Source: Diplonema japonicum
Lineage: Eukaryota; Protista; Euglenozoa: Diplonemea
DNA: 64,000 nt
Direction: 5' to 3'
NCBI GenBank assembly: GCA_964019335.1
Contig: OZ025685.1
Span: 1 to 64,000, forward strand
This document shows, one piece after another, positions 1-64,000 of this stretch (position 1 is the stretch's first letter; every line of letters begins with the position of its first letter). Under the pieces are notes generated by a model. The model was not told the origin of the DNA and made no database searches. It saw only the letters and a program-made list of their open reading frames with translations. The translations under genes were made by a program, and so were the position numbers.

Positions 1-215
1 TTGCGGGTTTTGCGGGTTTTGCGGGTTTTGCGGGTTTTGCGGGTTTTGCGGGTTTTGCGGGTTTTGCGGGTTTTGCGGGTTTGCGGGTTTGCGGGTTTGC
101 GGGTTTGCGGGTTTGCGGGTTTGCGGGTTTGCGGGTTTGCGGGTTTGCGGGTTTGCGGGTTTGCGGGTTTGCGGGTTTGCGGGTTTGCGGGTTTGCGGGT
201 TTGCGGGTTTGCGGG
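1..215 (+). repeat. G-rich tandem satellite: (TTTTGCGGG)x~8.8 then (TTTGCGGG)x17
   Basis: Direct reading: 9-mer unit to position 79, 8-mer unit 80-215; the array runs off the left edge. Confidence 0.95.
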
Positions 216-255
216 TTCCCCCTAGTTTCGCACGGGTGGGTCCATTGTTATTTGC

Positions 256-287
<32 letters not shown>

Positions 288-290
<3 letters not shown>

Positions 291-315
291 ACATTTAAGG
301 GTACCTGCGGTATGT
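288..315 (-). mobile_element. 28-bp 3'-terminal stub of a T-tract-targeting retroposon
   Basis: GAGACATTTAAGGGTACCTGCGGTATGT is identical to 12029-12056 (3' end of a LINE fragment); flanked by A31 and A18 on the plus strand. Confidence 0.75.
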
Positions 316-962
316 AAAAAAAAAAAAAAAAATAAAACCATGAATTCTTTCTTCTTGTTTTTTTTTTTTTTTTTTTTTTTCTCGCACTTTGAAAAAAACC
401 TGTGTTTCGTGCGCAATTTCTTCTTTTTTTCACCCCCTTCTTTTTTAACTCTACAGAAAAAAGAAGAGAGGGGGAAAGAAAAAGAAAAAAGGGTCAGCTT
501 GTAACGCAGATAATTGCACAACCATTCCTTAGATAACTTAAATAACAAAGTGTTTCTATTTTGTCGTAAAAGTATCTTGAACCCATGCAACAAGCAACCT
601 TTTGGGAGAGAGAATAGAAAAGCTTATAGGGGAAAATAATCTTCTCTTTTTACTTTTTCTTAAAAATAAAAAGAAGAAGAAGAGAGAGGAACAAAAATCT
701 TAACCTTCGTCTTTTTTTTTTTTTTGACGAGGAGGGCTTTTCTTCTTCTTCTTCTTTTCCCCTACTTCTTTTTCATCGGTAAAAAAAAAAAAAAAGCTTC
801 ATAGGCTGATCTTTTTTTTTTAAAACCAAGTTTCAATAAAGAAGGGGAGGCAGGAAAGGAAGAAGAAGACGAAGAAGAAGAAGGGAGAAAAGAAAGGTGA
901 AAATACGAGTGAGAAAGAAGAAAAATTCACAATGATTGGAAACCAAGTGATTTGTTTGTTTC

Positions 963-2241
963 TTTTTTTTTTTTTTTTTTTTTTTTTTTGCTTGTTCTGT
1001 TTTTTTGTTCATCAAATTAACCCCCAAGGGTGCGCAAAACAAAAGCTGTTGTGTTTGTTTTGGCTCATCACTCGTATGACTCGCACTTGGAAAGGGGACA
1101 GGGACCGCCACACCCAGCCCTCGTCGGTTTCTGGCACCACGGGTCCGCCAGCCCGCCAACCTTGCTGAAGATCACGAAGGAGGTGGCCTCCTCGGTGGTC
1201 GTAGGAAGGAGCAGCGAGCCCCCTGCCTCCACCTGACCCTTACCTTGTACGACACCATTTTTTGCCCCGTCAACCCCCACTTGGGAGCGCAGGAGGCCGA
1301 CTCGAACCCAGACACGGGGAGCAGGGCGGGGAAGCCACCGTTCACCTTCCCCGAGCACGGAGGGCAGTGGTAGTGCGACAGGATGAACTCGCACGCCTCC
1401 GTCCCGCAGCAGCTGAGCTTCATGGGGGTCCCCTTCGCCACGGGTCCAACAGGGGTGTGCACCTGCATGTCCCTCATGTTCTCGGGGATCATCGTCAGCA
1501 CCGCCTCGCTGTTGCTGAAGGACTCCATCCCGTTCACATCGATTGCAGGGACGGCGGTCCCACCCACGATCACCTCCGTCTCAGGGGGTGGTGCAGCTCA
1601 CATCGCTCACTTCCTCGTCCGCAAGGATCTTGTCGACGGGGCTGCACCCACCGGCGGGCCTCGACACCAACACACGCACCTTGCGGGGAGCAGTCCCGCC
1701 ACAGGTCGCCGACACGAGACCGCAGAAGTCGTGCTCCGCACAGGCAAGGCTCCCAGCAGCCTTCGTCACAACGGTGTCGGGGGTCGCGTCGCCCCACTTG
1801 AAGGTGAAGGTCAGCATCTCACCCTGGTTGTCCGATTCCACGAGGGTGCAGAAGGTCTCCTTCCCTGCTGTCTGGGGGTAGGGGGCGACACCGGTGTCCA
1901 CAGAGGTCACTACAGGGTGCAGGTACACAGCTCAGCGGGGTCATGTTCTGTGCCGTGGACCCGTCGCCGAAGTGGAAGGACCAGATGTTGATCCCCTGGA
2001 TGAAGGTGGTCTCCATCTTCAGCTTCCAGTTCAGGTTCGTGGAAAGCCCTTCGATGGCACCGCCGTCGGTGTTCCTGCCGAAGCTCCAATGGCCGGCGAT
2101 GCTGTACGGTGCGCTGGGCCCCTTCTGGTGGTTGATCCTGCCGAGAGTGGTGTGGGTGGTCCAGTCCCCGAGAGGCGGCAGGCACCAGCAGAACACGAAC
2201 GACCAATAAAGTACAGAAACTGTAGCTTTAGAATCGTTGGT
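963..2241 (-). pseudogene. Processed (retro)pseudogene of a trans-spliced mRNA for a Cys-rich, probably extracellular protein
   Basis: Starts with the SL (2241-2204). Continues as GC3-rich, intronless coding sequence broken into ORFs 1819-2250, 1581-1928, 1172-1573 and 1068-1394 by frameshifts/stops, then a short 3'UTR and A27 (plus-strand T run 963-989). Confidence 0.8.
2204..2241 (-). other. Spliced-leader (mini-exon) sequence, diplonemid type
   Basis: Minus strand reads ACCAACGATTCTAAAGCTACAGTTTCTGTACTTTATTG. It has the euglenozoan 3' core CAGTTTCTGTACTTTATTG and a diplonemid-like ACCAACGATT 5' half. Confidence 0.92.
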
Positions 2242-2339
2242 CTCCACCAAAGCATATAAAAGTTAAAGGAGGCCAGTGTTGTTTTAAAAAACACACATCT
2301 TGATCAAATAAATGAATACGTGTAGGACCTTTGGAATTT

Positions 2340-2745
2340 GCTACACTCAACCCCCTGGGAACCACTCAGAGAAAGGGACTGTGGCCCTTGAGCAGAACCC
2401 AAGGCCCTCATAACGAAAACCTTCTTCTCGTCACCTACGTTGTGTGCTAGCCACAGTTTCGAAAGGTCGTAAGTCTTTTTTTTTGGTGGGTTGGGAGATG
2501 GACAGTACCCTTGCTCGACTCCCTGTGGGCCGGGTGGCAAAACAGGTGTGGGTGAGGTCCGATACCGTCACTACCACGCCCCCGTTTGTTGCGTCATTCT
2601 TAGTGAGACAGCGGCGCAAATCCACACGTTGCCATTGTCAACAGGGCGGCACGGCTGTTTTTTCTGACGCTCCGCCTGGCTCTGCGTTCGTCAAACCCAA
2701 ACAAGGCCACCGTCGTCCCCACAAATTCCTCAATTGTGGCGAAAG
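2340..2745 (+). repeat. Dispersed degenerate repeat (second copy ~43710-43970), possibly a decayed LINE RNase H region
   Basis: Shared blocks such as GACTGTGGCCCT(T)TGAGCAGAACCCAAGGCCC and TTTTTCTGACGCTC.GC.TGGCTCTGCGTTCGTCAAACCCAAACA. Confidence 0.7.
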
Positions 2746-3159
2746 CAGTAGCACACATATGAGACATGCGTGCTTTCTGAAAATATCCAGTGACCTCTTC
2801 TCGATGGCATCAATGACATCCAACTCCTGCGCTAGAGTTGACTATTCCTTGAGGTACAGCCTTGGCAATCTTTTTACACAAGTTTCCCATCGATAAGTGC
2901 CCTTCTCCGGGTGCATACTTGTCGCAACCTCCTTCTCAACAGCTGTTGTCGATGGAACACATTTTACATGTTTTAAAGTACTTCTTTCGTTAAAAACCAC
3001 TTTGAAAACGTTCGGATCAAAGCAAAAAACAAAGTAAGGAATAATAAGTCTAACTAAAAGGAAAGAATGAGCAAGACATGGAACAAGACAAGCGGTACGA
3101 GACGCGAAGAGGGATAGTGTCACTCCATCACTGGTGCTGGTGCTGCTGGACTGGACTGC

Positions 3160-4196
3160 CTAAGGGGGATACAGATCTGTGATTAAGTATTCGTATTTGG
3201 TAAGAAGCCATACCGCGCCGATAGCACAGGCTACGCCGATGCACGCAAAGAAGACAACCACTTGCGAAGCAATGATCTCAGTCCATGTGCCTGGTGGAGG
3301 CGAGGTGATGGTGATGAGGAGGATAGCCGCGAGAGAAATACCCGCCGTGAAGAAGACCTCCCAGACTAAGTCTTGCGATTGGCTCACTAGCCACGGCGAC
3401 AGTGGTATGAGCACACCGAAAATTGTAGGAAGCAAAATAGAAGTAGCTGTGTAGGAAAGTTGTTGCAAAGGACTTCTCTTCGTTGGCCTGTTTGTTTCTA
3501 TTGCGCTTAGAATCTTCTCTTGCATGAGCTGAGGATTCGTCGCCCTGCTGACATCCTTCAGCAAGCATGCCACAGTGGCACGCGACATGCCTGCGTCTTG
3601 CAGCTTCGAGTCGAAGTCTTCTTGTTCAATGAGCTCCTCTTGATCTTTACACACCAGTGTAAACTCATAATACACAACAATAAGCACTGTAGCCATCCCT
3701 GTTATGGCCCCTATGTCCGTAATAAGGTCGTCATCATCACTCCCGATGGCAAGCGCCATCAGAACACTGCACACGGGGTAGATGGCCTCCTTCACACGGT
3801 TCAGCTTTTCTCGATGCACATCTAGGCCGCTGAAACAACCATCAGGCTCGGGTGGTCCCTGCAAATAAATAAATTATTGTGTGTTTGAAAAATTGTCAAC
3901 GTACCCAACTAGGTGCTGCGATAGTAGAATTCCGTAAAGGGTTGGTTGGTTCCTTGAGAAAAAGATATTGCGCAGCAAGAAAGGCATACCGGCACAGCGG
4001 TTGCATTGTAGCTGTCTGTCTTCGCTCCCTCTGTATTTGTGGATTTTCGGTTTAGCTCGCCGAGCAGCTGCTGCGACGACCGAGGCTTAGGAGGTGAGGG
4101 GGAGGGGGGGGGCGAAGGCGAAGATGAGGGGGAAGGCGATGAGGGTGACCGGGTTGGTGTCACGACAGACACAACCTGCGATGATTCTGATGGCAT
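3160..4196 (-). CDS. Multi-pass membrane protein, VIT1/CCC1-like; 3 exons
   Basis: GT-AG introns 3953-3989 (37 nt) and 3859-3904 (46 nt) join ORF 3909-4196 to ORF 3160-3864 in frame. Pro/Ser-rich N-terminus and ~5 hydrophobic helices with a GVLIPLSPW motif. Family call is tentative. Confidence 0.6.
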
Positions 4197-4262
4197 GTTC
4201 TGCTCCTGAAGAAGTGTAGCTCAACACAATTAAACAAATTGTTCGATTTTAAAATTTCTTTT

Positions 4263-6107
4263 CTACAGTATTACTTGCTTCAGTATCTTCAGTTTCTCGC
4301 TCTGCTCGGCAGCAGGCTTGTACAAGTGCGACCCGCCATACGGCACTTGTGTGTAAGTTTTTGCCAGAGTGTTCCAGTGCTCGGTTGCTGTCGTGGTTGG
4401 CAATTGCAGTGCAGAGTGCTCCAGAGGGGGAGGTGGCACTAGGTAACTGAGCCCTTCTTTCAGCCACTTCTTTACAAGTTGTTTGTCCACAGCATATTGC
4501 TTGGCACCATGCTGTGCTTGGAGCGCTGCCAGAGACGCAACAATGCGGGAAATGTCTTTCTCGATGCTACCTAGCTTTCGCACAGCATCCCTCACGTCGC
4601 TCTTTGCCTCGTCCACAGCAGTAGCAGTCCTGGAAAGGTGCTTCCGTGCAGCAGTGAGGTCCTTCGTAACTCGCCCTGTGGCCATATTCTTGCTCTCGAT
4701 CGCTGCCGCTACTTCGCGAATCTTGTCCACACCACCTACATACTGCGTGGTGCTTGCGATAATCTGTTCAGCATTCGCTTCAAAGGCCTTTCTGTATCTA
4801 TTGTTGACTTCGGTGCGCACTTCACCTCTTTCAGTGTAATGCAGCAGTGATGCCAGCACTATGTCAAGGAACGCTTTATGTGTATCCTCTGTAGCTTCCA
4901 CGCAATTCTGCTGTGCTTCCGCTATCTGCGAGATGATGCTTGTCATGGCCTCTTTGTATGACTTCAGGGACTCGCTGTGGTGGTCCTGCGCACGCTGCAT
5001 AACTTCTTTCGCGGCAGTGAGCTCAGGGGCCTCTGCAAGCACCATCTTAGCTGTGCGCGAACGTATGTTCTCCAGCTGCTGCTCGAGGTACGTGTTTTCT
5101 TTTTCCCAAGTGGCTATCTCATCCTCTACCTGCCCTTTGGTGCATGCGAGCCTCTCATCTTGTTCCATGGAGTCTTGTACCTTCGATTCCAACAACTTAG
5201 CCCTTCTTCCCGATGCCTCAATCTTGCCCATCATTTCTTTCACTCTTACTTGCTTGGCTCGGAGCTCCTTTTCCAGCTCCTGGACTTCTTGTCTCCCGCT
5301 CTCGAACTCAGTTCTTTTCTGCAGCAATCCATCTTGAAGGGCTGCAGTCGCCGCCCTTAGCTCTACCTCCACCTCTTCTAGTTTAGTCTTCTCCACATTG
5401 ATCTCGTGCTCTGCTTGGTCCACCAGCTGCTGCTTGTGTGCCGTGTCAATATCCTTTCTTTGCGCTTCTCGAGTGAACTCTTGCTGCTTCTCCGCTTCGC
5501 ATACTTGGACGTATTTCAAGTTGCACAAGGCAGCATCACCACGCACGCGGTCAGCCTCGGCTTGAAGGATGCTTTTGTTCTTTTTGTATCGTGTTCTGGA
5601 GTCCTCCTCTTCCATCTCTCTGTCGAGGTTTCGGATCACATTTTCCTGACTCGTCTTCCAATCTTGCAGCTGTGCAATCGCATCATGCAGTCCGTCAGTT
5701 TGTGGGGGTTGGCGCTCTGTTTCTACATTAACGGCAGGCATGGACAATCCTCTTTGAGGCGAAACTACCTTACACTCACTGCTCGAAATATTTTCACCTT
5801 TGAAGGACCTGTCACAACTCAACTCTTTAAAAGTGAAAACCTCACCCGACGCTGCGTGCGTGGTTTCCTGAGCAGGTGGCTTCAATGCTGGCGGGTCTCG
5901 ATCTCTTCTTGGTGACACAAGCACACCTTCTGTGCCACAACTTCTTTTTGGTGATATCAACACGCTGTTGTCGTGGTATTTAACAGTGCTGGGGTCCCTC
6001 CTCGGCGAGATATCTCTGGGTGACGGGTGCCTTGTGTCCACAGGGCTCAGTTTGTCTTCGACTTTCAGCAGCACTCTCTCCCACCCAAACCCCACACCCT
6101 CGTCCAT
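4263..6107 (-). CDS. Coiled-coil protein of unknown function (614 aa)
   Basis: Long ORF with SP-R motifs at the N-terminus and E/K/Q/A heptad-rich body. Confidence 0.75.
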   Translation of the reverse strand: MDEGVGFGWERVLLKVEDKLSPVDTRHPSPRDISPRRDPSTVKYHDNSVLISPKRSCGTEGVLVSPRRDRDPPALKPPAQETTHAASGEVFTFKELSCDRSFKGENISSSECKVVSPQRGLSMPAVNVETERQPPQTDGLHDAIAQLQDWKTSQENVIRNLDREMEEEDSRTRYKKNKSILQAEADRVRGDAALCNLKYVQVCEAEKQQEFTREAQRKDIDTAHKQQLVDQAEHEINVEKTKLEEVEVELRAATAALQDGLLQKRTEFESGRQEVQELEKELRAKQVRVKEMMGKIEASGRRAKLLESKVQDSMEQDERLACTKGQVEDEIATWEKENTYLEQQLENIRSRTAKMVLAEAPELTAAKEVMQRAQDHHSESLKSYKEAMTSIISQIAEAQQNCVEATEDTHKAFLDIVLASLLHYTERGEVRTEVNNRYRKAFEANAEQIIASTTQYVGGVDKIREVAAAIESKNMATGRVTKDLTAARKHLSRTATAVDEAKSDVRDAVRKLGSIEKDISRIVASLAALQAQHGAKQYAVDKQLVKKWLKEGLSYLVPPPPLEHSALQLPTTTATEHWNTLAKTYTQVPYGGSHLYKPAAEQSEKLKILKQVIL

Positions 6108-6266
6108 CGTGTTATGTCTACTGTAATGAGGGTAACAAGACGATACAGTTAAAATAAGAAAATAAACTTAAGAAGCGTTAGGAAGGCGCAACCGGCTTGG
6201 GCCTGCCTGGCTGCTGCCGTTAAGGGTAAGGGTTTAGTGTGTAAACTGGGGTTGTGTAAGAGCACT

Positions 6267-6670
6267 GGGGGGGGGGGGGGGGGGGGGTCCTTAAAAAGGG
6301 CCACTTTTTGCCATTTTCCAGTTTTTTTCCCTAAGGGTATTTTGGGCTCTTAAAAAACTCTTACCACCCTAAAAGTGTCCACAAATCACCCAAATCCCCG
6401 TTTCCCCATGGTTTTCGGAATCATAATCCAGTGTAACCCTCTATAACGACTATAAAAGAATTACAGGACTACACTGGATTTGGTATCAAACGGGGACCCC
6501 AAAATTAGAACATGATCCTGGGCATTTCTAGGGCCGAAAACCATAGGGAAACGGGGGGCACTTTTGGGGTGGTCAGAGTCTTTTTAAGGGCCCAAAATGT
6601 CCTTAGGGAAAAAACTGAAAAATGGCAAAAAAAAAAACGACCTCCTTATGACCCCCCCCCCCCCCCCCCC
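6267..6670. mobile_element. Foldback/MITE with long imperfect TIRs, ending in G21 and C19 runs
   Basis: Left TTTTTGCCATTTTCCAGTTTTTTTCCCTAAGGGTATTTTGGGCTCTTAAAAAACTCTTACCACCCTAAAAGTG matches the reverse complement of 6558-6635; CCCCGTTTCCCCATGGTTTTCGG is also mirrored. Confidence 0.8.
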
Positions 6671-6671
6671 T

Positions 6672-6860
6672 AGGGCTATGTTGGCAAGAAACGGGGAAAC
6701 GTTTCCGGTTCCTTATTTTTCAGATGCAAAAGAAACGTTTCCTTCTCAGAGGGACAGAGGGAAACGTGTTCCCTTCTTAAGGAAACGGCACCAAGATAAG
6801 AAACGTTTCCGTATTTTCAGAAAAAAGCTTGGAAACGTGTTTCCTTGCCAACATAGCCCT
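6672..6860. mobile_element. MITE with AGGGCTATGTTGGCAAG TIRs (hAT-like ends)
   Basis: 17-bp perfect TIR; repeated internal GAAACGT(T/G)T motifs. Confidence 0.8.
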
Positions 6861-6942
6861 CGGGGGGGGGGGGGTTAAAATTAAACCACAAAATGGCACA
6901 TCCTGAGAGGTGGGGTTCTTCATTGTGCATCGCTCGTCAGCT

Positions 6943-8361
6943 TCAGCAGCCGTTTTCCTTGCAGTACTGCACGTAGGAGGAGGAGTGTGGCTCGTTCTTC
7001 CATGCTGTTTGCTTTTTTACCTTATCTGCTGTGTCTTGCTGTGCTTGGTATGCATCCATGACGCAGGCGTGGCCCTGGAGCCTCTGTGCCTGCACCTTGA
7101 TATACCCCTCGATGTCGCGGGGGGTCACGGTCGAGGTGCTGGGTGGCGAGAACGGTGTACTGCGCGATACAGGAACGGCAGTACCTTTGTAAAGTCTCAC
7201 AGTAACACTACCTGTGATGCCCTCCTGCGACTTGGCCATGGCTGCTTGAATGAAGTCCATCTCAGGCGAGAACCAGAAGCCGTTGTACACCAGTTCAGAG
7301 AACTTCGGTGTGAAGACATCCCTCAGCCTCATCACCTCTCTGTCCATACACGCATTTTCCAAGTCCGCGTGTGCCGCAAGCAGAATTTCTCCAGCAGGGC
7401 ACTCAAGCACCCTTCTGCACTTCACGCCAATGAACTTGTTATCGACAATATCCTTCCTGCCTATGCCATGTTCCCTCCCCATCTGGGCCAGTACCTCGAA
7501 TATATTGATGAGGTCTGTCCTCTCTTCGCGTCCGACTACCAATGCCGTGGGGCGCCCGTTGACGAACTTTAATGTCACGTTCTGCGCAGGCTTCGATACC
7601 TGCATGGGGTCGCTCGTTGACAGCCACGCTGACGGCGGCGCAGGGGACTTAGGGTCGTCCAGCACACCCCCCCAAGTGCAGCAAGAGTAGATATTGCTGT
7701 CCTCAGAGTGATTTGAGAGGGAAGGGTTCAGCGACTCCACGCCGTTCGCGAGGCACCACTCGATCATGGAGTCACGTGACCTTGCGATCTGCCTGAAGGC
7801 TGGATTCCTAAAGGGCGTAATAACCTTGACCTGCGGGTACAAGGCAGAGTACGTGAGCTCGAACCTGCACTGGTCGTTGCCAAGACCGGAGCAACCGTGC
7901 GAGACGTACGTGTAGCCTTCCCTTTCCGCGATCTGTACCTGCTTGCGGGCGAAGACGAATCTTGATAGGGCGGTGCCTAGAAGATCTCTTCCCTCATACG
8001 CAGAATTAGCACATAGGGAGGGTATCACAAAGTCCGTGAGGAACTCCTTCTTCATGTCTTCGATGAACACCTTCGCCGCCCCAAGAGAGCTAGCTGCCTC
8101 TACCACCTTATCGACACCACCCTTCTGCCCGATGTCCGACACCAAGATGGCCACATCGTACCCCTCGCTGAGGAGCCACTTCACCAGAAAGACACCTACC
8201 AGACCCCCAGAAAAGCTGACTAAAACCGACTGCCCTTCCTGCTCACCTCTACGACCTATTTTGGTCAGACCTCTTCTCCCCTCTTTTGGGCTGCAGGACC
8301 TCTCACTTCTCTCAGGAGAGGCAGTGGGGGACACCATGTTGTCTTGCAAATTGTACTGCAT
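6943..8361 (-). CDS. ASS1: Argininosuccinate synthase homolog with degenerate active-site motifs
   Basis: SGGL, LLGTALSR, HGCSGLGNDQCRFE, HGIGRKDIVDNKFIGVKCR and ELVYNGFWFSPE motifs are collinear with ArgG/ASS. Confidence 0.9.
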   Translation of the reverse strand: MQYNLQDNMVSPTASPERSERSCSPKEGRRGLTKIGRRGEQEGQSVLVSFSGGLVGVFLVKWLLSEGYDVAILVSDIGQKGGVDKVVEAASSLGAAKVFIEDMKKEFLTDFVIPSLCANSAYEGRDLLGTALSRFVFARKQVQIAEREGYTYVSHGCSGLGNDQCRFELTYSALYPQVKVITPFRNPAFRQIARSRDSMIEWCLANGVESLNPSLSNHSEDSNIYSCCTWGGVLDDPKSPAPPSAWLSTSDPMQVSKPAQNVTLKFVNGRPTALVVGREERTDLINIFEVLAQMGREHGIGRKDIVDNKFIGVKCRRVLECPAGEILLAAHADLENACMDREVMRLRDVFTPKFSELVYNGFWFSPEMDFIQAAMAKSQEGITGSVTVRLYKGTAVPVSRSTPFSPPSTSTVTPRDIEGYIKVQAQRLQGHACVMDAYQAQQDTADKVKKQTAWKNEPHSSSYVQYCKENGC

Positions 8362-9637
8362 ATTGCTCTGTGATGATGTGTTGAATACAAAAAATCACGA
8401 ACAGTAGAAAAGAAGCATAGAAGCATAGACAATACAAGCATCGGGAGTCAAACAAGCGCGCAGGAGTTGGCAAAGACATTCAAAAGAGCGAACGTGCAGC
8501 CAACTTCTCCTTAAGCACTAAAAGGGGAAGTAGAGTTCAAGCCCACTAAAAGATTTTTGCGCCTGTTATTTTTTTCTTTTCTTTTCTTTTTCTATTTTCT
8601 TTCTTCCCTTCTTTCTTTTTTCTTACCATATTTAAAATGGGAAGGTTACATAACTTCCTCAGGGTGGTTTTTTTTTTTTTTTTTTTTTTCTTATTTTTTT
8701 TCCTTCCAAATTTCTTCACAAAATTTAACTTGATATACAACTTTGATACTTGAAGTACTTCAACGCCCCTTTTTTTTTTGGTTTTTTTTTTTTTCTTTTT
8801 TTTTTTTTAAATGTGGTTTTTTTGTTTCACTAAACCCAGGAGGACAGACAGAGAGCGCTAAGCTCATTCAAGCCATAGGACACTAGATATATACATGAGA
8901 AGAAACCAAGTAAGCTGCACCACTTAGAGCAAAAGGCTTCAAAGGGAGCAGTCGAGTGGGGTCACTAAACTGATCATACGGAAATCGTGCCAAAAAGCAG
9001 AATGGAGTAAGAATATGAATAGTGAGAGCGCAACTAAATGGACAAAAAGAAGGAGAATAAGGGGAGCATGTGTGATTTTTTTTTTTTTGAAAAAAAAAAA
9101 ACAGCCTTAACAAAGATATACCGCTTCATATCTCTAAAGCGTAAAGCATACGAAGGCCGGTGGCTGAGAAAAAAAAAGAACCCCGATAAGAGATGGCAAC
9201 CCAGAAGGCGTGGGTGTTACACAAATATTATTTCTCTTTAGATGTGTTCCTTATTTATTTTCTTTTTGAATCAAGCCACCCGAGTACGTTACCGTCGTTG
9301 TTCTGCAAAAGGGAGATATGAAGAGTATAAAAAAAAAAAAAAAAAAGATCAATACTACAAAGTAACAATGCAACGAATAAAAAGGTGGGGATGAAACAGG
9401 TTATACAAAAAAAAAAAAATAAAGGGAGACCCTGCCCTCTCCGAATGCTCACGTACCTGCCGCTGAAGGCTGAAGACTGTACCCCCTAGGCCGTTACAAG
9501 GAACGACGAGCAACAAGTGCCAACTTGTAATCTGACCTCTGTTGCGCGTTGTCATCGCACAGATTAAGTGGGATTGTAGGCTCTAGGTTCAGGTTCAATA
9601 AAAAGATTATCTACAAAGGAAAGAGAGTGTGCTCCTG

Positions 9638-11646
9638 TCATTTACTGTAGTCTCGAAGCTGTGTGTTTGACATAACTGGTGCACTGCCATCCATACCTTC
9701 AACCGCACGCTGGCGGAGCTAACCCCCTCCGACAGCTCGTCTGTTGTGTATCGCACAACGTACGTGTCCTCAGCAGCGTTGTAGGACACGACAGCAGCGT
9801 CGAACCACCCGTGGAAGCCATCCTGGTCCTGGTCGTACCACACCACCACCTCGGAGCCAGGTGCGTACCCTGAGATGGGTTCTTCGCTGCCCGGTGCTGC
9901 ATTGGCAGGTGTCTTTGGCTCGGGGGGGTAAAAGGCTGGCTGCTTCTCAGGTGAGTACGAAGTTGACAAGTACGGCGCATATGGCGGCAGCGGGTTGACT
10001 GTGTAAGGCACGGCCTCGGACGTACCTGACGACATGCTCGAGGCCGAGGGTACCCTCCTTGTCTTCTCCTTCGCCTCCCGACTGCTGTACAAATGTTCCT
10101 TTATTACAATGAACCAGCATATAGCACAGAAACACGCCCCCATCACACACAGCAGTATAATGACCCATATCGGCAGCTCGTCTGTCTCGCACACGTTCCC
10201 GTTGTCCCCGTACAGGTGCACCCATGCATCGCTGTTCATGAAAGCTGGCATGTTCGTCGCGCCCAGTGCCGTGGCTAGTATTTTGTTTCCCTGTGCAGTG
10301 CAGCCCTTAGTCTCATCTGCGATGCAGCATGCGAGTTTCTTCAGAATCTGCTTGCTCCCCTTCACCATGCTACGAGAGCTGAGGGAGTACTTGTACTGCT
10401 CAGAATGCCACAACCTCCAAATCTGGTACTGATCTAAACACGGGATTGGAATCACGGGTTTACACGTTCCCACATCAGCACTGTTGGCGTAGTCCCTGTC
10501 GCAATACACGGGAACAGCGGGTACCCCTTCGGGGGGCTGGCATTCGGTGTCATTCGTGCAAGTCTGGATGTAAGGTGTTGACTTGCAAGTGCCTACATTC
10601 TCGTTGATCGCCCTGGGTGCGAAGTACACCATCCTGTCACCCCTGTCGATCTTGCACAAGTCGATGTTGACGGAGTCCTCTTCGTCCTCAAGCGTGAACA
10701 TCTCGACGCACTTCCCCCGCTGCAGTGGGCCTGCGCTCGTCGTTTCTAGTAGGTTGCACCTTGTGTTGGCCTCGCATCCGCCGCTTGCTTCGTCGAACGT
10801 GTCGCACGCATCGCCTTCTTCGATGAGCTCATGACAGACGGCGTCCGTGGCGCTCCGCACTTTGCAATAGCTACCCCACCCACAGGCAGGCCTCTCTAAC
10901 GATGGCGAGTAGGATCTGCACATCCCGCCACCGTCAGGTCTTGCAACCTCCATACACACGCCACTAGAAATCCTGTCGTACAAGTACTCCTGCGTCGACG
11001 GGCGCCACGTGGAGTTCGATGGCTTGCAGTAGACAAGGTTGGTGGCATAACGCGGGTCGTCGGTTGCGTCTTGGTTGCAAGTGTGTGTGACAATGACTGC
11101 ACTGATCTCCGAACCTGTCCATAGGTTGTCGCATGTCTCGCCCAGATCTTCCATTTTCCGACAAGTGAAGATCTTATTGACCCCCGCCACTGGGTTGGAC
11201 TTCTCAGGCCAACAACGCGAGCCGCTCATGCATGTTCTGTCTGCCTCAATGGGTGCCGTGTCGGTGCTCCCGATGTGGCATGTAGCGAAGTCCTGCAGCG
11301 TGTGCACGCCAATACATCGGGTAAATGTTTGTTGTTCATCAAGTTTTGTGCACCTTCTCGACTGGCAATCGCCATTTTCCGAGCAGGGTTCACCAGCGGG
11401 TAACTTTTCAGTGCACACGCCGCTTAGCTTTGTGGTCGCGTCAGCCCACCTGCAGTACAGGCCCTGGTCAACACCCTGCCTGTGGCCAAACTCTGGCCTC
11501 ACATCGTCATCCAGCCTTATGTCCTTGTTGACGCACGGTGTGGTCAGGTAGCAGGTTTCACCTAGTGAGGCAGAGCTCTTCACAGTGATTGAATTGCTAC
11601 ACACATCGGATACCACTGCTGTCGTCAGCAGGTACAAGAGACCCAT
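9638..11646 (-). CDS. Cys-rich type I membrane protein with a cytosolic Tudor/Agenet-like domain
   Basis: Signal-peptide-like start, Cys-rich ectodomain, TM helix IWVIILLCVMGACFCAICWFIVI, then PGSEVVVWY...GWFDAAVVSY...YVVRY. Likely 38-nt intron 9659-9696 gives a C-terminus LRDYSK*. Confidence 0.75.
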
Positions 11647-12028
11647 AAAGGCAGCGTCCTACAAGTATGTTGGTTGAAGCAGCACTGGGAAGAAATGCTA
11701 TATTTTTATAAGAGATAAACGCGAAAAAGAGGTGTGGAGAAAGGGGGGGAGGGAGAAGAATAATAACAAAAATGTGGTCAAGTAATTGCTCTATTTGGTT
11801 TGGTTGCCCTTTTTTTTTTTCCTTTTTTTTTTTCTTCTCACCCCCTTAATCTTTTTTTCTTCTCCTAGTTCGTTCTTTTTTTCTCCTCATTCTATTTATT
11901 CGATACTTGCCATATATATATGAGCTCGTCTAGATTAAAATGCCAACACTTTTTTTTAGCAGTTAGTAAATTTTCGTTTTGATTATTTGAGCAAAAAAAA
12001 AAAAATAAAAAAAAAAATAAATAAAAAA

Positions 12029-13514
12029 GAGACATTTAAGGGTACCTGCGGTATGTGGCAGGACGCCTGAAGAGTCTCAATCTATCTCTTGATCGAACCT
12101 TTCTGCTGTGGTGTGCCTCGTTCACCCTCCTCGGTACCTTAGGTATAAAACCCTCAACCGAGTTGGTAAGGACACAATAGTTGTACAGTTGTCTCTCAAG
12201 GATGTGGCGGGTCGCCGGGGAGGCGAATACCGGTCTAGAGGAGTAGCCCCTTACGGAGCTGCTGTAACCCAACGTGCGGGGTGGACAGAGTCTACCGAAG
12301 CAGCTGGAATGAGGGGCGCTATGCGCTTATTGGTGTGGATGCGTTCTAGTGCCGCTATCACCCGGCCTATGACACAAAAAAGGGCAGCATGCAACCATAG
12401 GAAGATGACATATGTGGCGTACCTCTTGTCGTTCTTTCAATTGCGATGCTTGTTTTGCCATGAGGGTGGCAGGCTTTGCAACCGGCTTTCCCCGGGAAGC
12501 GAAAAACAGAGGTCAGAAAAACGGCGGGAAATGTTTAAAATGCAATTTTATTGCTTAAAATGCAGCATCTAGGGTGCATAAAATTGGTGTTCAAGCGCAC
12601 TTGTGACCCCTGGGTACAACCCAGGGTCGGGTTACTGTTAAAAGTACTTAGCGAATAATATATGGCGCCGCATAGCCCCCGAAAATCCGGTTTTTTACAC
12701 CCTATTTTTTGCTTTTTCAAACAAAAAAATAACTCATAGTAAAAGACAATCCCACTCGAGGACAGCCTCTTGTGGTGTGAGTTCCTATCTATTAATGCTC
12801 CCCTTCTGGAGCATAGCCTTCGTTCCTATTGTCGCCTTTAAAGCTTTTCGTAGTCTCGACACGCGTTCTTTCTTGTATGTCCCTTTCAACTCCTGTAGCT
12901 TTTGCGCTGTCTGTCTTGATGCGAAGATCGGTCTCCTGTTAAAGCCTATTGCAGCCTTGCCTCCGATCGCTGTGAGCGACTTGACCCTCTTTGCCCCGTC
13001 CGCAGGGAAGGGGCGTCTTATCCGTCTCGTTCTGCACACTGCGTTGGCTCTCTCCACCAACAGCTTGATTCTGCGTGCCTTCCTCTGCATGTTGTAGACT
13101 CCCAGTGACTTTCCGGTTGTCTCCTCAAAGTCGAGTGCAAGTTCAGCTGCCGAAACCTCCGAGTCGGTGTCGCCCTCCACCCATCGCAGCTTTCCCATCC
13201 ATTCCAGTAGTGGTTCCCCGAATTGCTCCAGCAGTCCCACCACTGTCCCCAGCTGTGCTGTCGTCGGTACCGGGGTCACTTTGCCTGTCACTTCCCGCTC
13301 CCATGGTAGCTTCTTGTTGCCGCCTTCTGCCTGCATCAGCCCTTCGTCCCGCTTTTCCACCACCATTGCCAGGTATCGCTGCAGCTTCTCCAGGTGTTCG
13401 AACCCGTTCCCCCTTGGTAGGATGGCATGCAGCTCGAGGCAGAGCGGCCATCCCGTCCTGTCGCGCAGTGGTTCCATCTCCTCCCGTATCAGCTCCTCTC
13501 GTGCTGGCGGGCAC
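12029..13514 (-). mobile_element. 5'-truncated non-LTR retrotransposon fragment (ORF C-terminus plus ~750-nt 3'UTR) in a T-tract
   Basis: ORF 12785-13514 carries WPLCL..HAILP, LLEWMGKLRW and VSAAELALDFEETTG, a motif I recall from protist LINE C-termini. Abrupt 5' edge, T-rich flanks on the sense strand, and a second copy of the 3' end at 288-315. Confidence 0.65.
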
Positions 13515-13645
13515 AAAAAATAAAAATAAAACAAAGCGGCGACTACTTTTCTACTTAGAAATTTAACAGGGTTTTTTTGCTTCCTAGGAGGGTCACTTGT
13601 TGACATTTTTTTCTAGACGAGCTCATATATATTTTCTTTTGTTTC

Positions 13646-13679
<34 letters not shown>

Positions 13680-13863
13680 CTCCTTCCAAAAGTCTTCTTC
13701 GTTTTCTTTTACTGTTCTCCTTGGCCGTACGCTGCAGCCAACCAAAACTCTCGAAAAGAGAGTCGAAAGGCCACCAGCTCAGCCTTCGAGGATAGAACTA
13801 ACAACTGAACTAAACGGATTTTATGACGTTCATCTACAAGACGCCACTTCTATTATGCCGGCA

Positions 13864-15921
13864 CTAACGTAGGGAGGAGGGATATAGATAAGTTTGCTGA
13901 GTGGCTCTAGGGGTCAAAACAGAGCGTGGAGCTGTATATGAGGGCACGGTATGGGCAATCCTGTTGAAAGTTTGCGAATATCCCGGAGCCCCCGTGAGCC
14001 CCGACCTTGGTGTCGAGGCCCCTGTCCGGCGCTCGGTTTGTGTATGAAAGGGTGAGCTCCCCCTGGGTGTTGCCTTCCCGTAATCCATTGACGTGGTATA
14101 GGGCAGTCTGGTGTGCATGTCTGACACAGTTGCCTTCCCGTAATCCATTGATGTGGTATGATAGGGCAGTCTGGTGTGCATGTCTGACACATGCGGGCCC
14201 CTACTGGGCACCGTGTGGCGGCGGTAACCTTCTGGAGAAGCGCAGCGGTTTGAGTACGTGGTGGGGTTGTATGTGGATGCAGTTGTCGGTTGTAGCTGTT
14301 TCCCATAGTCGCCACTTCGTGGCATTCCTCCATACCGCTCCTCTGCTGTCACCGGACGTTCGTGGGTGACCCTTGTCAGCTCGCTTCTTCTCGGATCCCA
14401 CGGCTGTCTTTCCTCCTCTCCTTTGTACTTCCCCAATTCTGGCTTATGTCTGTCACCCACGCGATTTGTATCTCTCATGTCTCTACCCATATCTCTTCCA
14501 ATATCTCTACCCATATCTCTTGCATAATCTCTTCCCATGTCTCTTCCAGTATCGCGCCTCTCTGTGTCTCTTTCTATGTCTCTTACAGTATCTCGCCCTA
14601 TGTCTCTTACTGTATCTCGAGTGTCTCTTATGTCTCTTCCCGTGTCTCTCACATTCCTCACCGTGTCTCTTTTTGGATCTCTTTCTGTCTCCCTAGCTGA
14701 GTACTTTGCCCTCCCATCAAACCCATTAGGCCGCTCTTGGTAGCTAGCGGCATCGTGTTTCGTGTGAACAGGCTGCGGGTGTCTTGTCAGGGGCCTCGGT
14801 GACGTGCTGCGGATCACTCGCTGGAGGATCTCCTCCTCCAACCGTCGGTCTTCATTGTGAGTCGACGCGACAAAATCCTTCACAACAACAGGTTTGTAGA
14901 ACAGCAGGCAGGGCTGTGCCATCGACGATGTGATGTGGTTCACGACCTCATTCCACGACCCGCCCAGCACACGTACCCGTGCGTCGTCGAAGTATATCCA
15001 CAAGTCCTGCTCTTCATTTTTGAAGTAACCCACATAGTGAGAGCCTTTGTAGTAGCAAATGAGACCTAACAGAGTGGCAAGCGCAGGTTTTGTGTTTTTG
15101 AATATGTCCAAATCGGTGAGCTGCACCCGTTCACCCAGCTGCTTACACACACCAGAGATGTGCTCTGCAGGTGCGGAGTGCGTGTTCCACACGAAGTTGA
15201 TAGTCACAACTGCAGGCAATTTGGTGCATCTTTCGGAGATTTCACACGAACCTTTGCAAGGAGGCTCACAGGATACCCTGTCAGGGGGCAGAGCACCGAA
15301 GAGTTTGAACATCCTAAAGGGGTTGACGTCGCCGGGTGCCGCTCGGTAGAGAACTGACGCAGGCAAGGAGTGCATCAGTTTCTCATAAGGGTCGCCCATC
15401 CTGCTCTTACTAAGACATGCTGTGCACACTTTCTCAGTGACAACAGTCATGCTGAAAATGTCGTGGATCCAGTTGCGTTCGCCGGTGACGCAGTCGGCCA
15501 GACGCCTGACCATCTCCTCGAACACCTCTGCAGCGTCGTTCATCTCGTTTAGCCGGAAGGACTGCACACCGTTAGCCAACGTCTTCCTCAGAACACGCGC
15601 GTTGATTGAGTCATTTTCGCTGTGAACGCTCTTGATTAGATCATACACGTTGCAGTACACGCACGTTTGTGTTGAGCACTTGTGCCCGTGGGCCTTCTTC
15701 CCTGTCTCGATGAACTTATCACACAAGACCTTAATGTGCAACAGTGCTTGGATCACAACGTTCAAAAAACAATTGTTCTCCCCAGGATCATTCTCCATCC
15801 CCTTCGCCGTCTTAGGCCTCGGCGACGCCACGTCGTTAATCGTCACCGCTCCCGTAATGTCTTCCTGTGTATCGCGCCCATCTTGCCGCACCGTGCCTAG
15901 ATTAAGCGACGGTACTGACAT
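13864..15921 (-). CDS. Ubiquitin-specific protease (peptidase C19, USP53/54-like) with an RD-repeat tail
   Basis: Cys box GMENDPGENNCFLNVVIQAL; His box ICYYKGSHYVGYF...WIYFDDARV. Confidence 0.88.
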   Translation of the reverse strand: MSVPSLNLGTVRQDGRDTQEDITGAVTINDVASPRPKTAKGMENDPGENNCFLNVVIQALLHIKVLCDKFIETGKKAHGHKCSTQTCVYCNVYDLIKSVHSENDSINARVLRKTLANGVQSFRLNEMNDAAEVFEEMVRRLADCVTGERNWIHDIFSMTVVTEKVCTACLSKSRMGDPYEKLMHSLPASVLYRAAPGDVNPFRMFKLFGALPPDRVSCEPPCKGSCEISERCTKLPAVVTINFVWNTHSAPAEHISGVCKQLGERVQLTDLDIFKNTKPALATLLGLICYYKGSHYVGYFKNEEQDLWIYFDDARVRVLGGSWNEVVNHITSSMAQPCLLFYKPVVVKDFVASTHNEDRRLEEEILQRVIRSTSPRPLTRHPQPVHTKHDAASYQERPNGFDGRAKYSARETERDPKRDTVRNVRDTGRDIRDTRDTVRDIGRDTVRDIERDTERRDTGRDMGRDYARDMGRDIGRDMGRDMRDTNRVGDRHKPELGKYKGEEERQPWDPRRSELTRVTHERPVTAEERYGGMPRSGDYGKQLQPTTASTYNPTTYSNRCASPEGYRRHTVPSRGPHVSDMHTRLPYHTTSMDYGKATVSDMHTRLPYTTSMDYGKATPRGSSPFHTQTERRTGASTPRSGLTGAPGYSQTFNRIAHTVPSYTAPRSVLTPRATQQTYLYPSSLR

Positions 15922-16247
15922 CTACCTGTAGTGTGATGAAGGCAAATGGAAGGTTTTAATACTCACAACACGAAGCTGGGTGGGTAAAAATAAAAAAGAG
16001 CGGACCTTTTTAAAAGAAACATGACATTACAATCATCACCGACTCAAGCAAGTCAAGGGCAAAAGGGAAAAGAACACAAAAGAATTGGGGACAAGATGGG
16101 GAGGGGGTGGGGGATGTGTTTATTTTATCAACTCACAAGGAGAAAAATGCATCAAATGAAGTCGTGAGGTGTCGTCCTTGGTGGTTGTTGGGCAAGAAAA
16201 CAAAAATAAATTTATAAAGTGTTTGTGAGTACCCTGGTAGGGTGGGT

Positions 16248-16562
16248 TTAACGGGTGAGCTTGATGTCGCAGATCTTCCCGGCGTCGGTGAAGGTGATCA
16301 CGCTGTGGACTGTCCAGTTCATCATGAACTTCTTCACTGAACCGGTGATCTTCACCACGTTGCCATTGACCGTAGGCTCCTCCCAGGTGCCTGCAGGGGG
16401 CTCATTGGCATCGAGATACTTCCTGTAAGCATCCTTCCCGTTGATCTTCCCATCCTTGAAGTGGTCGAGAGCGAAGCTGTCGTCGATAAGCTCCATCAGC
16501 TCGTCGTAGCTCTTCTTAATCCTGAGGTCAAGGAATTTGAGCGCGAGGGCCTTGAAGTCCAT
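16248..16562 (-). CDS. Small NTF2/SnoaL-like protein (104 aa)
   Basis: Strong GC3 codon bias from ATG 16562; pattern DELMELIDDSF...INGKDAYRKY...ITFTDAGKICDI. Confidence 0.7.
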   Translation of the reverse strand: MDFKALALKFLDLRIKKSYDELMELIDDSFALDHFKDGKINGKDAYRKYLDANEPPAGTWEEPTVNGNVVKITGSVKKFMMNWTVHSVITFTDAGKICDIKLTR

Positions 16563-16662
16563 TTTCTTTTTTATAAAGTTGAGAGTTGGGAAGCCTTCTG
16601 CATGGATTGTAGTTAAATGGAGGCGCAAAATTTAAAATAAACTTAACTGTGTAAATACAGAC

Positions 16663-18807
16663 TCAAGGACGCCTTCGCAACATCTCAGCGCCCTCTAGCA
16701 ATGCTTCTCGCATGCGATCTATCAAAGCGGTGGAATGATCAGCATTCTGCTCATCGCTCGCCTGGGCTTCTTCTGCCGCAAGAACTTTTAAAATGTGTTC
16801 AACTACCACTGGTAGTTTGTGCTCCAGGTAATAGTCCATCTCTGTTGCTGGTGTGGCGACTTCACTGGTCTCGATCATCGAGGTGACCAACGTCTCGCAC
16901 AACAACGACGGGATACGTGACGAGGCATGCGTGAAGACCTGCGAGTCGGTGATGGACAGGGTTGATTGTGTCACTGCAACAGGCCCGTAGACAAACAACC
17001 CTGGGGCCATATTCCCGTTGACGGCAACCTGCTGCTTGGGCGCCTCCAATGGGTACTGAGGGTCCGTGACAGTCCCGTTGTACATGACTCGAACGCTCTT
17101 GCACCAAGCGTTGCAAGTCAGAGAAATATCAGGTCTGGCAGGCAGATCCTCAGGTCTGGTGACAGCAATATCCAACCCCTCCAACGCCCACTGCGCGCAT
17201 CGTACATCTTCTGTAACTACAGTCAGCTTCACACCAGGTAGTTGGTCGTCAAGGTCGCGATGCAGCTTTTTGATGTAGTCGAAAGGAGTCGCAAGCTCGG
17301 ATGGCGGTACATAAGAGGGTGGTGTGGGTGGCGTCACCAGTAGTCGTTTGGTAGTAGGGAGAGGTGCCAGATTCTTCGAATACAACAGCGTGCTGCACAC
17401 ATTCACCGGGGCTTCCAACAGACCCTGCTCAAGCAGGTTGCTGTAATTTAATACCGATTCCGTGATGGGGAGCACAATGGTGGTGGCTGTTTTGTTGTAC
17501 TTCAAGTACTGTGCCATGTGCAGGCACTCAACGGGGCCCACATTCAGCACGAAGTCGATGTTCAAGCTCTTCAACGCAGGCAGCTGAAGACAGCTCTCTG
17601 TAACTAGACCGAACCAATCGGCAGGTAGCGTGCAGCCTTCAAAGGAAATGAACGACAGACATGAAGTGTGCCCCTCAGCCCTCCACTTGTAGAACATATC
17701 AGGTGTCGCTATCACCGCAGCTCCGACGTCCAAGTGTTCTAGTTGCAAAAAGCTCTCAGTGCCTTCGATAACTAACCCTGTCTGTGATAAGGTAAGCTTG
17801 TTCACATTGTTTTGGGACAAGCTCCTTACAACTTGGGCTGTACCCTGGCGGCCAATGTTGTTGCAAGACAGATCTAGCTCCGTCAGGTGTGGGAACGTCG
17901 ACCACGTGCTGTTGGAACTTGCGTCCCACGTTTCAAGGGAGCATGACTTGGCCACCAAACACCTCAGTAAAGGAAGTTCTGACAGTCGCAACAGATCAGA
18001 ATAGTCAAGAGTGTTGAAAGACACGACCAAGGTGCTGATGTGTGAATCGTACGGGACCACCAGCTGGCCTGGCTTGATGCCGCAGTTTGCGAGCTTCACA
18101 GTGGTCAGCGCCGTGAGCTGCGATACACATTTCATTGCGCTTTGACAAGAAAGGATGGTGGGGAACACGGTGTCACTGATATCCAGGTCACATGTGTTCA
18201 AGTAAGTTGCTGCAGCTATAACTGCTGGCAGGCTGTGCTCCTGTGCCGTCGCGAGATACTGCTCCAGAGCAAACGTCACTTTCGTTGGGAGGTGCACGGC
18301 AACGATCAGCTCTTTGTGGACAGAGGGTCTCTCAGGTGCTGTAGACACCGAAGGTGTGGAGGCGTCGCTGCAGGCATCTGACTCCAAGATGCGATGGTTA
18401 AGCTCTTCTGCTATTATGGCATCCAGCCTCCGTTCGTCAGACGCTACCCTTCTAGGGAGCGATGCTCGCATCCTGCGTACAAGCACCTTTAGCTGCTGCA
18501 GCGCATTTGCAAGATCATAGATGACAAGGCTGAATATGCCCTCTCGCAGAATGCCTTTTTTGCTCCAAGCACCATCACCCACAAGCACTGCTTTACTATA
18601 CTTCACCTCACTACCCGAAGTGTGAACTATCTTCCGGTTTGCATCGATGAAATGCACATCTTCACCTACCACTCTTGCCACTCTCTTTAATATCGTTTTG
18701 TCATGCTTGCTGCTCTTGTCGATTAACACAATATGCTCTGCCACGCACTGCAGACCCTCCAACACCACATCCCGTGCCCACCCACTGCCTATTACGACTA
18801 TGTCCAT
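16663..18807 (-). CDS. Leucine-rich-repeat protein with a Rossmann-like N-terminus and an RIIa/Dpy-30-like C-terminal helix pair
   Basis: MDIVVIGSG start; LRRs (LTTVKLANC, LTELDLSCNNIG, LEHLDVG); YYLEHKLPVVVEHILKVL at the end. Confidence 0.7.
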   Translation of the reverse strand: MDIVVIGSGWARDVVLEGLQCVAEHIVLIDKSSKHDKTILKRVARVVGEDVHFIDANRKIVHTSGSEVKYSKAVLVGDGAWSKKGILREGIFSLVIYDLANALQQLKVLVRRMRASLPRRVASDERRLDAIIAEELNHRILESDACSDASTPSVSTAPERPSVHKELIVAVHLPTKVTFALEQYLATAQEHSLPAVIAAATYLNTCDLDISDTVFPTILSCQSAMKCVSQLTALTTVKLANCGIKPGQLVVPYDSHISTLVVSFNTLDYSDLLRLSELPLLRCLVAKSCSLETWDASSNSTWSTFPHLTELDLSCNNIGRQGTAQVVRSLSQNNVNKLTLSQTGLVIEGTESFLQLEHLDVGAAVIATPDMFYKWRAEGHTSCLSFISFEGCTLPADWFGLVTESCLQLPALKSLNIDFVLNVGPVECLHMAQYLKYNKTATTIVLPITESVLNYSNLLEQGLLEAPVNVCSTLLYSKNLAPLPTTKRLLVTPPTPPSYVPPSELATPFDYIKKLHRDLDDQLPGVKLTVVTEDVRCAQWALEGLDIAVTRPEDLPARPDISLTCNAWCKSVRVMYNGTVTDPQYPLEAPKQQVAVNGNMAPGLFVYGPVAVTQSTLSITDSQVFTHASSRIPSLLCETLVTSMIETSEVATPATEMDYYLEHKLPVVVEHILKVLAAEEAQASDEQNADHSTALIDRMREALLEGAEMLRRRP

Positions 18808-19071
18808 TCTGAGTGCTTGAGATGCTCAGGCAGGTGCTTGTGGGGGAATAACAACAAAGAACAGATGCCTAAAGCAAGGCAGTAAATCTATCTAGTAAGG
18901 CAAGGAATCTACGAGAGGTTTCTACACATCTAACTGAAAGAGAGATAAAAAAAAATATCATGAACATCAATCCTCTTCGTCAGAACACGGGGCCTTGAGC
19001 CACGATGCGATGCTTGCTCCGTCGTCGCTACCTTCCAACCAGCTCTGTGTGCAAGTATTTTACATTTATTT

Positions 19072-22000
19072 TCATACCGAACCACACGAACTCCTGCTAT
19101 TTTTGCCGCCTGTTGAAACGCGGCGTGCGGTGGAAGAACGCCTACCTTTCCCCACAGATTTTCTCTTCGGTTGCTTTGTCTGCGACTGTGACTGGGACTG
19201 CGTCAGATCTTGTGACTGCGACTGGGACTGCGATTGTGTCGCGTTGCCCTGTTGGTTCACGTCATGACTGAACCTCACAGATTTCCTGCTCTTCTTTGGA
19301 GGGCTTGCCTCGGTGCATGCTTCTGGTTCCGTTTTCCCCATTGACTTCCTTTTCCTACTGGGAACCACAGGCGGCCTCTTGCCCTTACCTGCCTTGACTG
19401 GGTCGGGCCCAAGCGCCTTGTTCACCTCACTGCATATGCTCACGCCAGCCGATGCCACACTTAGCGTGTCATCTTTTAACAACTCTTCTTGTTTGGCTTG
19501 TACTTCCTCCAACTCTTTCATGTCGTCCAGTTTTGCGACTTTCTTCTTACCTGCCTTTACCCTTTCCTTCTTCTTGGGTTTTGTAGGTTTCGGCCCTACC
19601 ACAGCAGTAACACCCGTCACAGCTGACTCAACGCTCTTTGCATCATCCTCTTCCATCGCATCTGCTTTCCTCTTTCCTGTCTTAGACTTCTTTTTCAGGG
19701 GCGTGCTGACTGTGCTCACACACGTGCTTGCCGTGTCATCATTCAGGCGGTCCACCTGCATTGCGGTCACCTCTAGCAGCTCCTTCGTTGGGATCATTGC
19801 CGACACAGCGGTCATCGCGTCGTCGTCGTCTATCTTCAGTGCCTTTTTACTCGCCTTCGTTTTCGGCTTCAGGTCGCGCTTCACAGGTGCAGGGCCGAGT
19901 GCTTTGCTAACACCGCACGTCATCGCTGTCGCGGTTGTGACACCACTCATCGTGTCGCTGAACAGCTCCGCCTGCGCAGCTTTTACTTCTTCCAGCTGCT
20001 TCGTAGGGATCTCGGTAGACACAACTGTCTGATCGTCTTCCACCACAGGCTTGGGTGTCTTTGCCTTCTTTGCTTTCTTAGGCCGCCTAACTGGTGATGG
20101 CTCCATGCCTTGCACTGCTGTGGTCAGTCCAGTTGCCTTGCTGACGGCGTCGTCGTCATCGGTGATATGCTGTGCCTGCTGGGCGGTCACGGCAGGGAGG
20201 CTTGCTGCGACCACGACACTGGAAGGGGCGCATGTAGTGGCGTCGTCATCGACAATTTTTGACTTTTTGCGTGTGGACTTCTTCTTCTGTGGAGTGCGCC
20301 TCTTTGGAGGGGAGGGCAGGCCTGTGACAACCGTCTCGGCGACAGTCATGTTCGACTTGTTCGAGCGCCTCCCGGACTTCCTCCCTTCGGACTTCCTTCC
20401 TTCGGACTTCCTCAGCGACTTCTTCGCAGACGCCAACAGGTCATCAATGGACCCCTCGCTCACTGGGTTGTTGGTAGAAGGAGTCCCAGGCATCTCGATA
20501 GCAGCCACCTTCCCAGCCTTGACCACAGCGAGGTTAGATGGCCGCCTCTTCGGAACGGCCTCGTCCTCCGATGACGAATCGGACTGCGTGAAAAACTGGC
20601 TAAACAGAGCTGAGGCTTTTTTAGTCGCGTCCTGGCTGTTTGTGTTCAACCTCTCCGCTGCGACAGCTTCTTCTATTTGCTTCTGCTTTTGTTTAAGGCT
20701 CGTCTCTTCTTCCTCCCAAAGCTTCTTGCTTGCTGCGATTTCACTGTGGATGCTGCGGCGCTTGGCTTCGCTTTCATGCTTAAAAGCATGCAGGCTTTCC
20801 TCTTCGGCAAGTTTCTGCTTCTCCAGCTCTGCTTCTTCTTCTTGCTCACGGTGTTGTGCTTGCTGCAGAGCCTTCTTTGCTGCACGAACTTTCTCCAATG
20901 CTTGCTGACGCTGCTCCTCAACTTTGCGCTCCTTAACTTGCAGCAATTCTTGTTGTTTTGCGACGGTCTGCATTTCGTGTTCCAGCTCGGAAAACTCAGC
21001 CTTCATCTGGTTCTGCTTCTCGGCCGCTGCCTCCCTCGCCTCGAGAATGCGGTCATCGAGCAGTATAGCCTGCGTTCGAAGTTCGGAGTGTGCTTTGTTG
21101 GAGTCGGACTTCCTGCCCCTTGACTTCCTTGCCATCATTGTCTCGTGTTGCTTTTGTGCATCTTCGATCGATTCCATCTGCTTCTCGTAATCTTCAGTCA
21201 GCACCTCAATCTCTGCCCTCTGCACTTCGATAGCATCTTCCAGTGCCTGCAACTTGGTCTCCCTCTCCACCAGCAATGACTCCTGCACTTTTTGTTCCTT
21301 TGCCATCTGCATTTTGAGTCCATCGATCTGCCGTTGGGCCTTCTCGGCAGCAAGTTCTTGTTCCTTTGTCCTCAACATCGCTTCTTTTCGCTTGATCCAA
21401 GCTGCAGCACGCTCCATCTCTTCCTCCACAGAAGCTTTCAGCTCTTCTAGAGGACACTCTTTGAGAGATTTGGTGCCCTGGACGTAAGCCGCGTGAACGC
21501 TCATTTGCGTGGTGAACAAGTCGTTCTTTTGGTTCTTCTTGTTTTCAGCCAACTGCTGGCCCCTCTTTTCCATGGCTTGCTCCCTCCTCGTGTTGGCCTT
21601 GATACGCGTGTTCAGTTCCGACTTCTTCCTCCTGGCTCTGGCCTTGACGTCGTTGGACTCGTCCTCAGAGGTCGACACGTCAGTCTCAAGGTCGGAGACA
21701 GCTTCACGCTTCTTTGCGAGAACAAGCTTTCGCTTCTCCAGCTCCCTCATCTTCATTTGGATCTCTTCATCTGACGTGTCCGACGACTCTGAATCGCTGC
21801 TGATCGAGCTCAGCTCCACGTCACGCAGGTCCTCAAGCTCTTGCTGCTTAGCTTCGATATCCTCACGCTTTGCGGCTAACGATTCCTCCAAGTCTTCGAC
21901 ACGTGCTTGCTGCTCTTCTATTCGCTTCTTCTCCGCTGCTTTCTTCTCATTGGCAATTCTCTCTTCTTCCACTTTTTGTTCGTCTAAGATTCTTTTTGCC

Positions 22001-22953
22001 TCCGCTTGTTTTTGTTTCTCTTCGGCTTTTTTCCTGTCTTCAGCAACACGCCTCTCCTCCGCCTTTTTCTCTTCAACAGCCCTTTTCTTCTCCTCTGCCA
22101 CCTTCCTTTCCTCTGCACATCTTTCTTCGGTAGCTTTCCTCTCCTCAACATTCTTCTCTTCTGCAGCAATTTTAGCCTCCTTCGCTCTCTGCTGCTCAGC
22201 AAGAACCTCCGCCCTCCTTTCATCAGCTTTTTGGTGCACGTCCATCATTTTCAGCCCCACCTTCAGGGTACCATTCTCACGCATTTTAGCAACTTGCTCC
22301 CTCGCGCGCTTTTGCCACATGGCTTCCTTCTGCTCCTGAGTCATTGAGGTCGTCTTAAGGTTCACATTGGTGACGTCAACCAAAGGTCCTTGAGACCCCG
22401 TGGTGGCAAGGCATATGTCAGGCAATGGGTTCTTCTTCACAGCGGGCGAGTGTGGTTCTTGGATTTTGCGCGTGGCCATCGGCCTGATAAAGGGATGTCT
22501 TGCGTCGCTGGGTGCGCTGTGTTTGATGCGCTTGGGCTTGGAAGGCAGCTTCCAAGAGGACTGTGACTGTGGTGATGAGAGGAAAGCGTCCAACTGGCCC
22601 ATGTCATCAAGCCGCACAGAGGGCGTGTCCCTGTCGTCGATGCCCGGCCCGTCTGCGCTGGTCCACACGTTGTAGACGACACCGTGCGACCCCTTCCACC
22701 CGTCTCCCAGGTGGTACCCCTTACCCTTCGTCACGTAGTAGTGCTTCATCCACGGTAACACCTCCTTGCCCTCATGCCACATCTCTTCGAAATCGATCCC
22801 TGATGTCTGACCCTCTTTCAGAACGACCTTTCTGTGCCCTCTGTTACTGTGCACCTTAAAGGTATGTTTTGCGGCATTCAACTTAGCACTCACGCCCTGC
22901 CGCAGCGTTTTGCATTCGGCCTTGACCTCCAAGCTCTCCCTGCCGTTAATCAT
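19072..22953 (-). CDS. Large K/E-rich coiled-coil protein with a basic, repetitive tail (~1290 aa)
   Basis: Uninterrupted ORF. ATG 22953 follows a pyrimidine-rich tract and AG; an upstream in-frame ATG exists at 23097. Confidence 0.8.
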   Translation of the reverse strand: MINGRESLEVKAECKTLRQGVSAKLNAAKHTFKVHSNRGHRKVVLKEGQTSGIDFEEMWHEGKEVLPWMKHYYVTKGKGYHLGDGWKGSHGVVYNVWTSADGPGIDDRDTPSVRLDDMGQLDAFLSSPQSQSSWKLPSKPKRIKHSAPSDARHPFIRPMATRKIQEPHSPAVKKNPLPDICLATTGSQGPLVDVTNVNLKTTSMTQEQKEAMWQKRAREQVAKMRENGTLKVGLKMMDVHQKADERRAEVLAEQQRAKEAKIAAEEKNVEERKATEERCAEERKVAEEKKRAVEEKKAEERRVAEDRKKAEEKQKQAEAKRILDEQKVEEERIANEKKAAEKKRIEEQQARVEDLEESLAAKREDIEAKQQELEDLRDVELSSISSDSESSDTSDEEIQMKMRELEKRKLVLAKKREAVSDLETDVSTSEDESNDVKARARRKKSELNTRIKANTRREQAMEKRGQQLAENKKNQKNDLFTTQMSVHAAYVQGTKSLKECPLEELKASVEEEMERAAAWIKRKEAMLRTKEQELAAEKAQRQIDGLKMQMAKEQKVQESLLVERETKLQALEDAIEVQRAEIEVLTEDYEKQMESIEDAQKQHETMMARKSRGRKSDSNKAHSELRTQAILLDDRILEAREAAAEKQNQMKAEFSELEHEMQTVAKQQELLQVKERKVEEQRQQALEKVRAAKKALQQAQHREQEEEAELEKQKLAEEESLHAFKHESEAKRRSIHSEIAASKKLWEEEETSLKQKQKQIEEAVAAERLNTNSQDATKKASALFSQFFTQSDSSSEDEAVPKRRPSNLAVVKAGKVAAIEMPGTPSTNNPVSEGSIDDLLASAKKSLRKSEGRKSEGRKSGRRSNKSNMTVAETVVTGLPSPPKRRTPQKKKSTRKKSKIVDDDATTCAPSSVVVAASLPAVTAQQAQHITDDDDAVSKATGLTTAVQGMEPSPVRRPKKAKKAKTPKPVVEDDQTVVSTEIPTKQLEEVKAAQAELFSDTMSGVTTATAMTCGVSKALGPAPVKRDLKPKTKASKKALKIDDDDAMTAVSAMIPTKELLEVTAMQVDRLNDDTASTCVSTVSTPLKKKSKTGKRKADAMEEDDAKSVESAVTGVTAVVGPKPTKPKKKERVKAGKKKVAKLDDMKELEEVQAKQEELLKDDTLSVASAGVSICSEVNKALGPDPVKAGKGKRPPVVPSRKRKSMGKTEPEACTEASPPKKSRKSVRFSHDVNQQGNATQSQSQSQSQDLTQSQSQSQTKQPKRKSVGKGRRSSTARRVSTGGKNSRSSCGSV

Positions 22954-23300
22954 TTTTTTTGACCTGTCGTGGCTAGCATGCTGTAAAGAAAATGCAAAAC
23001 AAAAACAACATGACACCTTTGTCGTAAAATCACACGGGATCTCGGGCTGCCTTTTCGTATGAATACTGATTTTGCAACCCAAGTACCAAGACCGCATAAC
23101 TCAGCAGTCTGCCATCATAGACACTGAACTGTACAACACATCAGACAGCTAAGGAAAGATCTGGTATCACTATATGAACAGAACGGAAAGAAGTTCGCCG
23201 CGCATGTCACGCACGGCAGTAAGCCTAAACGGAATACAATAAAGATATAAAGCAAAAACATCATTTCACAGATGTGACACCAATGCAATCGCTGATTGGC

Positions 23301-25037
23301 TCACGCACTGTCCTCCTCACTCGCTCGTTTTAGCTCCTCTTCCGCTTCTTCCTGAGCAACCTCCTTTAGATTTTCAGCAGCTCTCTCTGCTTCTTTGGGT
23401 GTCACGTCCGCAGCTGATTCCAATTGCGGTTCTTGTTCCTCCCCTGCCTTCTGTTTTTCTATGGCTGTTTGCCGTTCTGATTCAGCCGCTTCGTTTTCTT
23501 CTACTTCAGCAGTCTCTTCTTCCGCTTCCTCGGCTGCTATTATTTCGACTTCTTCAACTCTCTTCGTTTCTTCAGCTGTTTTCTCTTCGGTTACTATTTT
23601 TGCTTCTGTGGTCTCCTCTTCAGTTTCTTCTACAGCGCTTACCGCAGGGTTCGCTTCTTCTTCAGCGGGTTTTTCTTCCAAGGTGGCATTGCTTTCAGTT
23701 TTTATTGGTTCTTCTTCCACAATTTTCTCCGTTTCTTCAACAACATTCTTCACTTCTTCAGTAGCTTCTTGTTCCTCCACCTTCTCTGCTTCTTCAACAA
23801 CGCTTTCGTCGGCAGACTCTTCTTCACTCACGTTCTTAGTTGCTTCCTCTTTGGGCAATCGGTTCACTTCTCGATGTGCAACGGCCTCGGCCATGTCCTC
23901 AGTGTCCATAGCTGTCTCTGTGAAAACCACCTCCATTGGGCTAACCGCTTCGGCTGTGGTTGCTGCCTCGTTAGCTAGTCCTCCATTCTCAGCTGTTACC
24001 ACTTTGCTTTGCGTTGCGTCTCTCTTGTTCAAGACATTGTTGAGGTTGGACACACGCACGTTGAACTGAGCGTGGTTCAGCTTCGAAGGTGATGCGGGTG
24101 TGGCAGGCGATGCGGGGTCGAAGTGGAGTGCCTCGGGGGCTTGGTTGAGTTCGGTGGACAGGTCATCTACAAAGAAAGGAGAGCCTGGGTCCTCCACACG
24201 CTTCGGTTGCTTAAGGGCAGATGTGGGAGAGCCATTGGGGGACAGAGCGGGTGTCATGTTGGGGATGAGTGACGGCGGCGGCGAGGGGGGGCGCGGCCTC
24301 TTACTGGTGGCTTCTTTCAGAGCAGCGACGGCAGCTTCGAAGTTTCCTTGGCACATGTTGATGGCGGCCTCTGACTCTTCTGCGCGATACCCGATGCGGA
24401 TAAGCTTTATCACCTGTGCAACGAGACCCTCAATGCTGCTGAGGTCCTCAGCGTTAACTAAAACTTCGACAGCAGCATCGAAGTTCCCTGACGTCTTCAC
24501 AAGTGCGTCCCCTGCCTGTTGCGGGCTGAAGCCCATGTCTGCTAACCGCACCTTCTTCTCTGTCCTTGACGTGAGGTAGACAGCGTCCGACAACTCCATT
24601 GAGATCTCGAAGCGCACGTGCTCTGCAATGCCTTCAATGCGGCGGCGCTCGATGGTTTCCTGCTCTTCGACTGCCGCAAGCTTCTGCAGTGCTGAGTGTG
24701 GCAAGACAAGCTGTAAATTAAATCGCACTTTTCTTGCCATCCCCATTAGCTGCCCTGGATCCAGTCCCTGTTTCACCATTTTGATATTTGCCAACCACAT
24801 GCCACATGCTTCTGGTGCTGGTGCTCTGAAAACGTGAGCCACCCCATCACCCTCTGTTACAGAGAAGTCGGTGTCGGCCTTCTCGAGTTGTATGTCACAC
24901 CCAGATACTCTGATGATCTTATGTACCTTGCCACACGGGCTGTCTCCGTACTTCAGTGTTTTCTTCTTCTCATCCAGAGTTGCAAATTGGTTTCTCCATT
25001 GCAACATATTTACCTTGACTTTGAGGTATCCATACAT
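23301..25037 (-). CDS. PH-domain plus tandem UBA-domain protein with an acidic tail
   Basis: GYLKVK...WRNQFATL...FRAPAPEACGMWLANI (PH); LADMGFSPQQAGDALVKTSGNFDAAVEVL and LIRIGYRAEESEAAINMCQGNFEAAVAAL (UBA). Confidence 0.8.
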   Translation of the reverse strand: MYGYLKVKVNMLQWRNQFATLDEKKKTLKYGDSPCGKVHKIIRVSGCDIQLEKADTDFSVTEGDGVAHVFRAPAPEACGMWLANIKMVKQGLDPGQLMGMARKVRFNLQLVLPHSALQKLAAVEEQETIERRRIEGIAEHVRFEISMELSDAVYLTSRTEKKVRLADMGFSPQQAGDALVKTSGNFDAAVEVLVNAEDLSSIEGLVAQVIKLIRIGYRAEESEAAINMCQGNFEAAVAALKEATSKRPRPPSPPPSLIPNMTPALSPNGSPTSALKQPKRVEDPGSPFFVDDLSTELNQAPEALHFDPASPATPASPSKLNHAQFNVRVSNLNNVLNKRDATQSKVVTAENGGLANEAATTAEAVSPMEVVFTETAMDTEDMAEAVAHREVNRLPKEEATKNVSEEESADESVVEEAEKVEEQEATEEVKNVVEETEKIVEEEPIKTESNATLEEKPAEEEANPAVSAVEETEEETTEAKIVTEEKTAEETKRVEEVEIIAAEEAEEETAEVEENEAAESERQTAIEKQKAGEEQEPQLESAADVTPKEAERAAENLKEVAQEEAEEELKRASEEDSA

Positions 25038-25155
25038 CTTACCCTAAACCTGTGTGTGTTGACAAGGCAGCAGCATAAAATGCTGAAAGACACTTAGACA
25101 TGTAAGATCTGTATGCATCATGCAGCGAAGCAACTAGGTACTTTAATAGGTACTT

Positions 25156-26199
25156 TCATTCCCCTGCTTGCAGAGCGGCTTCCGCCATTTTGTGCGCTGC
25201 GACCCAGGCGCTGGGCGTCATGTGGTGCACAGTGCCGCAGTGCTGGCATTGCAGAGGGCAATTGGGTTGCTCGAACTGAAGGGACGTAAGTTGTTGGGGG
25301 CCAAGCAGAGCAAGACCGTTGGTAAAGCTTTCTAACGAACACCTACAGTGGAAGTCTATGGGTATCCTAGTTGGCGACTCAGTGATGCGGAGGGGGCCAT
25401 GGCCAGTCACGCAAGGAATTTCTGACTTAGGGACGAGCTTCATGGCAGACACCGTAGACGACAGGTCGGAGGCGAAGACCGCCTGCAGCACAGTGGTGAG
25501 GTGCGCGTGAGTGGCTTCTGTACTACAGAAGTCGGCGTTATTGAGGTTGGTGTGTATGTCTGTGTACACTGCTTCTTCTATCGCGTTTTCATCATCGCTC
25601 GTCGAGCTTGCCTTCGACGGCACACGCTCCGCGAACATGGCAACACACACACCCGCCAGGAGGTCCACTTTCATCCACAACGCGACTGGCATCCCTCCCG
25701 ATTGCAGGAAGTGGTCCCTCATCTCCTGTTCCAGGTCTGCAAGAGACGGGTCAGAGACGGGCGTCACACTTTCAACCGGCCGTGCTGTGTTGTAAAGGGT
25801 TTTTGATATTTTTATATAATTAGGACCCCCTGTCTCCACCGTGCCATCCCTTATGTGCCCCCTGATCTCCCCGTTGGCGATGCCCTCGCTGCTGAAGGCA
25901 TGCAGCGTGCCGTCTACGTCCAGCTTCACTCTCTCCTCGCCGCCCTGGAACACTGAGTACGCCACGCACATCATCATTACTTTCGCCAGCTGCACACCCT
26001 CCTCAGAGGTGTCCACCACCTTGTGCCTCTCCAGAGCGTTCCGCACTGTGTTTGGCATCTGCAGCAGCGAACACCGCACCAGCCCGTCGTTGGCAAGCAC
26101 CTTCAAGCAGACGTCCCTTTTCGTTGTATAATCTAACACAGAGGCCTTCCGACCAGCCCCTCCCGCGACAGTGCACAGTAGTCTTAAGTTTCTATTCAT
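25156..26199 (-). CDS. hslO: Hsp33-family redox-regulated chaperone, probably mitochondrion-targeted
   Basis: C-terminal Zn motif FHCRCS...CQHCG; Hsp33-like core (SEGIANGEIRG, HFLQSGGMP); basic, acid-poor N-terminus MNRNLRLLCT. Confidence 0.8.
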   Translation of the reverse strand: MNRNLRLLCTVAGGAGRKASVLDYTTKRDVCLKVLANDGLVRCSLLQMPNTVRNALERHKVVDTSEEGVQLAKVMMMCVAYSVFQGGEERVKLDVDGTLHAFSSEGIANGEIRGHIRDGTVETGGPNYIKISKTLYNTARPVESVTPVSDPSLADLEQEMRDHFLQSGGMPVALWMKVDLLAGVCVAMFAERVPSKASSTSDDENAIEEAVYTDIHTNLNNADFCSTEATHAHLTTVLQAVFASDLSSTVSAMKLVPKSEIPCVTGHGPLRITESPTRIPIDFHCRCSLESFTNGLALLGPQQLTSLQFEQPNCPLQCQHCGTVHHMTPSAWVAAHKMAEAALQAGE

Positions 26200-26737
26200 G
26201 TTGGTACTGTTATCCAACCTACTATGTGGTGCGGGGGTGGACAAAATAAAGGGAAATAGCGAAGATCAACCTGTGCTGCAAATTGTCACAAGCACGGCTA
26301 TGGGAGGCAACGGGGGACAGAAAGAGCGAAAGCAGCTCATACTCTGCTAGCAAAGAAAGAACTAGCGCTGTGAGCTAACATGGTTCTTGCCGTCCCCAGC
26401 TAAGCTCAAGGAGGAGATGAAAAAAAAAGGAGAAACCCAAAAGAGAGAAAGGGGGAAGGGGAGGAGAAAATAGAAACAAAAGGGAGTAAAACAGTATTCA
26501 ACGACGGACGACGACACTTGCAAAGAAAATAGGGGCAATTCACTTAGCTAAAAAAGTACTGAAAATCACTTGTGGTAAGAATGGTCTTTCCATTGGTGGC
26601 CTGCTTGGCGTGCACTGCCGGCTTACACTCTTCCCAGTGGGTGCTGTGCTTGCTTTTTATTTGCGGGAGGAAAAAGCTCAAAGTAGAAGACAATCCCACT
26701 TGAGGGCCTCCAAAAAAAAAAACAAAAAAAAAAAAAA

Positions 26738-26948
26738 CTATTCTTTTAAGGTATGCGCTTTTTGCGCTCACCGGCCGTGCTGCGCTTAGTCCCCGTTGTC
26801 CCCGTTCTGGGGGCTCTGGCGGGTTCCTACTGCGGTGGTCAAACTGCGGGGCAGCCTTGTCGGTGTCTGCGACAGGTACCTGTCCCGCAAGCCTTCGATG
26901 CTACTCATGGTTCGTTCCGGGAGTACTGGCCTCCTGTCATACCCGTGG
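26738..26948 (-). mobile_element. Short retroposon copy in an A/T tract (second family)
   Basis: GC-rich 211 bp between A runs; its left 36 bp recur at 27800-27835. Strand is inferred by analogy to 12029-13514. Confidence 0.6.
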
Positions 26949-27714
26949 AAAAAAAAAACTTCTTTTCAGATAGGCTCCCAAACCCAGAAAAATCAGTTTT
27001 GGGTATTATGTGAATTTCGGCACTTTTCTTGGGTATTAAGTGAATTGCCCCCCCCCCCCCCCCAAAAAAAAGGGGGAAGAACAAGGGGTGGGGGGGGGGG
27101 GGGGGGACAAATTGTGTGATTACTTCTATTTAGTCAGTAGTCAGTGAATGCTGATGGACGCCTACATGCAATGTTGGCAAAGAGGTACCTCACATCACAA
27201 ATTCTATCTCCATATTCCTAAGGGAAGGGCAAAAGACAACTTTATTGCAGCAAGCCAATGTTTCCCTTATGGATATTAGAGCCTTTGAAAAAAAAAAAGA
27301 AAATGGAAAAAAAAGGGGGGGGAATGTTAAGTGATTAGATGTTTCGAAACATAATAAAAAGGAAGGAGAGGAAAAAGAAAGGAGAAAGAGGAGGCTCTTA
27401 CTCGTTTTTCTATTTAAAAAGGGGGGAGGGGGGGCGAAAGAAGAAAAAGCGCTTTCAAGGGAAGGGCGGCCTTAAAAAGAAAAACAGGAAGCAAAGAAAA
27501 GAAGGGGGTGATGGAGAGGGGAAGAAGCTTTTGTTATTATTTTTTAAATGATCGGAGATGGGAAAAAAAAAAGTTCAGCTTAATCTTGAAGCAAAAAAAA
27601 AAAGCCTTTTTCTTTCATTTTCTCCGTTGTTGTTTTTTTATTTCATTATTTCAAAGCTCCTTATTTTTATTTCTCAAAATAAATATTTTTTTTTTAACGC
27701 CAAAAAAAAAAGGG

Positions 27715-27745
<31 letters not shown>

Positions 27746-27799
27746 CAAAACGGAAAAGAGAAAAAGGAGAAGGGAAAAAAAAAAGAAACAGGAAATAAA

Positions 27800-27835
27800 C
27801 TATTCTTTTAAGGTACGCATTTTTGCGCTCACCGG
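27800..27835 (-). mobile_element. 36-bp truncated copy of the 26738 element with TSD
   Basis: CTATTCTTTTAAGGTACGCATTTTTGCGCTCACCGG flanked by direct repeats AAATAAA (27793-27799 and 27836-27842). Confidence 0.7.
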
Positions 27836-28629
27836 AAATAAATAAAAAAAAGAAAATGAGGTATTTAAAAAGAATTGTGCTTCTGTCACTTGACCTGGAT
27901 CTGTGTCGAATGACTAGAGCATCATTGATAACTTGATACTGTGTACGCTGGTCAACCCATGCCTTTCTGTGTAGCCACTGGCTCGGGGGGCTGATGCCCC
28001 ACCACTAAATATACACAACTGAAGGGGAACAAGAACCCTAGGCACCAAACCTCCAAACTCAGTCTGCCCAATGTATTTTTTTTTCTTATTTTTTGTAGAG
28101 GGGACTTTGGCTTTAACATCCCCTACAAGGAGGGATGACTTTGTTCGGGGCGGGGGGGGAGCGCTACATGCATTTGACAAAAAAAAGGGGGGGTGGGGCG
28201 AAGAGTTTACTTCAGTAATAAACTATGTAAAATAAAATCAAAAAAAAAAAAAAAAAAAAAAAAAACGAACAGGAATAAAATAAAATAAAAATATAGATAG
28301 GAGGGAAAAGAAAATTAAAGGATTAAAAAAAAAAAAGGAAAAAAGAAATAAAATTTTGGAGCGTGCGGGTCATGTTTGCGCCCTCAGAATGGAATCACAA
28401 ATATCTTCAAGACAGCCTCTTGTCAGGGGCATAACCCGGAAAGGGGGGAAAGGGGGGGGAAGGAGAGAAGTGATGGGGCACATCGGGCACAAGGCCACGT
28501 GAAGCAACATCTACAAGCAACAAACACACGCAAAACACAAGCATATGAGAAACTCCAATGGTGCTCATACAAAGCATCCATGTGGCATCTCACACACTCC
28601 AACTAATGTAGATGGGTAGCTGGCAAAGC

Positions 28630-30030
28630 TCACGAGCAAGCCGCCGCTCTGGGTGTCTTAGGACTACCATTGACCTCTTTGAGAGGCTTGGCGGCCAGTA
28701 CTTGGAGCACAGCCATCGCCCTCTCTGCGACGCTGCGTTCCTCGTCTCCTGCAATGGACTGGACTTCCTCCCTGCAGAGCAGCAGCTGTTCCTTCCCGTT
28801 ACCATACGCCTGCTGCAGCTTCTCGACAAGGTTGCCGATGGTAGCCTTGTGCTCCTCGCTGACCTTCTCGTTGTACAGGTCCTTGCCCATCTTAACTACC
28901 TTCTCCACTTCGCTCATCACGATTGTCTTCTGGCTCTTCATCTTCTCGAGGAGCTCGCCTGCCTTCATTTCAAACAGTTTTACCTTCTCATCAACAACAG
29001 GACCCACCGCTTCCTTGGCAGGGCGGAACATGTCCATCAAGATCGAGGCAGCAACAGCAACATACGACATCAGCAACTGGAACACAAGCAGCACCTTGCT
29101 TGTGAATGACTCCTTCTTTGCGTAGATGTCTTTCAATTCAACAACTGCCAGCTTTGTGCCTTTGATGACTTCCTCAACAGTGCCACCACACAAGCTCTTT
29201 GCTTTGGCAGTGATCTGCTCACCACCGAGCAGCAGCTGCCCCTTCCTGTTGCAGTACGCCTGCTGCAGCTTCTCAACGAGGCCTTCGATGGTAGCCTTGT
29301 GCTCCTCGCTGACCTTCTCAGCGTACAGGTCCTTGCCCATCTTAACAACCTTATTCACTTCGCTCATCACGATTGTCTTCTGGCTCTTCATCTTCTCGAG
29401 GAGCTCGCCTGCCTTCGCCACAAACAGCTTCACCTTCTCCTCTGTGCTGAGTGCGTTCAGTGCCAATACGTTGCTCTGCATTTGAGTGGCGGCCTTGTGC
29501 ATCTTCTCCCCACCAAGCTTGAGCTGCTCTCTCCCGTTGCCGTACGCCTGCTGCAGCTTCTCAACTAGGCTTTCGATGGTAGCCTTGTGCTCCTCGCTGA
29601 CCTTCTCGTTGTACAGGTCCTTGCCCATCTTAACTATTTTCTCCACTTCGCTCATCACAATTGTCTTCTGGCTCTTCATCTTCTCGAGGAGCTCGCCTGC
29701 TTTTGTCACAAACAGCTTCACCTTCTCCTCTGTTGTGAGCTTCAGGGTTAACGCGTCCTTCTGCATGTGGGTGGCAAGCTTGCTTACCTTCTCCCCACCG
29801 AGCAACAGCTGCCCCTTCCCGTCGTTGTACGCCTGTTGCAGCTTCTCAACTAGGCCTTCGATGGTAGCCTTGTGCTCCTCGCTGACCTTCTCGTTGTACA
29901 GGTCCTTGCCCATCTTAAGTATCTTCTCCACTTCACGCATCACAACCATCTTCTGACAGCTGAACTTCTCGAGCAGCTCCGTTGCCTGCGCCTTGAAAAG
30001 TGCCAATTTTTGCTCCATCTGCTGAGACAT
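28630..30030 (-). CDS. Helical tandem-repeat protein (4 near-identical ~75-aa modules)
   Basis: KAGELLEKMKSQKTIVMSEVEK..KMGKDLYNEKVSEEHKATIE.LVEKLQQAY recurs four times; one hydrophobic segment. Confidence 0.8.
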   Translation of the reverse strand: MSQQMEQKLALFKAQATELLEKFSCQKMVVMREVEKILKMGKDLYNEKVSEEHKATIEGLVEKLQQAYNDGKGQLLLGGEKVSKLATHMQKDALTLKLTTEEKVKLFVTKAGELLEKMKSQKTIVMSEVEKIVKMGKDLYNEKVSEEHKATIESLVEKLQQAYGNGREQLKLGGEKMHKAATQMQSNVLALNALSTEEKVKLFVAKAGELLEKMKSQKTIVMSEVNKVVKMGKDLYAEKVSEEHKATIEGLVEKLQQAYCNRKGQLLLGGEQITAKAKSLCGGTVEEVIKGTKLAVVELKDIYAKKESFTSKVLLVFQLLMSYVAVAASILMDMFRPAKEAVGPVVDEKVKLFEMKAGELLEKMKSQKTIVMSEVEKVVKMGKDLYNEKVSEEHKATIGNLVEKLQQAYGNGKEQLLLCREEVQSIAGDEERSVAERAMAVLQVLAAKPLKEVNGSPKTPRAAACS

Positions 30031-30152
30031 GTTTAGAGTAGAAAAAATCTGTAAAGCTTCATATGTGGTGGCAAGATGACAATTAAATTAATGATACGAA
30101 AGATGATACATCACTATGACGAGGAGGAGGAAGGAAGGAAGATGTGCTGATA

Positions 30153-30948
30153 CTACGATGCTTTGGGGGGTGCAATGGCACGTGCCGTGCCGTCTGTCCA
30201 GTGCGATGTGAGGAAGATCTTGAACTGGATGGATTTTATGTCCCAGAGCTTCATGAGTTGGGTGGCTTGGGGTGTAAGAGACTCGCCTTCTTTAGCCACG
30301 ATGGTGTCGGCAAGACAGAGAAGGGTACCCCTGTCCAACTTGATGGGAAGGCCGAGTTTGGTGAGCTGGTCCATCATCTCGTGACCGAACTGGTGAAGGG
30401 GACCCTTGGGCACGGTCCAGTCCAAAGTAGAGGGCGTCCCCGACCTGGCGAAATCGCTAACTTCGAACTCAGAGAAGTACTCCTTCACCTCTTTCTTCGT
30501 TCTGTTCGTGAACAGCAGCCCGCACGACCCTGTGTGTGTGGAGTTGTTTTTGTTCCCCTTTTTTATTTTCTTTTTGCAGCATACCTGTCAGCCGCCTCGC
30601 CACTTTGTACAAATTGTCTTTGTATGAGTCCTCCTTCGTGCGCCCCAATGCCACTGCCATGACCTTGTTGTTGCCCATGAACAGCCTGCTGTCAGCGAAA
30701 TCTTTGCGCACCTGTTAGTGGTGATGTGCATAGTGACGAACGGTACCTGTGTCAGGTGAGTCGTTCGCAAGTTTGCCAGGTCGAATGTGAAACAATGAGT
30801 GTATTCGTCCAGTGCCTGTGGTGCGTGTTGATGCCTGCAAAAACTGTCATACCGCTCTGATGTTCTCCACCAACTGCTCTTTGTGTTCCATGCCCTTGGG
30901 CTTAGTGGCCGTCAAAGCGGGCTGCTTTACTCTCTTATTCTTCGGCAT
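30153..30948 (-). CDS. MRT4: Ribosome assembly factor Mrt4 (mRNA turnover 4); 4 exons
   Basis: MPKNKRVK...HKEQLVENIR, SRLFMGNNKVMAVALGR, GLLFTN, DFARSG and EGESLTPQATQLMKLW are joined by three short GT-AG introns. Confidence 0.9.
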
Positions 30949-31098
30949 TTTTTAATATCTTTGTGTGGGGAGTGTAGTCTTTCTCTTGGATTTATTTTCA
31001 GTTTGCGGTATTGTGACAGGCCCAGCAGGCCGTAGCAAACAAACATCGAATATCAACATAAACCAGTAAGTGTCGTGCATGTGGGTTACACATGCCTC

Positions 31099-31402
31099 TT
31101 AGTCTTTTGTTTCCATTTTGTAAATGGCGCGCTTCCGTGCAGCGGCCTCCTCCAGTACCGTTCCTAGGTCGTTGGCTGTGAAGAACTCCTCAACAAAGCC
31201 CACGGGATCGACAGGCCGTTCCAGCAGTGTCTGTGATGTGTTGGGCCTTGCATCCCCATACCCTTGATATCGCCTCGTCCATCAGCATTTTCAGCTCAGG
31301 GTGCTTCCGTAAATATTTCTCATTTGAGATCTTCAGATCTATTTTTTTTTCCTTCAAGGCCGCTTCTTGACTAGGAGTGAACAGAACTGGCGATTCTTCC
31401 AT
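31099..31402 (-). CDS. RIIa/Dpy-30 domain protein (RIIAD1-like); 2 exons
   Basis: KIDLKISNEKYLRKHPELKMLM...LLERPVDPVGFVEEFF after removing the 31-nt intron 31231-31261. Confidence 0.8.
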
Positions 31403-31911
31403 TGTACTGGTGTGTGAGCCTGGGTGGTTTTTCAGGATCGGGTGCATCCAAAAGAACTGGCAGAAGAAACAATGGGTTGGCAGAAAAACATTTGAGGGGT
31501 AGGGATAAAAAAAAAAATAAAAAGAAACGAAAGGAAGAAAGGAGTGAAGAAAAAAATAAAGAATGGAAAAAAAAAGGGCAAAAAAGAAAAGAAAAAAACA
31601 GAAGGAAAAAAAAGGAATATAAAATAAAATCGGGGACAACGTGTGACAATGAAAACAGGGCAGACAACAAAAGAAGGGTTGGGCAGTGCCGTCCAAGGAA
31701 CCTGATGGTAGGCAGTAGTGATGTGCCTTGTTGACAGGGAGACAAAGGAGTATCGGAGCCGACCCGTCTAAGAAGAGCCTCTGTATAAGGCCCTCCGAGG
31801 ATCTTGCTCCTTGGGGAAGGGTTTAAACACTTGATGAAAACATTGGACGGTGCGTGTGGGGGAAGGGGGGGGTGTTATTTTTGCATTTTATTTTCTTTTT
31901 TTAAAAGTTAA

Positions 31912-32932
31912 CTACTTCCTGCTCTTCCTCCCCTTCACCTCCGAGGGTTGCATGATCTCCTGGTCATCCTCCTCCTCCTCTTCTTCTTCCTCCTCTTCTT
32001 CCTCTTCCTCCTCTTCTTCGTCGGACTCGCTCTCCTTCTTCTCCTCTTCGGACACAACCCTCGGGGGCCTGTCCACCTTCAAGCTGCCGCCCTCTTCTCT
32101 TATCAGTCCGGTCATTTTGGTGATTGCGTCGTTGACAAGACTGAAGCCCGCCTCTCTGTCCAGAGAGGACACCCTCAACACGTAGATGGGAGGAGCCACA
32201 AGGGTGATCTTCAGCGGTGTCTCTTCGGTGCCCATGCTCTGCCCTGTGAGCAGCACAGACTTCACTGCGTCGACACCTGCCTCAGTGTAGCATGACACTT
32301 CGATATCCGCCCTAATCCTGTACCTGGGCACTTTCAGCTTCTCAGTAATGTCCCTGATAAGCAGCTCCTGCCAGTGTGTTGCAGTTTGTTCCCCATTGGC
32401 ATACCTTGATCTCCGATTCCAGGTTCAGGGGGTCGAGGACCTTCTCGGGTGCGCCGTACGCCGTTTTGAACGCCTCAAAAGAGGACCCGAAGGTCTTGGC
32501 CAAGGGCCACGTCACTTTCTGGTACAGCTCCTCCAAGCTGCCGATAACCCCACACTGCTTGGCGACGTGCATCATGATTGAGTGGATCTGCTTGTTCTTC
32601 TGGTACCTCTCTTCGCACTTCCTGATGTCGTCGGGTGTCACCTTCTTCTTCGACAAGTCAATGTACCCCTTCTCCTTGTCCACCCTGAACACCTGCACCA
32701 CCTCCATCTTTCCTATCCTAAGGTGCTTACCAATACTCCTGATCCTCCTCCTCGACACCTCGGTCATGGGGATCATACCATCCACATTGTTGTACTCCAG
32801 AAGCTGCACATACACAGCAGCAGACTCGATGGTCTTCACCTTCACCATCACCAGATCATCGAGGTCGGGGTACTTGTTTTCATAGAACCTGCAGGTCCCG
32901 ATATCCTTATCGTTCGGCTTCTTGTCACCCAT
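31912..32932 (-). CDS. EIF2S1: Translation initiation factor eIF2 alpha; 2 exons
   Basis: CRFYENKYP, LLEYNNVDGMI, EVSRRRIRSI, VDKEKGYIDLSK; the 37-nt intron 32368-32404 joins the two ORFs in frame. Confidence 0.95.
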
Positions 32933-33073
32933 TTCGCTGTTTCCTGTAGAAGCTAAACACTAAGAAAATAACAAGAAGAGGAAGAAGAAGAAGAAGAACA
33001 AGAAACAAAATAGCATGTGTTTTCAGAAGAAAACTGCAAAAGAAAAGAATGAATAGAAGAGATCGAAAGAATA

Positions 33074-35311
33074 TTAGGCTGGCAAGCTTTCGCAATTTGA
33101 GTAAGCTGTGGACCGTGTGCTGACCGACCGAACAGATGACCTTGAGTGACTCCCCGTTGACCCTTCTGTGCTTTGCCGCAATCGGGGTGTCATGGCCAGT
33201 AGATCTTCCATGGACCGCGACACGGGGTCATCGTCCGGGTCATCGAGTGCCCTGGCATTTTTTGGGGGCCGGAGGGACCGCTTGGGGAGAAGGCGAGGAC
33301 TGCCGGAACACGTTGAGGGGGTAGTATTATTGTTGTGAACTGGGCTCCCCGAACAGCTCCCAGGTGGGGTTGACTGTGATTGACGTAGGAAACCAGACTG
33401 AGACAAGTCAGTGTGGCTTATCATCGAGCGGGAATTGGACAGGGAGCTCTGCCGAGAAAAACTTGACTTGGAGCGTTTCTGCCGCTCTTCAAAATTGACC
33501 ATTTTGTCTTTCCTCTCACCGCCTATGTTCGACATGGTGGTGGCGTCGCCTTGTTGGAAAAGGAAGAACCCCATCCCGCTGCTCCCTTCTCTCAGGATTA
33601 CTGACCCCTGTGACCCCAGTCCACTGCTGCTGCCGCTTTCGGACGGCTCTGCAAACCCATAACTTGCATGGTACGTCATCCACGCAGCAGACTTTCTCCT
33701 CGACGCGATGTGGTCCAAGAGGTACGGGTGCGAAGACCTGTGAGTGGATGTACTTTTGTTTTGTTTCACATACAAGACAGCCTGGAAGTCAGACTTGTGT
33801 AACACGAATAGAGTGCATAAAGTGCTTGTCGTGATAGTGCTTGAATGGATGAAAGGCATCAGAAGTGCCTTCTCACCATAACGATCTCCTGCAGCGAGGA
33901 CTTCAACGAGGCTGTCCGTTTCGTTGATGACGAGCAGCTCACCGGATACTATGAACAAGCACTCTTCACCCTTTTCACCAGCGTTGAGCACCTTGATGTT
34001 CGGCAGCAAGACCCTTGGCACCAAGCAGCTGTACAAGTCGTCCATCATCTGCGGATCGTCGACACCTTCGAACAGGGGCAGCTTCGAGAGGGTCTGTCTG
34101 CCCAACTCTTTGCGCACCCTGTCAAGCAGCTGCTCAGGGAGGTCATCCAATATGTCCGATGCGCCAATTGTACCGGCCATTTTGAATACGTAGTAGTAAT
34201 AAGACTTGATCTCTTCCCTGTACTGCTTAGGTAGCCCTATTTCCTTCAAGGCGTCGCTCACTTCGTCTAACTTCTTAACCAATCTGTCTCTTGGGTTTCT
34301 TTTTGCCTTTTCCACAATCCCAGCAGAAACAGTTGCCAGTATAATAGCATACAGCAAGGCACCGATCACAGCAATGCATAACATGAGCAGCACCTGATTA
34401 TCGGAGGTGGGAAAGGTCCCTGTCGAGCCGTAACCAGACATGTGTTTGACGGTCCAGTCGCACCCCAGGAGCCACCTGTGGAGCGCAGAGTAGTTCTGCA
34501 CATTCGAGACTTGTGTCATAGAGTGGTAGGACTTCATGTCGGACTTAAGGACAAGTTCCCAGGCGCAGGCAGAGGTGTGGATAAGGAGGGCTACGGGACC
34601 TAAGGATTTCGACAGCCTGAAGGATGACATGTCTTCCGGGTTCTCCGTGTTTAACCACTTCCACCATTTCACAGGAGCAACAAGAGCCTTATTGATCCTG
34701 AGGTATTCTGACAGCCCTAGTGCCCATGCCACGACACCCGTGGGAACTGCTGTGAATAGGTCAAGCGCAAAACTCTTCGATGTTATGTATCTCTTAGCAA
34801 TGTGAAACTTTTTGTGCACCAAGATCCCGTTCTGCACATAAGGGGTGCCGAACTTGATCGCGACGTTTGCTACATAGATGAAATCAGCAAAGAGGTCGAA
34901 GGCTGTGCCATAGCCGCCATCGTCAGGTCTGAAGACGATGCGGAAAGGGATTAAGAACAGGTCAATAGTGGCGACCACAGAGATGATGGTGGTAAGGAGA
35001 GCATTCAAAGCTAAGGTGCAGCGGGAATACGCTTGGAGCCGCTCCTCTTTCCGCTGCCTGTCAACAAATGCAGACTCCTTTTCGAGCCTTGCAGTGAATC
35101 GAGCTCTTTGAATGTGCTTTGCGACAAGTTGCCTTAGCTTCCTATTTTCCTCAAATAAGTGATTGGGCCCTTCATCTGACACAGGAGAATTCAAATTCGG
35201 GCTGCCTTCTTCGGACTTCGCCCTCGTAGATTCGCTATCTATTTCTGAACCGGCAATGTGTATGAGGCTGTTTGCACTCACTATTTGCTCTTCTACATTG
35301 TCCAATGACAT
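33074..35311 (-). CDS. Cyclic-nucleotide-regulated ion channel (CNG/HCN/EAG-like)
   Basis: TM segments, pore motif MSGYGS, C-linker (ILDDLPEQL) and cNMP-binding domain (GEKGEECLFIVSGEL...GDRYGEKALL). ATG 35311 follows a pyrimidine tract and AG; probable in-frame 36-nt intron 33738-33773. Confidence 0.85.
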   Translation of the reverse strand: MSLDNVEEQIVSANSLIHIAGSEIDSESTRAKSEEGSPNLNSPVSDEGPNHLFEENRKLRQLVAKHIQRARFTARLEKESAFVDRQRKEERLQAYSRCTLALNALLTTIISVVATIDLFLIPFRIVFRPDDGGYGTAFDLFADFIYVANVAIKFGTPYVQNGILVHKKFHIAKRYITSKSFALDLFTAVPTGVVAWALGLSEYLRINKALVAPVKWWKWLNTENPEDMSSFRLSKSLGPVALLIHTSACAWELVLKSDMKSYHSMTQVSNVQNYSALHRWLLGCDWTVKHMSGYGSTGTFPTSDNQVLLMLCIAVIGALLYAIILATVSAGIVEKAKRNPRDRLVKKLDEVSDALKEIGLPKQYREEIKSYYYYVFKMAGTIGASDILDDLPEQLLDRVRKELGRQTLSKLPLFEGVDDPQMMDDLYSCLVPRVLLPNIKVLNAGEKGEECLFIVSGELLVINETDSLVEVLAAGDRYGEKALLMPFIHSSTITTSTLCTLFVLHKSDFQAVLYVKQNKSTSTHRSSHPYLLDHIASRRKSAAWMTYHASYGFAEPSESGSSSGLGSQGSVILREGSSGMGFFLFQQGDATTMSNIGGERKDKMVNFEERQKRSKSSFSRQSSLSNSRSMISHTDLSQSGFLRQSQSTPPGSCSGSPVHNNNTTPSTCSGSPRLLPKRSLRPPKNARALDDPDDDPVSRSMEDLLAMTPRLRQSTEGSTGSHSRSSVRSVSTRSTAYSNCESLPA

Positions 35312-35500
35312 TCCCGTTCTGTAAGCATATGGGTGGAGGACTAATTTGAAATACTGAAAAAACAGGAGCAAGAAGGCAAGATGTGACAACTGGCATCTGG
35401 TCGGCAAAGAGGCCGACAAAGGTCTACTGGCGGATATCTCTTACGAAGCATTACCCTAATTGACCTAGGAAGCTCACAAATGACTTCTCGGGCAGGTATG

Positions 35501-38053
35501 TCATCCTTCGCCGTCGTCGTTACCTGACGTGATCGCAACGTCTGCTTTGGGTGCCTGCGGGGTGTTGTGTGTGTGCTGTGTGATACCTGTCTTGTTGCAC
35601 TGCCGAGAGCGTTCAGGGATGAGATGATCTCATCAAGGTGCCCTGACAGGCCGTGGAAGTTGTGTAGAATGTAGTTCATAGACTCGTTGTCTTTGTAGAT
35701 CTCTTCAACGATCCCAAAGAACTCGTTTGACGTGTAGCGCTGTAATTCCTCATGCAGGGCGTCAGTGCCCTCCGATCTGTTTGAGTCGGATAGGTGTGTG
35801 TACACGAAGTAATGGTGCACCAGAAATGTCAGACCATTGAGCCAGTACGTCCACTGCCTCCCGTAGAACAGGGTAATAAACAACGTTCCTGTAACTACAC
35901 CCGTTGCCTTCTCTCTTGACTCGAACACTAGCATGTGTGGAGATTTAACACCCAAGAACGCAAGCTTCGAAAGATCTAAATCAGCAACAGCCTCTTCCCA
36001 TGAAGTGGCACGCTTCAAGACCTGCTTCCTGAGCACGTCCCAGTCAGACACGCCACTGATCAGTTTGTGGTTCAGGTTGTCGAAGACGCCCTTCTTCTCC
36101 TTTCTGCAGCACATGCTTGAGATGTAAAACTCATGTGTCGTAGAAAAGTCATCGTACAACTTCTTGATGATGAGCGGCAGGAAGCCCATTTGTGACTCGT
36201 GGTACACATTGTCCTTCCCTATCACCGTCTGCGACTTTCCACTGTATGGCATCCCCGCGCATGTAATGGTGACTTTCTTCCCGGGCGTCTTGCCACGCAT
36301 CAGTGTATGTATCACTGGATAGCCGATACGCCTGAACAGCTCCTTCGGTGTTGTCTTCTCGTTGAAAAACACGTCAAACTTAAACGTACGTTGTTCGGGT
36401 ACAGATTCCATTACAGCTTCCTGTGAACTAAGGTCCAACGTGATCAGCCCGTCGGGTGTGCCCGAAATCTTTACGTAGTTAGCTGCATCCTCTGTCATCA
36501 TGCTCTCGGAGCCCAACCTAGTGTTATAAAGTGAGGGGGGTGACACGAGGCCCTTCGGTCCCTGGTTTCCTGATGCTTGCAGAGGAGACTCCATCGAAGC
36601 AGACATTAGGTTGCTGGAGCTGTTGGTCGGTTCTATCGCACCGTCACGCCTCTCGAAAGTAGTGAAGAAGCCCTTCGCTACAACATCGTTGCAGTGGTGC
36701 ACAGCAATGAACAGCCCACACATGTCGTCCTGTTCGTCATCTGTCTCGTCTGCCTCGTCGGGAGTCTTCAACACCATCAGCTTAGGGGTTGGTGTAAACC
36801 ACCCTTCCGGCGGCTCACGTGCACCACCTACAGCCTTCGCTGGTGATACTTGCACCTGTGGGCTCTTCTTCAATTTTGACATTGATTTGCTGCTACTAGG
36901 GTTAGCAGCTAAGCCCAAGATGGGCGACGCAGATGGGACCGCAACTGCTGCTGTGGAAGCGCTAGGCTGCATAGGGGGGCTGGCAATAGCAGGATCCCCT
37001 AAGATGAGCTCGGTGTCTATCCTTGTTGAGTCTAAGTTGGTGGTTTTGAACAGCATGTCCATCGTTGACAAAACAGGTTGTGTGTCCTCATCCTCGTCTT
37101 CTTCTTCCAGCTCTTCATCCTCTTCGTAGTCCTCTTCATCTTCGTCGTGCTCGTTCAGGAATGGGTGGTGCGGGGGTTTGAGAAGTTCGACACAAGTGGC
37201 TCTTTTTTTCACGTCCCTTTGAAGACACCCGACTAAAAAGTTCTGACAATCATCTGAGAGAAAGTCGGGAATTGGTGGTGTCACCTCAGATTCTGCAACC
37301 TGTTTGATAAAGTCCCTGACGTCTGTATAAGTAATGACACCCACCCAAGGGGTTTTTGCGGTGCACAGCTCTAGCAGCGTGCACCCAAGCGACCATATGT
37401 CTGCAGCAAATGTGTGTTTGCCCCTAATCGCTTCCGGTGCTACGTAAGCCGGCGTTCCTACAAATTTTGTTTCATGGAGGCCTTCTGCTCCATCCTGTAC
37501 TTTCTTGGAAGCACCAAAATCAGCCAATTTTACAGTAGCGTCGATAGAGACGAGAAGGTTTGCAGGCTTGATGTCACGATGCATGACGCCGTTTCTGTGC
37601 AGATACTCGAGGCCACACAGCACCTGTCTCATGTATGTTCTGCAGACATGTTCGCTGAGCCTGCCGTATTGTTTGACGATACTTGCAAGGGACCCACCAT
37701 CGATGTACTCCAGGTAGATACGGAGCACTGTGTTGTCCCTGTTGTACTCGAAGTCAATGTACCGTACGATGTTCTTGTGAGACAGTTTCTGTAGCAAGTC
37801 GAACTCATTCCTCACTTCTTCATCGCTGTTCAAGTTCTCCACCCGAACCTCTTTGATGGCCACAAACTGCCCCGTCAACTGATCAATACCCTGGTACACA
37901 GTTCCAAAGGCACCTTGACCTAACTGCCGCCCCTTTCGATACCTACCTAACCCCTTCCTCTGCCTGGCCAGGGCATGCCGTGTTGACTGTAGTTTGTATT
38001 TGGTTTTGCTTGCAACATACCTTTCCCTCTTCTGTGTCGGCCACAGTTGACAT
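35501..38053 (-). CDS. STE11/MAP3K-like protein kinase fused to a degenerate kinesin-motor-like domain
   Basis: LGQGAFGTVY, VAIKE, HRDIKPAN, DFG and GTPAYVAPE; then TFKFDVFF...TITCAGMPYSGKSQT...GFLPLII. Introns 37987-38020 and probably 35555-35586; the 3' end is less certain. Confidence 0.82.
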
Positions 38054-38223
38054 TCTCAGACCTTGCTCCTGCAAAAGATCATTACATGTCCATGAGACAG
38101 TGTTTTAAAATGATAACAAACTAAACACTAAATGCAACACTAATCCCAATATCCCAGAGGCTATCGCCTCCTAGTTGGATAAACAGGAGAGCATTTATGA
38201 TCTAAGTTTTAGTCTGTAGGGGA

Positions 38224-41200
38224 CTAAGGGGTAGTTTTGCTCCAGAGGTCCAAAAGCTCGGTAACTCTGCACTGAAATAGCACCTCGAGTTGCGTCGCTT
38301 GGGTGTCGTCGATTTGTTTGAGCCTTTCTGCTGCAGCAAAGGTCAAGGTGTCGAGCAGGGTCACGGGCAGCACCGCTGCGGCTGTAAAAGCGTCCGTTGT
38401 TTTCCCAACCAGCTGCCATCTAAGGTACTCTGATGCGCACATGACAGCCTCTGCCATGCAGACTAGCATCCCGCTTCGCATGTATTCCCTGATAAGGAGA
38501 TCAGGTCTGTTAAATTTCAGAGGTCGTGATGCCCTGCTTGGCGGCAACTGTGCCCCACCGCATTCCTTAAGGAAGACTTCAATCATCACCACATGGTACT
38601 TCCACTGCACTTCTTCGATTGAATACCTCTCGAGCAGCAGCAGCACTTCGTTCCACAACTTGTCCTGAGATGGCTATTAAAAACGTATCAATGCATACCT
38701 TGGTCGTGTTGCTCACAGTCATGTTGTCAACAGCTAAACAGGCCTTGGTGGCCTCCATAAACAGGCGTTGTTGGTCCAGCTTCCATGAATCAGCAAAAGT
38801 TGCCTGTTTTTTTTTTTTACCCCCCCTTTTTTTCTGGAGAGAAACAACAGAACAGGGTAACTTCAAGTTGAATTTGACGCAGCTCCCCTGGCTAGGGGTT
38901 ACACTTTTGTCTAACTCCCAGTTTGTGGTTCATCCAGGTTTCACAATTCTTAAAAACAAAACGGTGGATGAAAGTTAGGTATTCAAAAGTTACCCTGTTC
39001 TGTTGTTTCTCTCGAAGTAATAAGGGATAACATACAGCCTGAACGAAGAGTTTTCTGGAGAGTAACATCTCCTGTATCTGTTCCCAGGTTGATTGTTGTA
39101 GTTGGAGTGCTGTATGGATTGTCGTTAATTAATAACAGCAGCATACGAGTAATCGACGCATCTCCAGCTCGCAGCAAGGCTAGTTCTGCCTCCACAGTTA
39201 CCCTTCTATTCTCTAGATCTTGGATTGTTACGATTTCTTGTTCCTCCTGCTTTGGAGACAGAGGGTCGTCGCCTAACAAACTCAGGGAGTCTCTTTTTCC
39301 GACTTTCAGGAAGTTGATAGACATTGACAACGCGCGCGCCGCTGCCTCGATGTCTGTCACCCCTGCACGTGGTGCGGCTCTGCAGTGTTCATGTCATGCT
39401 TTATGGTATGGGATACCTTATTTTTTCAGCGATTCTAAAGGTGGCTCTCGCAGCAGCGCAGTATTCGGATCGGTAAGCGAGGAACTGTCAGTGTCGATGT
39501 AATACCACTTTACACACCTGCGCAAGGACGTGGAAATAGTTAGGACCACCATGTCTGCCCGTCAAGTCGGTACTGAATTTATCATTCCCTCTTGACCACA
39601 GCGCCTTGCAGATGATGGAGGAAGGCTGCGCGTGATACGCATGATCACTAAGCAGCGACAGGGATGAGGATGTGGTGTTGCAGCGGGTCACTACAGGCAT
39701 GAGACCTGCAAAGCTAACAAGAAGAAGGAGAGGCCTGCTTTCCGTTCTGAGCGCATCTTGCACCGCAGCGACACTTATCTGGTACTTTTCCGATGCGGGC
39801 GTGGTCTGTATTCTGAGGACCGTGTTTGAGATTTCGGAAGCATCACAGCCATGGACCTTCTTAAGGGCAACACCGTGCCCACAACTTACCACAGATATCA
39901 CAATGTCCCTGTGTGGTTGTTCTGTAAGTTTGTGCCAACATACCCCGCAGCATCCCTGGCCGCCGCGTACCTTTCGGTCAGGCCATTCCTTGCAGGGAGT
40001 GTCACTGTGAGCAAAGAAGCAGAGGGATCTTGGTTGCTGATGTCTAGCTCGATTGGCGATATCTGCAGTGGTAGTGGAATAACTGAAAAAGAATTACAAC
40101 ACACCATCTTGTTGGTCCAGTTTGCTGCGATGAAGCGTTGGATGGACAAGCTGCCCGATGTCACAAGCGTCTCCACCAACGCTGAGAGGTGCTGTTCCGT
40201 GACACGGATATCGGGGCAGCTCAGCACCGTTCTGAATACGGTATCCCAATTGCTGCTTTTATCCAACAATGTATTGTTGCTAGCAACCTGCGCAGCCTTT
40301 CCGCATCTATCTAAGGCAGCGTCGAAAGACCACTTATTCACTTTCGTGACGATGTCCCATGACTGCTGGGACCAAACTGGCACCTCGCTGAGCAGCCTTT
40401 CAACAGGTGGCATTACTGCCACAGCGGCAGCGCGTACAGCAACAGCCATCGACGTGCTTCGGCTCAAAAGATCTATGTTATCCAGTCTCCTGCTGTCGTC
40501 GAGGAAAACAAGTGCACACGCCGAGAGGTACAGATAAAGTGTGACAGTGTCAACTCCAAGAGAAGCAATGCCCCAGTCGCAATTCAAAGTACACGGAAGC
40601 AGTGATACGATGAAATGCAAGAACATCGTCTGCTCTCCCGCCGAAAGGCTCGTAATGGACTCAGCAACAGGGAAGAAGCCTTGCGTTTGGTCACTTTCTA
40701 AGACCATGAGGTTGGCGCAGATGTGCTTAATCACCAAAGATTTGTAGTCCTCCGTAACTGTTGTGCAGCGCAGGTTGAGTATAGCCTGGATGTGTCCCGG
40801 AGTGGTCACGGGAGAAGAAAGTAGAGAGATGAGCAACGCAGAAGGAGACGCATTATCAATGCTCATAAGCATGTGTATGATGTCGCGTAAAGAGTTGAAG
40901 AGATTTGTCGAAGTGAGAGGGGCATTGATGAGGTAGGCAAGCAGAGCTGTCTGCACACGTTCGGCAGCGAGAACAGCGTGCACATGCGTGTACAGCACGA
41001 CACTGTCGATAGCTTGCTGGTGCTGCTTCTTCACCTCCACAAATTCGTCACCTACAGCAATGTGTCTTGCAACAGACAGCAATGCAGCTCTGTGCAATGA
41101 CAGCAGCAACATCGAGAAAGCAATCTGCTGAGCAGTGCCAAACGCTGCAAGGGGTGTATCTGATACTTCTCGTGTGTAGCCTTGGTCCACTCGACGACGT

Positions 41201-42435
41201 ATTTCCGCAGCGATCTTCAAAATGCTGCAAATATCCACCTGCACCACCTCATGCTGTCTGTCGTTCTCGTTCTCCATGAAGAGCAGGAACTCAACGTCAA
41301 CAAGCAAAGAAGGGAGGTCATCCGCATTTGCAGACAGTAGCTTCACAAGCAAAGTGTCGATTACAGGAGCTGCAAGACTGATGACGGTGTCTGCTTGTTT
41401 CCACAACCTGAGAAACTCACCTTGGTGAATGCCTTTATTGCTCACAACGCTGTAACTTATGAAGGGATGATCCAAAGGTTCAGACGCCCCGAGCAGATCA
41501 TCAGGGTGTTCAGTAACACACTCGATAATGCCTTCGGTCTCTAATGGGTCAGCCTCCCTAAGTACACACATTCCCGACGGGCGCATGATGCAGCACACAT
41601 CAGATACGTCATCAGCAATATCACGACCATCGATCACACACAATCCCATTTCGCCTTGACCAGGTGAAGTGTATCCTAGAGCAGCTCTTTTTTTGCTCTC
41701 AAGATCCACCATTTGCCATTCCTTGGGAGTGCTCCCTTCTAGGGGGAGACGTGTAATGGCTAATTGCGGGCATGGCGCAGAAGGAAGAGCAGCGAAAAGT
41801 AAAGGTACAGAAAGGGATTCTTGTGTCGTGTGGTGGGGTTCAGCTTGCCAAACGATGTAAAGAGCTGTTGAAGTAGTGCGGATAGATGCTCTTGTTGGGG
41901 CTGAGGTTCTAATAGGGCATGGGAGAGAGGGCATCGCGGTGTGGGTGCAATCGATCAGGTTTACTTTAAAAGTGTGGACTGAGTTAGTGGGACGAACTTT
42001 GATGAATGCGACTATCAAGGTCTGCCCCGACACAGCTGTGCTGATGTCTGTATTGAACTGCACGTCGTTTGCAGTGTCCACGCTAAACCTCACAACCAAC
42101 TGGGGTTGTGCGTCCTTCTGAGCCTTATAAATCACAGCATCGTTTCCGTGAAGAGTTATAATTATGTGCCTGCTGGGGTCACACGGGTCGGAGCATGCAG
42201 CGACTGTCGTCACGTTTTTACTGCCACCAACCCACCCACTGAACTTAAGGGCAGGGCTATCTTTGTAGGAAAGGTCTTTCTGCTGGATGTCAATGATCTT
42301 AACTTCCGCCAGCGTACCATCTGTGTCCCGTTGGCCCCAGTAGCTGGTTCCGATGAATGCTTTTACAGATCCGTCTGGTTTTTGGATGAAATTACAACTT
42401 GTGACCCGTTGTGTGTTCCTATAAGTTTCTAGCAT
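38224..42435 (-). CDS. NUP160: Nucleoporin Nup160-like, multi-exon (5' end probably extends to ~42500 or beyond)
   Basis: Five ORF pieces are joinable by short GT-AG introns. The spliced C-terminus NYFHVLAQFLAYRSEYCAAA, VTIQDLE, LWNEVLLLLERY...KYHVVMIE...LP and LPVTLLDTL follows the Nup160 C-terminal pattern; N-terminus is beta-rich. Confidence 0.65.
38837..39013. mobile_element. MITE with 27-bp perfect TIRs inside a Nup160 intron
   Basis: GAGAGAAACAACAGAACAGGGTAACTT at 38837 and its reverse complement ending at 39013. Confidence 0.8.
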
Positions 42436-42730
42436 TGCCTTGCAACATACTGTAGAGGGATAGTAGGGAAGGGCGACTGGTTCGTCTCGATGTAGTTGTC
42501 GTACAGCTTAAGAGGAACGATTTTTAACTCACCTGTGTTAAGTGTTATAATAGGACAAAATGACTGACCCTGTTGAGAGTCTGGCTACGTACTTTATGCT
42601 TGCCTTGGATATTAATCACGCAATGCAAGCACAATTGGGCAAAAAAAAGAACACCAAAAGAAACGCCAGTGATTGGGGTACAAAAATTACACATTAGTAA
42701 GAGTATTTTACGGAAAAATACCTGCGTGAT

Positions 42731-43106
42731 GACTTAATTGAATTGAGGCTCCCGAAAGCCAAGACTTAATTGAATTTAGGCTCCCGAAAGCCCAACAAAT
42801 CCAGCAGATGGTGGGGTTTCACAGTAAGCTGGTTAATACTTCGCTTTCGAAACACCTCCAAGGTTCTTAAAATCTGAGAGGTCGTCTCTTATTACTAGAG
42901 GCGGCTAATGCCTCGAGGCCCCTGGTGGGTGGGATCGGTTTTGTCTTATAATGAAAAGAGCGTCGTGAGGGGGTCCAAGTAATGTACTACAGGGAACAGC
43001 GGACCAGGACTCCTCGACCAATACCTCAGCAACGGAGATTGCTTTTCACGAGTCGAGCTGTCAAACACCACTGCCGCCTGGTTGTGGAATATTTATTATT
43101 GTTATT
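42731..43106 (+). mobile_element. Old retroposon 3' fragment (element W), outermost member of the tRNA-Lys stack
   Basis: Ends CCGCCTGGTTGTGGAATATTTATTATT, nearly identical to the end of element Z (48781-48810). Flanked by CC(T/C)GCGTGAT at 42721-42730 and 43107-43116. Confidence 0.6.
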
Positions 43107-44059
43107 CCCGCGTGATTTCCTATAATTTTAGAATAAGTAACCAGTAACTTTTTCCCTTCCCCCATTGGTTTCCCTTTCTTTCCCTACCAGGCGCCTTTAC
43201 TAACAAACCAGCAGAGGTGGGTCCCTGTGGCTGGATAAATCAAAATTAGGGTACCCATCGCCGTCCTTTTATTTTGGGGTTGTCTTTATTTGGTGACGAG
43301 TGATGCCTTCGAGGCCCAAAAGCTACATGGCGGACACTACGTTAGCTGGGTCTGCTTCAGCTCAAAAGAGCACTTCTAGGAGTCTGCGGCTGTGACGCAG
43401 CAGTCGAGTGGTGGGGGTTCTTGCAAGAACGGGGATTGTGCCCCACTTTCTTGCAGTTGCCGCAGGTGTGTCCCCTCTCCTTCGCTCAGTTTCCTCTTAT
43501 CCCCCAACGAGGGTCTCCCCGTTCTTGAGTTACAACGGGGGGTTATCTTCACACACCCTGACAGAAGGCAGGCGGGGGGTGGCGTAATACATTAAACGCC
43601 AAGCGGCGACCCGCAAACACTTGGGAAGGAGATCCAAGTGGTTCTTGTGCCCCGCGGGCCACAGCACAAATGTGGACGCAGGGTGTTTTCAACACATCCA
43701 ACCCTGCAACATACTCAAACCCCCCCCCTGGGCACCACTCAGGGAAAGAGACTGTGGCCCTTTGAGCAGAACCCAAGGCCCACCTACGTTGTGTGCTTGC
43801 CACTTTCGAAACTGTGGCTTGCGTTGGTGGAGACAGCGGCGCAAATGCGCATGTTGCAATTGCCAACAGGGAAAGAAATGGTGGCACGGTTGTTTTTTCT
43901 GACGCTCTGCTTGGCTCTGCGTTCGTCAAACCCAAACAGGGCCACTGCCGTCCCCACAATTGTGGCGAAAACGGTGTCCTTGGCCAGAGGGTCAGTTAGA
44001 ACGCCGTGCAACGTGGTTGTGAATAAGGAAGAAGGCGAAATAAATCAAAGAAGGCTGTG

Positions 44060-44400
44060 GTAAGTAGTGATAAAGGTTTGGGAAGGTGGAAAAATTTTTC
44101 GAGAAAACCGTGGTGGTGGAAATAATTTTCGAAGTTACCGTGGAAGGTGGAAAAAGCCTTGGTGGTTACCGTGGATGGTGGGAAACATTTTTGAGGTTAC
44201 CGTGGATGGTGGAAATATGCCGCCAAGTTGCCGTGGTTGGTGGATTTCAAAAGTGGTTACCGTGGATGGTGGACAAAATATTTTGAAAACGTGTTTGGTG
44301 GATATGCAAGTTTCCGTGGACAATAGAGAAATATATTCGAGTTACCGTGGACAAAGGGCAAAAAACAGGTTACAGAGTTTGGTGGAAAATCCAAATTCAC
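44060..44400 (+). repeat. Degenerate minisatellite with GTTACCGTGGA core
   Basis: About 8 copies of (A/G)GTT(A/G/T)CCGTGG(A/T) at ~30-40-bp spacing. Confidence 0.75.
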
Positions 44401-44442
44401 TTGTTGTGTAGTTTTTCTCTTATTATTATTATTATTATTATT

Positions 44443-46019
44443 CATAGTGTCCAGGGTTAACCGATCACCTTCGGGTTTTGAAACCCGACCCGAGCAATTT
44501 TAGATTTTCGATCACAGTCGGGTTAATGATCGGTTTTTTTCTAATTTCGGATCGGTCTGATCGGTTTTTTTTAATTTCGGATCGGTTTGATCGATCCAAA
44601 ACCCATATTTCTGGCAAAAAATACCAAGACCATGCTCAAATTTTTTTTTTTTTCAAAAACCCTATTTTGACGATCTGAGCCCATTCCAGCCATTAAAACC
44701 CAAAATAGAGCCTTATTTAAGGCCTTAAATGCAGTTTTGAAAAAACTGGTTTCAGACCTGTAATTCTCCTGGGTCAGGGAGGTCCAAGTTAAAAACAACA
44801 GGATTTATGATCGGTTTGATCGATCCAAAACCCATATTTCTGGCAAAAAATACCAAGACCATGCTCAAAAATTCTTTTTTCTAAAAACCCTATTTTGACG
44901 ATCTGAGCCCATTCCAGCCATCAAAACCCAAAATAGAGCCTTATTTAAGGCCTTAAATGCAGTTTTGAAGCTCAGAAAGCTGCTCTCCCTGTTTTGCATG
45001 ACAGGGCCTTGTCGCTGCTGTATACGCAGCCTGTGGTAACAGCCGTGGACGCGGTGTTCTCCTCGATCGACGCCAAGTTCGGAGAGATGCCTCGCGTCCG
45101 CCTCACACCAGACGTACGAAGGCAGCTGTTGTTCTTGTACCTGAACCAGGACATCAGTGGTGCTCTGTCTTCGTCTGACAGGCACCACGTTCTCAGGCAC
45201 GCCGGGTTGCAAGCAGGGAGGTAAGAAATTGTGCGTTCATCGCTGTGTGCGTGCATTCAGTTCTCTGTGGGTGAACATCCTGCCTCAACGGGCACGCTTC
45301 CGTATGTCCCATGGAGCTTTTCAAGGCGCCCCCTTACTTTGTGCGTTGCTACTTCCCGTTCAAGTTTCAATGTTTTTCATTATTGACTTTCGTGCCCAGT
45401 TAAAAACCCGCCAAAAACAGGGAGAATGCCGATTTTCGGGAAAATAATCCTTTTCTAAGTTGTTTCGATGCAGGCGTTGTGTACCTGGGAGGTCCGGGAG
45501 ACGAATAGAAGGGTTATAAGTATGGTTGCATGCTCTCCTCCCGTTCTAATTATTGATTTTTGATTTCGCTCCTATTTAAACAGAAAAAAGAAGAAAAACC
45601 GCCAAAAAAAAGCGAAAAAACAGCTTTTCGGGAAAATAATCCTTTTCTAAGTCGTTTTGATGCTCCCTGGGGTCGGCTTTGTGTATCTGGGGGGCCCGGG
45701 GGATGAAACGAAGGGTTTTAAGCATGATTGCATGCTCTCCTCCTGTTTTAATTTTTTTTTTTTGATTTTCGATTTTTTTTGTTTTTTCGCTTTTAATTAA
45801 AAACCCGTCAAAAAAAGCGAAAAAACAGCTTTTCGAGAAAATAATCCTTTTCTAAGTCGTTTTGATGCTCCCTGGGGCCGGCTTTGTGTATCTGGGGGGC
45901 CCGGGATACGAATATAAGGGTTTTAAGCATGGTTGCATGCTCGCCTTTCATTTGACGTCAATTTAAAACCTGGTTGTAATTAAAAACCCGTGGGTGATTG
46001 GTTAACCCTGGATACTATG
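44443..46019 (+). mobile_element. Non-autonomous hAT-like DNA transposon (deletion derivative)
   Basis: ~40-bp imperfect TIRs (CATAGTGTCCAGGGTTAACCGATCACC / GGTGATTGGTTAACCCTGGATACTATG). Subterminal duplications: ~160 bp x2 on the left and ~190 bp x3 on the right. Internal remnant ALSLLYTQPVVTAVDAVFSS...RVRLTPDVRRQLLFLYLN resembles the hAT dimerisation domain. Confidence 0.8.
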
Positions 46020-46055
46020 ATTATTATTATTAATATTATTATTAGTTCGTGATTT

Positions 46056-46629
46056 CGTTCCCTGCCAAAAAACCCCTCCCTCCTTTTAAGACGGTACAGT
46101 GTATTGAAAAGAAAAAAAAATAAAAATAAAAAAGAAAAAGAAAAAAAAAAGAAAAAAAAAAAAACTATATAAATAAACAACAGAAAGAAAGAAAAACTAT
46201 TCAAGCCCCAACGACAAACAAAAACCGGCATGGGGACGGCTCGGGGCCGGTCGAAGGCAAGAGTCGCCCCGAAATCCTTAAGACGATCCTTCCTATTGAG
46301 GGGGATGCGCTACCAGGGGAAAGGAAAAAAGGTGGCCATGGGCAGGTCAGTCGAAGGAATATACTAGGGGGCCAAGAGGCAGACTGATTGCGCCATAGGC
46401 GATACAAAAGGAGTAGATTTTGACCAAGAAAGAATGGAACAATGGAATATCTGAAAGGAAGTATACACACACTCCCCTTACTGAATACCGTCTTGCTTCA
46501 CCCTGTGATTTGCCAGGCACAATTATGTCACCCTGTGCAACACAGACTTTTGATGTTTCAAACCTCTTTATCTTCTCTCCACCTTTTGTCTCCCCCACTG
46601 GCAGTGGAACAAATATTATTATTATTATT
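46056..46629 (+). mobile_element. 5'-truncated non-coding retroposon (element X) with an (ATT)n tail
   Basis: Bounded by AGTTCGTGATTT direct repeats; 46205-46400 is homologous to 47262-47450 of element Y; ends CTGGCAGTGGAACAAAT(ATT)n. Confidence 0.75.
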
Positions 46630-46643
46630 AGTTCGTGATTTAA

Positions 46644-46764
46644 GGGGTCGAATACACACACACACATGAAAATGTAAGCCCGACCCGAGTGTGTGTGGTG
46701 GCTGCCCACCTCCCTGTGGTGGCCCTGGGCAACGTGTACGCAAGGTGCACGGCTAAGAGGCAGC
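46644..46764 (+). ncRNA. HDV-like self-cleaving ribozyme (copy 1)
   Basis: P1 GGGGUCG/UGGCCCU (G1.U wobble); P2 GCUGCC/GGCAGC; P3 CAC/GUG; L3 CUCCCU; P1.1 CC/GG; P4 CGUGUAC/GUGCACG after GGGCAA; J4/2 GCUAAGA with putative catalytic C46753. Confidence 0.85.
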
Positions 46765-47948
46765 TTCCCTCTTGTTGCGTGGGGTGAGTCGTGTGGGGAC
46801 GCTGGACTCCTGGCCGAGCAAAACGAGGGAGGTGCTGGAGCGAAGACGGTCTGTTTGGCACAAGCCGCTATCGGGGCACCGGTAGCGGGGGAATAAGACC
46901 AACAGACTCGTTCTGAGCGAAGGCATCTCTCGAGTGGAGCGGAGCCGGGGGGGCGTTCGTGCTGATCCGGGTCCCGACCGGCCCTCTACTTCAACTATCC
47001 CTCTCCCAACCCCTTCCTTCCTCTCACGAGTTGGCCCTGCCGCTCCAACGCGCTGGTAGCCTGACGCCAGCGCCGACGACGACGACGACCGGGGCCCTCG
47101 AAATGGGCAACTTAAATGAGTAGAGTAGAGTCATTTCCCCCCCAAAAAAACCTCACCCGATGTCTCCTGTTCTGCTGCCAGGTCTTTTCTACCCCTTTTG
47201 ATTCAATATGAAGAAAGAGGATTATTTAAAAAAAAATTTTTTTTTTATATTTTTTTTCCTGCCCCACGACCCAACAAATCCAGTATGGGGATGGCCACGT
47301 GCTGGTTACGGTCTTGGTCACCCCGAAATCCATAGGACGTTCCCTCAATAGAGGGGGAAGCGCTGCTGGCGGGGAATGTGCGGAGTAGGCCGTGGAGCAC
47401 CAGTCAAAGGAATTTATTAGGGGGCAAGAACCAGACTGCGTGCTGCCACCGGTGTTCAATAAAAAAGAAAAAGGTGATTATAAGAGAAAGAAGAAAGGAA
47501 GAAGAGAAAGAAGGGGAGAACTGGAAAAAAGAAGGAAAGAAGAAAAGAAAAAATAGAGAAGAAAAGGAAAGGATGAGAAAGGATATATGAATGCCGAGGT
47601 ACTCACGCTCCTCTCTGTGGGCGAAAGGCTACACGGAACCTTGCTTGTAAAATTTTTATGAACTGATCCTTATAAAAAAGAATGAAGAAAGACCAGAAGG
47701 AGGGAGTGCTTTATTCCCCTTCCCCAAGGTGCTCTCTTGTCATCTTCATGTAGCGAAAGGCTGCTTGATACCTTTGATTACTTTTGCGATTTGGACTTAT
47801 TTTTTCTACTTTTCTCGAGCTCGGATTTTCAAGGCTCTCTTTTGGCATTTTCTTTCCCTTCCCCCCTTTCTTTTTGCACCCTTCTTTTTAAACCTTCTCT
47901 GGTGCACCCGATCTGGCAGTCGGAACATATATTATTATTATTATTATT
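46644..47948 (+). mobile_element. Full-length non-autonomous retroposon (element Y) with HDV-like ribozyme head and (ATT)n tail
   Basis: Lies between AGTTCGTGATTT repeats at 46630-46641 and 47949-47960; no long ORF; ends CTGGCAGTCGGAACATAT(ATT)n. Confidence 0.8.
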
Positions 47949-47971
47949 AGTTCGTGATTTCCGAGCCCACC

Positions 47972-48406
47972 AACAGCGACTCCCCCGGCCACCACCGCCT
48001 CGTCACCGGTGGCGAATGTCTCTCTCTCCCACCACTCAGTAGGAGGGATGAGGTCCTGATCATTCGGCTCCGGACCGGACACACGCCTTTGATGAGGGGG
48101 TACCTCCAGCTCAAGGGACCCCTGAGGGCTGAGGGGAGTCATCACCTCACCTGCCCCGCCTGCAACGTTCAATCACCGCTCGACGCTGATCACCTGCTGA
48201 GGGGCTGTCATTCTCTGGCTCCCACAGCTAAGTCCTTCTACGACACTGGGCTGCCGCTCCGCGCGCTGCTTTCCAAGCACTCCGCCGAGGTCTGCGCCTT
48301 CATCGAGGCCTCCGGGCTCTTATCATGGTCTGAGTGTGGGATCTTCCCCCCGGCCGACGCAGCACAAGGGTGATCGTGAGCCCATTATAGACCCCCCCCT
48401 ACCCCC

Positions 48407-48437
<31 letters not shown>

Positions 48438-48819
48438 ACTCACACGCAAATGGGCCAAGAAACAACCTCCCGGGAGGCAGCCACAGGGAAGGCCGGGAGG
48501 GCGCAGGGCGCAGCAAGAGAACGCCCCTGCGTTCAGCCTCGAGGGGACCGCCCCGAATGTAATCAGCCAGGTCGGCTGTCCCAGGAAGGGGGAACGGAGC
48601 ACCGAAGGGAAGGTTCAGCCCACGTGGTGGCCCTCTCGGTTACTCCAGACAAAAGACTGGACACACCCCACACCCCTCCCCCCCCACCCCCAGTTTCCCC
48701 CCAGTGGTTATTATTGCAAAAAAAATCCTCTTGGTTTGAAGTGATGTCCCATTCCCTTTCTCTACTCCCCTTCGATCCTCCCGCCTGGTAGTGGAATATT
48801 TATTATTATTCAAAAAAAA
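47972..48819 (+). mobile_element. 5'-truncated LINE 3' end (element Z) with a 13-bp TSD overlapping tRNA-Lys
   Basis: ORF remnant RRDEVLIIRLRTGH...CPAC...DHLLRGC...SGLLSWS is homologous to the C-terminus of ORF 49634-52771. TSD TTCCGAGCCCACC at 47959-47971 and 48820-48832. Confidence 0.85.
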
Positions 48820-48825
48820 TTCCGA

Positions 48826-48897
48826 GCCCACCTAGCTCAGCGGTAGAGCGTTGGACCTTTAATCCAATGGTCGTGGGTTCGATCCCCACGGTGGGTG
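48826..48897 (+). tRNA. tRNA-Lys(UUU) with atypical C33
   Basis: Cloverleaf: acceptor GCCCACC/GGTGGGT, anticodon arm TTGGA-CCTTTAA-TCCAA, T-arm GTGGG-TTCGATC-CCCAC; downstream T6 terminator. Confidence 0.88.
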
Positions 48898-48959
48898 CTT
48901 TTTTCTAAGGCAAGATTTTTCTATGGCAGCAAAAAACTGTTGCAGTTGGACAAAAAAAA

Positions 48960-49032
48960 CTCCCCCTGTTGGGTTCGAACCAACGACCTGCAGGTTAACA
49001 GCCTGACGCGCTACCGACTGCGCCAAGGGGGA
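48960..49032 (-). tRNA. tRNA-Asn(GUU)
   Basis: TCCCCCTTGGCGCAGTCGGTAGCGCGTCAGGCTGTTAACCTGCAGGTCGTTGGTTCGAACCCAACAGGGGGAG followed by T8. Confidence 0.93.
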
Positions 49033-49104
49033 TCTGGGCTTTAATTGGGACAAAAAACGATGGTGATCCGGATACCTAATATTGGGTGAAATTAAAAAGA
49101 AAAG

Positions 49105-49186
49105 TGACGAGAGTGGGGTTTGAACCCACGCCTCCGAAGAGATTGCGGCCTTAACGCAACGCCTTAGACCGCTCGGCCATCTCGCC
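49105..49186 (-). tRNA. tRNA-Leu(AAG)
   Basis: GGCGAGATGGCCGAGCGGTCTAAGGCG-TTGCG-TTAAGGC-CGCAA, long variable arm, GTGGGTTCAAACCCCAC, TCTCGTCA. Confidence 0.93.
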
Positions 49187-49191
49187 CTTAG

Positions 49192-52100
49192 TTTTTTTTT
49201 TTTTTTTTTTTTTTCAAAATACCAATGCAGGGCCGCCATGGAGAGCAACACCTGAGAAAAGGGTAAAAAAAAGGTGAAGGGAAACCATGGGGAAATAGGG
49301 AGGGCAAAGGACCAGGCTTCTGCAAGCAGGAGGAGCCCTGGTCCCCCACCAACCCGTGCTCTGCTTTGGGACAGCCGAAGAGGGCTGAATTACATTATTC
49401 CCTCAGTCAAGTGAGAGAAAAACGGGGGCCTACCTTCCAGCTGGATGTCCTTCTTTGGCTGGAACCTCCGGCGGAAAGCCCCCCAGGGAGGTATTGCTCC
49501 TATTGAGCGAATCATTGGTGAGTGTGAAAATAAGAAAAAGGGGAAATGGGAAACAGTGAGAGGAAGGGGAAGGAAGGGAAAGGAAAGTGGGAAACACAAC
49601 ATTCCATTTTACACACACTCGCGGGGCGATCCCTTAGCGCAGCACGGGGGCCGCGGGACCGGCGTCAAGAGAGACCGGAGGAGGGGGCGGCACGTTTGAA
49701 GGTGCAGTGACGTCAGCAGACGCCAGGGATGATGGCGAGGTGAACAGTCCGGAGCGAGACCAGGCGAGCAGGCCAGACTCAACAATGAGGTCGTAGATCT
49801 GGGTCACGCGTCTCGACAGGGAGAAGGCTAGGGAGGGAGTACCAGCAGGAGTGTCGATCGCCCCCCTCCCGATCACAGGGCACCCACCGACAACATGCTC
49901 CCTGGACATCGGCGCTGCGTGGCAGGCTGGGCACCGGAGCACACCCTTGTGCTTCCTGTTCGGGCCAGCGGTCTGCAGGAAGCCGAAGAAGAGAGCCGAG
50001 TGACCAATCCGCAGCCGCGAGATGACCGTTTCAGCTTGTCTGGGGAAGCCAAGGGGGAAGTGCGCGGACCGAAGCTCGGTCGCCACCGCGTAGTTGTGGG
50101 CGAGGGATGTTATGAGCTCCGCGGACCTCCGCACCACCCACCGTCGCACCAGGGCCCTCACTGATCGGTAGTCAAGGGAGGGCCTGTCCTGCTTCCGCTT
50201 CGTTCCCTCCACGGCCAGAGCGTCAGCCTTCTCGTTCCCGTCCACCCCACAGTGGGAGGGCACAAACTGGAGGACCACCGGTGTCCCCTGCGTGCGCGCC
50301 GCGGACACCAGCCGGCTCCACGTCTGGTGGTCGAGCTTCTCCCTCTGTCGCGTTGGGCCAGCTCGCAGCTGCTCGACGAGGGAGAGGGAGTCGGTGCAGA
50401 TCGACAGCGGGGACTTCGCCAGCGAAGGGTGTGTTTTTCGGAGGGTAGCCACCATATCCAGCGCCGTTTTTACAGCCATGCCCTCTGCCCGAAAAGATGA
50501 ACAGAAGTCGTTGACGCCATGGCACACAGACACAGGGGTCAGGGGGGGAGGCAGCTGCAGATGAACCCCAGAGCCACCTTTCGCCTTCTGTCCGACCTGT
50601 ACAACCGAGCCATCCGTGTAGGCATGGATGCCCGGGGGGAGAGCCGCAAGAGCAGCCTCGGCCGCCTTCCGCCTGTCTGTGTCTGGCGACGATCGCGTGA
50701 CCCCGCCGGGAAGGTCAGTTCTGAAGTCGACCATGCCTGTCTGCCACGGGGCCGCCAGGGGCGTAGCCGACAGGTACTCGAAGTGCACCTTTGGTTCCAA
50801 CCCGCATCGACGCAGTGCTTGGTAGCCAGAGCGCAGCCACCCACACCCCAGCCTGTTCGCCTGCTTCAGCTTGACCGTCTCCCTGTGAACCGGGGAAGAC
50901 TGCCAGCAGAAGGCCTTCGCCGTCATCGTCGCCGCAGCACCCTCCGCCATTCTTTCGAGGGGAAGCAGTCCTGCCTCTGCTAGGAGCTTGTACCCTCCGG
51001 AGCCACTCCAGCAGCCCGTGATCAGCACCGCCGCCTCCTGGTGAAGCCCAGCCAGGTCCTTCCTCCCGACCTCATCGAGCCTGCTGTAGTAGACCCCCAT
51101 GCAGTAGCGCAGCAGCGGGAGGATGTACGTAACGTAGAGAGACCGCAGAGTGTCCCTCTTGCTGCCCCAGGACGTGCCGGACAAGAGCTTCAGCACCCTC
51201 AGCCTTTTGCTGGCCCGCCGTAGGATGTCCTGCGCGTGTTCACCGAACGTGAGCCCAGAGTCCACCGTAACCCCAAGGTACCTCGCGTGTTCAGACAGAG
51301 GCAGGGGACGGGCCGCAACGTAGTCCACGTCGGGCCGTCGCACGGCTGCATGCATGTCCCGCACGCAGCGGATCCGCACACCACCCGCCTCCACAACCTG
51401 AAGGCCCGCCAGCTCCTGGTCCCCGGAGATCGTGCCATCGGCGTTCACCCCCAGGCCGAAGAGCGGGTTCTGGAAGGCACCTGGCTGAAGGGGGACTCGT
51501 GACGAAGTGAAGTGGACCCCGAGACGTTTCTGGGGGGGGACGCAGACTGCCTGCGTCTTGGACGTGCTCAGCAGCATGTCACGCTCCCTGCACCAGTCCT
51601 CAACCGCATCCACCACTGCCTGCGCCTTCCGCTCCAGCCCAGCCACGTCCCCTTGTCCAGAGGAGATCACAACCGCCACGTCGTCGGCGTAGAGCACCGA
51701 GACGTCCGCCAGTCCCTCCAGTCTCCTGGCGAGTTCGTCGACGTAGATGGTGTACAGGATGGGACCCAAGACAGAGCCCTGGGGGACACCCCGTCGCACC
51801 TTCGTCGTCGACCCCCTCGACCGTCCAATCGTGACCGCAGCAGTACGGCCGCATAGAAAGGACCGCGTCCACTCCACGAAGGGTTCGGGGAGACCCTTCC
51901 CTCGCATCTTGTCCAGCAGGGCACCATGGGGCACCAGGTCGAAGGCAGAAGAGAAGTCGAACAGCAGAGCGGCCGAGAGACGTCGATCGTCTTTGTTCCT
52001 CGACATGCACTCAGTGAGGGTTGCCACCTGCTCCTCCGTGGAGCGGCCGCGTCTGAAACCAGCCTGGCTGTCGTGGAGTCCCTCGACTCCCGTCCCGTCC

Positions 52101-52814
52101 GCGTCAAGAAGAAACGTGAGCCTCTCCTCGATCATCCTCTCCAGCAGCTTGCAGAGGCAGCTGGTCAGGCAGATCGGCCGGTAGGAAGCCAAGAGAGTCG
52201 CATCTTTTCCAGGTTTCGGTACCGGGACGATCACTCCCTTCTTCCAGGCACCGGGGACGACACCCATCAGCCAGGAGCGATTGAGGAGTAGAAGGAGGAC
52301 ACCGAGGGAGTCCGTGTTCAGGTGTAGGAGCATCTCCGAGAAGATTCCGTCTTCCCCGGCCGCGCTGCGCGTCTTCATCCTTCTCAGGCCGCGGGTGAGG
52401 TCGTCCACGGTGAACGCTTGACACCCGAGTCTGCTTGCAGAAGGAGCGGCGTCCTTCGAGTTCCCGTCACCACGCCTGCCGTAGAGCTTAGCGAAGTGCG
52501 CCCCCAGCCGGTCGGCCTTCGCCTTGTCCGACACAAATCTTCCCTCGAGTACAGGAAGGTGTGTCTTTCGGTGCCTGCCGTCCAGCTTCTTCACCGCTCT
52601 GAACGCAGCCCCGAGGTCCTTGCTCCGGCTGAGGTCGGCCGCCATCCTTCCCCATGCCTCACGCTTCGTCTCGTCAAGGAGTCGGTTGACTTCCTTCACC
52701 TTCGCCCTGTACTCCTCCACCACGTCGGAGCTCAGCAGTCCACCAGGGGGTCGGGCCACGTCGCATCCCACAGAGGGGAATGTGGTCGTTCGCCGCAGTC
52801 AAAAGGGCTTGTGG
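49192..52814 (-). mobile_element. 5'-truncated Ingi/I-like LINE (element A): RT, RNase H, Zn finger, 3'UTR, A23 tail
   Basis: ORF 49634-52771 carries SYRPICLTS, QAGFRRGRST, DFSSAFD, GVPQGSVLGP, YADD, YLGV, YTDGS, TDS, PSHCGVDGNEKADALA and CPAC..EHVVGGC; flanked by CTAAG on both sides. Confidence 0.93.
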
Positions 52815-52819
52815 CTTAG

Positions 52820-55800
52820 TTTTTTTTTTTTTTTTTTCAAAATACCAATAGGTGCCACCACGGGGGAGCAACACCTGGGAAGGGGAAAGGTGAAGGGAAG
52901 CATATGGAAATATTACAGGGAGGGCGAAGACCAGTTCTTCTGCAATCAGATGGAGCTGTGGACTCCGCCAACCCGTGCACCTGTTTGGAACAGCCGAAGA
53001 GGGCTGAATTACTTTAATTCCAAGCCGCGTAGACCTACGTGACTCGGACGGGGACCTTGACCCCAGTTCGTAGTTTTTCTCAACTGGGACCTCTGGTGAC
53101 CGGAACTGGCCCCGGTCGCCCCCTCGAGAGGGATTTGCTCCATTGAGCGAAACATGAAAGGGTGAGAGTAAAATCTCTCAAAATCAAAAGAGGAAGCGAG
53201 TGTGCGTGTGCGCATGGGGATGATAGGGGAAGTATTTGCTCTCCCCGCTGCACTCCGGCAGGCGGGGGGAGGGGATGGCCGTACCACACTCGTTCGTGCG
53301 AAGATGAGAGGACTCATCAGGGCAACTTCAGAGTAGGTCGGGCCATCCGTTTTTGACTACAATGTCAGGGCACACGGCAACAAGAGGATGTCAGACCTCT
53401 GCTGAATCTGGCGACGGACCAGGGCCCTGACCGACCTGTAGTCGAGAGAGGGGCGAGTCAGCTCGCGCTTCGTGCCTTCCCCGGCCAGCCTGTCTGCCGC
53501 CTCGTTGCCAGGAACCCCGCAGTGGGACGGCACAAACTGGAGAATGACTGGTGCACCTTGCGCACGTGCCGCGGCCACCAGCAGTTCCCAGGTCTCGTGG
53601 TCGAGCTTCTCCCTCTGCCGCGAAGGACCTGCCCTCAGCTGATCAAGGAGAGAGAGCGAGTCGGTACAGATCGACAGCCGGCTGTCTGCCAACGTGGGGT
53701 GCTCGCTCCGGAGCGCGGCCACCATGTCCAGAGCCACCTTGACAGCCAGACCCTCCGCCCGAAAGGAAGAGCAGAAATTGCTGACGCCGAAGCTCTCGGA
53801 CACGGGTTCGTGGGGGCGGGGGAGCTGCAAGTAGACCCCGGCACCGCCCCTCCACCTCTGGCGGTCCCGTACGACAGAACCATCCGTATAGGCATGGATG
53901 CCCGGTGGAAGGGCAGCCAGAGCCTCCACGGCCGCCTTCCGCTTATCCACGTCCGGCGACGAACGCGTGACCCTGCCGGGAAGGGCAGTTCTGAACTCCA
54001 CCAGGATCGCATGCCACGGTGCTACTTTGGGCGAGGCAGTGAGTAGCTCGAAGGTGTCGTACTTCCTGAAGCCTTCCTGCGTCGTCCATCCCTGCAGTCC
54101 GCAGCGCCGTAGCGCAAGGATACCCGCACGCAGCCACCCATTGCCCATACTGGTCATCCGCTTCTGCTCAAGGACCTCGCGGTGAACCGGGGAGGTCCTC
54201 CAGCAGAACGACTTCGCCGTCAACTCCGCCGCAGCTCCCTCAGCCATTCGGAGGGGTAGCAGTCCTGCCTCAGCAACAACCTTCGCCGTGCCCGAGCCGT
54301 GCCAACAACCCGAGATCAGCACCGCCGCTCTCTGGTGGAGCCCAACAAGCTGCTGTCCCTGAGCCTGCAAAGTAAACACCCATGCAGTACCGGAGTAGCG
54401 GGAGAACGTACGTGAGGTACAGAGATCGGAGCGTGGCCTTCTTGCTCCCCCAGGTCGTGCCCGACAGGAGCCTTAGAACCCTCAGCCTCTTGTCAGCGCG
54501 CTTCAGGACATCCCCCGCATGCTCGTCAAACGTGAGCCCAGAGTCTACAGTGACCCCAAGATACTTCGCCGACCCACACAGAGGTAGGGGGCGAGCCGCT
54601 ATGTAACCAATGTCGGACCTCCGGATGGCGGCGGGAATGTCGAAGGACCGTTTGCCACCCGCCTCCACGACCCGAAAGCCAGACAGCTCACGGACGCCAG
54701 ACAAGGTCCCACAGGCCCCAACCCCAAAATTAAGGACAGGGTCCTGGAAGGCCCCCGGGCAAAGCGGGACACGCGACGAAGAGAAGTAGACTTTAAGCCG
54801 CTTTTGATAGGGAACGCACACTGCCTGCGACTTGCTGGAGCTCAGCAGCATGCCCCGTCTCCCACACCAGCCCTCAACCGCGTCCATCACAGCCTGGGCC
54901 CCTCGCTCAAGACCAGCCAGGTCGCCCTGCCCGGCTGAGACCACCACCGCAACATCGTCGGCATAAAGAACCGACAGGTCCGCCATCCCAACCAGCAACC
55001 TGGCTAGCTCGTCGACGTAGATGGTGTAAAGGACGGGTCCCAGCACAGACCCTTGGGGCACCCCTCTCCTCACCTTCGTCGTCGACCCGCGCGAACGACC
55101 CACCGTGACCGCTGCCGTACGACCGCAGAGGAAGGAGCGCGTCCATTCGACGAAGGGCTCAGGGATCCCCTTCCTCCGCATCATGCCCAGGAGAGCTTCG
55201 TGCTGAACCAGGTCAAACGCAGATGAGAAGTCAAACAGCAGGGCAGCCGACAGACGTCGACTGTCTTTGTTCCTCGACAGACACCCGGTCAGGGACGCCA
55301 CCTGCTCCTCCGTGGAGCGGCCCCTCCTGAAACCAGCCTGGCTATCGTGGAGACCCTCAACGCCCGACGCGCTAGAGTCTAGGAGAAAGGTAAGCCTCTC
55401 CTCTATCATCCTCTCAAGCAGCTTACAAAGACAGCTAGTGAGACATATGGGACGGTACGATGCAAGCAACGTGGCGTCCTTCCCTGCCTTCGCCATGGGA
55501 ACAATCACCCCCTTCTTCCAGGCACCCGGCACAATCCCCGCCTGCCATGAGCGATTGAGGAGCAGAAGTAGAACCCCGAGCGAGGGTTGGTCGAGGTGGA
55601 GAAGCATCTCCGCGAAGATGCCATCATCACCCGCTGCACTGCGTGTCTTCATCCTTCCCAGACCGCGGGTGAGATCATACACCGTAAAGGCGTGGCACCC
55701 AAGCACGTTCGTCGAAGGAGCTACGTCCACCGCGTCCCCATCACCACCCTGGCCGTAGAGCTTGCCGAAGTGAGCCCCCAGGCGGTCGGCTTTCGCCTTG

Positions 55801-58800
55801 TCCGTCACGAACCTCCCCTCGAGAATGGGAAGGTGCGGTCTGCGGTGTCTGCCGTCCAGCTTCTTCACCGCCCTAAACGCAGACCCGAGGTCCTTGCTCC
55901 GACTGAGGTCAGCCGCCATCTCACCCCAGGCCGCGCGCTTCGACTCGGTCAAGAGTTGATTCACCTCTTTGACCTTCGCCTTGTACACCGCCGCTACGCT
56001 GTCATCCTCTGTCTCAGCCGACTTGAGGAAGCGATCCCGCAGGGCGTTCCGTTCTTCGAAAGCGTCTTCGAGTTCGGCCGTCCACCAGGGGGTCGGGCCT
56101 CGTCGCACTCCGCAAAGCGGAATGTGGTCGTCAGCTGCATGCAGAAGAGCCTCTGTTACCTCCTTCGTGAAGGAGTCGATGTGACCCTTCGTGTCGATCT
56201 TGGTCAGAAGGGCGGCAGCGGCCGCGGAGAAGTCGTCCCACCTGGCCTTTTTGAAGTTCCAGGTAGGGCAGGGGCGCTCCGAGCAGTAGGCGTCCTCAAG
56301 CGGCAAGCGGAAGGAAACCGGGCTGTGATCAGAGCCCCACGTCCCCAACGTCCTCGGCTCCAGTTCCGCACAACGTCCCACCACCAGGTCCAGAACGCGT
56401 GGCGGTGAGTCCCGCGTCGGCTCGTCTCGGTTGTTGTAGACGGTGTAGCCGTGGGTGTCAAGCCAGTCCCTGACCACGTTCCCCCTTTCGTTGGGCGTTG
56501 TCACCTTGGCATCCCAAGAGCTGTGGTGTGCGTTGAAGTCGCCAGCAACGATCGTGTTCTTCCCCACAGGTAGGCTGCCCGGCCGTAGGTACTCGGGGTC
56601 CCTTGTTCCTCTGCTTATACTCACAGGCGTGAGGTACACGTTGGAGAGGGTGACCGGGACGCGCTTCACACAGGAGATCCTCACGTCTAATCGCTCAGTG
56701 ACACTGTCACCTTCAGGGAGTACGAAAGGAGCTTCCTCCGAGGCAAGGCAGTCACGGACATACGTGATGACACCACCGCCTCTCGTCGCAGAGCCGTCCG
56801 TCACCGGTGTTGTGCGGTCCCTCCTGTAGGACGTGTATCCAGGCAGGTATGGTGTCTCATGCCCCTCCCTAAGGTGTGTCTCCTGGATCATAATGATATC
56901 CAGCGTCAGTAGGACAGCGTGGTAGGACACGGTTGACCACTTGGCGGCAAGACCGTTGCAGTTCCAGGACAGGACCCTGAGTCCCTTCGGCTTCGGGGGT
57001 GGGAGCTTCTTAGGTGGACCGGGGTTCGTCTCAACCAGCCCAAGCAGCCCCAGCAGGTCCCTGGCCGACATCCGTTCAAGTAAGGAAGGGATCAAGGAAG
57101 GGAGGACGTCGTACAAGTGATGTGGAAGGTGTCTCCTCGGCTGTATGCGCGGGAGACCAGGAGAGGGGGCGTGGTCGTCGATCTGCCGCCCCCCCTGCTC
57201 AGCGGGACCCCTTCAATTGGCAGGGGCGGGGGCCGGGCCCACAGAGGCTGCCCGTCCACGGCCGACCCCGTTGGGGGTAGCAGAGTCGCCAGCCAGCGAC
57301 TGGGCGCGTCCCCTTCCGCCCCCTTGCTCCGTCGATGTCGGGTAGGGGCCTGGCGTGCTTACGCCCTGCGCCTGGTGCCCCTTCGTCCCTGCCTTGGACC
57401 CAGCCTTGCCGCCCTTGCCCTTCCCAGCAACTGCCGTCCGCCCAGCTCCGTCTGCAGATGACGCCGGCGCGCCAAGTGACGCTGCCATCTTCTCCTGGAG
57501 GTCGCGGACCGTCGCCTGCAGACCGTCGATGGTCGCCTGCATCGACTGGATCAGCGCGAGGAGCGCCGGGACCTCAGGTTCCGGTGCGGGATTCTTCTTC
57601 TGGGAGTCACGGGGAGGTGTCGTGGTCGGGGAAGCCGCAGAGGAGACCGGAGTCACAGTGCCAAGTGGCGGAGGGGCAACAGAGCTCGGTGGAGATGACC
57701 ACGGATTGGTGCTCGGCAGCCCTGTGGACTGCACCGTGGGGCCAGGGGCCGGCGTCGGCGTCTGGGCCGTGGTTGCCGCAACCGGCGTCCGAGCCGCGGG
57801 TGGAGCCTTCTTGTTGGTGCGGGGCGGGAGCGTGACGCTCGGGTGGTCCTCCGCGTCGTGCAGTCGAACGAGACGAGAGCCGAAGAGCCATGTCCTGGCC
57901 TTGGGGGGCGGGGCGTCGGCGACGATGAAGAACACGAGTTGCCTCGTGCCCTGGAACGCCGTGTCAGAGCGTCGGATGATGGACGACGGCTTCCAACCGA
58001 TGTGGTCCATCATCCCGTCGAAGGCTGCCCTGGTAACAGACAGCGGGGCTCCGGTGAGCAGGTACCGACGCTTTGTCCTCTGCTTGGCGAGGGCCTCCCT
58101 CAGACGCTGCTCTGTCTCCGGCACCTCACGGTCCAACCCTTGCGATGGGCCACCCCCAGACAACCCGCCCAGTGCCTTCGCCAGCTGGAAGGCCTCCGCC
58201 CTCCCCTCCGCTACGATGGGCACATAGGTGTACCCCCCGCGCCGCTCGGTCGTCCTGACCATGCAGCCGTCGCCCGAGGCCCGGAGTACCGCATGGACGG
58301 ATGCAGCCGGGAGCCGCAGGCCCACCTCGTGGCTCCAGTGCCGCGCCCGCGGCTCGTTCCCGTCGATCTTCTTCGGGCGGAAGATCGCCTGCTCCTCCAC
58401 CGCCACGCCCTGGGTCGCGACGAGGTCCCGAACCCTGGCCTTCGCCGCGTTCACGCTGTCAGCTTTCACGCTGACGTACACTACCTCAGAGCCGCCGTCA
58501 AAAGAAGCGAGTGGGGTGTAGGAGGGGGGGTTCGACCCGACCGAGAAGGTGTGCACGGCCTTGTGCACGGCACGCTGGCCGGCGAGTACGATGACGGTGC
58601 ATGGGGTGGTCGAACCGGCAACCTCCGTCAAGAGGACGAAGGTCAGGGAGGCCGTGGGCCAGTGCGAATCGCGTCCACCTGCTGGAGGTCGTCGAGAGCG
58701 ACGACGGCGCGGGGCACCTCCTCAGGGGGAGCAGTGTTGGTGTAGATGGGGGCGTCCCACGTGTCGGGGACCAGATCCCAGTGAGGCTCCGGGGCCGGTG

Positions 58801-59493
58801 CGGGAGCGGGGGCCGTGTTCTTCTCGTCGGTGTCAGAGTCCGACATGGGGAGGGCGGTGTCGCAGGCAGCGGCAGTGAGGACGGCAGTAGACCACACGGC
58901 TGCAGTAGAGGCTGGAGCAGGCGCAGGAGCAGGGGAGTCGGCAGCAGCAGGCGCAGGAGCAGTGGTGTCGGCAGCAGAAGGTGCAGGAGCAGTGGTGTTG
59001 GCAGCAGCAGGTGCAGGAGCAGTGGTGTCGGCGGCAGCAGTCCTCATCCTCGCCCTCCTGACCTCTGGCGTGTCGACCGTGAACGAGGTGACAACGCCCG
59101 GCGACTCGCTAATTAAGACGACAGAGTCGTCGGAGCCCGAAGCGGCGGCGGTGGCAGCGTCAGCAGCTGCTGCCTTCTGTCTGGCCCTTCTGGCCGCCTT
59201 CTTCCCCTGCCCGGGGGAGGGTGTCACCACCGGCGTGACCCCCTCTGCGCGCTTCCTCTCCACCTCCTCGCGCGTGCGCTTCGCCCTGGCGGCGGCGTTG
59301 TCCTTTACCCGCTCACCGCGGGCTTTCTCCAGGATTTCTTCCGTCCTGGACTTGTGGTGAGCGGGCCTCTTTTTCTTCTTGTTGGAGGTCGACATGTTTC
59401 TTTTCTTTTCTTTCCTTTCTTTTTTGAGTTTTTTTACTTTTTTGAGTTTTTTACTTTTTCCTTTCTTTTCTTTTCTTTCCTTTCTTTTTTGAG
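52820..59493 (-). mobile_element. Near full-length Ingi/I-like LINE (element B) with frameshifts: ORF1, 2A-like, APE, RT, RNase H, A18 tail
   Basis: ORF1 59395-57213 (frameshift ~58650). ORF2 has APE motifs SWNCNGL, IQETHL, GDFNAH and GSDHSP, RT YADD and RNase H (frameshift ~54370). 3'UTR is homologous to element A. Confidence 0.92.
57015..57059 (-). other. 2A-like (StopGo) peptide upstream of the APE domain
   Basis: DLLGLLGLVETNPGP versus consensus LL..GD(V/I)E.NPGP; the conserved D is L here. Confidence 0.65.
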
Positions 59494-59960
59494 TTTTTTT
59501 CAGGACGATACATATTCCACCATCAATCGGAAGGGTCAGTAAATTTGGTGAGCAAGTTTCATACCTTTTGAAGTGCAAAGAACCAGGTGGTGTGTCATGC
59601 CAAGATCTTTCTGGTGGTCTTTAATGGTGAAGAGAGATGGTTTCGGAAGGATTGCACCTTCGAAGCGAAGCCTTCGTGGCTGCCTTGTTTGGGTTCTTTC
59701 CTGAACGCGTTTTACGTTTATTGCGCAAAGAGAGATGGTGTCGTCCCTGACCTGCCAACAGCACGCAATGTCACTTCCTTTTTCGTACCACACACCATGG
59801 AGAGTGTATCCAGGAGCAGTTGCTGGACCCCCTTCTCCTGACTCTGCAACCACCGGAGCATTTTGTCCAAACTCAAACACAGGCACCTCTATCATTTTGG
59901 ACCCCCTCCTGTGATGATGGTCATAGTTATATCAAATAAATTGACGCCGGCTTTGAGCAT
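59494..59960 (-). mobile_element. Old, decayed retroelement 3' fragment (element C) upstream of element B
   Basis: Ends CCTTCCGATTGATGGTGGAATATGTAT...AAAAAAA, alignable to the element Z end CCTCCCGCCTGGTAGTGGAATATTTAT...AAAAAAAA; 5' boundary is approximate. Confidence 0.55.
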
Positions 59961-59988
59961 GGAAAAAAAAAAAAAAAAATAACTTTGA

Positions 59989-60106
59989 GGGGCCGAATAC
60001 ACACACTAATATGCAATAGGACAAAGGTGTGGTGGTGGCTGCTCACCTCCGCGTGGTGGCCCTGGGCAACGCGTGAACGCTGAAGGGTGCGCGGCTGAGA
60101 AGCGGC
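59989..60106 (+). ncRNA. HDV-like self-cleaving ribozyme (copy 2)
   Basis: P1 GGGGCCG/UGGCCCU; P2 GCUGCU/AGCGGC (compensatory change versus copy 1); P3 CAC/GUG; L3 CUCCGC; GGGCAAC-P4; J4/2 GCUGAGA with putative catalytic C60095. Confidence 0.82.
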
Positions 60107-61707
60107 TCGGGGGGCGGAGTTGGAGGACGGGGTAGCGTTGGGCGGCCGAGGACTGTAGCCGGGCGCCGTGTTGGAAGGCATCTCCTGGGGAGGCCACCCA
60201 CGCACCAGATGGAAGGCCGGAACGGAGGACGCCGTTGGATGGCACTCCTGGGGAAACTGACCTGCAAGCCCGAGTGAAGTGGCCGGACCGGGGGGCCTTG
60301 TTGCAGACAAAACAAGATTAAATGCAAATATGTCCAGAGTGGTCAGCAAGGTTCTCCCGTGAAGGGTTTTTCCCCGAAGTAAGATCGCCAGTCGCTATAG
60401 CGGGCTGGGACCCCTGCGGAGGGGTAATCGGAGCGAAGGCGTGCAATGTCTGGTCGACCACTTTAAGGGATCGTAAGCCCATTGAGTGACACAGTCGTCT
60501 GTGAAGGTCCGGTGTTGCGAAGGAAAAGAAAAAACGCCGTTTTTTCGGCAACAAGGGGGCATAAGAAACAGACGGGGCACCGGTAGCGGGGGTGTAAGAC
60601 CACTCAGACTCGGTCTGAGCAAAGGCATTCTCTCCCATCGCGCGGCGTGTGCGTGGTTGCGTGCGGCGGCGACACCCACCGTTCCTGTTCATTCCACCAG
60701 CGTCGAGAGGCTGAGACCGATCTCGCGCACAGTGGAGGCCACAGGTTGTTCCCGGCGCCCTTGTAGCGTTGTCAGTCCTGCCCCAACTGAAAGGCCAGTC
60801 AGGACACAGGCTAACTGGGTACAGGTACTCGGACAACGGTGGGGTGAACAGGAGCGGTGGGTTGTGGCTGGTGTCGCTGGTGAGTGGCGTACGGTTTGTG
60901 CTGGTTCCGCTGTGTTGTGGTGTGATGCGTGCGGCGGCGTCGCCGCCTGAAGGGCGCCGGGGGTGTTCCAGCGTACCCCATCCGAGAGACGTGAGGCTGA
61001 GACCGGTCTCGCGCGAAGTGGAGGCCACAGTGTTGATCCCGCCCTTCAGGCAATGACCGCCCTGTCGCAACTGGAAGGCCAGACAGATCGGTAGCCGAAC
61101 TGGGTACAGATAAACGGATCGACGGTGGGGTGCACGGGGACACTGGAAGAGAACTGGTTGCGGTGGAGGTGCGCTGGTCTGTCTGTGTGGCGTGGGCTGC
61201 TGGGTGCGAGGCGTGCTTTGCCGGGCCGGCAAGAAGTAGAAGTAGATTTAAACCTTTTTAGTAATAGTTTTGCCCTGTCGTGCGCCCCAACTTCTTTCTT
61301 CCTCTCTGGTTATGTTTTCTTTACATTTATTTCCAAAGGCTCCACAGCCCAACAAAACCGGCTGAAGGGGATGCCTCCGTGCCGGTGTGCCTACGAGCAC
61401 TGACGAGGTACCCCACCCCTTGAAATCCCGGAGGTTCGGCCAAAGGGTGCTGTTGTGCGATGCGGGCTGGTGAGATGCCGAGGGACGTTGAAGGTGGGCA
61501 CAGTTGCGAACGCTGGGAGCCCCCGGGCCTGCCCACCTCCCTCGCCCGCCTCGGTACGTATGGATAGTTGTGGGAGGGTTTTCTTTAAACTTTTACAAAA
61601 AAATTGTCACCCCTCTTGTTCCCCCTTTCACTTGCAGGAGGCCCTTCAGGCCTCCTCCCCAGCCTTTAGCTTCGCACGACAGTGGTACATTTATTATTAT
61701 TATTATT
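59989..61707 (+). mobile_element. Non-autonomous retroposon (element P) with HDV-like ribozyme head and (ATT)n tail
   Basis: Flanked by AACTTTGA (59981-59988 and 61710-61717); 5' end homologous to element Y; internal duplication 60700-60845 / 60990-61130; ends CAGTGGTACATTT(ATT)n. Confidence 0.78.
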
Positions 61708-61717
61708 TAAACTTTGA

Positions 61718-61984
61718 AAACCCGGAGGTTCGCCCGAAGGGTGCTGGCTTGGGAAGCGGGCTGGAGAGCTGCCGGGGTCACGGAGGTGGGCGAAGTCGCG
61801 AACACTGGAGCCCACGTACCGGCCCCACCTCCGTCCTCGGTACGTATGGATAGTTTAGCGGAAGTTTCAAGGTTATCTCATTCCTTTCCCCCTTTCGTTA
61901 GATACAGGGAGACCCTTGGTCCACCTGTTCTGTCCCCCCAGCCTTTGCTTCGCATCAGTGGTTCATTTATTTTTAAAAATATTA
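61718..61984 (+). mobile_element. 5'-truncated relative of element P (element Q)
   Basis: Homologous to 61423-61707 (CCCGGAGGTTCG, CCTCGGTACGTATGGATAGTT, CCCCAGCCTTT); bounded by TAAACTTTGA at 61708-61717 and 61985-61994. Confidence 0.78.
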
Positions 61985-62039
61985 TAAACTTTGAGCGTGA
62001 TCTCATAAATCTCGTTAAGCAATCGTCCGCGGTGGCAGA

Positions 62040-62111
62040 TCTCCTATGGTGTAGTGGTTAGCACTCGGGACTCTGAATCCCGCGACCGCGGTTCGAATCC
62101 GCGTAGGAGAA
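62040..62111 (+). tRNA. tRNA-Gln(CUG)
   Basis: Acceptor TCTCCTA/TAGGAGA, anticodon arm CGGGA-CTCTGAA-TCCCG, T-arm CGCGG-TTCGAAT-CCGCG; T7 terminator. Confidence 0.9.
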
Positions 62112-62304
62112 TTTTTTTCGGCCCTGAAACACCAGCTGCTAAACTGTCATCACCTCAACTAGCTCTGGTTTTGACACCAACGTTGCCACCCCAGCCTCTG
62201 GCAAAAGGGCTAGGAAGAAGGCCACCAGAGCTGCATACACTGACGCCGCCGCACCTTGAGAAAAAAGAAAGAATCAGGGATTTGCAAAAATAAATAAAAT
62301 GTTA

Positions 62305-63189
62305 CTAATTAATTATGCAAGCACAATGAGGTTCTCTACAGTGTATAAATTCAGTTTGCTGCTGTTGTTGCTGTTGCTGCTGTTGCTGTTCGTACCTCCT
62401 GCTTCTGCTGTACAGTGATTTCCTAAGAGACTGCGCTTCTTCGCTTCTATCTCGCAGCCGCTGGTTGACTGCCTCGTTCTCTCTTTCAAGGTCCCGGATG
62501 TGGTGATATTGTCGTTTCAGAGTCTCCTCCATCTGTTTGACACGCAAGTCATCTGAAGTACAGAGAGGCGACAGGATCTGAGGAGGGTTGTGGATTTCTG
62601 TTTTCAGGTCACTTGAAGTGATATTGCTTGTCGAGTCGAAGGCACCTTCTGAACTATTGACTGCAAACCACACTTCGATTATGCAGGTGGCCTTGGGTGA
62701 GAGAGTGACTTTCCCTTTCCGTCTGGTCGGGTGGTAGGCTTCTAGTACAACGTTATTTTTTGCAACTGTATGATAATATTTTTCAATAACGTTGTAGCAC
62801 AGCAACTCGAAAACCAAAGTAACGGCTGGTCTCAGCTTTCCCTTTGCCGTGTACATAACATTCTTGCTAAAGGTATTCATCCCCTCCCACGTGAGTTTCA
62901 CAACACGCCCTTCATGTTTCATTACAACTTGGCCCTCTGCCAGGGGTGCATTCAGCACTACTTCTTTCTTATGCTGGATCTTTATGGTGTATCTATTATA
63001 TGCTGTGTCGATGACGTTGTTGTTCAGCACTAGTTCACATGATTTGAGGAACAGAAAGGCAGTCGCCGGCATCTTAACTGCTTTGCTACTAGCACTCGAG
63101 ACAGCGGAAGGCGTTAGTGAGCAATACACCGGATCAGGTTCCCCTTCGCCTTCTAGAGTGGCCAGGGCCTCAGTGGTGAGGTAGGCCAT
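62305..63189 (-). CDS. Unknown protein: beta-rich (C2-like?) domain, coiled coil and polyQ
   Basis: 294-aa ORF on the cluster strand. Confidence 0.65.
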   Translation of the reverse strand: MAYLTTEALATLEGEGEPDPVYCSLTPSAVSSASSKAVKMPATAFLFLKSCELVLNNNVIDTAYNRYTIKIQHKKEVVLNAPLAEGQVVMKHEGRVVKLTWEGMNTFSKNVMYTAKGKLRPAVTLVFELLCYNVIEKYYHTVAKNNVVLEAYHPTRRKGKVTLSPKATCIIEVWFAVNSSEGAFDSTSNITSSDLKTEIHNPPQILSPLCTSDDLRVKQMEETLKRQYHHIRDLERENEAVNQRLRDRSEEAQSLRKSLYSRSRRYEQQQQQQQQQQQTEFIHCREPHCACIIN

Positions 63190-63246
63190 TTGTGTAAACC
63201 TGCTGGTTGCAATAATGAAGAGAACAGACAGACAAATACGTGCGAT

Positions 63247-64000
63247 CTACTCACTCTTTGAGTCAACAAACTTTTGGAAAGCGCTGGCAGTCCTCCCACC
63301 GTAGTACTCGATCCCGGTTTTGTCGGTTTTTGTGAAGAACTGTGATAAACTTCTTTTTCTTTTTTTTTTTTTGTATTTTTATACCTTTAGTGTAGGGTAT
63401 CCATGCACGCTGTATTTCTGACCAACGGCCGTATGCTTGGCAGCATCCACTTCCGCGATGACAATGTCGGCATCGTCGGTCTGTGCTGCAAGGCGGACCC
63501 ATTCAGGCTCGAGGGCTTTACAATGCCCGCACCAGGGTGCGTAGAACTTGACAAAGACGTTCTTTGTGGGGTCGTTTATCACGCCTTCGGCATTAGCACC
63601 AAGTACCATCACCTGCCCCGGTTTATGTGGTTGAGCAACTTCGTCCTCTTCCTGCACAACAGAAACAGTTCCAAGCTCCACGCCGAGATAAGAGAGCAAG
63701 CTCTGCGTATCCCGACCACCTGTGTACTTCTTGAAAGTACCATCCTCCCTAATCAGCATGATAGAGGGAAAGCCCTTCACCCCGTACTTCTCAGCGATAC
63801 CTCCAGATCCTTGCTGTGTGGCGTCGAACTTTCCAATGTGAATGCCGTCCACTGTCTCTGCAGCAGTACCAAGTTCCTTCCACACAGGGACAAGCTTCTT
63901 GCACCACCCACACCATGGTGCATAGAATTCGATCAGCCAATCTTTGCCATCAACCTGTCCATTAAAGTTACCGCTTGTCAGTTCAGCAACGCCTTCTATC
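63247..64000 (-). CDS. Protein disulfide isomerase / thioredoxin-domain protein (5' end outside window)
   Basis: EFYAPWCGWC and KFYAPWCGHC domains; an intron after YPTLK leads to the final exon FFTKTDKTGIEYYGGRTASAFQKFVDSKSE*. Confidence 0.88.

What the first reader, a model, noticed from the sequence alone, without database searches (positions are those of the whole stretch)
42721..62111. tRNA-gene-targeted retrotransposon system: nested stacks upstream of three different tRNA genes
Seen: each tRNA with open upstream space has retroelements piled 5' of it, in the same orientation as the tRNA, with 3' tails pointing at +1. tRNA-Lys(+) has W, an unassigned (TTA)n-tailed unit, X, Y and Z. tRNA-Leu(-) has A, B and C. 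tRNA-Gln(+) has P and Q. Most members are separated by copies of the same site-specific duplication (AGTTCGTGATTT x3, TTCCGAGCCCACC x2, CTAAG x2, AACTTTGA x3). Tails end about 5, 6, 16 and 55 nt upstream of +1. tRNA-Asn, with only ~72 bp upstream, is empty. Known: Pol III-gene targeting exists in Dictyostelium TRE5/TRE3 and yeast Ty1/Ty3, whereas trypanosomatid ingi/L1Tc are not tRNA-specific. Inference: an APE-type LINE plus non-autonomous partners use position-specific targeting (possibly via TFIIIB/C) as a safe harbour inside a polycistronic cluster. I know of no such description for diplonemids, but could not search.
Basis: partly seen in the sequence, partly recalled or inferred. Interest (0 to 1): 0.93.

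Follow-up and report, generated by a model that had tools for sequence, protein, structure and literature searches.

The report
Retrotransposons stacked upstream of diplonemid tRNAs
In a marine Diplonema protist, several kinds of LINE retrotransposon and short non-coding partners are piled head-to-tail just in front of three tRNA genes, likely because they are guided there by the tRNA transcription machinery, a safe-landing strategy so far described mainly in yeasts and social amoebae.

Summary
The stacks are real. Three of four tRNA genes have same-strand elements whose tails end 5-6, 16 or about 55 nt before +1, separated by repeated target duplications. The host is Diplonema: element A is 99.3% identical to a D. 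japonicum transcript protein. A and B are APE-RT-RNase H LINEs, and B carries an ORF1 with a predicted RRM fold. Z is really two pieces, one being the 3' end of a further LINE family. C is not supported as an element, and a 1.6-kb inverted-repeat element sits in U's tail. Public contigs give three other junctions that fit: one piece 23 nt behind a tRNA-Lys gene and two mixed head-to-tail joins, one of them weak. No genome was held, so genome-wide targeting is untested. Part of U also occurs far from any tRNA. Best reading: position-specific tRNA targeting, like dictyostelid NLTR-A/B and TRE5, probably of independent origin in Discoba (about 0.68). The strategy is known; the lineage and the combination of parts are new.

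The parts
42731..43106 (+). W: short non-coding element, outermost in the Lys stack; shares its last 33 nt with Z2; flanked by degenerate GCGTGAT copies
43120..46043 (+). U: non-coding unit with (ATT)n tail, interrupted by an inverted-repeat element; its middle (about 43706-43970) has a homologue at 2340-2745 with no tRNA near
44443..46019 (.). 1577-bp non-coding element with terminal inverted repeats (about 40 nt, 87.5%) inserted into U's (ATT)n tail; secondary insertion, not part of the targeting system
46044..46055 (+). target duplication AGTTCGTGATTT (positions -16 to -5 of tRNA-Lys); further copies at 46630 and 47949
46056..46629 (+). X: 5'-truncated non-coding element related to Y (74% over 136 nt; last 33 nt 94%), (ATT)n tail
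46642..47948 (+). Y: full-length-looking non-coding element; HDV-like ribozyme fold at 46644-46765; (ATT)n tail
47959..47971 (+). target duplication TTCCGAGCCCACC (-6 to +7 of tRNA-Lys, reaching into the acceptor stem); second copy at 48820
47972..48725 (+). Z1: 3' end of a further LINE family; 134 uninterrupted codons with the C-terminal CCHC-like motif; own tail
48727..48819 (+). Z2: about 92-nt 3' piece of the abundant W-type family; tail ends at -6
48826..48898 (+). tRNA-Lys(TTT)
48960..49032 (-). tRNA-Asn(GTT); no element in its 72-nt upstream spacer
49104..49186 (-). tRNA-Leu(AAG)
49192..52814 (-). A: young, 5'-truncated LINE (RT, RNase H, CCHC-like C-terminus, poly(A)); tail ends at -5, followed by CTAAG
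52820..59493 (-). B: near full-length but broken LINE, 74% identical to A: ORF1 (two frames, RRM-like fold), 2A-like motif, APE, RT, RNase H; frameshift near 54370-54400 and C-terminal deletions; poly(A) followed by CTAAG
59494..59980 (.). C: uncertain; decayed W-type tail motif next to B, otherwise possibly the original spacer between tRNA-Leu and tRNA-Gln
59989..61707 (+). P: full-length-looking non-coding element related to Y; HDV-like ribozyme fold starts at the first base after the duplication (59989-60107); (ATT)n tail
61718..61984 (+). Q: 5'-truncated relative of P (78% over 147 nt); tail ends at -55, followed by TAAACTTTGA
62040..62111 (+). tRNA-Gln(CTG)

Best explanation
These are stacks of APE-RT-RNase H LINEs and short non-coding partners lying head-to-tail upstream of three Diplonema tRNA genes, likely built by repeated target-primed insertion at sites set by proteins bound on the tRNA gene (TFIIIB/TFIIIC) rather than by a shared DNA sequence. 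Shown: domain content, shared strand, tail offsets of -5/-6, -16 and -55, single duplications between neighbours, and intact tRNA genes. Inferred: the LINE endonuclease nicks the bottom strand at an exposed position at the edge of the Pol III complex, the RNA tail primes reverse transcription, and a second nick 5-13 nt downstream makes the duplication, which restores the tRNA-proximal site so that the next element lands there and pushes older ones outward. Inferred: W, X, Y, P, Q and Z2 are mobilised in trans, probably by the Z1-type LINE, whose 3' end resembles theirs; the predicted HDV-like ribozymes of Y and P would cut their 5' ends out of read-through transcripts. By analogy with TRE5-A, ORF1 would be the tether; untested.
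For: Duplications and offsets. Chance. The four target duplications differ in sequence, yet all lie within 55 nt upstream of +1 on the tRNA's strand. Outward decay: A (nearest) is 99.3% identical to a transcript protein with an open frame, B (outer) is frameshifted and deleted; in the Lys stack X and Y have perfect duplications, U carries a secondary insertion and W the most decayed duplication. Other loci (24 loose-end rows shown, 88 not shown): in X3 and X4 a contig joins a tRNA-Lys 3' end through 23 nt to a Z2-type piece on the same strand; in X1 an X-type tail (16 of 16 nt) runs into a short A-type 3' piece; in X1 and X3 a Z2-type tail runs into A/G-rich sequence like B's 5' end (18 of 21 nt, low complexity, weak). 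Ribozyme folds: two sub-threshold Rfam RF02682 hits; 20 of 20 modelled pairs hold in both copies, 2 with changes on both sides; the first base sits 0 and 2 nt from the duplication. The offsets match published windows of 2-6, about 15 and 39-64 bp upstream (PMC5911963 table passage; PMC5006619 sections 9, 11).
Against: No genome-wide count. The middle of U recurs at 2340-2745 with no tRNA nearby. Y and P are relatives but sit at -16 and -55, so the offset is not fixed per family. In the Gln stack the nearer unit Q has the more decayed tail, against the outward-age rule. One other tRNA gene seen (X4; X3 gives a mixed consensus of 2 contigs) has no tail in the 23 nt upstream that are shown. The other-locus Z2 piece lies behind a tRNA; what follows it is not shown, and it has the same 5' boundary as Z2 here, so it may share descent with it. 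Rough per-contig depth in X4 puts A-type 3' ends near 80-170 and W/Z2-type near 45-95 times the lowest contigs, many copies whose flanks were not seen. The ribozymes are below Rfam's cut-off (28.2 and 26.4 against 44 bits) and P1 has 6 pairs.
Confidence: 0.68

Rival explanations
1. No active tethering. The elements insert widely, prefer open A/T-rich DNA and each other's tails, and survive mainly in nucleosome-poor tRNA flanks, as tandem clusters like those of L1Tc.
For: U's middle recurs away from tRNAs; offsets vary; high apparent copy numbers; an unrelated inverted-repeat element also landed here; L1Tc occurs in tandem clusters with a shared duplication (PMC5814959 passages).
Against: Repeated use of the same nucleotide next to +1, one orientation only, and no tails of these families in the other 42.7 kb; selection alone does not set orientation or nucleotide position.
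Confidence: 0.15
2. Sequence-specific targeting. The endonuclease itself reads a motif in or beside tRNA genes (A box, or a flank motif such as CGTGAT), as Dewa or Dada elements do.
For: CGTGAT lies upstream of both tRNA-Lys (-12 to -7) and tRNA-Gln (-44 to -39); Z's duplication reaches into the tRNA; P could have entered the outer copy of its target, which would explain the Gln order.
Against: The four duplications differ; the junction is 4 nt from CGTGAT at Lys and 11 nt at Gln; three different tRNA types are hit, whereas each Dada family in Perkinsus keeps to its own tRNA type (PMC3706591 passage).
Confidence: 0.13
3. Assembly artefact: collapsed or mis-joined repeats beside multicopy tRNA genes.
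For: None positive; none of the 32 pieces shown (1534 not shown) bridges a tail-to-tRNA junction with 31 nt on each side, and the tool skipped the poly(A) junction.
Against: Neighbouring units are only 73-78% alike or unrelated, each junction carries a site-specific duplication, and mis-joins would not produce these.
Confidence: 0.04

Closest known systems
Dictyostelid NLTR-A (D. purpureum) and NLTR-B (P. pallidum)
   Same: APE-RT-RNase H non-LTR elements upstream of tRNA genes, at 2-6 bp and 39-64 bp (PMC5006619 section 9; PMC5911963 passages); here -5/-6 and -55.
   Different: Host is a discoban; several families share the sites and stack; non-coding ribozyme-headed partners; C-terminal CCHC-like motif present. 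Kinship not tested, no reference sequences were available.
Dictyostelium TRE5-A
   Same: Two-ORF APE LINE inserting 40-54 bp upstream of tRNA genes; ORF1 binds TFIIIB (PMC5911963 passages).
   Different: TRE5 is L1-clade with a zinc finger and no RNase H domain; here RNase H is present and three offsets are used.
Ty3 / DGLT-A
   Same: [quoted passage not shown]
   Different: LTR elements with integrase; these are non-LTR elements with tails and variable duplications.
Trypanosomatid ingi/L1Tc with RIME/NARTc
   Same: APE-RT-RNase H, 2A-like motif before APE, 5' HDV-like ribozyme, non-autonomous partners, tandem clusters (PMC12278014, PMC5814959, PMC3708506 passages).
   Different: ingi/L1Tc lack ORF1 and have C2H2 fingers; B has an ORF1 with a predicted RRM and a CCHC-like end. 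No tRNA targeting appeared in the passages seen.
Dewa (zebrafish LINE) and Dada DNA transposons
   Same: Insert at tRNA loci (PMC3706591 passages).
   Different: Sequence-specific and tied to given tRNA types; here three tRNA types with unlike targets.

Membership tests
APE-type non-LTR retrotransposon (A, B, Z1) | APE endonuclease plus RT in one ORF | tested here: met
   B: PF03372/PF14529 and PF00078 above cut-off; A is truncated upstream of RT; Z1 holds only the C-terminus
APE-type non-LTR retrotransposon (A, B, Z1) | 3' A-rich tail, variable target duplication, 5' truncation | tested here: met
Position-specific tRNA-targeting retroelements | fixed orientation and narrow distance to tRNA genes at the locus | tested here: met
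   3 of 4 tRNA genes; offsets -5/-6, -16, -55
Position-specific tRNA-targeting retroelements | most copies genome-wide lie beside Pol III genes | tested here: inconclusive
   no genome; one search shows only three other junctions
Position-specific tRNA-targeting retroelements | dependence on B box / TFIIIB-TFIIIC | not testable with these tools
   needs an insertion assay
Dictyostelid NLTR-A/B | RNase H downstream of RT | tested here: met
   PF00075 in A and B
Dictyostelid NLTR-A/B | RT groups with NLTR-A/B | not tested
   no tool returned these sequences; the nearest named relatives are diplonemid
TRE5 (L1 clade) | APE-RT-zinc finger without RNase H | tested here: not met
   RNase H present
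ingi/L1Tc clade | APE-RT-RNase H order | tested here: met
ingi/L1Tc clade | single ORF, no ORF1 | tested here: not met
   B has upstream coding frames with an RRM-like fold (Z 8.5, rmsd 1.9, 72 aligned; low-confidence model)
ingi/L1Tc clade | 2A motif GD(V/I)ExNPGP before APE | tested here: inconclusive
   B and P0006 read GLVETNPGP (no Asp); D. ambulator relatives read GDVHKNPGP, GDVHPNPGP, GDVEPNPGP; motif from PMC3708506 passage
ingi/L1Tc clade | C2H2 zinc fingers | tested here: not met
   regex census finds a C-terminal CCHC-like motif and no C2H2 in A, P0006, P0007
ingi/L1Tc clade | RT phylogeny | tested here: inconclusive
   no named ingi/L1Tc in the tree; three unnamed C2H2 proteins join two nodes out
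HDV-like ribozyme (Y, P) | P1, P2, P3, P4 helices in nested order with G-U first pair | tested here: met
   20 of 20 pairs in both copies, 2 double-sided and 2 one-sided changes; P1 is 6 bp
HDV-like ribozyme (Y, P) | Rfam gathering score | tested here: not met
   28.2 and 26.4 bits against 44 for RF02682
HDV-like ribozyme (Y, P) | self-cleavage | not testable with these tools
   needs in vitro transcription

The most novel reading that the evidence does not exclude
Diplonema holds a genome-wide guild of LINE lineages and ribozyme-headed non-coding partners that independently evolved Pol III tethering and use three windows (-5, -16, -55) around the TFIIIB footprint, making it the first position-specific tRNA-targeting non-LTR system outside social amoebae and the first in Discoba.
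Probability: 0.55. Interest if true: 0.74.

Novelty: new variant of a known kind. Interest (0 to 1): 0.62.

Why it matters
It would add a third eukaryotic supergroup to the lineages where retroelements converged on tRNA-gene flanks, here in a polycistronic genome where any intergenic insertion risks RNA processing. One locus shows all three offsets that yeasts and dictyostelids use separately, which points to shared geometry of the Pol III complex. A young, transcribed LINE with safe-harbour targeting is a candidate delivery tool for diplonemids and gives a direct way to ask which LINE domain tethers to TFIIIB/C.

Tried and rejected
No whole genome was held, so the genome-wide test could not be run. 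Earlier scan notes: nothing in three look-ups. Metagenome scan: 79 loci, all distant LINEs (23-36%); 0 of 79 hold a tRNA gene and none matches the window units at DNA level; many are short or collapsed contigs, so this is only a weak background control. Viral contigs: no relative by protein or by tail pattern. Prokaryote genomes: no match to a 23-nt 3' UTR pattern. No RNA holder listed. In one search the Asn-Leu spacer had no or almost no cover in 4 of 4 runs and the poly(A) junction was skipped; the tool says holes prove nothing, so neither is used. Contigs were laid on 816 nt only; W, U, X, Y, P and Q were not examined that way. First ribozyme descriptor found nothing (faulty) and the second found only Y; the third finds Y and P and 0 hits in 200 shuffles but was fitted to them, so that control is optimistic. 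ORF1: no Pfam hit; Atlas hits at 0.82 or below, leads only. C as a retroelement: not supported. A named-reference phylogeny against ingi/L1Tc, I, Tx1, TRE and NLTR remains open. Search for the class of the inverted-repeat element gave nothing useful.
Full report
Host. Element A matches a Diplonema japonicum transcript protein (P0006, EukProt) at 99.3% over 1029 aa. The window's argininosuccinate synthase is closest to D. ambulator (77%) and D. papillatum (56%). The window is therefore Diplonema, D. japonicum or very near it. The long host ORFs on both sides of the region are on the minus strand, so the tRNA cluster sits inside one gene run. No whole genome was held.

Observation. ARAGORN and Rfam find the same four tRNAs and Rfam finds no other RNA gene at gathering score. 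Exact shared sequence after the tails is 12 nt for X and Y, 13 for Z, 8-10 for P and Q, 5 for A and B, and a degenerate 7-9 for U and W. Tails end at -16 and -6 (Lys), -5 (Leu; the target's own A-run may hide a few more bases) and -55 (Gln). The Z duplication spans -6 to +7, so the second nick fell inside the acceptor stem and the duplication left the gene whole. All 5 perfect (ATT)4+ tracts of the window lie in the stacks on the tRNA's strand. Under a uniform null the chance per site is 0.0026, and 1.8e-8 for three further sites; if only a quarter of the DNA were open to insertion this would be about 1e-6 (hand arithmetic). The pattern is not chance.

Anatomy. A (49192-52814, minus) is a 5'-truncated LINE with RT and RNase H and an open frame to its stop. 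B (52820-59493) is 74% identical to A, has APE, RT and RNase H, a frameshift and C-terminal deletions. Upstream of APE it carries a 2A-like motif lacking the conserved Asp and two further coding frames; a single-sequence model of one (mean pLDDT 44.6) best matches RRM domains (Z 8.5, rmsd 1.9, 72 aligned), as expected of a LINE ORF1, though weakly supported. Z1 is the last 134 codons of another LINE family, 42-46% identical to D. ambulator proteins and 39% to A. Z2, W, X, Y, P and Q have no coding remnant against the fetched proteins and share a GTGG..A..TATT end with Z1. Y and P share a 127-nt head (74%) and a 62-nt internal motif (89%). That head gives two sub-threshold Rfam hits to an HDV ribozyme family; all 20 modelled pairs hold in both copies, two with changes on both sides, and the predicted first base lies directly after P's duplication and 2 nt after Y's. 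C is not supported as an element. A 1577-bp inverted-repeat element interrupts U's tail.

Relatives. A FastTree tree of 184 of 189 RT segments (5 dropped for short coverage) puts A, B, P0006 and two D. ambulator proteins in one clade (0.994), inside a 31-member clade (0.962) whose named members are from D. papillatum, D. ambulator, D. japonicum and Rhynchopus. No named ingi/L1Tc, TRE or NLTR sequence was in the tree, so clade membership is open. Distant metagenome LINEs had no tRNA in 79 of 79 loci, a weak control.

Other loci in the same organism. Contigs of four runs labelled organism A were laid on 48705-49520 (24 loose-end rows shown and 88 not, 32 pieces shown and 1534 not; one run may be the window's own source). 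For the reading: (i) X3 and X4 hold a contig joining a tRNA-Lys 3' end through 23 nt to a Z2-type piece on the same strand; (ii) X1 holds an X-type tail running into a short A-type 3' piece; (iii) X1 and X3 hold a Z2-type tail running into sequence like B's low-complexity 5' end. Against or neutral: another tRNA gene shows no tail in 23 upstream bases; the piece in (i) lies behind a tRNA and shares Z2's 5' boundary, so it may not be an independent insertion; no shown piece bridges a tail-to-tRNA junction. Per-contig depth in X4 was 1842 for an A 3' UTR contig with no differences, 1042 for a W/Z2-type end, 147, 141 and 63 for the Asn, Leu and Lys tRNAs, and 11-24 for the lowest contigs. The tool warns that depth is no copy number; read roughly, A is a young family of about 80-170 copies. 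D. papillatum has 211 tRNA genes (PMC10161547 passage), so such numbers do not exclude tRNA-only insertion but do not show it. Within the window, the middle of U recurs at 2340-2745 with no tRNA near.

Mechanism. Shown: sites, strand, duplications, domains. From established knowledge of LINEs (recalled): target-primed reverse transcription with staggered nicks gives such duplications and 5' truncations. Inferred: because the four targets differ in sequence but all hug the 5' side of tRNA genes, a protein tether is more likely than sequence reading. Each insertion restores the tRNA-proximal site, so stacks grow outward; decay increases outward in the Leu and Lys stacks but not clearly in the Gln stack. 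The ribozymes would free full-length partners from read-through transcripts, as described for L1Tc (PMC5814959 passages). ORF1 as tether is an analogy to TRE5-A (PMC5911963 passage). Confidence 0.68; passive accumulation 0.15; sequence-specific recognition 0.13; artefact 0.04.

Literature seen. PMC5006619: abstract, sections 9 and 11. Passages only: PMC5911963, PMC10161547, PMC12278014, PMC12621601, PMC3708506, PMC5814959, PMC3706591, PMC3916237, PMC13598402, PMC3956500, bioRxiv 10.64898/2026.07.29.740908. The review's table passage lists only dictyostelid elements among position-specific non-LTR tRNA targeters. Searches found no description of tRNA-targeted retroelements in diplonemids. The D. 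papillatum paper says a rigorous identification of elements is still to be done; seven of its supplements were searched, but Additional file 1, with the sections on repeats and structural RNAs, could not be read and may bear on novelty. The D. japonicum genome note has no occurrence of 'transpos'. Subscription papers and Repbase were not searchable.

Verdict. A real, locally striking case of several retroelement families converging on tRNA 5' flanks in a diplonemid. It works like NLTR-A/B, TRE5 and Ty3/DGLT-A targeting; it is not shown to belong to any of these families and fails two ingi/L1Tc features. New variant of a known kind; interest 0.62, pending the genome-wide count.

Noticed in passing
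window 44443-46019: 1577-bp non-coding element with about 40-nt terminal inverted repeats (starting CATAGTG) and internal 190-230-bp repeat blocks, inserted in an (ATT)n tract; class not identified.
   Followed up: partly
window 1-215: G-rich satellite on the + strand, (TTTTGCGGG)n changing to (TTTGCGGG)n; telomere-like in look, but not the C-rich strand expected at a left chromosome end.
   Followed up: no
window 2340-2745: Homologue (83-93% in three blocks) of the middle of unit U, with no tRNA nearby; suggests a dispersed repeat nested in or captured by U.
   Followed up: partly
window 1068-2200: Overlapping open frames with a cysteine-rich stretch between A/T-rich flanks; may be a decayed gene or mobile element.
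   Followed up: no
window 57213-57215: B's ORF1 ends in a TGA directly followed, in the same frame, by the APE-RT frame; read-through or re-initiation possible.
   Followed up: no
window 59397-59500: B's 5' end holds a duplicated 39-nt A/G-rich block (65-nt spacing) and no ribozyme fold was found there.
   Followed up: partly
window 59950-59988: On the + strand a copy of CTTTGAGC precedes an A17 run that ends at the Gln target; possibly a further, extremely truncated insertion.
   Followed up: no
window 28768-29992: Internal repeats of about 290 bp (82-90%) within a long minus-strand ORF without a clear Pfam family.
   Followed up: no
window 6943-8394 and 25156-26265: Argininosuccinate synthase whose next relatives after diplonemids are bacterial, and an Hsp33-family gene; possible bacterial-origin genes.
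   Followed up: no
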